Below are positions 1 to 54,749 of a stretch of DNA of 54,749 bases, piece by piece. The stretch is from an uncultured Bacilli bacterium (GTDB lineage: Bacteria; Bacillota_I; Bacilli_A; ML615J-28; CAG-313), in NCBI GenBank assembly GCA_934140285.1, contig CAKPBI010000012.1:1-54749 (forward strand), written 5' to 3'. The notes beneath the pieces were generated by a model. The model was not told where the DNA came from. It worked only from the letters and a program-made list of their open reading frames with translations, and searched no databases. The position numbers and the translations under genes were made by a program. Numbering within the stretch: the stretch's first letter is position 1; every line of letters starts with the position of its first letter.

Positions 1-181
1 ATACTTTATGGAAAAATTAGAAACTCATAGAAAAGATTCTATTCTTGAACCTAAAATTGAGAAAGAAAAGAAATCTTATTCTCCTGCTTGGAATCATCCT
101 TGGAGAAAAGCTTTCTATGAAAATTATTTAAAATATTATCGGCCTAATCAACAAAATAATTATGCTTATAATTATGAATAA
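1..181 (+). CDS. 3' end of an unknown CDS, 5'-partial at the window edge. It ends ...NYAYNYE*.
   Basis: Open frame from position 2 to a TAA at 179-181. It is followed by a hairpin terminator and is convergent with the antiporter gene. Confidence 0.3.
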   Translation, partial: YFMEKLETHRKDSILEPKIEKEKKSYSPAWNHPWRKAFYENYLKYYRPNQQNNYAYNYE

Positions 182-206
182 TTTTGTAAAATTGCAAAGA
201 TATTGA

Positions 207-243
207 CAAAAAGAAGTATTCATAATAAATACTTCTTTTTGAA
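207..243. terminator. Bidirectional rho-independent terminator between convergent genes
   Basis: Stem aagaagtat (212-220) / atacttctt (230-238), with A-run and T-run flanks. Confidence 0.5.
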
Positions 244-245
244 TA

Positions 246-1511
246 TTATGGTTGAGGAACCATTTTTGGTTTTTTCTCAAGTTTAATTTCACCAGCTTTT
301 GCGAGAGTAGTTTTAGCAACAAGCGGTCCAATTAATTCATAAACTAGCGTTGCGGCTAAGATAATTGATCTAATTTCCGCTCCAAAGCTAGGGAAACTAT
401 TAACCGCGATTAAACTTAAACCTATCGCAACACCAGCTTGAGGGATAAGACAAGGGCCTAAGTACTTCTTGACTGTTGGTTCCGCATGTGAGATGGTCGC
501 ACCAAACCAAGCTCCAACCCACTTTCCGATTACTCTTAAGATTATATAAAGTAGAGCTACAATGATAACTTTAGAGAATAATGTTGTCATATTAAGTTCA
601 GCCCCTGATATTACAAAGAATAACATAAAGAATGGAGGGGTAAAACGATCAACAAGAGGGGTTACTTCCTCAAAGACATTTGATAAGTTACAAATCATTG
701 CTCCAAGCATCATACAAGATAATAGGTTAGATAAGTTCATATTAAATGTGTTATTTAAGATCTTATTTATACCTATAGTTAAAAGTAACATCGCAAGAAT
801 AATACAAATTCTATTTGAACGGCCATGGAACCATTTTAATAAACAAGTAGTTATAAAACCAAGGATTGCTCCGATTAAAAGAGAAACAATGATTTCAATA
901 AATGGCATAAAGAATGCTAAAACATTCGCGGTACCAGACATTGATGACATGTTTGCAGCAATAGTGAAACAAAAACCAAAGATAATTAAGGCTACAGCAT
1001 CATCTAAAGCAACAACACTAATAAGAGTATCCGTCAAAGGTCCTTTAGCTTTATATTGCTTTACAACAAGTAGGGTTGCAGCAGGAGCTGTTGCAGCTGC
1101 TATAGAAGCAAGAACTAAAGAAAATTCTATACCTTTACCAAAAATCATACAGCCAATAAAGACAAAGATACTTGCGAATAAAGATTCAAAGATTGCAATA
1201 ACAATTGATTTTGTACCTAAAACTTTAAAGTAAGAAAGTTTAAATTCAGCACCAATCGAAAAAGCAATAAAAGCAAGGGCAACATCACAAATTGATTCAA
1301 TTTGCTTTAGGCCATCCGCGTTTACAAGTCCATTATATCCCCCCATATTAACACCAAAACTACTTAATAGGGTAGGAATAGCTGGACCAACTAAAAGACC
1401 ACCAATAAGATATCCAGTTACATTGGGAAATTTAACAAGTTTCGCAAGCTTACTAAATAGTAAACCTACAATCAAAAGAATTGCGAGATTAATCATAAAG
1501 TCACTAAACAT
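246..1511 (-). CDS. Cation:proton antiporter of the Na_H_Exchanger/CPA family, with no KTN domain
   Basis: 421-aa polytopic membrane protein. The N-terminus MINLAILLIVGLLFSKLAKLVKFPNVTGYLIGGLLVGP matches the CPA helix-1 signature. Confidence 0.7.
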   Translation of the reverse strand: MFSDFMINLAILLIVGLLFSKLAKLVKFPNVTGYLIGGLLVGPAIPTLLSSFGVNMGGYNGLVNADGLKQIESICDVALAFIAFSIGAEFKLSYFKVLGTKSIVIAIFESLFASIFVFIGCMIFGKGIEFSLVLASIAAATAPAATLLVVKQYKAKGPLTDTLISVVALDDAVALIIFGFCFTIAANMSSMSGTANVLAFFMPFIEIIVSLLIGAILGFITTCLLKWFHGRSNRICIILAMLLLTIGINKILNNTFNMNLSNLLSCMMLGAMICNLSNVFEEVTPLVDRFTPPFFMLFFVISGAELNMTTLFSKVIIVALLYIILRVIGKWVGAWFGATISHAEPTVKKYLGPCLIPQAGVAIGLSLIAVNSFPSFGAEIRSIILAATLVYELIGPLVAKTTLAKAGEIKLEKKPKMVPQP

Positions 1512-1529
1512 AAATCACAATCTCTTTTC

Positions 1530-1865
1530 TTATTTGCTAATGCCTTTAATATATTCAATAGGTAAAACCATTAAAACCCCGGTATCAGGCTCATCAAAAT
1601 CACCGACAATCTCTTCAATGGCTTTAATGGCAATTTCAACTTTTTCATCTTTTAACGCGATGATTAAAGTTGTATTACTTGCATGCTCTTTCTTTACACA
1701 TTTTCTAAGCATGCCAAAGAAAGCAAATTCTTCATTACGTAATAACTCATTAGCCATACCTTTAGATTCTAAGATAGTACATCCATAGATATTGTTTTTT
1801 TCTAAATTTTCAAGAACTTTGTTTAATCTTTCAGGTTCATTTAATACTGTAATTAATAACTTCAT
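1530..1865 (-). CDS. P-II-like signal-transduction protein, resembling GlnB or the DarA/PstA c-di-AMP receptor. It lies 18 bp upstream of the antiporter gene in the same operon.
   Basis: 111 aa. MKLLITVLNEPERLNKVLENL..GCTILESKG aligns with the PII core MKKIEAIIKP...GMTVTEVKG. Size and fold signature fit the PII superfamily. Confidence 0.5.
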   Translation of the reverse strand: MKLLITVLNEPERLNKVLENLEKNNIYGCTILESKGMANELLRNEEFAFFGMLRKCVKKEHASNTTLIIALKDEKVEIAIKAIEEIVGDFDEPDTGVLMVLPIEYIKGISK

Positions 1866-1887
1866 ATTAGTATTCCTTTCTTTTCAT

Positions 1888-1913
1888 AATAAAAAGCCCT
1901 TCAGGGGCTTTAA
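1888..1913 (-). terminator. Terminator of the phoH–recO transcription unit
   Basis: Hairpin aaagcccttcaggggcttt at 1891-1911. On the minus strand it is followed by a T-rich tract. Confidence 0.45.
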
Positions 1914-1983
1914 TACTCCTCATCAATTTTAAACGTCTATTATTATACTTTTTTTAATAATTTAACGCAACACTTTTGCATTA

Positions 1984-2736
1984 CTAAGCTTTTTTGGCAT
2001 TTAGTATCGACGAAGCAACAGGTTTAGCTTTACTGATAAAGTCTAAATACCTTTGATAGTATAAATCAACAACATGTGATATGGTATCTAAGTCATCAAT
2101 AACAAGACTTTCTAGTTTTTTATCAACATTTTGAGGTTTTATTAAATATAGCAATTTTAACATTTTGGTTTGACTGACATTTAAATCATAAGGAAAGTTA
2201 GACATACATTTTCTACAATAACATCCACCAGCACTAATACTAAATACACCATCTTCAACTTTTTCACCACAGTTTACACACTCTTTAATCGATGGAGCAA
2301 TCCCAATTAGGTAGGTAAGCTTTAGTTCAAAGATTGTCAAAACAAGTAAGGAATTAATGTTGGTTTGAAGTAAGTCTAAGATTTCATATACAAATTGATA
2401 GAATATTTCATTGTTTACTACTTGAGAAGAAAAGGTAAGGATTTTTTCAATGATTGGATAAACAAACATCATCTTATTGATATCTTGTTTAATTGTTAAA
2501 TAGTTGTTTTGAGGGATTCCCTCTGTAATAGTATCAAGCCCATTTGATATGGTGCCGTTAAAAACAATTTTGGTTAAGGGAATAGCTAAAAGTCTTGTTC
2601 CACTACTTATTTTTTTTGCACCTCTTATAATGTAATTTTTTAATCCTTCTTTAGTTAGAAGGGTTGCGATAACTGCTTGTTCTTTATATTCGGTTGTTTT
2701 TAACACGAGTCCTTCGCTCGCCATTATTTGTTTCAT
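1984..2736 (-). CDS. recO: DNA repair protein RecO
   Basis: 250 aa. N-terminal OB-fold region plus a C-terminal CxxC...CxxC zinc finger (CVNCGEK...CYCRKC). Sits downstream of era, as in Bacillus. Confidence 0.85.
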   Translation of the reverse strand: MKQIMASEGLVLKTTEYKEQAVIATLLTKEGLKNYIIRGAKKISSGTRLLAIPLTKIVFNGTISNGLDTITEGIPQNNYLTIKQDINKMMFVYPIIEKILTFSSQVVNNEIFYQFVYEILDLLQTNINSLLVLTIFELKLTYLIGIAPSIKECVNCGEKVEDGVFSISAGGCYCRKCMSNFPYDLNVSQTKMLKLLYLIKPQNVDKKLESLVIDDLDTISHVVDLYYQRYLDFISKAKPVASSILNAKKA

Positions 2737-2842
2737 GTTCTTGTTCTTCTTTCTTCCTCAAGTAAAGTTTATAATTTAAATAATCATTAATGTGGCCGGT
2801 TTTTAAAAACTTATGCCATAAATCGTCAATGTGTTCTTTCAT
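2684..2842 (-). CDS. yqzL: YqzL-family small protein, 52 aa. Absent from the ORF track because it is under 60 aa.
   Basis: MKEHIDDLWHKFLKTGHINDYLNYKLYLRKKEE... matches Bacillus YqzL (FTWxxFSQTGNxxTYLLxKE). It occupies the era–recO gap exactly as in Bacillus and overlaps the recO start. Confidence 0.5.
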   Translation of the reverse strand: MKEHIDDLWHKFLKTGHINDYLNYKLYLRKKEEQEHETNNGERRTRVKNNRI

Positions 2843-2883
2843 ATAATTCCTCCTTATTAATAGGATGAACTAAATTTAAGTTT

Positions 2884-3792
2884 TTATTCTTCTTTATTGT
2901 AACCAAGTGATTTTAATTGTTGACGATGATTACGCCAATCTGGTTCTACTTTAACAAATAATTCTAAGTATACTTTATTACCAAGTAAATTAGAAATATC
3001 AATTCTCGCAAGACGACCAATCTCTTTAATCTTTTGACCTTTAGCACCGATGATTATCTTTTTTTGAGAATCTCTTTCCACAATAATTGTTGCGTGAATC
3101 TCCGTTAAGTTAGGATTATCACGACTTTGTTTGAAACTTTCAATTTCCACAGCTACACAATGGGGAACTTCTTTATCAGTATTTAAAAGAATTTTTTCAC
3201 GGATAATCTCAGCAACCACAAATCTTTCTGGTTGATCTAGTAGTTGATCCTCAGGATAATACATTGGACCACTCTTTAAAGTATTTTTAATCATTGTTAA
3301 TAATTCATCAACTAAATAATTGGAAGATGCGGAAATAGCAATACCACCAGTAAATGGATATGCATTCTTATATGAGTTCATATTCTTTTCTAAAGTTTCT
3401 TGGTCTAAAACCGTATCAACCTTATTAGCCACAAGGATGGTCGGAACCTTCTTCTTTAAGACATTTTCCATTATGTACTTTTCGGTTTCCCCAGCTTCAT
3501 GGGAAGCTTCAACCATAAAGATTACTGCATCCACCCCGTCAATTGAGGATGTCGCATATTCATTCATCACTTTACCAAGTTCATTTTTAGCATTATGAAC
3601 TCCTGGAGTATCAATAAAGATAATTTGTGCCTCATCATCAGTGTAAATACCTTGAATTTTGTTTCTTGTGGTTTGGGCTTTTGGAGTAACAATTACAATC
3701 TTTTGTTTTAAAAATTGATTTAATAAAGTACTTTTACCAACATTTGGTCTTCCGATAATCGCAACAAAGCCTGACTTAAAATCTTTAGTCAT
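2884..3792 (-). CDS. era: GTPase Era
   Basis: G1 motif GRPNVGKST, DTPG, NKVD, and a C-terminal KH domain. The start is taken at MTKDFKSG, which overlaps the cdd stop by 8 nt. Confidence 0.9.
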   Translation of the reverse strand: MTKDFKSGFVAIIGRPNVGKSTLLNQFLKQKIVIVTPKAQTTRNKIQGIYTDDEAQIIFIDTPGVHNAKNELGKVMNEYATSSIDGVDAVIFMVEASHEAGETEKYIMENVLKKKVPTILVANKVDTVLDQETLEKNMNSYKNAYPFTGGIAISASSNYLVDELLTMIKNTLKSGPMYYPEDQLLDQPERFVVAEIIREKILLNTDKEVPHCVAVEIESFKQSRDNPNLTEIHATIIVERDSQKKIIIGAKGQKIKEIGRLARIDISNLLGNKVYLELFVKVEPDWRNHRQQLKSLGYNKEE

Positions 3793-4189
3793 GGAGGTCA
3801 CTCTCTTCAAAAGCATATGGTAAAAGGTCTTTTACAGTTAAAGTTTGATACTTTTTATTTAAGTTAACCATTGTAACTAAAGCATCCTTATTCATTAATT
3901 CAATGATTACTTGACGACATGCACCACATGGGTAAATTAGGTTTTCACTTTTTCCCATTATAACAAGTTCTAAAATATCATCTTTTCGATATCCTTGAGC
4001 ATATGCACTAAATAAGGCCGTACGTTCAGCACAGTTAGAAAGACCATATGAGGCATTTTCTACATTAGTACCAAGAACATAAGAGCCATCTTTCATTATT
4101 AATAAAGCTCCTACTTGAAAGTGTGAGTATTTAGCATATGAGTTATCATATGCCTTTTTTACTAATTCATATTTTTGTTCAAAATTCAT
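3785..4189 (-). CDS. cdd: Cytidine deaminase
   Basis: 134 aa with the zinc ligands CAERTA and PCGACRQ. Confidence 0.85.
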   Translation of the reverse strand: MNFEQKYELVKKAYDNSYAKYSHFQVGALLIMKDGSYVLGTNVENASYGLSNCAERTALFSAYAQGYRKDDILELVIMGKSENLIYPCGACRQVIIELMNKDALVTMVNLNKKYQTLTVKDLLPYAFEESDLHD

Positions 4190-4197
4190 AATTTCAC

Positions 4198-4650
4198 CTA
4201 TCTCGTTATTTTTAATTTTTCTAATATTTCATCTTGAATTCCAAACATCAAAGATTCATCTACTTCATTTTGGTGATCATAACCTAAGGCATGAAGCATA
4301 CCATGAGTAACTAAAAAGGCAAACTCACGAAGAATGGAATGTCCATATTCATTTGCTTGTTCAATTACTTTTTCCCAAGAAATAAAGATATCACCAAGTT
4401 CAACCGGGATTTCATCGCCTTCCTCATCATCGATGTTTGCGAAGGTTATGACATCTGTTGGACGATCAATCTTACGATATTCACGATTTATTTTTTGAAT
4501 TTCATTATTATCAACAATTATAAAACTAATGTAATGAGGACCTTTAATTTTTTCATGATTAGTTACTGCTGTTATTACTTTTTGGATTGTTTTTTTAATA
4601 TTAATACTTTCTAATCTTGTTAAATCACCTTCAACATGAAATTTAATCAT
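4198..4650 (-). CDS. ybeY: rRNA maturation endoribonuclease YbeY
   Basis: 150 aa with the HGMLHALGYDH metal-binding motif. Confidence 0.85.
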   Translation of the reverse strand: MIKFHVEGDLTRLESINIKKTIQKVITAVTNHEKIKGPHYISFIIVDNNEIQKINREYRKIDRPTDVITFANIDDEEGDEIPVELGDIFISWEKVIEQANEYGHSILREFAFLVTHGMLHALGYDHQNEVDESLMFGIQDEILEKLKITR

Positions 4651-5617
4651 GATTTACCTCCTCATATCTTGCGATTATTTTCGTTACTAAAGGATGTCGC
4701 ATAACATCAAATCGATTAAATGTAATTATACCAATTCCAGGTATTCCTTTTAAAATATTAGTGGCTTCGATTAATCCCGATTTTTCTTTATATGATAAAT
4801 CAATTTGGCTTACATCACCAGTAATAATCATTTTTGAGTTAAAGCCAAGTCTAGTTACAAACATCTTCATTTGGTTAGTTGTTGTATTTTGAGCTTCATC
4901 TAAAATGATGATGGCATTATCTAAGGTTCTACCACGCATGTAAGCAAGTGGAGCAATCTCGACAACACCTTTTTCAATGTATTTTTCGGTTTGTTCTTTT
5001 CCTAAAAAATCATATAAAGCATCATATATAGGAATAAGGTAAGGATCAACTTTCTCCTTTAAATCACCAGGTAAAAAGCCAAGTTTTTCTCCTGCTTCTA
5101 CAACGGGTCTTGTAATAACGATTTTTTTAATTTGATTTTTCTTGAGTAAACTTACTGCATATGCCACCGCAAGATAAGTTTTACCAGTACCTGCTGAACC
5201 TTTGGAAAAAATAATACTATTCTTTTGCATAGTTTCTAGATAGATCATTTGATTCATCGTTTTAGGATAAATCTTACTACCATCTTTTGTATGAACAATT
5301 ATTTTCTTACTCGTGTAAAAGTTAATAATACCATCTGTTGTTGTTTGATAATCATTACTTATTTTAAAACACTCAGTTATGTAAATAATATCTCTTTCTT
5401 GAAATTCAATCTTTTCACATGCTAAATAATAAAGTAATTTGCATATACTTTTTACAAGTTCTTCTTTTTCGGTTCCTTCTAGTAATAAAGTATTAGCTAC
5501 ATGTTCAAGTTTAATATCTAATTCCATTTCAAGAATTTCAAGATTCCTATTTAAAGGTCCGATAAATGTAAGTTCTGCTTCCGCGTTGTCAAATTTTAAT
5601 ATAATATTATCTGCCAT
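4643..5617 (-). CDS. phoH: PhoH-family ATPase (PhoH-like, YbeZ)
   Basis: Walker A GSAGTGKT. The 324-aa PhoH architecture, sitting upstream of ybeY. Confidence 0.85.
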   Translation of the reverse strand: MADNIILKFDNAEAELTFIGPLNRNLEILEMELDIKLEHVANTLLLEGTEKEELVKSICKLLYYLACEKIEFQERDIIYITECFKISNDYQTTTDGIINFYTSKKIIVHTKDGSKIYPKTMNQMIYLETMQKNSIIFSKGSAGTGKTYLAVAYAVSLLKKNQIKKIVITRPVVEAGEKLGFLPGDLKEKVDPYLIPIYDALYDFLGKEQTEKYIEKGVVEIAPLAYMRGRTLDNAIIILDEAQNTTTNQMKMFVTRLGFNSKMIITGDVSQIDLSYKEKSGLIEATNILKGIPGIGIITFNRFDVMRHPLVTKIIARYEEVNHD

Positions 5618-5705
5618 TTAATCACTTCCATGTAATTATTATATCACATTTTATCTTTTTTAGCATTTAAATTACTAAAAAGAAAATAGGCACAAAAAAT
5701 TGTAC

Positions 5706-6404
5706 CTATTTATTATCTAAATGTACGAGTGTATCTACATAATCAATTACTCTTTCAAAGTTAAACAATAATGTATTGACATCAAATGAAAACTTGATGA
5801 TTTTATTATCACTAGGAATTCTCATATTTCTTGGCATATCATAGACAATCATTGCTTTTTTAGTATCTGGATAACTATCAAGAAGAGGTGTTGTACTATT
5901 TATTAAGTAAATCTCATTAGTGGTGTTAATTATTAAATCGACTAATTCTTTGTGATTGTTTTGATTGATTACACCTCTTAAGTTAACATCTAATGATGGA
6001 TAATACTCTTTTATTGTAAAATAACAAAATACTGATTGCCAAAAATTAGTTTGTTCAAAAACTTCTTTGGTTTTTAAAGTATGAAAGTGAACAATAATGA
6101 ATTCTCTTTTATAAAGTATTTTTTTGATTAATTTAAGTTTCAAGTATTCCTTTAATATTTCAAATAAAATCTTAACCTGTCCAAGTTCTAATTCAATTAG
6201 CGTTACAATCATTGTTGTATCTTTAAAATAAGTAGTTTTATGATTCCCAATAATTTTATTGATAAACTCATACCATTTAAAGGGATAAGCCATACCAATT
6301 TCATAGGTTTTCTTCATAAAATTTAGTTCTAAATCATTATATTCATAATAGTTAATATTGTATGTAGAACTAACTAAGTAATTCATTATTATCACCCATT
6401 CCAT
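5706..6404 (-). CDS. Hypothetical protein
   Basis: 232-aa ORF with its own terminator hairpin at 5668-5700. No motif was recognised. Confidence 0.35.
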   Translation of the reverse strand: MEWVIIMNYLVSSTYNINYYEYNDLELNFMKKTYEIGMAYPFKWYEFINKIIGNHKTTYFKDTTMIVTLIELELGQVKILFEILKEYLKLKLIKKILYKREFIIVHFHTLKTKEVFEQTNFWQSVFCYFTIKEYYPSLDVNLRGVINQNNHKELVDLIINTTNEIYLINSTTPLLDSYPDTKKAMIVYDMPRNMRIPSDNKIIKFSFDVNTLLFNFERVIDYVDTLVHLDNK

Positions 6405-6434
6405 TATATTAAAGGAATAGGTAAATTATGTATA

Positions 6435-7832
6435 TTATTCTTTAGTGGTTTCTTCTTTTATGACTTTTTCTTTTGGTAAAATTAGATTTAAGACAATACC
6501 AAAGATTGATGCAAGAGCCATACCAGTGAATTTGTATAATACAGCTCCCCCAATACCAATGATTAACATAACTGATACGATGATGACATTACGAGAGTTA
6601 TTCATATCAGTTTTATTATCAATTAATACCTTTAAACCATTTGAAGCAATGAAGCCATAAAGAATTAAACAGATACCACCCATTACAGCAGATGGAATAG
6701 AAGCAATTAAGGCTGTAAATACATTACAAAAAGATAGAAGGATTGCAAGGATTGCGGCTAAGCCAGTAACCCAAACTGAACCAATCTTACTCATGCCTAC
6801 TACTGCTGTATTTTCACCATATGAAGTGTTAGGTACCGAACCGATAAGACCAGCTACCGCGGTGGCAACACCATCACCAATTAAAGTCTTATCAAGACCT
6901 GGATCTTTCGCATAGTCATGACCTGTAATCCTACTTAAGACTTGATGATCACCAATATGTTCACAGATAGTCGCAAAAGCAATTGGGATTGCGGAAAGAA
7001 CAAAACCAAATTGAAGTTTAGCCATATGAATACCCGCCCCAAGATCAGCATCTTTCCAACCAGCAATTGTAAAACTAGGGATAGCAAACCATTTAGATGG
7101 GGTTGTTACAACTTCTTTTAATTCCGTAAGATTTAAGATTTGATCACCTGGCAAGAAGTTAACAATTATTGCGACAAGATATCCCCCAACAATACCTAGT
7201 AAGAAAGGAATAATTTTAATGAATCCTTTGCCTTTAATCGCAAGCAGTGCGGTTATTAAGAGGGTACTAATGGAAACTACTATCATTTTCCAATTAGGGT
7301 TTTGAGTAAGGCCTGTATTATTAACCGCTGACCCTGCAAGACATAAACCAATAATGATAATCATTGGACCAACTACAATTGGAGGAAGTAGCTTTTCTAT
7401 CCATTTTGTTCCAATAATCTTTATTAATATAGCTACTAAACAGTAGACAATACCGATTGCGACAACCCCAGCAATCAAGGCTCCTCTTCCGCCATCAGCA
7501 TTAAGAATTCGATTACCAAATTCATCTACTTCTACTTCACCATTATCTTTTATCATGTATAGAACTGAGTTAATATAAGCAATATAAGCAAAACTACTAC
7601 CTAAGTACATTGGAACTTTACCTTTTGTGCATAAAATGTAAATTAAAGTTCCAATTCCACTTGAGAAAAGAGCAATACTGATTGGTAATCCAGTAAGAAT
7701 TGGTACCAATACGGTTGCCGAAAACATCGCAAAAACATGTTGAAAACTTAAAGTTATCCATTTACCCTTTGAAGGTTTATCATTATAATCCATTATTAAT
7801 TGTTTATTTTCCATAACTTTTTCTCCTTTCAT
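6435..7832 (-). CDS. NCS2/NAT-family nucleobase permease (xanthine or uracil permease-like)
   Basis: 465-aa polytopic permease with NAT-family motifs. It lies 40 bp downstream of the PbuG-like gene with no intervening terminator. Confidence 0.65.
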   Translation of the reverse strand: MKGEKVMENKQLIMDYNDKPSKGKWITLSFQHVFAMFSATVLVPILTGLPISIALFSSGIGTLIYILCTKGKVPMYLGSSFAYIAYINSVLYMIKDNGEVEVDEFGNRILNADGGRGALIAGVVAIGIVYCLVAILIKIIGTKWIEKLLPPIVVGPMIIIIGLCLAGSAVNNTGLTQNPNWKMIVVSISTLLITALLAIKGKGFIKIIPFLLGIVGGYLVAIIVNFLPGDQILNLTELKEVVTTPSKWFAIPSFTIAGWKDADLGAGIHMAKLQFGFVLSAIPIAFATICEHIGDHQVLSRITGHDYAKDPGLDKTLIGDGVATAVAGLIGSVPNTSYGENTAVVGMSKIGSVWVTGLAAILAILLSFCNVFTALIASIPSAVMGGICLILYGFIASNGLKVLIDNKTDMNNSRNVIIVSVMLIIGIGGAVLYKFTGMALASIFGIVLNLILPKEKVIKEETTKE

Positions 7833-7872
7833 AAAAAAGGCTCAAAGAATTTTTTCTTTGAACCCCTAACAC

Positions 7873-9231
7873 TTAGTGAATAATGCCACTTGACATTAAG
7901 AATTTGATAGCAAAGTTGATAACAAATAATGCAGATAAAATGTACATTATTACATTAACTTCTTTACCTTTACCAGATACAAGCTTCATAATTACATAAA
8001 CAATAAAGCCTAGTGCTAAACCATCAGAAATAGAATAGCAGAATACCATACCAAATACTGTAACGCAGGCAGCAATACCAGCTATCTTATCAGCCCAATC
8101 AATCTTACCAAGATTAGAGAACATTAAGGCACCAACATAAACTAGAGCCATAGATGTTGTAGCTGAGCAGTTTGCGAAAACAGAGAAGATAGGGAATAAT
8201 AATAGTGATAAGAAGAATAAGATTGCAACAACAACGGCAGAAAGGCCGGTTCTTGCACCAGATTCAACACCTGTAGATGATTCAATGAATGAAGTAACAG
8301 TTGAAGTACCTAAAGCTGCACCAGCAACAGTACCAATAGCATCTGCTAAGAAGGCTTTACCATCGCCTTTTAGTTCACCAGTTTCAACATCAACTAAACC
8401 AGCAGTTGTACCAACAGCAACAAGAGTACCTGCAGTATCAAAGAAATCTACAAATAAGAATGTAAATAATACAGCATATGCTTCAGGTCTTGCAAATACA
8501 CCAAATCCTTTTGCAAAAGCAAATACACCATCTGTACCAAGTTCCATACTTGTATTCATAGAAGGCATACCAGCAACTCCACATGCATTTAAAATTAAAC
8601 CGATAATAGTAGTTACTAAAATAGCAAGAATTACAGCGAATTTATTTAAGCATTTAATAGAGTGAAAAATAAACACTAAAGCAATTCCGCCTATCGCAAG
8701 GAAGAATGCAGCTGATGGAGCACCTAAAGTAAGAATAGTACTTCCACTAACAATGATACCAGCATTGCTTAAACCAACAAGGGAAATAAAGCCACCAATA
8801 CCAGCACCAATTGCATATTTTAAATCCTTTGGAATAGCAGAGATAATTCTTTTTCTAATACCAGTAACAGAAATTAGAACAAAGATTAAACCACTAACGA
8901 ATACTAAACATAAGCATTCTTGATAACTATATCCCATTTGAAGGCATACAGTAAAAGTCATTAAAGCATTTAGACCCATACCAGATGCAAGAGCAATAGG
9001 GTAGTTAGCAACAAGGCCCATAATTAAAGTTGCAATACCAGCTGAAACAGCAGTTGCTAAAAAGACAGAACCATAGCTAAGTCCAGTAATAGAAAGCATA
9101 CCTGAGTTAACAGGTAAAATGTAAACCATTGCTAAGAAAACAATTAGACCACCTATAAGTTCTTTTGTAATTGTTGATCCTCTTTCGGAAATTTTAAAGA
9201 AAGAATCAATTTTTGCAAGAATTTTTTTCAT
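7873..9231 (-). CDS. Guanine/hypoxanthine permease of the AzgA subfamily of NCS2 (PbuG/PbuO-like)
   Basis: MKKILAKIDSFFKISERGSTITKELIGGLIVFLAM is the typical AzgA/PbuG N-terminus. GGGAGG RBS sits 6 nt before the ATG. Sits directly behind a guanine riboswitch. Confidence 0.75.
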   Translation of the reverse strand: MKKILAKIDSFFKISERGSTITKELIGGLIVFLAMVYILPVNSGMLSITGLSYGSVFLATAVSAGIATLIMGLVANYPIALASGMGLNALMTFTVCLQMGYSYQECLCLVFVSGLIFVLISVTGIRKRIISAIPKDLKYAIGAGIGGFISLVGLSNAGIIVSGSTILTLGAPSAAFFLAIGGIALVFIFHSIKCLNKFAVILAILVTTIIGLILNACGVAGMPSMNTSMELGTDGVFAFAKGFGVFARPEAYAVLFTFLFVDFFDTAGTLVAVGTTAGLVDVETGELKGDGKAFLADAIGTVAGAALGTSTVTSFIESSTGVESGARTGLSAVVVAILFFLSLLLFPIFSVFANCSATTSMALVYVGALMFSNLGKIDWADKIAGIAACVTVFGMVFCYSISDGLALGFIVYVIMKLVSGKGKEVNVIMYILSALFVINFAIKFLMSSGIIH

Positions 9232-9267
9232 ATTTCCTCCCAATTAATTTTTTGAATCAAAGGGTAT

Positions 9268-9297
9268 AGCAAAAAAGTCCTTAAAACTAAGGACTCA
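9268..9297 (-). terminator. Riboswitch expression-platform terminator
   Basis: Minus-strand hairpin AGUCCUUAGUUUUAAGGACU followed by UUUUUUG. Sits between the aptamer and the permease start codon. Confidence 0.65.
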
Positions 9298-9341
9298 TGC
9301 AACTAAAAAAGAAAAGAATGTTTTCTTTAAAAATTATATGA

Positions 9342-9410
9342 GTCGTAGTCTTGTTTTTATAGGCAACAAGGTAGAGACGTTCAAACCATACTATATTGAA
9401 TATATACGAC
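9342..9410 (-). promoter_or_regulatory. Purine riboswitch, guanine-specific, with C at the discriminator position
   Basis: Minus-strand RNA GUCGUAUAUAUUCAAUAUAGUAUGGUUUGAACGUCUCUACCUUGUUGCCUAUAAAAACAAGACUACGAC. P1 is GUCGUA/UACGAC, P2 is UUCAA/UUGAA with a UAUGG loop, J2-3 contains UCUACC, P3 is CUUGU/ACAAG, and a C lies immediately 5' of the P1 3' strand. Confidence 0.75.
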
Positions 9411-9425
9411 CTTTAATTCACTAAT

Positions 9426-9455
9426 ATTATACCATTAATCGACAATAGTTGTCTA
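9426..9455 (-). promoter_or_regulatory. Sigma-A promoter for the riboswitch/permease transcript
   Basis: Minus-strand -35 TAGACA, then a 17-18 nt spacer, then an extended -10 TGgTATAAT about 10 nt upstream of P1. Confidence 0.4.
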
Positions 9456-9468
9456 TGAATTTAACTTG

Positions 9469-11304
9469 TTAAACGTTTTCAGTTTCTTTTTTATTATTTT
9501 CTTGTTTATTTTTATTAACTCTTTGGTGGTTTTGTATTTTTACTTGTGGATTTTTCTTATATGTTGATGTTGGCTTTTTGTTGTTTTGATTTCTTCCAAC
9601 CACTTTTTTAGGAGTTATGGTTGCTACAGGTTGAGTAGTAACTAAATTATTAACATCGATAGGAACAATAATTACTAAAGGACGATGTCTAGTCGATCTA
9701 AATAATTGTTTAGTGACTTCTTCAGTAATTCTACTCTTAGTATCTTCTAAAGAATAATTCTTTTTCCAAAGTGCATTTTCAAACATTGTTTTTGCAAGAA
9801 CAGAAATCTTATTAACTAGTTCTTCATTTGACATTTGACCAACAATTCCTTTTGAAGTAATTATCGGATCTTCAACGACTTTTCTTTGGCGAAGATCATA
9901 ATAAATATTCATTATAACTGCACCATCTGTAGATAAGGTTTCACGTTCTTTAATTACATCTTCATTAACATCGCCGATTAAAGAGCCATCAACAAAGATA
10001 TCACCAACTTTTACTTTGGTGGTTTCTCCTCGTTTGCCACTTTCAAAGTTTACTACTTCACCATTATCTAGTAATAAAACATGACTTCTTTCATATCCCG
10101 ATTCTTTAGCAATTAACATTGCTTCATACAAATGACGATATTCACCCTTAATAGGGATAATATACTCTGGTTTTACCATATTGAAGATTAACTTTAAATC
10201 GTCACGACTAGCATGAGATGAACGTAAAACATCTTTGTCATAAATTATTAGTTCAAAACCATTACGATATAAAGTATTTATCGCATCAGTCGCAATCTTC
10301 TCAGTTCCTGATACTGGTGGACAAATTAAGATTATTTGATCATCATGATGAAGGGTTAAAAGTTTGTCTTCACCAAGGGCCATCCTTACAAGCATTGTGT
10401 AAGTTTCTTCACGTTTACCATGAACAATGACAACTAAATTATCTTGATCAACATTCTCAATGTCTTCAGTCTTAACAAAACTATCATTTGGTATTCTTAA
10501 ATAATTATTTAAAATAGCTGTTTCAACTACTTTCTCCCCCTTATGAGCAACAAGGGCAATCTTTCTTCCCTTTGCAATTGATAAATCAATAATCTTTTGA
10601 ATACGGATTAAGTCAGATGAGTATGCTGCAACCACCATTCTTGAGGAAGCATGAGTTAAAGCATTATTATAGTTATGTTCAAGTAACATATCATTACTAA
10701 TTCTACCAATAGCACTCGTTCCCACACTTTCAACCATTAATGCTAAGACTTTTTCTTTTCCAAAGTCAGTTAGTTTAGAAAAACTTGTTTGGTACTTTAC
10801 TTCAGTAGTTGGCATAAAGTTAAAGTCTGTCGCATAAACAATAATTCCATCTTCAGTATATAAAGCAATGCCAACGGATTCCGGAATTGAGTGAGAAGTA
10901 TTAAAGAATTTTACTTTAACATTTTTAAAATTTAAAACTTTAGTCTCATTAATACGATACAAACGGAATTTCTTAATGTCCATCTTATTATTTACAAGTA
11001 GTGTTTCAATTAAACTAATCGTAAAGTGCGTACCATATACGTTTGTTTGAATATTTCTTAATATATAAGGAATAGCTCCAATATTATCTTCATGGCCATG
11101 AGAAACAAAGATTCCTGCGATTCTATCTTTATTTTGAATTAAATATGATAAATCAGGTACTACAGCGTCAACTCCATACATGTCAATATCTGGATACTTT
11201 AATCCAGCATCAAGAATGAAGATTAATTCATCTACTTCTACTATGTACATGTTTTTTCCATTTTCTCCAAGACCACCTAGAGCCATAATTTTTATATTTG
11301 CCAT
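9469..11304 (-). CDS. rnj: Ribonuclease J (metallo-beta-lactamase/beta-CASP), with a ~55-aa Lys/Asn-rich C-terminal tail
   Basis: MANIKIMALGGLGENGKNMYIVE..HGHEDNIGA beta-lactamase motifs. Start chosen at MANIKI, with an AAAGGTG RBS. Confidence 0.85.
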   Translation of the reverse strand: MANIKIMALGGLGENGKNMYIVEVDELIFILDAGLKYPDIDMYGVDAVVPDLSYLIQNKDRIAGIFVSHGHEDNIGAIPYILRNIQTNVYGTHFTISLIETLLVNNKMDIKKFRLYRINETKVLNFKNVKVKFFNTSHSIPESVGIALYTEDGIIVYATDFNFMPTTEVKYQTSFSKLTDFGKEKVLALMVESVGTSAIGRISNDMLLEHNYNNALTHASSRMVVAAYSSDLIRIQKIIDLSIAKGRKIALVAHKGEKVVETAILNNYLRIPNDSFVKTEDIENVDQDNLVVIVHGKREETYTMLVRMALGEDKLLTLHHDDQIILICPPVSGTEKIATDAINTLYRNGFELIIYDKDVLRSSHASRDDLKLIFNMVKPEYIIPIKGEYRHLYEAMLIAKESGYERSHVLLLDNGEVVNFESGKRGETTKVKVGDIFVDGSLIGDVNEDVIKERETLSTDGAVIMNIYYDLRQRKVVEDPIITSKGIVGQMSNEELVNKISVLAKTMFENALWKKNYSLEDTKSRITEEVTKQLFRSTRHRPLVIIVPIDVNNLVTTQPVATITPKKVVGRNQNNKKPTSTYKKNPQVKIQNHQRVNKNKQENNKKETENV

Positions 11305-11345
11305 TTTTTTCACCTTTATTTCTTTTCTTTCTTTTATAATTATAA

Positions 11346-11379
11346 CAAAAAACACTCCTTTTATCAAGTGGAGTGTTAT
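11346..11379 (-). terminator. Terminator of the spoVA operon. A TATAAT -10 box for rnj follows it.
   Basis: Hairpin aacactcc..ggagtgtt at 11351-11378. On the minus strand it is followed by TTTTTG and then TTATAAT. Confidence 0.5.
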
Positions 11380-12788
11380 TCTTTTTGTTTGGGTATTTTG
11401 ATTTTTTCTTTCTGTTTATAAGGAATTCTAACCATCTGTTTTACTAAATCTTTTAAATTGAAAGGAATTAAAGGGTACAAATAAGGTCTCTTAAAACTCT
11501 TTAAACAAGCAAGATGAAGAATAATTAAAAGAGTTCCAATGATAAAACCTGGCATCTTAAATAGATAAACCAAAATAGTTAAAACTAAGTTTGCCATCTT
11601 AGAAGCAAGTGATAACTCATAACTAGGAGTTATAAAAGAACCAATGGCCGAGATTGCTGATAGGATTACAACTTGTTCACTTACTAGTCCGACCTTAATG
11701 GCCATATCACCAATAATAATTCCCGATATTAACCCCATCGATGTTGAAAGAGCAGTTGGCGTGTGAATTGATGCCATCCTAATTAATTCAATACCTATCA
11801 AAGCAATAAACAATTGAATAAATAAACTATGATAATTATTATCAGGGGTAAAGAAAGACTCAAGGCCTGGCACTACTACATTCATGGAGATTAAAGCTAG
11901 CCAAAGAGGAATCGAAAAGAAAGCACAGACAATTCCTAAAAAGCGAATAATCCTTAAGTAAGTACCGGCGATAACTGTCTGTCTGAATTCTTCGGCGTGT
12001 TGTAAGTGATCAAAAACACTAACAGGGCCAAGGATGGCACTTGGAGATGTATCAACCATAATTCCAAACATGCCTTGATATAAATGCATCGCTAAGGTAT
12101 CAGGTCGTTCTGTATACTTGACAAGAGGGTAAGGACTAAGAACATTATTTACTAAAAGTTCTTCCAAAGCTTTATCTGTTAAAGTTAATTCTTTAACCTT
12201 TAAAGTATCAAGTCTCTTCATTATTTCTTCTTTGGTTTCTTTTTTTATAACATCATCTAAATAAGTTAAAACAACCTTAGTTTTACTGATTGTTCCTACT
12301 TCATATAGTTTTAATACTAAATTGCCATCTTTAATACGTCTTCTTAAAAGAGCAATATTATTACTTAAGTTTTCTGTGAAACCATCTCTACTTCCTCTTA
12401 CAACTTTCTCACTATCTGGTTCTTGTAAAGATCTTGAGGGGTAGTTTTTAGTATCAATGTAGATACCAGGAAATTCATCATCATAGATTATAACTAAGTC
12501 ACCATTAAATAAATGATCAGTTAGCTCATTTATTGAGTTAGATTCAAAAAGAGATTGTGCTGAATATGTATTATTCATTATTTTAATGAAATTATGTTTG
12601 TCGATTATTTCCTGTATATTATTAAAATCTTCTAGTAATTTTAAAATAACTAAAGAATCAGTTAAAAAGGAATTATATAAAAAGGTTACTGAATGATTGT
12701 TATTTTTTAAGACTCTTTCCGTAAAATCAAAAGCTTGGTTAAATCCGATTTTATCTTTTAGTTCTTGAACTATACTCATTTTATCCAC
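11376..12788 (-). CDS. spoVAF: SpoVAF, a GerA-family spore germination protein A-subunit paralogue
   Basis: 470 aa with a GerAA-like soluble N-domain (VVRGSRDGFTENLSNNIALLRRRIK) and a C-terminal multi-TM region. It is the last gene of the spoVA operon. Confidence 0.65.
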   Translation of the reverse strand: MDKMSIVQELKDKIGFNQAFDFTERVLKNNNHSVTFLYNSFLTDSLVILKLLEDFNNIQEIIDKHNFIKIMNNTYSAQSLFESNSINELTDHLFNGDLVIIYDDEFPGIYIDTKNYPSRSLQEPDSEKVVRGSRDGFTENLSNNIALLRRRIKDGNLVLKLYEVGTISKTKVVLTYLDDVIKKETKEEIMKRLDTLKVKELTLTDKALEELLVNNVLSPYPLVKYTERPDTLAMHLYQGMFGIMVDTSPSAILGPVSVFDHLQHAEEFRQTVIAGTYLRIIRFLGIVCAFFSIPLWLALISMNVVVPGLESFFTPDNNYHSLFIQLFIALIGIELIRMASIHTPTALSTSMGLISGIIIGDMAIKVGLVSEQVVILSAISAIGSFITPSYELSLASKMANLVLTILVYLFKMPGFIIGTLLIILHLACLKSFKRPYLYPLIPFNLKDLVKQMVRIPYKQKEKIKIPKQKE

Positions 12789-13131
12789 GCGGTTTAAAGA
12801 TTACCGCAATCAAAAAACTAGAAAAAATAGCCATGGCAATACCACTAGATGTTAGTTCAAAGATACCATTAAATAGACCGATAAATCCCATTTCCTTAGT
12901 TGCCATTAAAGCAGCATGGGTGAGAGAATGTCCAAATGAGGAAATCGGAACTAACGCTCCCCCACCACCAAATTCTACAATCATATCATAGATTCCAAAG
13001 GCTTCAAGTAAAGATCCTGCCGCAACATAAATGACAGTTAAATGGATAGGAAGTAATTTTAAAGTATCCATTAAAAGTTGGGCTATTAAGCATAAGAGTC
13101 CACAAGTAAGAAAAGCAAATAAATAATTCAC
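12781..13131 (-). CDS. spoVAEb: Stage V sporulation protein AEb
   Basis: 116-aa membrane protein of the SpoVAC/SpoVAEb family, placed between spoVAD and spoVAF. Confidence 0.7.
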   Translation of the reverse strand: MNYLFAFLTCGLLCLIAQLLMDTLKLLPIHLTVIYVAAGSLLEAFGIYDMIVEFGGGGALVPISSFGHSLTHAALMATKEMGFIGLFNGIFELTSSGIAMAIFSSFLIAVIFKPRG

Positions 13132-13132
13132 G

Positions 13133-14137
13133 TTAACTCCTTTCTAGTACTATTGCATGACTAATACAAGGTATTGATTCTTTTTGAGCTGTCATTATGG
13201 GGTTAAGGAGAGCGCCTGTCGCAAGCACTAAGATTTTCTTATACAAACCTTGATTTAAAAGATTAATTAAGTACCCAAGTGTTACTGCTGTTACACATCC
13301 ACAGCCACTTCCCCCCGCATAAACATCTTGTTTTTCTTGATTGTATAAAGTGATTCCCGCATCAATGTGTTTTTTAGTAATATTAATTCCTCTTTCTAAA
13401 CAACATTTTTCAAAGATATCACTACCATATTTAGAAAGATCACCAGTTACAATTAAATCATAGTTTTCAATTGTTTCATTAAAATTTTGAAAATGGTTAA
13501 ACATCGTGACAACCGCCGCCGGAGCCATCGTTCGTCCCATATCTTGAGCATCTTTTAATCCCACATCAATTATTTTACCAATAGTTCCTTTGGTAATTCT
13601 GATTTTACTTGGTTTTTTACCAAGAATCGCACAGCCGGCAGCCGTGGTAGTAAAAGTCATTGAAAGAGGTTTTTGTCCTCCATATTCGGTAGGATATCTA
13701 AATTGTCTTTCACTTGTCGCATTATGACTAGAGGTAACGCAAGTAACATACCTAAATAAATTACTATCAATTAAGATACTACCAAGAATTAAGTTTTCTG
13801 TAAAAGTTGAACATGCTGCAAACGTCCCCAAATAAGGGATAAATGATTCTCTCATCGCATAGGAGGTTACCGCGATTTGATTGTTTAAATCACCACCAAT
13901 TAACACATCAATATTTTCTTCTACTAAACCCGCTTTAGAAAGAGCTATGCTATAAGCCTTTTTTAAAAGATTCATTTCGGCTTGTTCCCAAGTATTACCA
14001 TCACAGTGAATATCATCATAAGAATAATCAAAATGATTACCAATGGGACCTTCTTGTTCTTTAGGACCTGTCACCACCGCTTTACTAATTAAATATACAT
14101 CATCAAATTCAATACTATTATTACCAACTCTTCTCAT
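13133..14137 (-). CDS. spoVAD: Stage V sporulation protein AD (thiolase/FabH-like fold)
   Basis: 334 aa beginning MRRVGNNSIEFDDVYLISKAVVTGPKEQEGP, typical of SpoVAD. Confidence 0.8.
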   Translation of the reverse strand: MRRVGNNSIEFDDVYLISKAVVTGPKEQEGPIGNHFDYSYDDIHCDGNTWEQAEMNLLKKAYSIALSKAGLVEENIDVLIGGDLNNQIAVTSYAMRESFIPYLGTFAACSTFTENLILGSILIDSNLFRYVTCVTSSHNATSERQFRYPTEYGGQKPLSMTFTTTAAGCAILGKKPSKIRITKGTIGKIIDVGLKDAQDMGRTMAPAAVVTMFNHFQNFNETIENYDLIVTGDLSKYGSDIFEKCCLERGINITKKHIDAGITLYNQEKQDVYAGGSGCGCVTAVTLGYLINLLNQGLYKKILVLATGALLNPIMTAQKESIPCISHAIVLERS

Positions 14138-14586
14138 ATAAGCTCCCTTATTATATAAATAGCAGTACCACTTATAAAGGCACTTACTACTCCTGCCACA
14201 ATTACGGCCCCCGCAAGTTTAAATATATTACTCATGATTCCAAGTACTAAGCCTTCACTTTTTCCCTCTAGGCTTGAGGAAGTCATTGAGTTTGCGAAAC
14301 CCGTAATGGGAATGAAAGTTCCAGCTCCTGCTACTTGACCAATCTTGTCAAAGATACCTATGCCTGTCAAGATTGAAGTTATAAATACAATTGTCATTGA
14401 CATCATAGAGTTTGATACTTTTTCTTCTAAACCAACAACAAAGGTAAAAAAATCAATTAGTCCTTCTGCGATTCCACCAATTAATCCGCCAATTAAAAAA
14501 GCATAAATGGCATTTTTTAGAATTGGTCTTTTAACAGGATTTTTTTCTATTACATTTTTATAAGTATTTAAGTTTTCTCGATTCAT
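14134..14586 (-). CDS. spoVAC: Stage V sporulation protein AC
   Basis: 150-aa membrane protein and the first gene of the spoVAC-D-Eb-F unit. Confidence 0.75.
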   Translation of the reverse strand: MNRENLNTYKNVIEKNPVKRPILKNAIYAFLIGGLIGGIAEGLIDFFTFVVGLEEKVSNSMMSMTIVFITSILTGIGIFDKIGQVAGAGTFIPITGFANSMTSSSLEGKSEGLVLGIMSNIFKLAGAVIVAGVVSAFISGTAIYIIRELI

Positions 14587-14647
14587 TTTTTCACATCCTT
14601 ATGTTTTTATTTTTGGTATTTTTTCTCATTTTATACATCCAAAAAAA

Positions 14648-14677
14648 TGAAAAAGGATTAAAGTATTCTTTAATCCT
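14648..14677 (-). terminator. Terminator after the purB-purA fusion gene
   Basis: Perfect 9-bp stem ggattaaag/ctttaatcc at 14655-14676. On the minus strand it is followed by TTTTTCATTTTTTT. Confidence 0.55.
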
Positions 14678-14702
14678 CTAAAGAAATCTTTACTCCTTTA
14701 TT

Positions 14703-17288
<2,586 letters not shown>

Positions 17289-17442
17289 TCAAAAAGAAAA
17301 CCTCCCAAAAGTTTTCTTCGTTTTCTTTATTTCACTTTTATTATATCATATCTTAAAAAAAATTTAAAGAAATTTAACCCTTTTTATTAATTTTAGTATT
17401 AAATAAGGAATTATGAAAATACTATCTATTAGGGTGATTAAA

Positions 17443-18864
17443 ATGAAAAAAATGACTATTATTGGAGCCGGTATCAGTGGACTTACTGCGGGGATTTATT
17501 CACTTTTAAAAGGATATAATGTAACCATCTATGAGAAAAATAAATTTGGAGGCGGATGCTCAACCGGATGGTTTAGAGATGGGTATTATATTGATAACTG
17601 TATGCACTGGCTAACTGGTACCAACCAAAAAACTAAAGGATTTAAAGAGTGGAAAAAGATTGGTGCCATTGATGAAACCTCTAACCTATATCAAGGGGAG
17701 TTTTTCTACCGTTCAATAATGAATAATGAATCAATATCTTTATACACTGATATTGAGAAAACCAAAAATGAGATGATTAAGTTATCACCTCAAGACTACA
17801 AAGAAATTAATATTTTTATCAATACTATTAAGTACTTAGTAAAGTATTATCAAGCTAATCCTTTTTTTAATAATCATTTACATATGTTAAAAGGCTTTAT
17901 GCACTACCATAATTTAAACCTTCAAGACTTATCAAATAAGTTTAAACATCCCCTTTTAAAACGTTTGTTTATTGATTTCTTTCCTAAAGAATATTCCAGC
18001 CTTTCTTTAATTGTTGCTTATGCGACATTTGTAAGTGGTAATGGCAAAGTATTATCCAAAGGTTCAAGAGATTTTTCAAGTAACATCATCAAAAGATTTA
18101 CCGACCTTGGGGGAAAACTTGAGTATGAAAGTGAGGTTACTAAAATTAATGTAACCGGTAAAACCGTAACAAGTATTGTTATAAACAACAATTTAGAAGT
18201 AAAAGTTGATAACATAATTTACGCAGGAGATGTAATGAATCTTAAAACAACTTTATTAAAAGATTATCCTCTTACTGATCCAATCTTTAAAGATCTATCA
18301 AATGATGATTTTGTTAAAACAATGTCAAGCTTTCATGTAGCTTTTTTAGTAGATAAAGAAGTCGATTCAATATTTGATACTACCATCTTTGATATCAATA
18401 ATATTACCATTGGAACTAAAAATGTTAATCGCTTAGTCGTAAAAAATTATAGCTATTTATATCCTAATAAAAAACAAATTGTTTACCAAACCTTTACCCC
18501 TCAACTTAAAGAAGACTACATCTATTGGGATAACTTAAAGAAAAATAGTCCTAAAAAATATCAAGAAGAAAAAAATGAAATAGCTAAAAAACTTCAAGAT
18601 GAAATTATTAAAGCTTACCCAAGTTTAAAAAATCACTTAAAAGTACTTGATTGTTGGACCCCTCTTACTTATCATAATTTCTATAATACTTTGTATGGAT
18701 CATATATGGGAATAATTTTATCTAAAGATACTTTATTTAAGAAGTATTCCCTACGCGTTAAAAATCTTAATAATCTAGTTATTGCTTCATACTGGAATAG
18801 AATAATGGGTGGTCTTCCTGTTGCTTTAAGAGTAGGAAAAGAAGCAAGTAGGTATTTTAAATAA
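17443..18864 (+). CDS. FAD/NAD(P)-binding oxidoreductase of the phytoene-desaturase/CrtI-like family
   Basis: Rossmann motif MTIIGAGISGLTAGIYSL..IYEKNKFGGGCS. AGGGTG RBS before the ATG at 17443. Transcribed divergently from purBA. Confidence 0.6.
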   Translation: MKKMTIIGAGISGLTAGIYSLLKGYNVTIYEKNKFGGGCSTGWFRDGYYIDNCMHWLTGTNQKTKGFKEWKKIGAIDETSNLYQGEFFYRSIMNNESISLYTDIEKTKNEMIKLSPQDYKEINIFINTIKYLVKYYQANPFFNNHLHMLKGFMHYHNLNLQDLSNKFKHPLLKRLFIDFFPKEYSSLSLIVAYATFVSGNGKVLSKGSRDFSSNIIKRFTDLGGKLEYESEVTKINVTGKTVTSIVINNNLEVKVDNIIYAGDVMNLKTTLLKDYPLTDPIFKDLSNDDFVKTMSSFHVAFLVDKEVDSIFDTTIFDINNITIGTKNVNRLVVKNYSYLYPNKKQIVYQTFTPQLKEDYIYWDNLKKNSPKKYQEEKNEIAKKLQDEIIKAYPSLKNHLKVLDCWTPLTYHNFYNTLYGSYMGIILSKDTLFKKYSLRVKNLNNLVIASYWNRIMGGLPVALRVGKEASRYFK

Positions 18865-18896
18865 AAATGGATTTCTTTTTAAGAAATCCTTTTTAT
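18865..18896. terminator. Bidirectional terminator between convergent genes
   Basis: Stem ggatttctt/aagaaatcc at 18869-18889, flanked by a T-run. Confidence 0.5.
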
Positions 18897-20536
18897 TCAT
18901 TTTTTAGTAAGTAGATTAAGTATTGAAGTTGTGGTGATAATTCATCTTTTAGAAGATTTTCATTAAATAAATCTTCCCTTGAAATAATTACCATCTGATT
19001 TCCTTCTAATTCATGCTTTTTAGAACCTAAATATTGGTTTTGATAAGTAGTGTAATTATCAATTATATTGGTTAGTTCTTCTTCGCTATTTACTTTGATA
19101 TTTATTTTTCCAAAGAAATCAGGTTTACCAGCTTTACTAACAAGTCTTGAAAATCCTAGTAAAGTAATATCTTCAACTTTACTAATATCCATAAAGATAT
19201 AACTTTCTTCACTTAATTCTCTTAACATCCCGATTGCTAGTAACTCCTTAAATGAATTAAGATGGTGTTTTTTTAAAGTGTAATAATCATTTAAGTCTAA
19301 AGAACCGGATGCGGATGGAGAGTATCTACTAGAGTTAACATCATTGTACATACTTTGTTGATTGATAACATAATATTTGGTATTATTATATTCTAATTCA
19401 ACCATTAAGTTTATACCAATCAAATTAGTTAAATGACTGTTTTCAATATCCATTAAACCATTAGTTAAAGGATTTAACGTTAAGGCTTTTCCAGATATAA
19501 CATTTGATGAATCTGTTGGAATCACAATGTTTTGAAAAATCATTTCATCCGTAGAAACATAATTATGATATCTTACTTTCTTTACTTCTACCTTATTTAA
19601 TATAGTAAAGTTAAGTTCAGAATTGATACCAAGAAGTTTTCCATTAAAGATGGTTTTATCTTCCGTAAGTTTGGTTGCGATAATATAAGCTAAGGCTTTT
19701 CTTGATGATTCACTTAAAGAAATTACATCTTTAGAAAGTTCTACTTCTAGGTTTGTTGCAGAACTATCAAAATTCTTATTTTCAAAAGAAGAAAAGATAA
19801 AAGCTTCATTAATTTTAGGAAACTTCATAACTTGATAATTTTTATATTTAGAACTAAATGTCATAGGATCAATTACTTCTTCTAAGATTTTAGTCTTACT
19901 TTCACCTTCCATTTTTGTTGATAGACGACAGTTCTTTTTAAACTCAAGGCCTTTACTTATCTTGGTTACAATCTTTTCTAGTGATTGTAGCAGTAAAATA
20001 AAAATAGAAAGGAGTAAAATTAGAGGTGTAATTCCTCCCTTTAAAGGATTATTAACAAATACTAAAAATAACGAAGTAATAAAGATGATAATTTCTACAC
20101 TAAGTACAAAGTAATCATTAAATCTTAGTTCCGCAAATATAGCATTCATAACTGCTTTATTTTTTTCTTTGTTTATCTTCTTTTTATAATTATCATATAC
20201 TTTGATTACTTTTTGATGTTTTTCATTTACCTTCGCAAATGAAGAAAGTGTAAGATCGGAAGTTGCATTACCCAAACGAATTAAGTAGTAAACATTATCC
20301 TTTTTTCTTCCAATACACTTGAATTGCTTTAATTCAAGTTTTTTTTCATTAAGTGATGTATATAAAATACTTAGTAGCTTTAAATTATAGTTATTATTTT
20401 CGCTACTTGTATAGATTTTATTTTTGGTATTATTAATTAATTTGGGGTTAAGTGGTTTTAAACCATCTTCATTAATTAATTGATAGACTCCTAGAAATTC
20501 ATTTTTTGTATTTTTAATATAAATAAAATATTTCAT
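18893..20536 (-). CDS. Hypothetical membrane-anchored protein with two central TM helices. Possible degenerate Nudix-like motif E-x7-RELSEES.
   Basis: 547 aa. TM segment YFVLSVEIIIFITSLFLVFV...ILLLSIFILLLQ. The C-terminal segment FKELLAIGMLRELSEES loosely matches the Nudix box. Confidence 0.35.
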   Translation of the reverse strand: MKYFIYIKNTKNEFLGVYQLINEDGLKPLNPKLINNTKNKIYTSSENNNYNLKLLSILYTSLNEKKLELKQFKCIGRKKDNVYYLIRLGNATSDLTLSSFAKVNEKHQKVIKVYDNYKKKINKEKNKAVMNAIFAELRFNDYFVLSVEIIIFITSLFLVFVNNPLKGGITPLILLLSIFILLLQSLEKIVTKISKGLEFKKNCRLSTKMEGESKTKILEEVIDPMTFSSKYKNYQVMKFPKINEAFIFSSFENKNFDSSATNLEVELSKDVISLSESSRKALAYIIATKLTEDKTIFNGKLLGINSELNFTILNKVEVKKVRYHNYVSTDEMIFQNIVIPTDSSNVISGKALTLNPLTNGLMDIENSHLTNLIGINLMVELEYNNTKYYVINQQSMYNDVNSSRYSPSASGSLDLNDYYTLKKHHLNSFKELLAIGMLRELSEESYIFMDISKVEDITLLGFSRLVSKAGKPDFFGKINIKVNSEEELTNIIDNYTTYQNQYLGSKKHELEGNQMVIISREDLFNENLLKDELSPQLQYLIYLLKNE

Positions 20537-20563
20537 TAGGATCCTCCTTGTCTTTAAATTTTT

Positions 20564-21460
20564 TTATAGGCCAAAGATAATAATAACAACTATGCCAAGG
20601 GTTAGAATGAAAAGTCCTAAAAGAGATTTCTTAGAAAATTTTTCTTTCAAAATGACAAAACTTAAAAACATTGTTAAAAGAATTGATAGTTTACCGATTG
20701 AATTAACTACAACAGGATTAGCATTAACAAAGCTTAAAGCCTCATACTCACAAAGCCAAGCTCCGCCAGTCGCAATTCCTGATAAAGTTAAAATTAAAAT
20801 TTGTTTAAAACTAATTCCTTTTACTTCTTTATAATCTTTACGCACCACAACAATAGCTCCTGCAAAAATAAAGACAACAATCGTTCTAAGTAAAGTTCCA
20901 AGATCACTTGGGATTCCGTTTAATCCCATTTTTATGAATAAAGCTACGAATGATGCAAACACACTAGATAGAATGGCATAGATTAACCATTTTTTAGAAG
21001 TTACTTCTTCATCTTTATTTTTAGAAATCATTAACATTGTACCTCCACCCATTAATGCCATTGATAAAATTAGCATAAGAATGGTTAAAATATTACCATT
21101 TTTAGTTGTTACATCAAAATAGAAAATAACAAACAAAATTGTTGTAAGGATAAAACTAGATTTATCGATTGGTGCAACTTTATTCGCACTTGCCATCTTC
21201 AAAGCTTTATAATAACATAACCAACTACATCCTGTACAAATACCGGAAATAATCAAGAAAATAACATTTTTAAAATTTAAACTGGAAAACATATGAATGC
21301 TTCCACTTACCATACAAACAACAACTGAACAGATAATTACAATTCCTGTACGATAGAATGTCGCAAAGTTAGAGTTTACACCTTTTAATCCTATTTTAGA
21401 TAGAATGGTTGTCATCGATGTAAAAAATGCCGCAAGTAAAGCTAGTAATACCCATACCAT
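20564..21460 (-). CDS. EamA/DMT-family transporter
   Basis: 298 aa with 10 predicted TM helices and the duplicated EamA-domain architecture. Confidence 0.7.
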   Translation of the reverse strand: MVWVLLALLAAFFTSMTTILSKIGLKGVNSNFATFYRTGIVIICSVVVCMVSGSIHMFSSLNFKNVIFLIISGICTGCSWLCYYKALKMASANKVAPIDKSSFILTTILFVIFYFDVTTKNGNILTILMLILSMALMGGGTMLMISKNKDEEVTSKKWLIYAILSSVFASFVALFIKMGLNGIPSDLGTLLRTIVVFIFAGAIVVVRKDYKEVKGISFKQILILTLSGIATGGAWLCEYEALSFVNANPVVVNSIGKLSILLTMFLSFVILKEKFSKKSLLGLFILTLGIVVIIIFGL

Positions 21461-21569
21461 AATTATTTCTTCTTTCTATAACCTTATCTATTATACCACT
21501 TATATGTAAATTGAACAATTATATTACAAAAAATTATTTTAAAAAAGTAAACTTTTTGTAAAGCTTACT

Positions 21570-21929
21570 TCATTTTTTTGATGATAACTTATCGATAAGA
21601 ATTATGGTTGGAATAAAGAAAACAATTAGTGAAATGCAATAGAAAATGTTAACGTAATCTTTATTAAAAATGTTATAAGTAAAAATTATAAATATTAAAC
21701 CAACATTTAGAAAGATATCTTCTAAGATTAGTAATGATTTATATGGTTTTAACATTTCATTATTTTCTTTAATCCATTTAATTCTCATCATATAAGAAAT
21801 AACTAAAGGGATAACTAATAATATTAATAAGAATCTTGCGAAAGTAAATTTTAAGTTTGATAGAACAACAATAATGTATTCTATCAGTAAAAAGACATAC
21901 TTTAATTTAAGATATTTTGATGTTTTCAT
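21570..21929 (-). CDS. Small hypothetical membrane protein
   Basis: 119-aa hydrophobic ORF in an AT-rich region. Confidence 0.25.
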   Translation of the reverse strand: MKTSKYLKLKYVFLLIEYIIVVLSNLKFTFARFLLILLVIPLVISYMMRIKWIKENNEMLKPYKSLLILEDIFLNVGLIFIIFTYNIFNKDYVNIFYCISLIVFFIPTIILIDKLSSKK

Positions 21930-21998
21930 TGTACCTCTTTCCTTAGTTTTTATTCATTTTCTTCATTATATCATAAAAAAAATAAAATACAAGTTATT

Positions 21999-22571
21999 TT
22001 ATAATGGGTATATCAAAATACCAAATATTCCCGCGATAATTATTAATAAAATACAAGATGGCGTTTTCTTTTTTATTAAATAATAAATTAACGTAATTAA
22101 TCCAAGAAGAACAAAAAGGATAATTCCTTTAATATCAACACCTTTAATTACTTCCACTGATTCAACACCTAAAACTGTACTTAAAATCATTGTAAGAGCA
22201 GTAGCAATAATAAGACCAATAATAGTTGGACGAATTGCCTCTAAGGTTGCTTTAACTCCTTTATATTTTAAAAAGTTTTTTAAAATACTTGCGATTAAAA
22301 GAATAATAATAAATGAAGGTAGTACAACCCCTATGGTTGCGACAACAGCTCCTAGGAAGCCTCCATATGAAGAGCCAATGAAAGTAGCCATATTGATAGC
22401 AAGAGGACCTGGAGTTGACTCTGATACCGCAATAAAGCTTAAGAAATCGCTTTCTGATAGCCAACCTCTTGTCAAAACTTCTTCCCTAATTAAAGCGATC
22501 ATCCCATATCCCCCACCAAATGATACTAAGCCAATCTTTAAGAAAACGAGGAATAATTCTAAATAAATCAT
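21999..22571 (-). CDS. chrA: Chromate transporter (CHR) short-chain half, C-terminal partner
   Basis: LKIGLVSFGGGYGMIAL...AVSESTPGPLAINMATFIG is the CHR signature. Overlaps the partner gene by 4 nt. Confidence 0.7.
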   Translation of the reverse strand: MIYLELFLVFLKIGLVSFGGGYGMIALIREEVLTRGWLSESDFLSFIAVSESTPGPLAINMATFIGSSYGGFLGAVVATIGVVLPSFIIILLIASILKNFLKYKGVKATLEAIRPTIIGLIIATALTMILSTVLGVESVEVIKGVDIKGIILFVLLGLITLIYYLIKKKTPSCILLIIIAGIFGILIYPL

Positions 22572-23155
22572 TTCGTTTCCTCCTTCTTTTTGTCACTTAG
22601 ATATTTAATAAGATAGATGAAAATACCAATTAAGGCACTAATTAAAATAAAATAGATTGTTGAAAATGATACTTTAAATAAGTTAAAGACAATCACTAAA
22701 ACCATTGTTATAAAAAGGAGAATAAAATTAAAGATATTCTTTTTCATATTTTTAAATAGTTTGATTCCCGCAAGAAAGATCAAGAAAGTAACACAAACTT
22801 GAATTCCTTTAAATGCATATGCGACATACTTTAAGGCTACAAACTTCTCAAAAAATAAAGATATTAAAAAGATGATAATGAAAGAGGGAAGGCAAACACC
22901 AATCGTCGCAAGAAGTGAGCCCATAAATCCTGCAATCTTATATCCCACATAAGTTGAAGCATTTACGGCAATTGGGCCTGGAGTTGATTCGGCTATCGCA
23001 ATCATATCAACAAATTCATCTTTTTCAATCCATTTTTTCTTTTCGACTAACTCACTTTCTAAGAGGGCTATCATTCCATAACCACCACCAAATGTAAAGA
23101 AGCCTATTTTTAACATTGTAAAAAATAAGTTTAAAATCAGTTTACCTTTTTTCAT
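22568..23155 (-). CDS. chrA: Chromate transporter (CHR) short-chain half, N-terminal partner
   Basis: LKIGFFTFGGGYGMIAL...AIAESTPGPIAVNASTYVG. Confidence 0.7.
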   Translation of the reverse strand: MKKGKLILNLFFTMLKIGFFTFGGGYGMIALLESELVEKKKWIEKDEFVDMIAIAESTPGPIAVNASTYVGYKIAGFMGSLLATIGVCLPSFIIIFLISLFFEKFVALKYVAYAFKGIQVCVTFLIFLAGIKLFKNMKKNIFNFILLFITMVLVIVFNLFKVSFSTIYFILISALIGIFIYLIKYLSDKKKEETK

Positions 23156-23438
23156 TTTAACTTTTCCCTTTGTTTTCTTTTAATATTATACCACTTGTAT
23201 TAAATTATGTAAATTAATATAACAATATGTTTAAAAAATTAATTATTTTGTGTTTTCTTGTAATTACAGTTTTATTTTTCTAAAAATAATTACTAATTTT
23301 TTAATTTTTATTATTTTTGTGACAATTATTTTACTTTATTTGTTTTTTTGAAAAAATTAGATATTTTGTCTTTTCATTTCAATTAAAGTTAAAAATCCCC
23401 TATGGTTAGAGGAATTTCTTTTTTTATCTCATAAAACA

Positions 23439-24869
23439 TTAAATTTGGGGATTTTCTTCTATTAAATTAGATTCTTCAATAGTTTCTTCTTTGACATTTT
23501 TATTATAGAAGAAAATTGAAGGGAACATTAAGATTACAAACAAAATCATGAAAACTCCAAAGTCAATTAAGCTATTTACTTTCTTTTGTAATATTAATTG
23601 GTATAATCCTGTTCCACAAAAAGTAAAAAAGATTGAACCAAGGATTGCGAAAAGAGGAACGATAAAGCGTTTAAATACATTTAAGTCCTTAAAGTTTTTC
23701 ATGATGTAAATATACATTGTGACATAAACTAGATAAATAATTGCACAAATTATTTCATCCATCGCCCCAAGATGACCAAATATCCAAATATTATGCATTG
23801 CTAAATACCAAATTACAAACATTAAGCATATACATAAATAACCATAAAGACAAGATCTAAAGGAAATATTTCGATTGCCGGAAATCTTAGCAAACTTTTC
23901 TGGTTTAATTCCATGTCCACGGCATGACATTGTAAACATGCCACGACAACATCCCATTGATACTCCATTAACAGTACCAAGGCATGATATCATAATGAAG
24001 AATGAAAATAGAATTACCCCAAATTTTCCCATAATTGTTTGGAATACCGCAATAGGAGCATTAGCATCTTCCGCGATAGTCCCCGCATTACCTAAGAAGG
24101 CACTTAAAGATATGTAATAAATTATATAAAATGCTAAGATAGCAATTGTACCACCAACCAAGGCTTTGGGTAGATTACGTTTTGAATCTTTTAATTCGGC
24201 ATTAATAGCTGTTGCACAAACCCAACCTTCATAAGCAAATGAGGTTTTCTTGATGGCATCACCAAAGTTAATATCATACCCAACTGCAGGATTTTTGAAA
24301 GCATTAATTATTCCATATTCACTACCCACAATTAAGGATGCAAACAAACCAACAATCGCAACAATTATTATTGGTAATAACTTAATAAAAGTTGCGGAAA
24401 CTTGGAATTTTGCAGAAATTGCTGGTGAAAAGTAATTCATTACAATAATGACAGTTACGATTAAGAAAGCAAAGATAAAGTTTTCAATGTCAGTTAGACC
24501 AATATCTAAACCCACCATTTTGAAAAAATATGATCCAGAAAACAAGGCAACTACTGATGCAATAATTGGATAATAGAAGTTAGTCATCAGCCATGCAAGA
24601 AAGTAGCCAGTCTTTTTATTTGTTGCTACCTCAACATAGTCGATAACACCATTATATTTAGTTACTCTAGTTGCAAAAACCGCGAAGCAAAATCCTGATG
24701 TAATCATGATTACGCCACCGATAAACCAAGCTAAAATTGATAATTTAAGATCTCCCCCACATAATTTTAATACGCCTCCTGCTTTTAGAAAGACACCAGA
24801 GCCTATTACGATACCTACAACCATTGCGATACCCGTCCACAAACCATATCGTTTCTTAATATTATTCAT
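23439..24869 (-). CDS. APC-family amino-acid permease
   Basis: 12-TM permease whose N-terminus MNNIKKRYGLWTGIAMVVGIVIGSGVF is the APC signature. Start at MNNIKK, with an AAGAGG RBS. Confidence 0.7.
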   Translation of the reverse strand: MNNIKKRYGLWTGIAMVVGIVIGSGVFLKAGGVLKLCGGDLKLSILAWFIGGVIMITSGFCFAVFATRVTKYNGVIDYVEVATNKKTGYFLAWLMTNFYYPIIASVVALFSGSYFFKMVGLDIGLTDIENFIFAFLIVTVIIVMNYFSPAISAKFQVSATFIKLLPIIIVAIVGLFASLIVGSEYGIINAFKNPAVGYDINFGDAIKKTSFAYEGWVCATAINAELKDSKRNLPKALVGGTIAILAFYIIYYISLSAFLGNAGTIAEDANAPIAVFQTIMGKFGVILFSFFIMISCLGTVNGVSMGCCRGMFTMSCRGHGIKPEKFAKISGNRNISFRSCLYGYLCICLMFVIWYLAMHNIWIFGHLGAMDEIICAIIYLVYVTMYIYIMKNFKDLNVFKRFIVPLFAILGSIFFTFCGTGLYQLILQKKVNSLIDFGVFMILFVILMFPSIFFYNKNVKEETIEESNLIEENPQI

Positions 24870-24978
24870 AAATACCTCTTTCTTTTTGAAATATTTTATC
24901 ACAATATGTAATTTTTAGCAACTATCAAACTACTATATTTACATAAAAAAAAGGAACAGTTCAAAAGAACTGCTCTTC

Positions 24979-25558
24979 TTACATATCAATAATATTAGTT
25001 TCGTCAATAATTCTCTTTTTAGCTTCACGTACTTTATGACTGAATACACAAATTTCAACGATATCACATACACCATCAATAATTAATGAACATCCAGCAA
25101 AAATCATGATTGTATCAAAATCACCAAACATTACAATTGTACCTAAACAAATTGTTACAAGTGATAATAATAATAAGATAAACCAACCACTAATACGTGC
25201 TCTTGCACAGTAAACACTATCAACAACTGATGTAGCACCATCAACGATAATGTAAATACCAAATACAATTGTAAGAATTCCACGTACAATTTCAGGATAT
25301 ACTAAACAGAAAATACCTGATAAGAATAATGAAATACCAAGAATTAGTAAATGTCCAGCAAATAAACCACCATAAGCAATAAAGCATATTATTGTTACAA
25401 TACCACCGACAATTAATAATACACCAGCAACTGTACATAATACTTGATATGAGCTTTCTGGTAATACAACAAATAAAATACCAACAACTATTGCAAGAAT
25501 TCCCGCAATAATACTTTCTACTTTAAATTTTTGAAAAAACTTTTTTAATTGATTCATA
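24979..25558 (-). CDS. HdeD/DUF308-family membrane protein
   Basis: About 190-aa ORF with 6 TM helices. AAAGGAGAAC RBS before the ATG at MNQLKKFF. Confidence 0.45.
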
Positions 25559-25676
25559 ATGTTCTCCTTTTCTAATTTTAAATACACTAGTAGTATACCC
25601 CAATCTTGAAAAAAAACAAATAACAATTAAATATAGAATGTACAAATATTGACATTTTATGGTAAAATGACTAAAT

Positions 25677-26315
25677 TTATTTGATATTTTTTAGTCCTTC
25701 GATATCACCAGTTTGAATATATTTTATTCTTTTTAAGATTTCCTCATTTGGAAGATCCCACCATTTTTGTTTTAATAGTTCTTCAATCACTTCATCAGAG
25801 AATCTTTTACGAATAATTTTAGCAGGAACCCCACCAACTATTGTATAGGGAGGGACATCTTTAGTTACCACAGCACGAGTCGCAATGATGGCACCATCGC
25901 CAATGGTAACACCTGCCATAATAATAGCATCATAGCCAATCCAAACATCATTGCCTATTTTGATGTCTCCTTTATTATCCCATGATTTATCCGCCCATAT
26001 TCCATGACTCCATTCTTCATAGAAGATTGGAAATGGATATGTCGATAAAGATTTTAAGGTGTGATTAGCTCCATTAAATAAGAATTTTGCACCACAAGCA
26101 ATGGAACAAAACTTCCCAATTATTAGTTTATCATGATTGATTGGATAATGATATAAAACATTATTCTTTTCAAAATCTCTTGGATCATTAACAAAATCAT
26201 GATAAAATGTAAAATCACCAATTATAATACTTGGATCTTTCACAACATTTTTTAAATAAACAATTTGTTTATCCTCACTTCGAGGATATATTTTTTTACT
26301 ATCCGGAATAGTCAT
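25677..26315 (-). CDS. vat: Vat-family streptogramin-A (xenobiotic) O-acetyltransferase, a hexapeptide-repeat protein
   Basis: 212 aa. [43 protein letters not shown] aligns with Vat(A) [42 protein letters not shown]. Also ...[26 protein letters not shown]. Confidence 0.75.
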
Positions 26316-26408
26316 AATTATAATCTCCTTTTATTTTATATTTAGTTTATATTATTGTACTATTCCGGCTATTACAATGCATAACTTCATCTTCATTCCT
26401 TCTTTTTA

Positions 26409-27209
26409 CTATTTTAATATTTTTCTTATAATCCAAAATTGGAATTTCTTAGGCATTTTACTAAGTAGTCTTAAATATTTGTTAGCATTAATTTTATAAG
26501 CAAACTTTAGTTTTTTAGTTTCTATCATCTTTATTACTTTAGTCGCAATCTTTTCGGGCGGTATACACTTAGTTTCTACCTTATTAACAATGTTACGGAA
26601 ATTTTTAGCATTACAATTGTACAATTTAGTTTTCTCACAAAATTTATCTAAACTACTTGTTGATTCTCCTAGCATAGCAGTTTGTACTGCTCCTGCTCTA
26701 AGGACTGCTACTTCTATGCCTAGTAGCTGAAGTTCCATTCTTAATGAATAACAATATTTGTCAAGAGTTGACTTTGTTATAGCATAGATTCCTGTAAATG
26801 GTAAAGGGTTAAGGGGAGCTAGTTCACTAGTAATGGTAATGATTCTACTTCCTTTATTTAAAAGTGGTAAAAAAGTTTTATTAATTAAATATACACCAAA
26901 GAAATTTACTTTAAAGATTTTATCTAGATTAGGATATTCTATTTCCACAAGGGAATCCATCACATACATTCCTGCGAAATGAATAATGCTATAGATTTCT
27001 TGAGTAATACTAAATGTCATCTCAAAAGCTTGTTGTACACTTTCTTCACTTGTTACATCACATATTATTTGGTTAACATTTGGGAGATTTAAGTCATCAC
27101 TCTTATTAATATCTAAAGCAATTACTCCATATCCTTTATTTAAAAGTTCCTTAATGGTACTTTTTCCCATCCCTCCACATGAACCAGTTACTACTATATA
27201 TTTCATCAT
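26409..27209 (-). CDS. Short-chain dehydrogenase/reductase (SDR)
   Basis: Glycine-rich nucleotide-binding loop VVTGSCGGMGKS and SDR length and architecture. Confidence 0.7.
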   Translation of the reverse strand: MMKYIVVTGSCGGMGKSTIKELLNKGYGVIALDINKSDDLNLPNVNQIICDVTSEESVQQAFEMTFSITQEIYSIIHFAGMYVMDSLVEIEYPNLDKIFKVNFFGVYLINKTFLPLLNKGSRIITITSELAPLNPLPFTGIYAITKSTLDKYCYSLRMELQLLGIEVAVLRAGAVQTAMLGESTSSLDKFCEKTKLYNCNAKNFRNIVNKVETKCIPPEKIATKVIKMIETKKLKFAYKINANKYLRLLSKMPKKFQFWIIRKILK

Positions 27210-27234
27210 AATACCTCGAATTTTGTTTTGTCTG

Positions 27235-28533
27235 TTACAAATTATAAGAATTTTTGTTATATTTTTTAAAGATTAGTTCTTCTACTATGGATACTATTAA
27301 ATGGAAAACCATTCCGAATCCAAACATAAGGATTATTACATTCATCGTAAAGGTAATTACACTAGTTTTATATAAAATATAGAATATCCCATAATAGATA
27401 AAATTAACTATTAAAGAATTAATCATATTGTACTTAGTCTTACCAAGACCAATGAAGATACTATCAATAATTATTGAAAAACCATAAGCTATATAGAATG
27501 GTGCAAGTTTTACTGTAATCACAAATATTTCTTTCGCATTCTCTAATTTTTCCATGTTTTTATAAAATGAAAGCCACAAAGGAATTGTACATGCTTCTAA
27601 AAGAATAATTAAAGTTGTTAACAAATAATAATTTGATTTTTCTAAATTAGCATATCCAACTTTAGAGTCTCGTTTAATTATCTCTGCCATTGCTTGGATA
27701 GGAATCAAGAGATAGCCCCAGATAAAGTTGTTTGCGACCCAGTAGTTTCCTTGTTCTGCTACCATATTCACCATTTTACATATCATAACAGCATAAATTA
27801 GATTATCAATGAATTGTTGCATACCAGAAAATACTCCAATTTTTAACCAAGTCTTAAATAGCGTTAAATCATCTTTTTTAAAGAGGCATAAGCTTATGGC
27901 TTTTTCTTTTACTAGAATTAAGCTACTAACAATTCCTAAAATGGTATTAACAATAATGTTAGATATTGCGACTCCATATACCCCAAGATGAGGAATAAGG
28001 ATAAAATCAAAAATAATGGAAAGAAATGTTTTTACACCTAAAAGAATATAAAAATTCTTAGCTTTACCGATAATCACAAATACAACATTAATAAAAGTAA
28101 TAATTACTCCGACAATAAAAGCTATTGTTTCTAAAATCAAATAGTTATATGTTACAGATAAGTCGATATCATTTTCATTCATTCCCCAAATTAAACTTTT
28201 ACCACAAGCAATTACAATGAGTGAAAATATTGAATAACTTATAAAGGTTATTAAGCCAGTTTTAAAGACATTTTGGGAAAAATTATTTTCATCATATTCT
28301 TTAATTTTATTAAGAATTGAGTATAACGGAATAATTAAGAAAGCAATGAGCGTTTCATTAATTAAGTCATACCATTCCATTTGACCTAAAATATTAAATA
28401 CATTGTTATCGTTGCTAGTTGATATAATAAAAGTTTTAATTGTTTGATATATTGCGGGGAGTAAACTTAAGGCACATAATGAAATAAATAATGGCCAATT
28501 AAATTTTCTCAATTTTCTCAATTCTTGAATCAT
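27235..28533 (-). CDS. MATE/MOP-superfamily transporter (efflux pump or flippase-like)
   Basis: 432 aa with 12 TM helices and MATE-like segments (GVYGVAISNIIVNTILGI). Confidence 0.5.
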   Translation of the reverse strand: MIQELRKLRKFNWPLFISLCALSLLPAIYQTIKTFIISTSNDNNVFNILGQMEWYDLINETLIAFLIIPLYSILNKIKEYDENNFSQNVFKTGLITFISYSIFSLIVIACGKSLIWGMNENDIDLSVTYNYLILETIAFIVGVIITFINVVFVIIGKAKNFYILLGVKTFLSIIFDFILIPHLGVYGVAISNIIVNTILGIVSSLILVKEKAISLCLFKKDDLTLFKTWLKIGVFSGMQQFIDNLIYAVMICKMVNMVAEQGNYWVANNFIWGYLLIPIQAMAEIIKRDSKVGYANLEKSNYYLLTTLIILLEACTIPLWLSFYKNMEKLENAKEIFVITVKLAPFYIAYGFSIIIDSIFIGLGKTKYNMINSLIVNFIYYGIFYILYKTSVITFTMNVIILMFGFGMVFHLIVSIVEELIFKKYNKNSYNL

Positions 28534-28543
28534 AATTATCTAT

Positions 28544-29470
28544 TCACTTCTTTTGTTTCTCTTTAGATCTTTTGTCATTAATGATCTTCATTTCTTTTGA
28601 AGTTATCAAAGTACAGTTGTTTTCTTTCGCCCAGTTTACACAACCTTTTAAAACAAGTTTTAAGAATGGACGAGGAACCTTTACTAACATTTCTAAAGCA
28701 TCATCAGAGAATTTAACCACATCATCAGCTCTGTTGGCAGCGTATTTTACCGAAGTAATGTCAACTACACGAGTTGGAACGACCTCAGGACTTGGTGTAC
28801 GATAATTTGAACACCAGAAATACATGGAATCGCGGTAACCCCAGTTAGTTGGAAGAGGACAGAAATTACGTTTGTTGACGCCATTAATTAAAGCATCATA
28901 GTATTTATCTTTAATTAAGATTTTGTCAATTTTTAAAATGAAGTGAGCGCCATATTTTGATGTGATACCATTAAAGTTATTATATGGTTCTTCATATTCT
29001 TCTTGTACTTTGACATTTTCACAGTTTTCTAGTTCTCTTACCCATGTACATTCAAATACTTGAAGAGCCTCAGATATTACCTTTGGATACTTTTCTTCAG
29101 GGTTTTCCTCTGCACGAAGGCCATCTTCAACATGGAATTTAAAGTCTTTCATTTTTTCTTCAGGTGTATCACCAGGATAACCTAGTCTTACATGTTCTTT
29201 AAAGACTTTTTTAGAATATTGTAAGAAGTTAATTGTACATTTACCATGTCTGATTAATCCTCTTGCCGTATTCGAGTTGTTACGACATTCAAGGATCATC
29301 GCATAGTATCCTTTACCTGCTATATAATAAGGAAAGCAAAGGGAATATGCACCAAAGCTGGTAGTTTCTCCTTTCTCATCTAAAGTACCAACTAAACAAA
29401 GGGGCATTGGAAAGAAAGATGATGTCTGATAAAAGTTATCTACTATTCTTATATTTTTAAATGAACTCAT
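28544..29470 (-). CDS. Flavin-reductase-like domain protein with an uncharacterised C-terminal domain
   Basis: N-terminal PMPLCLVGTLDEKGE resembles the FMN-binding flavin reductase fold. The C-terminus LEMLVKVPRPFLKLVLKGCVNWAKENNCT is unassigned. Confidence 0.3.
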   Translation of the reverse strand: MSSFKNIRIVDNFYQTSSFFPMPLCLVGTLDEKGETTSFGAYSLCFPYYIAGKGYYAMILECRNNSNTARGLIRHGKCTINFLQYSKKVFKEHVRLGYPGDTPEEKMKDFKFHVEDGLRAEENPEEKYPKVISEALQVFECTWVRELENCENVKVQEEYEEPYNNFNGITSKYGAHFILKIDKILIKDKYYDALINGVNKRNFCPLPTNWGYRDSMYFWCSNYRTPSPEVVPTRVVDITSVKYAANRADDVVKFSDDALEMLVKVPRPFLKLVLKGCVNWAKENNCTLITSKEMKIINDKRSKEKQKK

Positions 29471-29590
29471 TTTTTGTTCCTCCTATATATTATTAATATA
29501 CCACAATTTTAAAAATATATCAAATATTGTATCTAAATTACCATTTTAAAAATAAAAAGGCTTTGTTTAAAACAAAACCTTATTAAACGT

Positions 29591-31933
29591 TTATTCAACT
29601 AATGTAAACTCACAGTTACCACTTGTAATGTCCCCCGTAAGTTTTAGAACATCATTCACATTTACATCATCAAAGAATTTATGTGATGGATATGATGAAC
29701 TAATCATAATAAAATAATCACAAGTATCAAATGTTTCTGTAACATTTATATCCTTCTTACCAGTTACACGGTAGTTATCACCATCTTTTGTAATTCTAAT
29801 GATGTAATAATACGTAAATTTACCTGTTTTATCCATTTCATCATATGAATATAATAAAACATTATTAGGATAGATTGATTCATTCCAAACACCTTCATTG
29901 TATGCACCAATTTTTACATAACCTTTTGGTTCTGGTACAGGGTGTTCAACATCAACAGTTCCGGTAAATTCAATTGAGTTATAATCACAAAGTGATTTTT
30001 CAAATATTTGTGATAAAAGAGTAGTTCCTTTATATTTATAATGAAGATAGTCATTTAAATATAGTTTATAGTTATCTTCCATTACATATTCATCTAGTGG
30101 AATTACTCCAAGATTATGCTTTTCCGCAAATGCTCTGATTGCTTCATTGTAACTTAATCTTCCTGCTTCTGTATATTTCATTCCTGTATATTCAGAATAT
30201 CCAAGAGTACATACATAGATTTGAGGAGTACATAAGTTGTAGATTTTTGTAAGAATAGTTTCATATGCGGCGATGAATTCGGCTGCACTAAAGCCTGAAC
30301 ATACATCATTAGTTCCAAGATATAGGATAACTATATCAGGATTTCCATTTTCAACTAATGTGTTAATTCTCGCATCACTACATCCAGCGTTTTGGCCACT
30401 ACCTACTGCAGTTGATCCACTCCATGAGTTATTAATACCTAGAACCATCTTAGTTTTATTGATTAGTTGGCCCCACCAAGTTTTTTCCACACTCTTAACA
30501 TCTGCACAGTATGTTGGGTAGTAGTATCTACCTTCTTGTGAGTAATAACTATTCATTGATGAACCTGGAGCGTAGAAAGTTGAAATACTATCACCTAGAA
30601 TTGAGATTTTCTTGCCTTCAAGTTCTGTGTATTTGAATTTCTTAATTGTTAATGTATAAACTGCCGTGTATGTTACATCCTCAGTTACTTCAACAATATC
30701 TTTATCCCAACCACTAAATACATAACTACGTTTTTCATCATCTGGTCTTGTTGGATCACTAGGTACAGTTGGTATTGTACCATAATCGACAGTTTCTTCG
30801 GCCAAAACAGTTCCATTGTAATCTACAAATTTGTAGGTGTATTGTCGCTTTACTTCTGTGTATTCAGCTGTGTATGTTACATCTTCAGTTACTGCTACTA
30901 CTTCTTTATCCCAACCTTTAAAAGTATAAGAATATTCAGGAGTAGATGTTCTTGTTGGATCACTAGGAACAGTTGGTATTGTACCATATTCAACAGTTTC
31001 TTCTTTTAACACTGTATTATCGTAGTTTACAAATTTGTAAGTATATTGTCTTTTTACTTCTGTAAATTGTGGAGTATAAGTTGCCTCACCAGTTACGGCT
31101 ACTACTTCCTTATCCCAACCACTAAATTCATAAGCATATTCAGCTGTAGATTGTTTAGTTGGAGTAGGAATAGTTGGCATTGTACCATACTCTTCTTGTA
31201 AAGCACTTAGTACAGTTCCATCGTAATTTAAGAATGTAATTGTGTACTTTCTTTTTGTTTCTTTGTATTGAGCAGTAAATGTAATGTCACAAGTTAGAGT
31301 TCCTATTTCTTTATCCCAACCGATGAATTCATAAGTAAATTCAGGAGTAGCAGGTCTTATTGGATCAGTTCCTGGAACAAAAATTTCTGAACTATATTCT
31401 CCAGTACCAGTTTTTATCACTGTTCCATCATAGTTTAAAAACTTGTACGTGTATTGACGGTTTGCATCTTTATATTGAGCTGTAAACGTAATGTCACAAG
31501 TTAGAGTTCCTACTTCTTTGTCCCAACCAATAAATTCATAACTAATTAGTTCTGTAGATGGTTTGGAAGGTTCTGTTTCAGGTTCAAGGATTTTTGAACC
31601 ATAATCAACAGTTTCTTCTTTAAGTAGACTTCCATCATAATTTAAAAACTTGTAAGTATATTGTCTTTTTACTTCTTTGTATTGAGCAGTAAATGTAATG
31701 TCACAAGTTAGAGTTCCTACTTCTTTGTCCCAACCAATAAATTCATAATTGAATTCAATTGTACTTTCTTTAGTTGGATCTGAAGGCGCCTTAATTTCGC
31801 TTCCTTTTTTTCCTTGTCCTTCTAATAAAACAGTTCCATCTTCGTTAACAAATTTATATGTATATTGTCTTGAACAGCCAACTAACATAAATACAAGTGT
31901 TAACATTAAAATAAATGCAAAAGATTTCTTCAT
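29591..31933 (-). CDS. Surface lipoprotein with six tandem Listeria-Bacteroides repeats followed by an SGNH/GDSL hydrolase domain
   Basis: Lipobox MLTLVFMLVGCS. Six ~68-aa repeats of the form QYTYKF.NYDGT...YEFIGWDKEVGTLTCDITFTAQYKE. GDSIS, GTND and D..H SGNH blocks (ILGDSISTFYAPG...LYLGTNDV). Confidence 0.65.
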   Translation of the reverse strand: MKKSFAFILMLTLVFMLVGCSRQYTYKFVNEDGTVLLEGQGKKGSEIKAPSDPTKESTIEFNYEFIGWDKEVGTLTCDITFTAQYKEVKRQYTYKFLNYDGSLLKEETVDYGSKILEPETEPSKPSTELISYEFIGWDKEVGTLTCDITFTAQYKDANRQYTYKFLNYDGTVIKTGTGEYSSEIFVPGTDPIRPATPEFTYEFIGWDKEIGTLTCDITFTAQYKETKRKYTITFLNYDGTVLSALQEEYGTMPTIPTPTKQSTAEYAYEFSGWDKEVVAVTGEATYTPQFTEVKRQYTYKFVNYDNTVLKEETVEYGTIPTVPSDPTRTSTPEYSYTFKGWDKEVVAVTEDVTYTAEYTEVKRQYTYKFVDYNGTVLAEETVDYGTIPTVPSDPTRPDDEKRSYVFSGWDKDIVEVTEDVTYTAVYTLTIKKFKYTELEGKKISILGDSISTFYAPGSSMNSYYSQEGRYYYPTYCADVKSVEKTWWGQLINKTKMVLGINNSWSGSTAVGSGQNAGCSDARINTLVENGNPDIVILYLGTNDVCSGFSAAEFIAAYETILTKIYNLCTPQIYVCTLGYSEYTGMKYTEAGRLSYNEAIRAFAEKHNLGVIPLDEYVMEDNYKLYLNDYLHYKYKGTTLLSQIFEKSLCDYNSIEFTGTVDVEHPVPEPKGYVKIGAYNEGVWNESIYPNNVLLYSYDEMDKTGKFTYYYIIRITKDGDNYRVTGKKDINVTETFDTCDYFIMISSSYPSHKFFDDVNVNDVLKLTGDITSGNCEFTLVE
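30643..31867. repeat. Tandem ~204-bp coding repeats (6 copies), near-identical at the DNA level
   Basis: Recurring gtaaatgtaatgtcacaagttagagttcctacttctttgtcccaaccaataaattcata blocks, for example at ~31253, ~31474 and ~31684. Confidence 0.75.
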
Positions 31934-32110
31934 ATAATTGTCCTTTCTATTAAATTTAATAGGTAATAGTTAGATTTTACATTACCTCATCAATAGATTT
32001 TGCTAAGTAAGCCACCATTGATTTTTTGCATTTTTCCCCAATTATTTTCCCTTTGCAATATTTTATCATTTTTATTCATTTAAATCAATCAATACGAACT
32101 TTACATATTA

Positions 32111-32149
32111 TGGAAAAAAGGATTTTGATGGTCTTTACAAAATCCTCTC
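32111..32149 (-). terminator. Terminator of the SPFH–TIR operon (after the pseudogene fragment)
   Basis: Stem aggattttg/caaaatcct at 32119-32147. On the minus strand it is followed by TTTTTTCC. Confidence 0.5.
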
Positions 32150-32182
32150 CTTATTATGTATAGTATTAAGTATTAAACTTAT

Positions 32183-32390
32183 CAACTGTTTAAAGGTGTT
32201 GATTTACCTATATCAAGTGTTGAAATCATCTTCATTTCTTCAATTGCCAGTTCAAAGTCTTGTTTTAATCTTAAGACATTAGCTCTATTATGGTAATTTA
32301 AGACCTTTTCGTTATCGATTTAGGTTAGTACTGCTCGTTCTCCTTCTTCAACATTTAAGTTTCCCACACATTTTACATCTTATGTTTGCT
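32183..32390 (-). pseudogene. Decayed N-terminal fragment of a second zinc-ribbon/TIR-type gene, paralogous to the 5' end of 32418..34628
   Basis: About 85% DNA identity to 34480-34640. ATG is mutated to ATA, and there is an in-frame stop after CKMCGKLNVEEGERAVLT. The fragment translates as IDNEKVLNYHNRANVLRLKQDFE..., against IDNEKILNLHNRANALRLKQDFE in the full gene. Confidence 0.6.
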
Positions 32391-32417
32391 ATGTTATTCT
32401 ACTCTAAATTTTAATGT

Positions 32418-34628
32418 TTATTCAGATAGTTTTTTTCTTGCTTTAACAATTGTAACTATTCCTACAACGAAATTCCAAATTAACCCACCTGTAATTTTTG
32501 TACCTATATCTATGAATTGGCTACCTTCTGTAAGATCTTTTAAGGAGGAAATTAAACCTATTCCAAGTACAGCTGTAGCAACTAGCATTATTCCGTATAC
32601 AAAGTATATTTTAGTCATCATCTTCACAGAATTACCTAAAATAGCAATCACTAAAGCACTTAGAATACATAATCCAAAGACTACTAATGGATATATCACA
32701 TATATTTTTTCATCTGTAGTTTGGGCAGCATTAATGTTTTTAAATACTGGAATAAGGGTAAATACAATAAAGAAGATGAATTGTACTAAGAAACAAATAC
32801 CTAAAGATCTATTTTCTTTAAATGCTTCTTTTCTTTCGTACATATGATCTTGAATTATTGCTTTTTTACTTACACTTATTAATAATTCATTGGCATCTTT
32901 ATAGCCAGAACATTCTTGAAGTAGGGGAACAGCCAAACGATAAGCTTTTTGATTAATGTATGTTAAAGCAGTTTGATACTTAGACTCTCTGATTTGTTCA
33001 TTACATACGTTAACTTTTTCCTTAGTATCTCTAAAGAATGGAATGGTTCTAAAGATTTCTAAAGCTTCTATATATTTTCCACTATCAAAGTAGTAACAAG
33101 CCGTTTGATAGTTACGTTCATCGATAGCTACTTTGTAATCTTTAAGTAGTTGTGATGAATCTTTATAATTGATACAAAGATTAAGTTTCTTGATCGCTTC
33201 TTCATATCTTTTGTTAGAAGCAAATTCTAATGCTGCTTGATAGTATCCTTCATTTATTGCGTTAGTACAATAAGTGATTTGTTGTTTTGTATCTTTATAT
33301 GTTGGATATCTATTTAAAATGTTTATTGCTTCTTCATATGCACCACTTTCAATTAGTGGCATTGCTTTTTGATAGTTTTCTTCCATGATGTTATTTTGAA
33401 CATTTTGAACTGACATTGTTACTAATTCTTTTTCTGAATCATCACCATAAGTTAAAACTTTATTGTAGTTAATATTATTAGCAATTGATTTAGTTAATTT
33501 TAGTAAATCATCAGTAGAATTTAAATGTTCTGTAATTAATAATTTATATAAATATGCGGTACCTTCTTCAGGATTTTGATTTAGCACTTCTTCAAGTAGA
33601 GAATCAGCTTTTTGGAAATCATTATCCGCAATTAAGATTTTAGCTCTTTTTAAAAGTCCATCGTATGATTGTGTAGTATTCTCAGTTGGTTTTGTTTCTT
33701 TGACTGCACTTTTTTGATTTTCTTTTTCATTCTTGTTAAAGACTTTATCAATTCCTCTTATTAAGTCTTGGATAAATCCTATCTTATTTAGATCTTGAGC
33801 TTGTAAGCCTAACATTTCTTCTGGTAGGTCATATACTTCCATATCTCTATAACATGGGAATAAGTATTTGATTCCTGGTTTTTGATTCATTAAATATAAG
33901 AATCTACTCCATTCATTCTTTACCCATACGGCGTTAAAGTATTCTTGTTTTGTTCCTATTACAAGCATTACTTTACTTGAATTTAGGGCAGCGAAAATAT
34001 ATGGTTCATATTCTACACCTAGTTTTGATTCTAAGGTTATTCTTGAGAAGAATACTCGGTAGCCTTTTTTCGTTAATTCATCATATATTTGTTGGGCTAT
34101 TACGGAATCAACGGTTCTTTTTGAAGATGCATCGGTTTCTTTATAACATATAAAGATATCATAGGGTTCTTCTTTTTGAGATATTGCTAGGGCTTTCTTT
34201 TGAATATTAGCTATTTTATTAGCTTCTTCTTCATACACTCTTCTTGTTACTACATCACTATGTTCAATAGCTTCTTTATAATCTATATCATCAAAGATTG
34301 ATTGTAGTTGCATTCTATTGATTGTTGGTTTCTTAGTTCCATTGTAATCATCTACATAGGTTACTCCATACTTACATAGTAACATTCCAAAGTGAGCTTC
34401 TGCGTCTTTTGGGTTTTCTGCGATAATGCTTTCATATGTTAACATTGCTTTTTCAAAGTCTTGTTTTAATCTTAAAGCATTAGCTCTATTATGGAGATTT
34501 AAGATTTTTTCATTATCAATTTGTGCTGGCACTGTTTGTAAACTTCCACAGTACTCACATTCTACGGTTTGTTGCCCTGATTCAACATTTAGGTTTCCCC
34601 CGCACATTTTACATCTTACGTTTGCCAT
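32418..34628 (-). CDS. Membrane-anchored TIR-domain protein: N-terminal C4 zinc ribbon, TPR hairpin, TIR domain, ~6 Sel1/TPR-like repeats, 4 C-terminal TM helices
   Basis: MANVRCKMCGGNLNV..VECEYCGS zinc ribbon. The TIR domain YDIFICYKETDASSKRTVDSVIAQQIYDELTKKGYRVFF...SKVMLVIGTKQEYFNAVWVKNEWSRFL retains the catalytic Glu of the SxWCxxE motif. Repeats of the form Y..A......Y.......YKD. C-terminal hydrophobic helices. AAGAGGAG RBS. Confidence 0.7.
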   Translation of the reverse strand: MANVRCKMCGGNLNVESGQQTVECEYCGSLQTVPAQIDNEKILNLHNRANALRLKQDFEKAMLTYESIIAENPKDAEAHFGMLLCKYGVTYVDDYNGTKKPTINRMQLQSIFDDIDYKEAIEHSDVVTRRVYEEEANKIANIQKKALAISQKEEPYDIFICYKETDASSKRTVDSVIAQQIYDELTKKGYRVFFSRITLESKLGVEYEPYIFAALNSSKVMLVIGTKQEYFNAVWVKNEWSRFLYLMNQKPGIKYLFPCYRDMEVYDLPEEMLGLQAQDLNKIGFIQDLIRGIDKVFNKNEKENQKSAVKETKPTENTTQSYDGLLKRAKILIADNDFQKADSLLEEVLNQNPEEGTAYLYKLLITEHLNSTDDLLKLTKSIANNINYNKVLTYGDDSEKELVTMSVQNVQNNIMEENYQKAMPLIESGAYEEAINILNRYPTYKDTKQQITYCTNAINEGYYQAALEFASNKRYEEAIKKLNLCINYKDSSQLLKDYKVAIDERNYQTACYYFDSGKYIEALEIFRTIPFFRDTKEKVNVCNEQIRESKYQTALTYINQKAYRLAVPLLQECSGYKDANELLISVSKKAIIQDHMYERKEAFKENRSLGICFLVQFIFFIVFTLIPVFKNINAAQTTDEKIYVIYPLVVFGLCILSALVIAILGNSVKMMTKIYFVYGIMLVATAVLGIGLISSLKDLTEGSQFIDIGTKITGGLIWNFVVGIVTIVKARKKLSE

Positions 34629-34651
34629 GTTATTCTCCTCTTATTAAATGG

Positions 34652-36271
34652 TTATTCAGTTGGTTTTTTTGATCCACAATTTGGACAAAAATTAGTTGTA
34701 ATGTTCTTTTGTCCACATTCACAGTTCCAACCTTCACTTGGTTTTTTGATTCCACAGTTTGGACAAAAACCAGTGGTAACTTTTGTATGACAATTTGGAC
34801 ATTCCCAAGATTGAGCTTGTGGTTGAGATTCAGGTGATAGTGATTCACGAACTGTTCCGGCTACTTCACCCATTACCCCAAGACCAACACCAAGTCCTAC
34901 CATATTATTTACAATACTGCTCGCAGCTGCAGAACCACCTGATTCATTTGATGCCATTGCTACACCAATTTGACGTTTTGTTTCTTGTTCATAGGTGTAA
35001 CCTTTCATACGCATTTCTTGAGCTTCCGCTTCGGCTTGAAGACGGTATGCTTCTGCACTAGCTTGAGCCGCAATGATTTCTTCTTGAGCTTGAGTACGAG
35101 CTTCAACAAGTTTTCTTGCTTGAGCAGCTTCCGCTTCAGCTTGACGAATTCTTTCTTGTTGAACAAGTAAGTATCTTTCCGCGTGTTGTTCTTTTAACTT
35201 TCTGAAGTTTGGATCATCATCAGGAGTTACGATTGAAGTAATAAAGAATTCTGGCATCATTAGTCCATATTCAACTAATACTTCATTAATTTTATTCTTT
35301 AAGATTTCTGATAATTCATCTAAATGTTCATCTACTTCTAGGATGTTGATGTCATTTTCACGAATTGATTTTGCGAGATTAGTTTTAACTTTATTGATGA
35401 TTAAGGCTTTAAATTTGCCGGTCATCCCCGCAATAGAAGCATCACCACTAAAGATTTCATTTTGAGTTAAACCTGTAGTTGTACCTACAACTTTAATTAG
35501 TAATCTTCTAGCATCACTAACACAAATGTTGAATTGTCCACATGCTCCAAGTTCAATATGTAAACCAGAAATTGGGTCAAACATTCTTACCTTTGAGTCT
35601 GTTCCCCATTTAATTCCAAGTTGAGTAGTTAGATTTACAAAGTATATTTCAGAATAGAAAGGATCTTTACCACCAGTTGGAATTTGATATAATTTACTAA
35701 GTAAAGGTAGTGAATCGGTTGAAAGAGTGTAACGACCCGCTTTAAAAGTGTCAAGAGCTTGACCATCTTTAAAGAATACCGCAACTTGTGATTCATGAAC
35801 AATTAGTTGTGACCCTAAGTTAAAGTTTTCAACAGGGTGTTTCCATACAAAAACATCATTAGGTCCTTCATACTTAATTACCGAAATTGAACCTTCTTCT
35901 TGCATTTTATTTTTTGTTACTTCTTTTTGTACATCAATTACAGTGTCACATAAAGGACATTCACAAGTTGTTAGATTTTTACTTACAGTTAAAGTACAAA
36001 AACAAGTTGGACAAGTAATATCAACAGTTTTACTGATACTGCCTTCACTTATTACTTTTTCATGACACACTGGACATTCTGCATTAAATCCTTTTGTTTG
36101 ATCATATACAACGATGTTACCACAGTGTTGACATCTTATTGATTTTTGTTTATCTTTCTTTACATTAATAATATTTCCACATGAACATTTAATGTTCTTT
36201 TTTGCGAATAAAGATGTTGAAGCCTTGGTGAAAGTTCCACAACAAGGACATTGAATTAGAAAATTTGCCAT
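34652..36271 (-). CDS. SPFH/band-7 (YdjI-like, Band_7_1) protein with three N-terminal and two C-terminal zinc ribbons and an Ala/Glu-rich coiled coil
   Basis: CPCCG..CSCGN, CQHCGN..CPVCHE, CPTCFC..CPLCDT. SPFH core VIKYEGPNDVFVWKHPVENFNLGSQLIVHESQVAVFFKDGQ. RQAEAEAAQARKLVEARTQAQEE coiled coil. C-terminal CPNCHT..CPNCG and CECGQ..CPNCG. GGAGG RBS before the ATG at MANFLIQ. Gene A follows 23 bp downstream. Confidence 0.65.
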   Translation of the reverse strand: MANFLIQCPCCGTFTKASTSLFAKKNIKCSCGNIINVKKDKQKSIRCQHCGNIVVYDQTKGFNAECPVCHEKVISEGSISKTVDITCPTCFCTLTVSKNLTTCECPLCDTVIDVQKEVTKNKMQEEGSISVIKYEGPNDVFVWKHPVENFNLGSQLIVHESQVAVFFKDGQALDTFKAGRYTLSTDSLPLLSKLYQIPTGGKDPFYSEIYFVNLTTQLGIKWGTDSKVRMFDPISGLHIELGACGQFNICVSDARRLLIKVVGTTTGLTQNEIFSGDASIAGMTGKFKALIINKVKTNLAKSIRENDINILEVDEHLDELSEILKNKINEVLVEYGLMMPEFFITSIVTPDDDPNFRKLKEQHAERYLLVQQERIRQAEAEAAQARKLVEARTQAQEEIIAAQASAEAYRLQAEAEAQEMRMKGYTYEQETKRQIGVAMASNESGGSAAASSIVNNMVGLGVGLGVMGEVAGTVRESLSPESQPQAQSWECPNCHTKVTTGFCPNCGIKKPSEGWNCECGQKNITTNFCPNCGSKKPTE

Positions 36272-36309
36272 TCTCATTTCCTCCAATTTTTTCTAAAAAC
36301 GTTTTCTTT

Positions 36310-36338
36310 ATTTTATCATATTTTCTTTTCTTTTGCAA
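36310..36338 (-). promoter_or_regulatory. Sigma-A promoter of the SPFH–TIR operon
   Basis: Minus-strand TTGCAA, 17-nt spacer, TAAAAT, lying about 30 nt upstream of the RBS. Confidence 0.4.
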
Positions 36339-36413
36339 TTTTTTTGAAATATGGATTAAGGTAGGAAAAAATTGCAGACAAATTATGTACCTTTATTAAA
36401 GTATATGCTTAAT

Positions 36414-36452
36414 AAAAAAAGATTATTTTACTCAAAAAATAATCTTTTTAAA
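36414..36452. terminator. Terminator separating the helicase gene from the SPFH–TIR operon
   Basis: Symmetric hairpin aaagattatttt-actca-aaaataatcttt with A-run and T-run flanks. Confidence 0.55.
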
Positions 36453-36509
36453 TCTATTTGTTTTATTCTTACAACATTATTGTTTAGTGATTTTTTCACA
36501 CCTAATAAA

Positions 36510-39164
36510 CTAACTCCATCTATTTAGTTTATGTTTTTTTACTAACCTTTTAGCATTATAACTAATATATGATTTTTGTCTACACTTTAAGATTACCATT
36601 CTTCCTTCTTCATTTCTTGTATAAACAAGATCATATTTTCCCATAAGTTTTGATAGATATCTTTTAAATATTTCAGCTGTCTCTTTGTTTTTTCCAATTA
36701 TTGAAGGGCATGCGAAAGAGTATATATAGTTATATTTATTGAAAAGATTCTTTCTAATAATAACATATCTAGGATTATCAATGGGGTTTAAGAATTCGGT
36801 AATAGCCGTATTAAATAGATTTTGTTCAAATAGCGTAGCATTATTTAATGAAACATTAATGTATATTCCTTCTTTTTCACCATTTACTTTTAATGAACAT
36901 GGGGATTCAATAAGGTTTACATCTTTTAAGGTTTTTAAGATGCATTTAGCAAAGGTCTTAATTTGATTTGTTGGGTTTAAGTTAGCAAGTAACTTTCTTA
37001 ATACAAAAATCAAACCAACTCCCGTTATAATCAAAGTAATTACTATGGTTGTCATCACAAGAATTCCTAAACTTGATTCCATAGCAACTCTTGTGATAGC
37101 CATACATAAGGCGTTAATTATAATTGCTTCGATGGTTATGATTAATAAGGCATAAGCCATATTAATAAAAGTGAATACAGGAATTTTTCTAGTTTTAGGC
37201 ACTTCCGAACTAATGCCAACTTTTGATGTTTTTTCTAAAGAAGCTTGCCATCTTTCTTTTACTAGTATACGATTTTTAGATAATGCTAAAGTATTTTGGT
37301 TAATTTTTTCTATTCCCTTTTGATCATATGGTGGTTTAATGGTAGTTATTCTTTCGATTCCACTTTCTATCATATTAGTATCATAACTTGGTCCAACAAA
37401 ACAATCAAATCTTCGTTCTAAGGTTTGATAATCAACAGATTGAATAGTGTTATTATCACGATTAACATACCTTAATAATTTATTTGGGCCTTTTTCTTCA
37501 AACATATAGTCAGGTTCAATGGTAACTAAATGCCAAATGTTGGAAACTTTATCAGGATGGTTCTTATCAATTCTTATGGCACGTCCTCGCATTTGGTTTG
37601 ATAGCATAAAACTACCAATGAAACTAGCGAGGATTAAGGAGTTGATACATGGGGAATCCCAACCTTCACCAAGGAGAGATTTGGTACCAATTAAAATATT
37701 AATAAAGCCATCTTCAAATAATTTAGAGACAATTCTAACTTTATCTTTATTTGTACCCTTAAAATTAACGGTTGAATATGTTGTATTATCAATTGTTTTT
37801 GTAGTAAAGGTATAACTTTCTTTGAGTTTTTCTAGTAAAGAGTTAGGTAGAACAACCAAATTACCAGATAAGATTCCCATATTAATAGATGTTGATTTTC
37901 TAATTTTTTCAAAAATACTTACTACACTTACATTATTAATTGAATCATTTGTACCTACTTTATTAAGAGATTCTTTTTTGATGTAGTCAGTTAGAATTAA
38001 CATTCGAAGGTCGGCACCAAGAGATGAGTATTCACTTTCAACTATTTTTAAAATACTATCCATCTTACCAAGAGAACTAATTAAGTTTCTTTTTAATTTT
38101 TCATCTAATTCTAATGATACTTTATTTTTTTCATAAACTTGATTTTCTTTTAAAATTTTAATTAATTCTTCTTTTTGAATTTTTTTAATTAAATCAGAAT
38201 CAATTAAAAACTGAAGAGCGGTTTCAGCATAACTTAAGGTAAGTAGTGGAAGATATGTTACATTAGTTAGGGCTTTAATCAGTTTAGAATCAAGTTCAAA
38301 TTCATAATAGTTAAATAAAATTAATAAAGCAATGTAGTCTTTTACGTTAGTATAAATATCGGTTAACATACTTTTATAGTTAGTATTGATGCTTTCATAT
38401 AAAACATTAATCCAAGAAAGATTTTTAATTTCATTTAATGCATGATAGGAGTTTTCTTTATATTCTTTAAAAATTTTAGTTTCATCGCTTGTTGGATAAT
38501 TAAATATTACATAATCTTGATGAGGTGAAAGAGTTCCTTGTTTGACTAACTCAGGAACAAAAATTTCTTCATCAATTTCGCCACAAACACTGATGTAGCG
38601 TTGCCACTCGGTTGTTTTCGCATCATATGGGGGAGTCGCGGTTAATGATATAATTTTAACATCTTTATCTAAAGCACTAATAAATTTTTCTAAGGCTTTT
38701 TGCCATTCATTTTGTAAGTGGTGAGCTTCATCTAGACAGATAGTTTTAATATTGTTTTGTCGCATTATTTTAAACAAATCAATAGATGAATAATCAACAA
38801 TTTCATCTTCGGTGGCGACTTCAACTTTATTGATGGCAGAGTATAAGGCTTGATAAGTAATTGAATTAATAAAAACTATTTTATTTAAATCATAGTTTAC
38901 ATATTCACTAATATCAACATTATCTGGTAAAAAAGATTCTTTAAATCTTTCGCCCCATTGTTCTTTGATGGTGGTAGTAGGAGATAGAATGATACAAGGA
39001 TTACCAAGACGCCTTATTAACTCTAAACCAAGAATGGTCTTACCACTACCAGGAGCAGCAACAATGTTAATTTTACCATCAACAAGATAGGTATCAGCAG
39101 CATCTAAGATTCTTTGTTGATAACTTCTAAAGGTTCCTTTAAAACGAATATTATCTAGATTCAT
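36510..39164 (-). CDS. XPB/Rad25-type (ResIII) SF2 DEAH helicase with C-terminal transmembrane helices and an unknown C-terminal domain
   Basis: Motif I AAPGSGKT, motif II CLDEAHHL and motif III SLTATP. TM helices FTFINMAYALLIITIEAIIINALCMAI and LGILVMTTIVITLIITGVGLIFVL. The ORF-track start is GTG. The first ATG is at MNLDNI. Confidence 0.6.
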   Translation of the reverse strand: MNLDNIRFKGTFRSYQQRILDAADTYLVDGKINIVAAPGSGKTILGLELIRRLGNPCIILSPTTTIKEQWGERFKESFLPDNVDISEYVNYDLNKIVFINSITYQALYSAINKVEVATEDEIVDYSSIDLFKIMRQNNIKTICLDEAHHLQNEWQKALEKFISALDKDVKIISLTATPPYDAKTTEWQRYISVCGEIDEEIFVPELVKQGTLSPHQDYVIFNYPTSDETKIFKEYKENSYHALNEIKNLSWINVLYESINTNYKSMLTDIYTNVKDYIALLILFNYYEFELDSKLIKALTNVTYLPLLTLSYAETALQFLIDSDLIKKIQKEELIKILKENQVYEKNKVSLELDEKLKRNLISSLGKMDSILKIVESEYSSLGADLRMLILTDYIKKESLNKVGTNDSINNVSVVSIFEKIRKSTSINMGILSGNLVVLPNSLLEKLKESYTFTTKTIDNTTYSTVNFKGTNKDKVRIVSKLFEDGFINILIGTKSLLGEGWDSPCINSLILASFIGSFMLSNQMRGRAIRIDKNHPDKVSNIWHLVTIEPDYMFEEKGPNKLLRYVNRDNNTIQSVDYQTLERRFDCFVGPSYDTNMIESGIERITTIKPPYDQKGIEKINQNTLALSKNRILVKERWQASLEKTSKVGISSEVPKTRKIPVFTFINMAYALLIITIEAIIINALCMAITRVAMESSLGILVMTTIVITLIITGVGLIFVLRKLLANLNPTNQIKTFAKCILKTLKDVNLIESPCSLKVNGEKEGIYINVSLNNATLFEQNLFNTAITEFLNPIDNPRYVIIRKNLFNKYNYIYSFACPSIIGKNKETAEIFKRYLSKLMGKYDLVYTRNEEGRMVILKCRQKSYISYNAKRLVKKHKLNRWS

Positions 39165-39246
39165 ACTCTTCACTTCACTTTCTCAAATAATTATATCATT
39201 TTATGTTATTTTGTGTAAACTTTTTAAACTTATTACTTTTGTATAT

Positions 39247-39292
39247 AAAAACACATTAGACTGATTACTCATATCTAATGTGTTTATTTTTA
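39247..39292 (-). terminator. Terminator after the CofE-like gene
   Basis: Stem aacacattag/ctaatgtgtt at 39250-39284 with T-rich flanks. Confidence 0.4.
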
Positions 39293-39293
39293 A

Positions 39294-40487
39294 TTATTCA
39301 TTTGTATAATTATCAAAGTAACCTTGGATTAAAATAATTGGGGTTCCTTTATCTCCTGATCCACTAGTTAAATCACATAGGGAACCAATTAGGTCTGTTA
39401 ATTGACGTGGGGTAGTTCCTTCAGATACCATTTTGCCAACTAAACTTTGTTCTTTTTCTTTGATACGCTTAGAGATGGCCATCTTTAGTTCTTCACCTTT
39501 TAATTCTTTAAAATCGTTGTCCGCAAGATATTTTAATTTTAGTTCATTGGGAGTTCCGTTTAATCCTTCTGTGTGGAATGGAGAAACCACAGGATCAGCT
39601 AATTCCCAGATTTTACCTTGAGGATCCTTGAAGGCACCATCACCATAAACCATTACTTCTACTTTTTTGTTGGTTAGTTTGTATAGTTTTTCTCTAATAT
39701 CTTCTACTAACCATAAAGCATCACGAGGGAAAAGTTTTACTTTATCTTCACTTGCTTTATTTGAACCAAGTAATCCATATAGTTCATTATATCCTGATCC
39801 ATTAACTGACGATGTTAAGATTTCATCTAAACCAAAGACTAATTTAGCATTATTTTCTTTTAAAATACGCTTAGTTCTTTTTCTAGTATGAATATCACAT
39901 ACAAGAACATTCTTAGTATAATTTAGGATGGTCTTAGGGTTATTAGAGAATATTACTTCAATATCTGTTCCTACTTCTTTTACGAGGTTGATATAATATT
40001 CCACATAATCGACACCGGTAAATTCATGAACATTATATCCAAATAATTTACGATATTCTTCATAGGTTAAAACATCTGAGTAAGGGTTAATACCTTTTTC
40101 ATCGATTTGATCCCAAGTAATTAAAGCATTACCTACTTCATCAGATGGATAATTTAGCATTAAGATTATTTTTTTAGTACCTTTAGCAATACCTTTTAAA
40201 AGGATCGCAAAACGATTTCTTGAAAGAATAGGAAATATTACTCCTATTTCTTCTCCATAAAATTTTGTCTTGATGTCTTCAGCGATTTGATCAGTTGTAG
40301 CATAGTTTCCTTGTGCCCTCGCAACTACTGATTCTGTGATTGCGACAACATCTCGGTCACGGAGTTTAATGTTTTCTTCTTCACATGCCTCCATGATGCT
40401 GTTTACAACAATCTCACTAAGATTATCTCCTTCTTTAATGATTGGACATCTTATTCCCATTGATACAGTTCCAAGTCTTCTACTCAT
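39294..40487 (-). CDS. Coenzyme F420-0:gamma-glutamyl ligase (CofE)-like family protein
   Basis: IKEGDNL, DRDVVAITESVVARAQGN and the later LFPRDALWLVEDIREKL...VEVMVYGDGAF segments parallel the CofE motifs IkeGDDL, DGDIvVisqKIVSKAEG and LPeDPD..A...vaViItDT.GR. AAGGAAGG RBS. Confidence 0.45.
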   Translation of the reverse strand: MSRRLGTVSMGIRCPIIKEGDNLSEIVVNSIMEACEEENIKLRDRDVVAITESVVARAQGNYATTDQIAEDIKTKFYGEEIGVIFPILSRNRFAILLKGIAKGTKKIILMLNYPSDEVGNALITWDQIDEKGINPYSDVLTYEEYRKLFGYNVHEFTGVDYVEYYINLVKEVGTDIEVIFSNNPKTILNYTKNVLVCDIHTRKRTKRILKENNAKLVFGLDEILTSSVNGSGYNELYGLLGSNKASEDKVKLFPRDALWLVEDIREKLYKLTNKKVEVMVYGDGAFKDPQGKIWELADPVVSPFHTEGLNGTPNELKLKYLADNDFKELKGEELKMAISKRIKEKEQSLVGKMVSEGTTPRQLTDLIGSLCDLTSGSGDKGTPIILIQGYFDNYTNE

Positions 40488-40525
40488 ATTATACCTTCCT
40501 TATTTAATATATTTAAATTAATTAT

Positions 40526-41260
40526 CTATTCATTACTTTCTTGGATAGCTTTTTTAGTTTTACTTCTATTGATAAGAATAAATGGTAGTTGAAATGCTCC
40601 CATTAATACTACAGCGATTGTAAAAAGACTTATGAAGTAAACATACCATCCATGATCAAGATTTAAGATTGGTAGATTCTTCATTGGTGGTCTTGTTAAA
40701 TACATAAAGTTAGTTCCTTCAAAACTTAGGAAGCTATTAACCCATAGATTTAAGAACATCAACATAATTAGTAATGCATAATTGGTAAGTAAAGTTTTTA
40801 CATTAAATTTAACATGTTTTTCTCTTATTAAATAAATACCAAAAAAGATTAGAAAAGCATGATAAATAAAGTATTGATAAACTTGTACTTTCAAAAATGA
40901 TGTACCAATAGTTGGAATAAATAAGGATATGATGGCTCCCACGATTGAAGTTGGTACCATAAAGTTGTATAGTATTTGTTTGGTATTTTCATTTTTGATG
41001 AAAAATCTTAAACCAAAAATAAAGAAAATTTGAATACTACAAAGATGGAATGGTAAACTTCCGGGTTCAAGGACTTTTCCTCCATTGATGCCATCTTCCA
41101 TATTTAAAAGAATTTTAGTAACTTCACTTAAGAAACTAACAACACACATAATTGTTAAGACGGTTTTAAGTGATAGTGAAAAGTTTTTTGATAAAATAAG
41201 CATTAGTGCTATTATTAAAGCTGCGATAGCAAGCCAAATAAAATGTGTATATGTAAACAT
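40526..41260 (-). CDS. Integral membrane protein, TMEM164/YwaF (TIGR02206)-like
   Basis: 244 aa with 7 TM helices and the conserved LPFHLCS motif. Confidence 0.4.
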   Translation of the reverse strand: MFTYTHFIWLAIAALIIALMLILSKNFSLSLKTVLTIMCVVSFLSEVTKILLNMEDGINGGKVLEPGSLPFHLCSIQIFFIFGLRFFIKNENTKQILYNFMVPTSIVGAIISLFIPTIGTSFLKVQVYQYFIYHAFLIFFGIYLIREKHVKFNVKTLLTNYALLIMLMFLNLWVNSFLSFEGTNFMYLTRPPMKNLPILNLDHGWYVYFISLFTIAVVLMGAFQLPFILINRSKTKKAIQESNE

Positions 41261-41419
41261 GTTTTTACTCCTCTTCTATTTTTCCACCTTATTATTTTAC
41301 CATTTTTTATTGTTTATTTGTGTATCATGCAATATTTTTTACTTTTCTTTCTTTTTGGGTTTAATCTAAAATTTAAAAAAGAAGAAATATCAAGTAATAC
41401 TTCTTCTTTATTAAGTAAT

Positions 41420-42110
41420 GTAAAGAATTCTACTGATATCAGTAGAGTTTTTGACAGCCATGAAAATAAAATATCCTTTATGTTATACTATTGTTGTCAG
41501 ACAATGATAAACAGAAAGGACGATATTATTATACCACTTTTTTTATCTAACTTCAAATACACTAACTTTGATTTTGATAAACTTACTTTTAGACAAATTA
41601 ATACTACAATATATGTTGATGCTTACTATTTACCATCCATTTTAAATTGCCCAATTTGTGAATCTACAAGTGTAGTTAAAAATGGATATAAAACTAAAAA
41701 TATAAAACATTGTACTAATTACACTTGCTTTATATTGTTACTTGTCATATTTAAGGTTACAAATGCAATATCTGTAATTCTTTTATCTATGTTGATAGTA
41801 TTGATGGTAAAAGTAAACGAAGATTATCAAATGGCCCAATTGAAGGAATTAATTCCTTTATTTAAAAAATTAGAGTAAATGTAAATGGCTTTACTAATTT
41901 TTATCGTTTTAGAAACAAAGTTATTTATTCCGTAAATAAAAATGTACCACTGAAAATAAAGTAATTATCTATTTTACATTGTTTGACAAAACCCCTACCC
42001 ACTTTAAAGTGGATAGGGGCTTTTTATCAGTAGAATTTTTTACAAGCTCTTATTTGTACTTTATTTTTATAAATTCTTTTTTAACCATCAGTAGAATTCT
42101 TTACAGAGCC
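41420..42110. mobile_element. Insertion-sequence scar: several ISL3-like terminal-repeat copies plus a transposase N-terminal zinc-finger fragment
   Basis: TGTAAAGAATTCTACTGA-TA-TCAGTAGAGTTTTTGACAGCC, two ends head to head at 41421-41459. TCAGTAGAATTTTTTACAAGCTC at 42027-42049. TCAGTAGAATTCTTTACAGAGCC at 42088-42110, whose reverse complement GGCTCTGTAAAGAATT resembles ISL3 termini. Plus-strand fragment ...NCPICESTSVVKNGYKTKNIKHC at ~41645-41715 matches the ISL3 transposase N-terminus (CPHCGGTALKRNGFKP). Confidence 0.4.
41988..42026. terminator. Strong GC hairpin terminator
   Basis: cccctacccac-tttaaa-gtggataggggc followed by ttttt, at 41992-42025. Confidence 0.5.
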
Positions 42111-42141
42111 TTTAAATCTATCTAATTTTTATTTTATAATC

Positions 42142-42720
42142 TTAATATAAATAATATGCTCCTCTTATTTTAGCAATTTCTCTTAGGAGTTTTTTATTTA
42201 GTTCATCTTTATCAAAAGTATTAAAATCAAGTTCCGTGAGTTTTCCTCTTTTTACAAATAACAAAGGATATTCTAAAGGTTTACCATCAAAATAGTCTTC
42301 TAAAAGATCTCTGCCATCTTCAACTATACCGTAACCTACACCATCGATTACTCTTGGAAGGTGATATCTCTCTTTTAATTCAATAGTGTCTAATATTTCA
42401 ATATTAAATTGATAGCCTGCACCAAAGTCATAAATCATTTGGAATTTATGTTTTTTTATCTTCAACATATCAAGAGTTACACCCCATGATTCTTTTCCAA
42501 CATCTGGATATCCCATTTCTTCGGCTTGATTAATACTAATTTCACATTCATACTCATATTTATCATCTTTAAATTTATATAAATGGTATGAAAGAGTATT
42601 AAAAATGGAAAGAATGGTAAAAGCTAATAAATCTAAATCACCAGTTTCTTTAAATAAAATTGTTCTATTTAGTCTTTCTTCATAATTATCAAGAGAAATT
42701 TTTAATTTATAATACTTCAT
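42142..42720 (-). CDS. Plasmid pRiA4b ORF-3 family protein (IS1096 TnpR-like passenger protein)
   Basis: 192 aa carrying the family hallmark YDFGAGYQFNIEIL (consensus YDFGDgWeHxI). Confidence 0.55.
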   Translation of the reverse strand: MKYYKLKISLDNYEERLNRTILFKETGDLDLLAFTILSIFNTLSYHLYKFKDDKYEYECEISINQAEEMGYPDVGKESWGVTLDMLKIKKHKFQMIYDFGAGYQFNIEILDTIELKERYHLPRVIDGVGYGIVEDGRDLLEDYFDGKPLEYPLLFVKRGKLTELDFNTFDKDELNKKLLREIAKIRGAYYLY

Positions 42721-43115
42721 TATTCTACTCCTTTTTATTTATAACATTTTTGATTTTTACTATTAGGTTCATCATGAAATGTTCGATGAATTAAACCGTT
42801 CTCAAGTGCTGGATTTAAATATGTGGAACGTGAGGTTTCTTTTGATTAAATTTCAAATCTAAGCATTAAAACGTTTGCTGAAAGAAGAATATCATATTTC
42901 ACTAAGTTAAGTATTCTTTTTAAAACATTCAAATTAGAAATTAATTTAATCTTTTTAATTATAGTGATTGTTTTTAAAAGCATAATATTAGTTATCGTAA
43001 ATGGAAACTCATACATAATATCACTCCTAACTAATAACATTATAACCAAAAAAACATATTACATCAATTATCTTGCTTAAAATAATTATTAAGATTTTTA
43101 TTTACTAGAGCTATT

Positions 43116-46100
43116 TTATTTATTATAGTTTGTCGCGTATAATCTTCTTAAGTAACTCCATTTAATTTCATTATAATTGCAACTGCTCGCAAGAGCTGTA
43201 ATGTTACCAGTCCCTACATGGTCAACTATGCAAACATTGTTTGTTTTACCATTTTCTATATTTTTGGTAATTGTGTTATAGTTAAGTGTAGAGTTCATTC
43301 CTTTAAGTTTGTTAAAAATATTAGGATATGCAACTTCAAATTCACTATATGTGTATTCTTCATAATAGTCTACTCCACGTTTAACCGCATTTTCATCCAT
43401 ATAAACAATATATTTTAAGTCATACATTGGTCCTTGTTCAGTCTCTTCTAAAATATAAATCCTAATTAATTCTAATTTTTCTTGTTTATCATATTCAAAT
43501 GAAATTAAATAGTCGTTACCATTAATTAAAACATCAGCAATTTGGTAATAGAAATTATAGTTAAGGAATGTACATTCATTGATTAAACCTTTGTTTAGAC
43601 CGACTATTCCTGATATTTCAAGAGAATCACTTAAATATTTACTGTTTCCTTCTCTAAAATTAATGAAGACTGCACGTTCAACAAAACTATTTTCAAGTAA
43701 TCCTTCATTATAACCTACTAAATTACCAATGTAAGTTTCAGTACTGCTTGGCAATGCAAATACTAAACTACCATTTCTACCAGCTTGTGTTGTATTTCTA
43801 ATTGTACCATAGTTACTTCCTACCACTGATCCAAGGTAACTTAAGTTATTACTTTCTAGTAATATCGTTCCATTCATTGAACTAAAGAAACCATCAATTG
43901 TTCCATTGTTTGTACCAATAGAACCACCAATTGTTATTTTCTTATTGGTTGTAATTGTTAAACCCACACTTTGACAACTTGCACAATCAATGATTCTACC
44001 AGTTGAAGTGACTTCTTTCGTAAAGGTACCAAATACTTCTTCTTTAGTTAGATTTCCTTCGTAGCTAAAGGCTGCACTTACAAATAGGTTATAAACTAAA
44101 CCACTAATTTTGGAGAATAGACCAAAGTCTTCTGATTTATCTACTTTTGCAATAAATCTAATGTTATGACCATTTCCATTAAATTTACCAGAGAAACCAT
44201 CTTTTGATGTTTTGCCTAAACTTTCCCATTTAATTGCATCTGCAAAGTCAGTATAAGCGGTAATACCAGTTAGTAAAATGTCATTTGTTAAAACATAGTT
44301 GGCATTAGGTGCATCATTTACTTTCTTAAGGTCTTCAAAATCTTTGATTTCAATTCCATAACATGCAAATAATTCAATGTTACCTTCGATTGCTGTTACT
44401 GGATTACCGTCTTTATCTTCATAATGACTGAAGATTAAGTTGTCTTTATCATAACTTGGTTTTTCAAGGTCTTTTGTTAAAGTACCAAATAGAACATTTT
44501 GTACTTTCTTTTCTGTTGAATTATCGCTAAACTTACCGATTGCACTATTGATTGTTACGGTAAAGCCTTCTGTGTTATCTTCAAATACTGCATAGTATGT
44601 TGTCTTTTTCGTGTAAACCATATTGTTTAGTTCATCCATGGTTATTAAATCATCACCATCGGTAGTCCAACCTACAAAGTGTTTACCATTACATTTTGGT
44701 ACATCTGTAAAGGTGATTTGATCACCACTTTTACCGAAATGATGAATTTCAACACTACCATCAGAGAATAGCATTAAGCCATCAATGATGTCTTTTTCTT
44801 CATTAACCCCACTATATGGTTCTGATTTAAAGGTGATTTCTACTTGTGCTTTTGTATCATGAAGATAAACTGCCGTATAAACGCGATCCTCTTCAAAGGT
44901 TACTTCTTCACCAGCTTTTACTTTAATAGTTGTTTCAACATTATTTTCATCAATAATAGTTGTTACAAATCCATCAAAGATATAGTATTCATCACTATAA
45001 TAGTAAACATTTGGAGCTTTTACGGTTGTTCCATAATTTTGAGTATAATTAACGAAATGACGTAAATCACCCATAACACCATTACAGTAAACACCTTCTA
45101 ATTCATTACCATCTGTATCATAACATTTACCATCGGAAATAAAGGTAATTGTTACTTCTTTTACTACTGGTTCCATAAAGATAATTTCTACATCGGTATT
45201 ATGGTCAAATGGAATTCTTGCCATATAGTTATCATTATAGAACTCGCTGATGTATTCTACACCATCTACTACCCATTTTAAGTGACTTGGTAAGTATGTT
45301 TTTGATTTAACATCAACTTTAAACATACTAGCAAGTAGGTAGTATGAAGTTCCATAAGTTCCCTCTACCGTAAGGGTCGTTTCTTCTTTGTTATTGTTAA
45401 AATAAACAATACCTGTGCCATCACCACTTGGAGCTTCTACTTGACCTCTAAAGTTAAGAGTTATTGTAGAAGGCTCTAAGATGTAATAAGCATAATATGT
45501 TTGATCACCTGTTCCAACATTAATTTCTAAATCCGTAATTCTCGTTGTTTCATCATAAAGTCTTGTTGTCCAATAAACAAAAACAAAAGTACCTGCTTCA
45601 GTTTGATAGTTAGTTGGGAAAATTTCACTTAGGTTGAGTATTTTATCAAATTGACCTTTTACTTGATATAACTTATTACCATCTTCAAAAGTTCCATCAA
45701 CCGCATCAAAAGTTATGGTATATTCTTTCTTTTCTTCTTGGTAGTTAGCTTTAAAGGTTAGATTACGTTTAATATTACCAGTCAAATCTTTTTCACTACC
45801 GATGATGTAAGTATCAATATCAACTCCCCAGTCAAGGAAAGTATATTGCCACTTACCTTCCGCATCAACTCTTGAAGGAGTCTCAATATTTTCTTGGTCT
45901 AAAACTTCTCTTAAAGTCTTTCCATAGTAATCACCTTTAACAATTTGATCATAATATTCATAACCGTAGTCAGAGTAATTCATAAAGTAAATTGTAACCT
46001 CAACTTTGCTTTCTTCAAATAAAGGAGTATATGTTACTGATGAAGTAAAGGCTACTCTCGTATTTGCATAGTAAAGTTCACCATTTTCATTTTTCCAACC

Positions 46101-49100
46101 GACGTAAGTATAGAATTTGTTAGACGTCATATCATAGTAATCATTTAAAGCTGGGAATGAATAATAGGAATCTTCATCTTCTTTACCATAGTTCCACATT
46201 TTACCTTTGACATTTAATACTGTCTTACCATCTTCAATTTCAATATTTCTACTATCAACAAATGATTGTAGTGGATTATCTAAAATGAATTTTGCATTTA
46301 ATTTTTTATAAGAATAATCTGCGGTTACATTGATATCAAAATCTTTACTTGGCATATTTTGTGGGTAAGTCGATAAGTCAGGCCAATTAACAACATAACC
46401 TTCTTCTAATACTTGATTTAGTAAACTACGTGGATAATCTAGGTAAGAACTTACGATTCTTTCATCATCAAAGTTTACTTTTAAAAGTTCGTAGTTGATC
46501 TTTTCGCCTTCTTTTACAGGATAACTACCAATATGTTTACCATCAAGGATGATATTAATATAATAAACTGGTAAACTAGCCAGTCCTTTTCTTTCATAAA
46601 GAACATAGTATATGCGGTTTTTATCAACTTTCGGCATATCTTCTACTTTATAATAACGATTATTATCATAATCATTGTTATTAATATCCATATAGCCAGT
46701 AACTATGTAAGTTTTACCATCATGGACAAACTCTGATCCAATACCATATTCTTGAGGTGGCAGTGGCGTGATTTCTTTACCACGATAGTCAAATGGTCGA
46801 TATTCTTGTTTAACTCTTGTTACCGATGTGGTTTCTAAAACATATGTTTCCGTATAAACAATAGTATCATCATATTTAGCATAGAAATCAAAACTATTAC
46901 TTTCACTGTTAAAGCCATTAATATAGTAATTATTAGTTTTATCAACCATAACCTTTGGGTACATTTTACTTTCAACATTTAAGCCTTTAAATACTTGGGA
47001 AGTTTTATCAACTAGATAATAGTTATTAGTAAAGGATAAGCCTTTTGGATTTTCATATCCTACATATTTTTTACCATCAATAGTTGGAACGGGAACTTCA
47101 TCAGTATGTACAATAAATGATTGTAAGTATGGTACATAGTTCATTTTAAATGAACCTACAAGTATATACTTTTCAATCGTTGAAGAACTACTATAATCAG
47201 GTACATAGAAATTACCTTCATAAGTTATTAATTTCCATTTTAAACGATAGTAGGTTGTTGATAAATCTTCATATCTAACTTTATTGAATTTACCATCCCA
47301 GTTTTCATCAACTTTATCTCCTAAATATGGGTAGTATTTTTCCCATAGATCATTGATGTCAAGATAATAACCATGACGAATTGGAAACATTGAAGGATCG
47401 GTAATTGGATTTACAACATATTCTCCTTCGGTTACCGCTTGGAAATCAATAACTTCTGAGAATTTAGTTCCAAATCCGTTATCATATTCATTTACGAATT
47501 TACTATTCTTTACCGCAAGATCACGCCCATGAGCATTGTAGTATTCCATGTAAACAATTCTTTCAATACCACTTGCCATCATTCCACTCTTTGGCAGTAA
47601 GGTTAGTTTTACTACGAATTTTAATGATTTTGGTTGATATTTTTTACTGATGTGCGTTCCTTGCCCACCTGTTAGTGTTACATAATTTTGATAATCGTCA
47701 GTTTGATAATTTGGATCATCAACAAATTCTATTTGGTAGTCAAAGCATCCGCCATATTGGTTGTGACTTGCTCTATCGATTACTCTTTCTCCGGTGACAA
47801 TATCTAAATATAGCATTTCAATATTTCTCATATTTACACCACTATATCTACCGGTTATAACATAAGGATCCTCTGGAGAATTACTTTTTTCCACAAATTC
47901 GAGTGGGATTAAGCGATCTCCTACATCATATAGTTTAATTTTAGTATCAAATAAATCTGTATTAATATCATATACTAAGAACATAGCACCGATTTTAGCA
48001 TTAACAAAAAGTCCAACTTCCAAATATATTCCCCCATATACTTGGGTTGCACTGACTTTTCTTACTGCATCATAGCTATATCTGAAACTTACTAACCCAC
48101 TTATTTCAATATATGGACCAAATCGGAATGAAACATATACGGCCGCAACTGAATTTAGTTGTAAAACTGATAAAGAAAGTTTCGCTTCAAGTCCACATCT
48201 AAATCCTACTTGACCTTTTAAGGTTATCGCAATGTCAATTTCATTTTCGGTAGTAACACGTGAAAATTTGAAAGAGTCATACATCACTGGTTTATTTCTA
48301 CCATCAAATTCACCAGTACCATTAGTTAGGGTTGTTGATTCAACATAATGATGATTAAACTCAATGTAAAGTCCTGCTCTAGCTCCAATAGAACCAACAA
48401 CATTAAATTCTATTTGTACACTTACAACCGGAAGTGGTAATGGAATAGCTCCAAGTTGAATATTGAAAATATCAACATACTCAAGTTCACTACCTTCTTC
48501 TTCAAATAAAGGACTATTAGTGATAGCTTCAGTAAATTTATTGTAAGCATTTTTATTTAAATCGATGATTTCTTTAATTTCATTGGATATATCAATACGA
48601 TTTAAAGTATCATCGCTATCTGTTGCTTCTATTTTTGCTTCTAATGATATTGAGAAATCATTACTTAAGTTTACTTGAACATTAGTATAGAACCAAAGTA
48701 ATGGATTAAGCGTTATTTTTTTAGATTTATAGATCGTATAGTTGTAATTTACTTCCGTTTTGTTTTTTATTACAACACTAACTTCAATTTTAAACTTTTT
48801 GATTTGAAGTTCCCCACTAAGTTCGATTTCAAATCCTAGAGAAGTTCCACTAATGTCAACTTTTACTTTTGGACGTTGGAAAGAGAATCCAGCAAGTTTT
48901 TGCATGAATACTTCTCTTTCATTTACATCTTTAATGTTTGATGCATATTCAGCGATGGTCTTAGACTTGTTTAATGATTTTACAATTGAAGATTTGATTT
49001 TTTCTAAACCTTCGTTATGTTCAAGATTTTCGATAATCATCTCTTCAGATAGTTCAATCATTCCCTCTAACCTGGCTTCTTTATTACCATAAACATCAAG

Positions 49101-50264
49101 TTCATCATAGATGTCATCAACATTTGGTGTTATAACATCAATGATTAAGAAATTATCTTCAAAGATTTCATTACCAATTACATATTGAAGTCTTTCTACT
49201 TTAGCACTGATGACTTTACAAATATAATCATTATCAAGTGGTTTGTCATTTTCTCCGATAGTCAATAAATCGCCAATCTTTATGTTTTCTTTTGTTCTAA
49301 GAGTGATACGATTTACTTCTTTTTCTAAATCTTGATCAATAAAAGTATAAATATTTTCTTCAAATTTGGCGACATCAGTATTTTTGATGTGCGTACTTGG
49401 ATTTTTCTTGATTATTTCTCGTTCTTCTTTTTTAATGGTTAAAGTTAACTCATCAGCATTCTCAATTTCATTATCATCAACTTTACAGAAGAAAAGATCA
49501 GAAATACGAGTTTTAATAAAGTAGTTTTCGCCTTCAACCAAATCAGAAATGGTTGAAATTAGGTAATAACCTTGGTTATTAGTTGGTTTACAAACAAGAG
49601 AAATAGTTTCACCGCTCGTGGTTTCTCCGTAAATGTAATCATTTAGATTTTCATCATGTAAGATTAAATTAGGTGAATATACTTCAATTTGTGGAGTTTG
49701 ATTTACATTTTTTACACTTTTGATTCTTTTTATTACACCAGCAGCTTCCTTACTGTATGAAGCATATATAGTTATAGTTTTATTTGTAACATCTGTATCC
49801 CATACTTTTTTGTTACACTCCTCATCATAAAACCATCCCGCAAACACGTATCCTTCTTTATAGGCATAGCCAAGATTATCAAGTTTTCCATCTTCATCAA
49901 TTAATATTGATTCTTGGCATACACCGCCATTCGCATTTAATATTATCTTAATACCATATCTTGCATAAAGAGTTATATCGTTTTGGACAATTATTTCCAT
50001 TTCACTCTTAGAAGTAAAATCACTGTCAAAGTACCATCCTCTAAATTCACGGTTTTCTTTTTCCGCAGTTGGAAGGGTTACCTTGCTACCTTTTGGATAA
50101 CGTTTATTTTCAATTTTGTTACCACCATTTACTTCATAGGTTATCGTCACATACTCTTCTTTAGGAGCTTTGCAACTAAAAACAATTCCTAGAGTTACAC
50201 CGATAACAACAAATAATATCGGAATCGCAATTAACAAAACTTTCTTTAGCATATTTTTATTCAT
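43116..50264 (-). CDS. Giant (2382-aa) cell-surface protein: N-terminal signal-anchor helix, multiple Listeria-Bacteroides repeats, long beta-rich middle, C-terminal GLUG-type repeats
   Basis: N-terminal TM helix VLLIAIPILFVVIGVTLGIVF. Repeats REFRGWYFD, YVFAGWFYDE, YTFLDWGVD, YTITFDAVDG...FVYW and HFVGWTTDG. C-terminal GSVVGSNYGTI..IGNLVGYNEGLLENS..ISGIVGLNKGLINEC in the GLUG style. AAAGGAGAAG RBS. Starts 22 bp after the tetR stop. Confidence 0.7.
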   Translation of the reverse strand: MNKNMLKKVLLIAIPILFVVIGVTLGIVFSCKAPKEEYVTITYEVNGGNKIENKRYPKGSKVTLPTAEKENREFRGWYFDSDFTSKSEMEIIVQNDITLYARYGIKIILNANGGVCQESILIDEDGKLDNLGYAYKEGYVFAGWFYDEECNKKVWDTDVTNKTITIYASYSKEAAGVIKRIKSVKNVNQTPQIEVYSPNLILHDENLNDYIYGETTSGETISLVCKPTNNQGYYLISTISDLVEGENYFIKTRISDLFFCKVDDNEIENADELTLTIKKEEREIIKKNPSTHIKNTDVAKFEENIYTFIDQDLEKEVNRITLRTKENIKIGDLLTIGENDKPLDNDYICKVISAKVERLQYVIGNEIFEDNFLIIDVITPNVDDIYDELDVYGNKEARLEGMIELSEEMIIENLEHNEGLEKIKSSIVKSLNKSKTIAEYASNIKDVNEREVFMQKLAGFSFQRPKVKVDISGTSLGFEIELSGELQIKKFKIEVSVVIKNKTEVNYNYTIYKSKKITLNPLLWFYTNVQVNLSNDFSISLEAKIEATDSDDTLNRIDISNEIKEIIDLNKNAYNKFTEAITNSPLFEEEGSELEYVDIFNIQLGAIPLPLPVVSVQIEFNVVGSIGARAGLYIEFNHHYVESTTLTNGTGEFDGRNKPVMYDSFKFSRVTTENEIDIAITLKGQVGFRCGLEAKLSLSVLQLNSVAAVYVSFRFGPYIEISGLVSFRYSYDAVRKVSATQVYGGIYLEVGLFVNAKIGAMFLVYDINTDLFDTKIKLYDVGDRLIPLEFVEKSNSPEDPYVITGRYSGVNMRNIEMLYLDIVTGERVIDRASHNQYGGCFDYQIEFVDDPNYQTDDYQNYVTLTGGQGTHISKKYQPKSLKFVVKLTLLPKSGMMASGIERIVYMEYYNAHGRDLAVKNSKFVNEYDNGFGTKFSEVIDFQAVTEGEYVVNPITDPSMFPIRHGYYLDINDLWEKYYPYLGDKVDENWDGKFNKVRYEDLSTTYYRLKWKLITYEGNFYVPDYSSSSTIEKYILVGSFKMNYVPYLQSFIVHTDEVPVPTIDGKKYVGYENPKGLSFTNNYYLVDKTSQVFKGLNVESKMYPKVMVDKTNNYYINGFNSESNSFDFYAKYDDTIVYTETYVLETTSVTRVKQEYRPFDYRGKEITPLPPQEYGIGSEFVHDGKTYIVTGYMDINNNDYDNNRYYKVEDMPKVDKNRIYYVLYERKGLASLPVYYINIILDGKHIGSYPVKEGEKINYELLKVNFDDERIVSSYLDYPRSLLNQVLEEGYVVNWPDLSTYPQNMPSKDFDINVTADYSYKKLNAKFILDNPLQSFVDSRNIEIEDGKTVLNVKGKMWNYGKEDEDSYYSFPALNDYYDMTSNKFYTYVGWKNENGELYYANTRVAFTSSVTYTPLFEESKVEVTIYFMNYSDYGYEYYDQIVKGDYYGKTLREVLDQENIETPSRVDAEGKWQYTFLDWGVDIDTYIIGSEKDLTGNIKRNLTFKANYQEEKKEYTITFDAVDGTFEDGNKLYQVKGQFDKILNLSEIFPTNYQTEAGTFVFVYWTTRLYDETTRITDLEINVGTGDQTYYAYYILEPSTITLNFRGQVEAPSGDGTGIVYFNNNKEETTLTVEGTYGTSYYLLASMFKVDVKSKTYLPSHLKWVVDGVEYISEFYNDNYMARIPFDHNTDVEIIFMEPVVKEVTITFISDGKCYDTDGNELEGVYCNGVMGDLRHFVNYTQNYGTTVKAPNVYYYSDEYYIFDGFVTTIIDENNVETTIKVKAGEEVTFEEDRVYTAVYLHDTKAQVEITFKSEPYSGVNEEKDIIDGLMLFSDGSVEIHHFGKSGDQITFTDVPKCNGKHFVGWTTDGDDLITMDELNNMVYTKKTTYYAVFEDNTEGFTVTINSAIGKFSDNSTEKKVQNVLFGTLTKDLEKPSYDKDNLIFSHYEDKDGNPVTAIEGNIELFACYGIEIKDFEDLKKVNDAPNANYVLTNDILLTGITAYTDFADAIKWESLGKTSKDGFSGKFNGNGHNIRFIAKVDKSEDFGLFSKISGLVYNLFVSAAFSYEGNLTKEEVFGTFTKEVTSTGRIIDCASCQSVGLTITTNKKITIGGSIGTNNGTIDGFFSSMNGTILLESNNLSYLGSVVGSNYGTIRNTTQAGRNGSLVFALPSSTETYIGNLVGYNEGLLENSFVERAVFINFREGNSKYLSDSLEISGIVGLNKGLINECTFLNYNFYYQIADVLINGNDYLISFEYDKQEKLELIRIYILEETEQGPMYDLKYIVYMDENAVKRGVDYYEEYTYSEFEVAYPNIFNKLKGMNSTLNYNTITKNIENGKTNNVCIVDHVGTGNITALASSCNYNEIKWSYLRRLYATNYNK

Positions 50265-50286
50265 ACTTACTTCTCCTTTTCTTTAT

Positions 50287-50859
50287 TTATTTCTTTTGAA
50301 TAAACATTTTTACCGCCTCTTTCAATAATGACATTTGAGACATCATATAATGCTTATCTTCAAACATTGCATAGTGTACAGAAGCTCTAACAAAAATAAA
50401 GATAAGTGGTAAGATTATGGTATAAGATACGCCAAGCTTTGGTTCAAGCATTTTTGCATATTCCGTGTATCTTTTTCCAACACCTGCAAAAAACTTCTTA
50501 CCATATTCAATATATTTCGGATGAGTATACACTTGATACATTAAACGATATTTTTTCCCATGTTTTTTTGCGGTCCACTCAGGGATTTCTTCAATAAATC
50601 GGTTAATATCTTCGGGATTTTTAGGAGCTTTTTCCATAAATTCATCTTCTACTTTGGTCATGCAATAATCTGTAGATTGAATAATTAAATCATCAATATC
50701 TTTAAAGTAAAGATAAAATGTTGCTCTTGAGATTTTTGCGGCCTCAGCTAATGCGGCAATCCCCGTACCATGTAGACCGTTTTCAGCATAGCATTCATAA
50801 CAAGCTTCCATTATTTGTGCTTTCTTTTCATTATATGACTGTTCATTTCTTACCCTCAT
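50287..50859 (-). CDS. TetR/AcrR-family transcriptional regulator
   Basis: HTH GLHGTGIAALAEAAKISRATFYLYF and a 190-aa TetR architecture. Confidence 0.8.
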   Translation of the reverse strand: MRVRNEQSYNEKKAQIMEACYECYAENGLHGTGIAALAEAAKISRATFYLYFKDIDDLIIQSTDYCMTKVEDEFMEKAPKNPEDINRFIEEIPEWTAKKHGKKYRLMYQVYTHPKYIEYGKKFFAGVGKRYTEYAKMLEPKLGVSYTIILPLIFIFVRASVHYAMFEDKHYMMSQMSLLKEAVKMFIQKK

Positions 50860-50880
50860 TTTCTATCATCCTTTCATTGT

Positions 50881-50925
50881 ATGAACGTTCATTCATATTA
50901 TAACATATTTACCACATAAATGCAA
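50881..50925 (-). promoter_or_regulatory. Sigma-A promoter with a perfect 12-bp palindromic candidate TetR operator
   Basis: Minus-strand TTGCAT, 17-nt spacer, TATAAT. The palindrome ATGAACGTTCAT (50881-50892) follows 4 nt downstream of the -10, then the RBS AAAGGATGA and the tetR ATG. Confidence 0.45.
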
Positions 50926-50955
50926 AAAAAGAGTTAGAAAATATTTTCTAACTCA
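50922..50955 (-). terminator. Terminator of the upstream lipoprotein gene
   Basis: Stem gagttagaaaa/ttttctaactc at 50931-50954. On the minus strand it is followed by TTTTTTTGC. Confidence 0.55.
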
Positions 50956-50965
50956 CATTATTAGA

Positions 50966-51991
50966 TTAATCCATAATACTTTCTAGGGTTAACAATTTGA
51001 AGTATTCCTTTGGACATTCAATTATATCTAAAGCACATCCTAAAAATACATCTTTAACAACGATCGTACCTTTTGAAAGTTTAAGGTATTCCATATTTAT
51101 GTTATGGGATTGATGTTCATAAAAATAATTAACCGGAACAAAGTCTATAGATCCACTTATAAAACGTAATTTAATAATTATTACATTATTAGTAAAAAAC
51201 AGAGCAGCCTTTGTTTCAGTAAATAACTTATAAGTTGCCGATTTTTCGATAATTCCTCCACTTGGTAATTTGGAAAAAATTTCAAAATATTGTTTAGAAT
51301 CATCAATTATTAAATACTTTTTAACAGTTTGGTCTTCTCCTCTAAAGAAATCAAGTATTTCAGGTCCCGTATTATGATTTGAATAAAACATTGAAGTTGT
51401 ATTTAATCCACTTTCCGTTAAATTTGAATCAAGTTTATACTTACATATATTGCAGTATCCATCTTCATCACTATCATTATGGGAAATAAACTTTTCATCA
51501 TTCTTACAACCACAAGTATATAATTTATAGTGACCTTCTTTAGAGCGGTACCAAGTATAGGTATGTTCAAACATAGCTTCAACATAGTTAATATCAAAAT
51601 TTTTATTTTGTGATTTATAATATTTATTATTATAGTATAACAAATTTAGCCATGTTACTGTAATGTTTTTAACAACTTCATCTGCTTCATTATAAAAGAT
51701 AAATTCATAATTAACAGCTTGTGGGTCAACGTAACTAACATAAATATATGTTTCATCTTCTACTAAAGAAAGACTCATAAAATCATTACAAATATGATTT
51801 ATTTGGTCTTTATTTTCAATATTAATAATATGAAGATTTTCATCTATGGTTTCACTATTCTTTTTGACTACAATTTTACTTGTTGTTGTAAGATCATCAA
51901 TTTGAATAGTTGGTTTAGAAGTTTTACATCCTGTTATACAAAATGTTATTAACGGTAAATAAAATATCATTAATATCTTTTTCATATTCAC
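50966..51991 (-). CDS. Hypothetical lipoprotein
   Basis: Lipobox LITFCITGCK. 341 aa with a Cys cluster CGC..C..C and no recognised domain. Confidence 0.45.
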   Translation of the reverse strand: MNMKKILMIFYLPLITFCITGCKTSKPTIQIDDLTTTSKIVVKKNSETIDENLHIINIENKDQINHICNDFMSLSLVEDETYIYVSYVDPQAVNYEFIFYNEADEVVKNITVTWLNLLYYNNKYYKSQNKNFDINYVEAMFEHTYTWYRSKEGHYKLYTCGCKNDEKFISHNDSDEDGYCNICKYKLDSNLTESGLNTTSMFYSNHNTGPEILDFFRGEDQTVKKYLIIDDSKQYFEIFSKLPSGGIIEKSATYKLFTETKAALFFTNNVIIIKLRFISGSIDFVPVNYFYEHQSHNINMEYLKLSKGTIVVKDVFLGCALDIIECPKEYFKLLTLESIMD

Positions 51992-52013
51992 TCCTACTAA
52001 TTAATTTTATTTG

Positions 52014-52505
52014 CTATGCACAAAAAACAAAGTTTACCTCATCAATATCTAATGAATCTAATTTTACTATTAACCATTTAGTATCAGGTTTAGATGCATT
52101 AGGTGGATTGATTCCATTTGTTTTTTTAGTAATATATTCAATTGTTAATTTTTTCTCGTTATATTTTATATTTTTTAACTCATACTCACTATTTGATGCA
52201 GTTGTAAATGCATGCATTACAATCATTTCTTTAGTGAAATCTATCTCTTCAAATGTTTTAAAGGCATTCTTAAAACTAGTTTCATCATTAATTATTATCA
52301 TTCGCTCTTTAGGAAACGTATCATCGTCTATGTAATGTCCATCCTTTGAATCAGCACCAAAAGTTTTGTTATTTATTATAAATTCTTCGTTAAATTCATA
52401 GTCATCATTAATTATTCTGGCATTATAAGGTATCGTTTTTTTACATCCTGTTAAACAAATTAATAAAGCAAATGTTAACATTACTGTTATTTTTCTTAGT
52501 TTCAT
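52014..52505 (-). CDS. Hypothetical lipoprotein
   Basis: Lipobox LLICLTGCKK. 163 aa. Confidence 0.45.
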   Translation of the reverse strand: MKLRKITVMLTFALLICLTGCKKTIPYNARIINDDYEFNEEFIINNKTFGADSKDGHYIDDDTFPKERMIIINDETSFKNAFKTFEEIDFTKEMIVMHAFTTASNSEYELKNIKYNEKKLTIEYITKKTNGINPPNASKPDTKWLIVKLDSLDIDEVNFVFCA

Positions 52506-52517
52506 TTTTTCACTTCC

Positions 52518-52952
52518 TTATTTAATATTGTTTTCAATTTTGTTGAAAACTTCATCTACATCAGCTACCAAACTAAATTTATAATTTTTATTATTGGTAG
52601 TAATTAAGATGGTACCATAACTAAAGGTTGTTGAATTTCTTCCTTTCAAATGTTTTATCTCAACATTTTTGATATCACTAAAAGGGATAGTATCATTAGC
52701 ATCACAATTTATATAGATGTTTTGTGAATCATAGTAAAGCATTACTTTTGGTTTAAAGAGATACTCAAAGGTTAGATAAGTTCCATATACTCCAAGTGCC
52801 ACAAGCGGGATTGATGTTCCAATCTTTATTGCGAGATGTTCAACTTTAAAAAGCCAAATATTAAATACAAATAGTATTCCAAGGATCATAAAGGTAACTG
52901 GTACGATTAAATATGATTTAGGGGCTTTACGAGCTAAGATTTCTTTTTTCAT
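52518..52952 (-). CDS. Bacterial PH-domain (YdbS/YdbT-like) membrane protein
   Basis: 144 aa with two N-terminal TM helices and then a PH-like soluble domain. Confidence 0.4.
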   Translation of the reverse strand: MKKEILARKAPKSYLIVPVTFMILGILFVFNIWLFKVEHLAIKIGTSIPLVALGVYGTYLTFEYLFKPKVMLYYDSQNIYINCDANDTIPFSDIKNVEIKHLKGRNSTTFSYGTILITTNNKNYKFSLVADVDEVFNKIENNIK

Positions 52953-53043
52953 TGTTTAATCTCTCCTTAATATTTATTCTCTCTCAATATAATTATATAA
53001 TAAGTGTTATGTTTTATCAAATAATTAATTAATTTTTGCTTTG

Positions 53044-53598
53044 TTAATCGTAAAAAACTTGATTTTCAGGTAATGATTTAAATTCATTACTTGCCATTAT
53101 ATAGTCATCAACAATTTTATAGTACGCTTCCCCAAGTCTTTTACTATTTTTCCACTCATCTATAGTGATAGATGTTGCACCATAAATAGTGATATTTTTT
53201 GAAATCGTTCCTGCTATTATACTTATTTTTATATCATATGAAGGTACAACGAGATTATCACTAACAGTTAGTTCTTTTTGACGTCGGTCAATGAAACTTT
53301 CTCTAAATATTTCGTAGATTTCTTTCATTTCTTCTTCACTAAATTTAAGGATTGTTTCGCAATCACAGTTTAAATCAAAATTATAACCATTTTTAAGAAC
53401 TCCAGTTTTTGAATCATAAGATCCACTATAACTAAATGTTAAGCTAAAAGCAAAATTATCTGGCATTTTCCTTGGTAATGATGTCATATTACTATCACAT
53501 CCTACTAAAGTAAGACATCCTATTACTAAATAAATCATCACTAAAATTTTCTTCATAACTTTCCTCCTAATTTTTACCATCGTATATTTATACAACAA
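53044..53598 (-). CDS. Hypothetical lipoprotein
   Basis: Lipobox LVIGCLTLVGCDSN. The probable start is the internal MKKILVMIY. Confidence 0.4.
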   Translation of the reverse strand: MLYKYTMVKIRRKVMKKILVMIYLVIGCLTLVGCDSNMTSLPRKMPDNFAFSLTFSYSGSYDSKTGVLKNGYNFDLNCDCETILKFSEEEMKEIYEIFRESFIDRRQKELTVSDNLVVPSYDIKISIIAGTISKNITIYGATSITIDEWKNSKRLGEAYYKIVDDYIMASNEFKSLPENQVFYD

Positions 53599-54005
53599 AT
53601 AAATGAATACTTTTTACAATTTATTTTATTTCTAGAAAAGAATACTCCTAAATATCTTTTATCGACTAAATTAAAATAACTTAATATCATACGATATTTA
53701 TTTATATGTATGGTTCTATCACAGTCAATTTTTCTTTATTTACTAGAATCAGGGCTTGCATAAATAATACATAAACATAAATTACCTACAAGCATCAAAA
53801 ATGCTCCATTAGCACCAAATAAAACACAGATTCTACATCATTTTAACTCCCTTATATTCATTTTGAAATCCTCTGTTTAATTCTTACTATTCATTATTTA
53901 TATTTTAGTATAGTTTCTCCGCTTTTCAATAAATCATGATTTTACTATTTTTAAAAAAACTACATGAATTCATCTTTACTCATGTAGTCTTTATAGATTA
54001 TATTA

Positions 54006-54749
54006 TTATTTTAATCTTCTCTTTTTATTTGGATGTAAAAGATATGATATACCAAAGAAAAATACCGCCACTGCTACAGCACCGATTAATCCTAAACAAA
54101 TGTAGCTTAGAACATATAAATGTGTAGTATCATTTTTAGTAGTATCTGTTAATGCACGAATCATTTCCTCTAATTCGTTATCTTTTTGGGCTGTTTCATC
54201 TTTTAATTTATCTAAAGATTCTTGTAATAGACTAATTGCATTCCAAATTTTTTCTTCAGAAGTCTTTACATCAGATTTTAAAGCATCAATTAAGTCTTTT
54301 AATTCTTCATCTTTTTCTACAAGAGATGTAATCTTACTATTAATTACTAAATTAGCAGCTTCACATGCTTCTTTCGCAGCATTAAGCTCTTTTCTGATTT
54401 CTTCTTTGTTGGCCGCAATAGATAAATTTAAATCACTAACTGCAGTATTAAGGTTAGCTTGAACAGCATCTATTGTTTCTTGTAAAGCTGTATCTGCATC
54501 TTCAGATGATTTAGCTAAAGCATCAATTAAACCTTTTAATTCAACATCTTTATTTTCAAGATCTTGGATCTTTCCATTAATAACTGTATCTGCTAGTTCA
54601 TAAGCTGTAATTACATCGTTTAATTTAGTTTCAATGTCTGTTTTATTATTAGTTATTGTATCAGTTAAACTCGTGATTGCGTTATCAAGGTTAGTTTGAA
54701 CTACATTTATTGCTTCTTGTAATGCAACATCTGCTTCTTCAGATGATGT
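54006..54749 (-). CDS. 3' part of a coiled-coil repeat protein with a C-terminal TM anchor. The 5' end lies beyond the window.
   Basis: The minus-strand frame is open from the window edge. ~80-aa repeats of the form DALQETIDAVQANLNTAVSDLN.. / DVALQEAINVVQTNLDNAITSLTD.. End ...LYVLSYICLGLIGAVAVAVFFFGISYLLHPNKKRRLK*. Matching DNA repeats in 54400-54749. Confidence 0.5.
   Translation of the reverse strand, partial: TSSEEADVALQEAINVVQTNLDNAITSLTDTITNNKTDIETKLNDVITAYELADTVINGKIQDLENKDVELKGLIDALAKSSEDADTALQETIDAVQANLNTAVSDLNLSIAANKEEIRKELNAAKEACEAANLVINSKITSLVEKDEELKDLIDALKSDVKTSEEKIWNAISLLQESLDKLKDETAQKDNELEEMIRALTDTTKNDTTHLYVLSYICLGLIGAVAVAVFFFGISYLLHPNKKRRLK

What the first reader, a model, noticed from the sequence alone, without database searches (positions are those of the whole stretch)
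32418..36338. Two-gene SPFH (YdjI-like, multi-zinc-ribbon) plus membrane-anchored TIR operon: candidate undescribed defence or membrane-stress module
Gene B (34652..36271) has the YdjI architecture: an SPFH/band-7 core, an Ala/Glu coiled coil and terminal zinc ribbons. In Bacillus this family is tied to the PspA membrane-stress response.

Gene A sits 23 bp downstream in the same operon. It encodes a C4 zinc ribbon, a TPR hairpin, a TIR domain, ~6 Sel1/TPR repeats and 4 TM helices. The TIR domain keeps the catalytic glutamate of the SxWCxxE motif, so an NAD+-consuming or signal-producing activity is plausible.

I do not recognise a TIR effector coupled to an SPFH scaffold as a named antiphage system. 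The pair has a dedicated sigma-A promoter and terminators on both sides. It lies in an accessory region with IS scars and a pseudogenised duplicate.
Basis: partly seen in the sequence, partly recalled or inferred. Interest (0 to 1): 0.85.

Follow-up and report, generated by a model that had tools for sequence, protein, structure and literature searches.

The report
Membrane TIR protein with SPFH partner
This two-gene operon pairs a membrane-anchored TIR (immune-type NAD-cleaving) protein with a zinc-ribbon-rich SPFH membrane scaffold; the pairing recurs in hundreds of gut Firmicutes species and matched no described system in the databases and literature searched, but its function is not shown.

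Summary

The pair is the minimal form of a widespread Bacillota cluster, [A]n–B–C–[A]n, found in at least 594 GTDB species. In that cluster, 66 of 80 loci carry one to five A paralogues on B's strand, and 65 of 80 carry a 232-aa membrane protein (C) that this window lacks. Most relatives are N-in/C-out single-pass proteins with hypervariable ectodomains (C-lectin-like DUF6273, LRR, RCC1, Flg_new).

It is not a pspA-ydjGHI operon, not Thoeris, and matches no PADLOC model. I found no paper that couples SPFH with TIR.

The context is chromosomal and stable within the species, and only weakly linked to defence or mobile genes. A defence role is therefore plausible but unproven. Best guess: an envelope-triggered TIR NADase organised on an SPFH scaffold.

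The parts
36310..36338 (-). Sigma-70/SigA-like promoter match (TTGCAA, 17-nt spacer with TG, TAAAAT) upstream of gene B
   Evidence: 9/12 match; site counts in the region are no higher than in shuffles, so consensus-level only; sequence read
36280..36284 (-). GGAGG ribosome-binding site, 8 nt before the ATG of gene B
   Evidence: sequence
34652..36271 (-). Gene B: 539-aa SPFH (Band_7_1) protein with zinc-ribbon arrays at both ends
35948..36250 (-). B aa 8-108: three N-terminal CxxC...CxC/CxxC zinc ribbons. The Cys residues are invariant across 10 homologues.
   Evidence: invariant C8 C11 C29 C31 C47 C50 C66 C69 C87 C90 C105 C108
35216..35830 (-). B aa 148-352: SPFH/Band_7_1 core
   Evidence: E 3.2e-38, 131.9 bits against cut-off 24
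34949..35212 (-). B aa 354-441: long Ala/Glu/Gln-rich helix (coiled-coil-like)
   Evidence: helix 354-422 and 427-441 in a low-confidence model
34847..34909 (-). B aa 455-475: conserved Gly-rich hydrophobic segment (MVGLGVGLGVMGEVAG), a possible membrane-associating element
   Evidence: G459 G461 L464 G465 V470 invariant. Its role is inferred.
34667..34807 (-). B aa 489-535: two C-terminal zinc-ribbon units (W-x-C-x-CG...FCPNCG). The unit number varies between strains (2, 3 or 4).
32418..34628 (-). Gene A: 736-aa protein with zinc ribbon, TPR-like region, TIR, α-solenoid and 4 TM helices
34548..34613 (-). A aa 6-27: C4 zinc ribbon (C6, C9, C24, C27)
   Evidence: C9 C24 C27 invariant; β-hairpins
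34173..34511 (-). A aa 40-152: TPR-like helical hairpins plus a conserved β-hairpin (GxxYVDD...KPTxxR) and a linker helix
33741..34166 (-). A aa 155-296: TIR domain with an invariant WxxxE motif (W235...E239)
32829..33665 (-). A aa 322-600: α-solenoid of TPR-like helical hairpins with about 44-aa repeats (Y..A......Y.EA......Y.D)
32439..32798 (-). A aa 611-730: four predicted TM helices. K/R-rich flanks on both sides imply N-in and C-in.
   Evidence: sequence
32242..32392 (-). Frameshifted stub of the N-terminus of a second A paralogue. The intact 815-aa copy and an aldo/keto reductase follow A in relative L010.
36411..36450 (-). AT-rich hairpin plus U-run after the upstream helicase gene (terminator-like)
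   Evidence: −12.5 kcal/mol, z −4.0
32114..32145 (-). Hairpin plus U-run downstream of A and the paralogue stub (terminator-like)
   Evidence: −13.3 kcal/mol, z −3.3

Best explanation
The operon is the minimal, two-gene form of a widespread Bacillota membrane system. That system's core is an SPFH scaffold (B) plus one or more membrane-anchored TIR proteins (A), and in most genomes also a 232-aa 4-TM protein (C).

**Shown.**
- The domain identities.
- The cytoplasmic location of the zinc ribbon-TPR-TIR-solenoid module. Single-pass relatives follow the positive-inside rule, and here both flanks of the TM region are K/R-rich.
- Near-invariance of the TIR WxxxE motif.
- Extreme modularity of the part beyond the solenoid: a TM bundle here, and lectin-like, LRR, β-propeller or Flg_new ectodomains in relatives.
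- Tight same-strand linkage of A with B.

**Inferred.**
- B oligomerises under the membrane, as other SPFH proteins do. It docks the A proteins through zinc-ribbon and TPR-type contacts, and so keeps their TIR domains organised and inactive.
- A disturbance sensed through A's membrane or ecto module changes this arrangement. Candidates are phage adsorption or injection, envelope damage, or a surface ligand.
- The TIR domains then self-associate and cleave NAD+. This either depletes NAD+ or makes a nucleotide signal, and leads to growth arrest or an abortive-infection-type response.
For: - **TIR fold and catalytic-type Glu.**. W[VL][KR]NEW is present in 254 of 257 family members. The TIR domains are 61-78% identical across the family, which indicates strong purifying selection on this domain.
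- **Linkage.** 66 of 80 B-seeded loci have 1-5 A genes, always on B's strand, in the order [A]n-B-C-[A]n. 3 of 3 A-seeded loci have Band_7_1 and the 232-237-aa gene.
- **Topology.** K+R averages 6.4 before the TM helix and 1.9 after it in 102 single-pass relatives. Their C-terminal domains are of extracellular types. DUF6273 is a C-type-lectin-like domain used by phage receptor-binding proteins and DGR targets (PMC10743442).
- **Cassette-like evolution.** Tandem paralogues share 86-100% identical N-terminal 300 aa but only 23-35% identical distal parts. 3920 clusters at 50% identity share the N-terminal 400-aa module.
- **Precedents.** SPFH YdjI/SamI is recruited by membrane partners to organise a sub-membrane stress complex (PMC8581546; bioRxiv 10.64898/2026.02.06.704340). 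TIR-TPR assemblies can give anti-phage NADase activity (bioRxiv 10.1101/2023.05.26.542521).
- **Weak support for a B zinc ribbon-A contact.** The number of C-terminal zinc ribbons in B correlates with the number of TIR genes per locus (Spearman 0.46, p 0.019, n 26, not corrected for phylogeny). The window has 2 units and 1 A, while L010 has 4 units and 2 A.
Against: - No experiment exists, and NADase activity is inferred from a motif only.
- No PADLOC model matches.
- The locus is not in an evident defence island. In this species it sits at a fixed chromosomal site between a helicase gene and a lipase gene. Elsewhere it lies next to housekeeping genes such as spoIIIA, aspS, lon, topA and thiI.
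- Only a handful of the 140 nearest neighbours hit defence models.
- It is essentially absent from phage contigs.
- The window's A has no ectodomain, so any 'sensor' here would have to be the 4-TM bundle.
- No downstream effector for a TIR-made signal is encoded in the cluster.
- The A-B physical interaction is untested, and the AF2 model of B was too poor to use (pLDDT 61).
Confidence: 0.4

Rival explanations
1. This is a non-immune envelope or membrane homeostasis complex. B acts as a YdjI/SamI-like SPFH organiser of a sub-membrane assembly. A and its relatives are membrane or surface proteins, and their TIR domain serves only as a protein-protein oligomerisation module rather than as an enzyme.
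For: - B belongs to the same Pfam family and has the same C-terminal zinc-ribbon architecture as YdjI (PMC8581546, PMC11237479).
- The context is stable and chromosomal, next to housekeeping genes.
- The ectodomains are of cell-surface or adhesin types.
- The closest fold matches include the non-enzymatic adaptor TIRs TIRAP and MyD88.
Against: - The WxxxE glutamate and the surrounding TIR residues are nearly invariant. This is more than a pure scaffold would require.
- No PspA, TPM or NTF2 partners are present.
- Paralogue expansion with hypervariable distal modules is more typical of recognition systems.
Confidence: 0.25
2. This is a transmembrane receptor array for extracellular, non-phage ligands such as glycans, host or neighbour-cell molecules. 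Ligand binding by the variable ectodomain would make the TIR produce a nucleotide second messenger that tunes physiology. B and C would form the signalling platform.
For: - Relatives have N-in/C-out topology with lectin-like, LRR, RCC1 or Flg_new ectodomains.
- There are up to five paralogues per locus with different distal parts.
- The family is very abundant in gut Clostridia.
Against: - No recognisable receiver for a nucleotide signal lies in the cluster.
- The window's own A has no ectodomain.
- Some relatives are soluble.
Confidence: 0.2
3. This is a member of an already described TIR defence system (Thoeris types I-IV, TIR-STING/SAVED, SPARTA or Avs), or of the pspA-ydjGHI operon.
For: - There is a weak NCBIfam hit of A to Thoeris-III ThcB4 (E 1.5e-7).
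- B is in the Band_7_1 family, like YdjI.
Against: - The ThcB4 score is 30.6 bits against a cut-off of 220.
- A, B, C and relatives have no PADLOC hits.
- There is no ThsA-type, STING, SAVED, Argonaute or STAND NTPase partner.
- No PspA, YdjG or YdjH equivalents are present.
Confidence: 0.03
4. A and B are unrelated genes that happen to be adjacent.
For: None beyond the lack of experiments.
Against: Same-strand adjacency is conserved across families from Bacilli to Oscillospiraceae and Lachnospiraceae, despite unrelated flanking genes.
Confidence: 0.02

Closest known systems
Bacillus subtilis YdjI/SamI (SPFH, Band_7_1 with C-terminal zinc finger) of the pspA-ydjGHI (samGHI) operon
   Same: - Same Pfam family (Band_7_1).
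- A soluble-type SPFH core followed by a coiled-coil or low-complexity region and C-terminal zinc ribbon(s).
- Encoded next to membrane proteins that could anchor it.
   Different: - Gene B has three extra N-terminal zinc ribbons and a repeat array of C-terminal ones.
- No pspA, no YdjG (2 ZnR + NTF2-like + TM) and no YdjH (TPM domain) partner is present.
- The partner here is a TIR protein.
Thoeris and other bacterial TIR anti-phage systems (ThsB, TIR-SAVED, TIR-STING, SpbK, BcTir/Tpr)
   Same: - TIR fold with the conserved WxxxE-type glutamate.
- TIR combined with TPR-like repeats, as in BcTir/Tpr.
- An expected requirement for TIR self-association.
   Different: - There are no HMM matches to any of their components.
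- The TIR protein is membrane-anchored, with an N-terminal zinc ribbon and a hypervariable distal module.
- The partner is an SPFH scaffold, not a SIR2/Macro/SLOG, STING, SAVED or Argonaute protein.
- There is no evident defence-island context.
Animal Toll-like / IL-1 receptors
   Different: - The orientation is reversed, with the TIR N-terminal and the ectodomain C-terminal.
- The resemblance is analogy, not demonstrated homology of the whole architecture.
- The copy in this window has a 4-TM bundle and no ectodomain.
SPFH-partner pairs such as HflK/C-FtsH and stomatin-NfeD
   Same: An SPFH protein is encoded with, and presumably organises, a specific membrane-protein client.
   Different: - The client is a TIR protein.
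- There is no protease or NfeD.
- B itself has no canonical TM helix.

Membership tests
TIR domain superfamily (Pfam TIR_2, PF13676) | HMM match above the curated gathering score | tested here: met
   42.5 bits against 28, E 1.1e-10, aa 158-281
TIR domain superfamily (Pfam TIR_2, PF13676) | Flavodoxin-like βαβα TIR fold | tested here: met
TIR NADases | Catalytic glutamate in the αC WxxxE / SxWCxxE motif | tested here: met
   E239 in WVKNEW aligns with the Glu of L6 'SKWCLMEL' and of TLR 'WCQYEL'. It is conserved in 254 of 257 relatives.
TIR NADases | NAD+ hydrolase or cyclase activity | not testable with these tools
   This needs an enzyme assay of the wild type against E239A.
SPFH / Band_7_1 (PF13421; YdjI-like, COG4260-type) | HMM match above the gathering score | tested here: met
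   131.9 bits against 24, E 3.2e-38, aa 148-352
SPFH / Band_7_1 (PF13421; YdjI-like, COG4260-type) | C-terminal zinc ribbon after a coiled-coil or low-complexity region | tested here: met
   the YdjI description is in PMC8581546 and PMC11237479
pspA-ydjGHI (samGHI) operon | Co-encoded PspA, YdjG-type (2 ZnR + NTF2-like + TM) and YdjH-type (TPM domain) proteins | tested here: not met
   The window neighbours are a helicase, an F420-ligase-like gene, a TMEM164-like gene and a GDSL lipase. PspA and TPM are not among the 25 families most often matched by 140 flanking proteins of related loci. The family definition is from PMC11237479.
Thoeris (types I-III) | ThsB/ThcB-type TIR protein scoring above the model cut-off, plus a ThsA-type effector | tested here: not met
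   NCBIfam ThcB4 scores 30.6 bits against a cut-off of 220. There are no PADLOC Ths hits for A, B or relatives, and no SIR2/Macro/SLOG effector in the window.
Any system in PADLOC-DB v2.0.0 | HMM match of the components to a defence-system model | tested here: not met
   0 families for A, B, the C-family protein, the L010 second paralogue and an RCC1-type relative
Conserved [A]n-B-C-[A]n cluster of Bacillota (defined here) | A-family gene adjacent to and co-oriented with a B-family gene | tested here: met
   23-bp gap in the window; 66 of 80 loci
Conserved [A]n-B-C-[A]n cluster of Bacillota (defined here) | 232-aa 4-TM + helical protein (C) directly after B | tested here: not met
   An HMM of 65 C proteins finds nothing in the six-frame translation of the window. 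C is also absent in L010, L013, L046, L052 and L058.

The most novel reading that the evidence does not exclude
Gut Firmicutes carry a very large, undescribed family of transmembrane TIR receptors. Each has a constant cytoplasmic zinc ribbon-TPR-TIR-solenoid module joined to an interchangeable sensor module on the outside or in the membrane: lectin-like DUF6273, LRR, β-propeller, Flg_new, or a TM bundle as in this window.

In this reading they work as an array on an SPFH scaffold. They detect events at the cell surface, such as phage receptor-binding proteins or envelope breach, and convert them into TIR-catalysed NAD+ cleavage. This would be a bacterial counterpart of Toll-like-receptor logic, with outside-in immune sensing.
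Probability: 0.25. Interest if true: 0.9.

Novelty: new variant of a known kind. Interest (0 to 1): 0.72.

Why it matters
Nearly all characterised bacterial TIR systems are soluble and sense infection from inside the cell. This family is different. It is huge: 3920 clusters at 50% identity, in at least 594 species, many of them dominant gut Clostridia. It places a highly conserved, catalytic-type TIR module at the membrane. It couples that module to hypervariable extracellular or membrane modules and to an SPFH scaffold.

If the TIR is active, two things would follow. It would show a new way of triggering TIR NADases, by membrane or surface events organised by an SPFH microdomain. It would also give SPFH proteins a concrete client in bacteria.

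Cultured carriers exist, so this is directly testable. They include Ruminococcus sp. FC2018, Blautia sp. HCP3S3_C4, Pseudoflavonifractor capillosus An827 and Holdemanella biformis.

If the TIR proves to be only a scaffold, the cluster is still a widespread, unstudied envelope complex of gut anaerobes.

Tried and rejected
- **phmmer of A against PDB sequences.** It found nothing. A family profile of the TIR region was needed.
- **AF2 model of B.** Its pLDDT was 60.9 from a 10-sequence alignment. That is too poor for a fold search, so I did not use it beyond secondary structure.
- **A's 4-TM tail as a fused copy of the missing C protein.** The C-family HMM gives no hit to A or anywhere else in the window. 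Multi-TM A variants also occur in loci that do have C. Rejected.
- **The upstream helicase (36510..39173) as part of the system.** It is adjacent in L010 and in conspecific contigs, but absent from all other related loci. Rejected.
- **Phage-borne or prophage origin.** Only 7 B-like and 2 A-like loci were found in 2.9 million viral contigs. Rejected.
- **Correlation of zinc-ribbon number in B with TIR gene number.** The signal is weak (rho 0.46, n 26). I keep it only as a lead.
- **Tandem Repeats Finder on the 3' end of B.** It found nothing. The repeat-number polymorphism was shown by protein comparison instead.
- **The terminator scan.** It missed both AT-rich hairpins because it requires G+C-rich stems. 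Folding supports them.

Full report
**1. What is in the window**

Two co-oriented ORFs on the − strand are separated by 23 bp.

Gene B runs 34652..36271. The ATG at 36271 lies 8 nt after a GGAGG and matches the 'M(A/S)KF(V/L)I(E/Q)CP' start of homologues. B encodes 539 aa with these parts:
- three N-terminal zinc ribbons, whose Cys residues are invariant in 10 homologues;
- a Band_7_1 SPFH core, aa 148-352, E 3e-38;
- a long Ala/Glu/Gln-rich helix;
- a conserved Gly-rich hydrophobic stretch;
- two C-terminal zinc-ribbon units.

Gene A runs 32418..34628 and encodes 736 aa with these parts:
- a C4 zinc ribbon;
- TPR-like hairpins;
- a TIR domain (Pfam TIR_2 42.5 bits against cut-off 28);
- an α-solenoid, aa 322-600;
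- four TM helices, aa 611-730.

**2. Operon signals and surroundings**

A promoter-like site (TTGCAA-17-TAAAAT, with TG) lies at 36338..36310. Such sites are no more frequent in this region than in shuffled sequence, so this is a consensus match only.

AT-rich hairpins followed by U-runs lie after the upstream helicase gene (about 36411..36450) and downstream of A (about 32114..32145). Both fold much better than shuffles, with z −4.0 and −3.3.

Directly after A, 32242..32392 is a frameshifted stub of the N-terminus of a second A paralogue. In a related MAG (L010, CAKPAZ010000013.1, about 89% nucleotide identity) the order is helicase, B, A, A2 (815 aa), aldo/keto reductase, lipase. The window has therefore lost A2 and the reductase.

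The ORF at 41243..41878 (+) is the first 138 aa (93% identity) of an ISL3 transposase. That transposase is intact at the same place in a conspecific contig.

The rest of the window is ordinary chromosome: recO, era, phoH, RNase J, gerA, purine genes and transporters.

In the conspecific contigs with enough flank that I could read, the helicase, B, A, lipase arrangement is kept. The locus is therefore stable in the species, with small-scale variation around it.

**3. The pair is part of a much larger, conserved system**

Both proteins belong to very large families of gut Bacillota.

Nearly all of the 80 loci listed are from Bacillota; one is labelled Bacteroidales. They include Lachnospiraceae, Oscillospiraceae, Ruminococcus, Acutalibacteraceae, Blautia, Holdemanella, Coprobacillus and Bacilli MAGs.

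Among the 80 best loci:
- 66 have one to five A-family genes within 10 kb, always on B's strand. Most of the other 14 are short or truncated contigs.
- 65 carry a third conserved component just after B. This is a protein of about 232 aa with 4 TM helices and a helical tail, called C here.
- The order is [A]n-B-C-[A]n.

Sampling from the A side gave the same picture in 3 of 3 cases.

The window has no C gene, and neither do a few other lineages.

An exhaustive HMMER search with A aa 1-400 found 3920 clusters at 50% identity with E ≤ 1e-30. In 149 of the 150 best hits listed the module sits at the very N-terminus, in proteins of 430 to 2571 aa.

**4. Anatomy of the A family**

The N-terminal roughly 380 aa are strongly conserved. 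The TIR regions are 61-78% identical even among divergent members. W[VL][KR]NEW is present in 254 of 257 members.

Beyond the solenoid the proteins are highly modular. Most have exactly one TM helix, followed by nothing or by one of these domains: DUF6273, Flg_new, BspA-type LRR, RCC1 β-propeller or HlyD-like. Some are soluble. Some, like the window's A, have a 3-5-TM bundle.

K+R counts average 6.4 before the TM helix and 1.9 after it in 102 proteins. This supports an N-in/C-out topology, so the TIR module is cytoplasmic and the variable domain is outside.

DUF6273 is C-type-lectin-like. It is known from phage receptor-binding proteins and from targets of diversity-generating retroelements (PMC10743442).

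Tandem paralogues keep 86-100% identical N-terminal 300 aa, while their distal parts are only 23-35% identical. This indicates cassette-like evolution.

**5. What it is not**

- It is not a PspA/YdjGHI operon. Only B resembles YdjI. The defining partners are missing here and among the conserved neighbours. Those partners are PspA, YdjG with two zinc ribbons, an NTF2-like domain and a TM helix, and the TPM-domain protein YdjH (PMC11237479, PMC8581546).
- It is not Thoeris or any other PADLOC v2 system. A, B, C and relatives gave no PADLOC hits. The only NCBIfam link, ThcB4, scores 30.6 bits against a cut-off of 220.
- Full-text searches found no paper that couples SPFH with TIR.

**6. Defence or not?**

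For a conflict or recognition role:
- an invariant catalytic-type TIR;
- paralogue arrays with hypervariable binding modules;
- different genomic positions in different taxa;
- some neighbours that are defence or mobile genes. These include AbiH, PDC-S01, LeoA/BC, AbiLi, a DRT-type helicase, AriA, resolvases, integrases and transposases;
- a faint SIR2-like gene inside one cluster;
- the precedent of an anti-phage TIR/TPR pair in Bacillus cereus (bioRxiv 10.1101/2023.05.26.542521).

Against:
- the neighbours are mostly housekeeping or heterogeneous genes;
- the locus is fixed within the species;
- it is almost absent from viral contigs;
- no effector other than the TIR itself is encoded.

I could not compute a proper defence-island enrichment statistic.

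**7. Most likely mechanism (inferred)**

B forms a sub-membrane SPFH assembly, as YdjI/SamI and other SPFH proteins do. It docks the membrane-anchored A proteins, plausibly through its zinc-ribbon arrays and A's zinc ribbon and TPR surfaces. A signal sensed by A's distal module would then let the TIR domains self-associate and cleave NAD+.

There is a weak hint for a B zinc ribbon-A relationship. The number of C-terminal zinc-ribbon units in B correlates with the number of TIR genes per locus (rho 0.46, p 0.019, n 26, not corrected for phylogeny). The unit number also varies between close strains: 2 in the window, 3 in P0122 and 4 in L010. The window has both the fewest units and a lost paralogue.

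I put about 0.4 on this envelope-triggered TIR NADase model. I put about 0.25 on a non-enzymatic membrane-organisation role and about 0.2 on a non-immune ligand-receptor role.

**8. Verdict**

The feature is a real, conserved TIR-SPFH membrane module that matched no described system in the databases and papers I could search. The window holds a reduced two-gene version with a decayed second paralogue.

I rate it a new variant of a known kind, namely TIR-based systems. Interest is high because of three things: the size of the family, its membrane and receptor-like architecture, and the availability of cultured carriers for testing.

Noticed in passing
window 36510..39173 (−): An 887-aa SF2 helicase (ResIII/DEAD/Helicase_C) with predicted TM helices near aa 660-730 and a further C-terminal domain. 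This membrane-anchored helicase is an unusual architecture. It lies next to B here and in L010, but not in other related loci.
   Followed up: partly
window 41243..41878 (+): A truncated ISL3-family transposase. It is 93% identical to the first 138 aa of an intact 504-aa copy at the same site in conspecific contig L105.
   Followed up: yes
window 14703..17273 (−): A single 856-aa ORF fuses adenylosuccinate lyase (Lyase_1 + ADSL_C) with adenylosuccinate synthetase. This is a purB-purA fusion.
   Followed up: no
window 9326..9429 (−): A purine riboswitch (62 bits) upstream of a xanthine/uracil-family permease gene (7873..9243). A second permease follows at 6435..7832.
   Followed up: no
window 43116..50264 (−): A 2382-aa protein in which only N-terminal Flg_new (Listeria-Bacteroides) repeats are recognised. 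It is probably a giant surface protein. One conspecific contig has a shorter 2294-aa version.
   Followed up: no
window 29591..31933 (−): A lipoprotein-like 780-aa protein with six repeats of about 70 aa (Flg_new-like), followed by a GDSL lipase/esterase domain. It lies directly downstream of the operon.
   Followed up: no
window 34667..34807 (−); P0122, P0121/L010: The 26-aa C-terminal zinc-ribbon unit of B varies in copy number between near-identical strains: 2, 3 (with one unit having lost two Cys) and 4.
   Followed up: partly
L101 13065..14024: A 319-aa protein with a faint SIR2_2 match lies between an A homologue and the B homologue in one Clostridia cluster. It may be an accessory NAD-related component.
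   Followed up: no
L099 7398..8720: A variant of B carries a SHOCT domain in place of the zinc-ribbon arrays. It is still flanked by A homologues and a 237-aa membrane protein.
   Followed up: no
L010 1351..4846: The related strain carries an extra HTH_3 regulator (324 aa) and a BspA-type LRR protein (804 aa) between the PRiA4_ORF3-like and TMEM164-like genes. Both are absent from the window, which shows local gene flux.
   Followed up: partly
L006 5034..7965: A split version of an A relative. A 554-aa TIR protein is followed by a separate 418-aa RCC1 β-propeller protein. The distal modules can therefore be encoded as separate genes.
   Followed up: no
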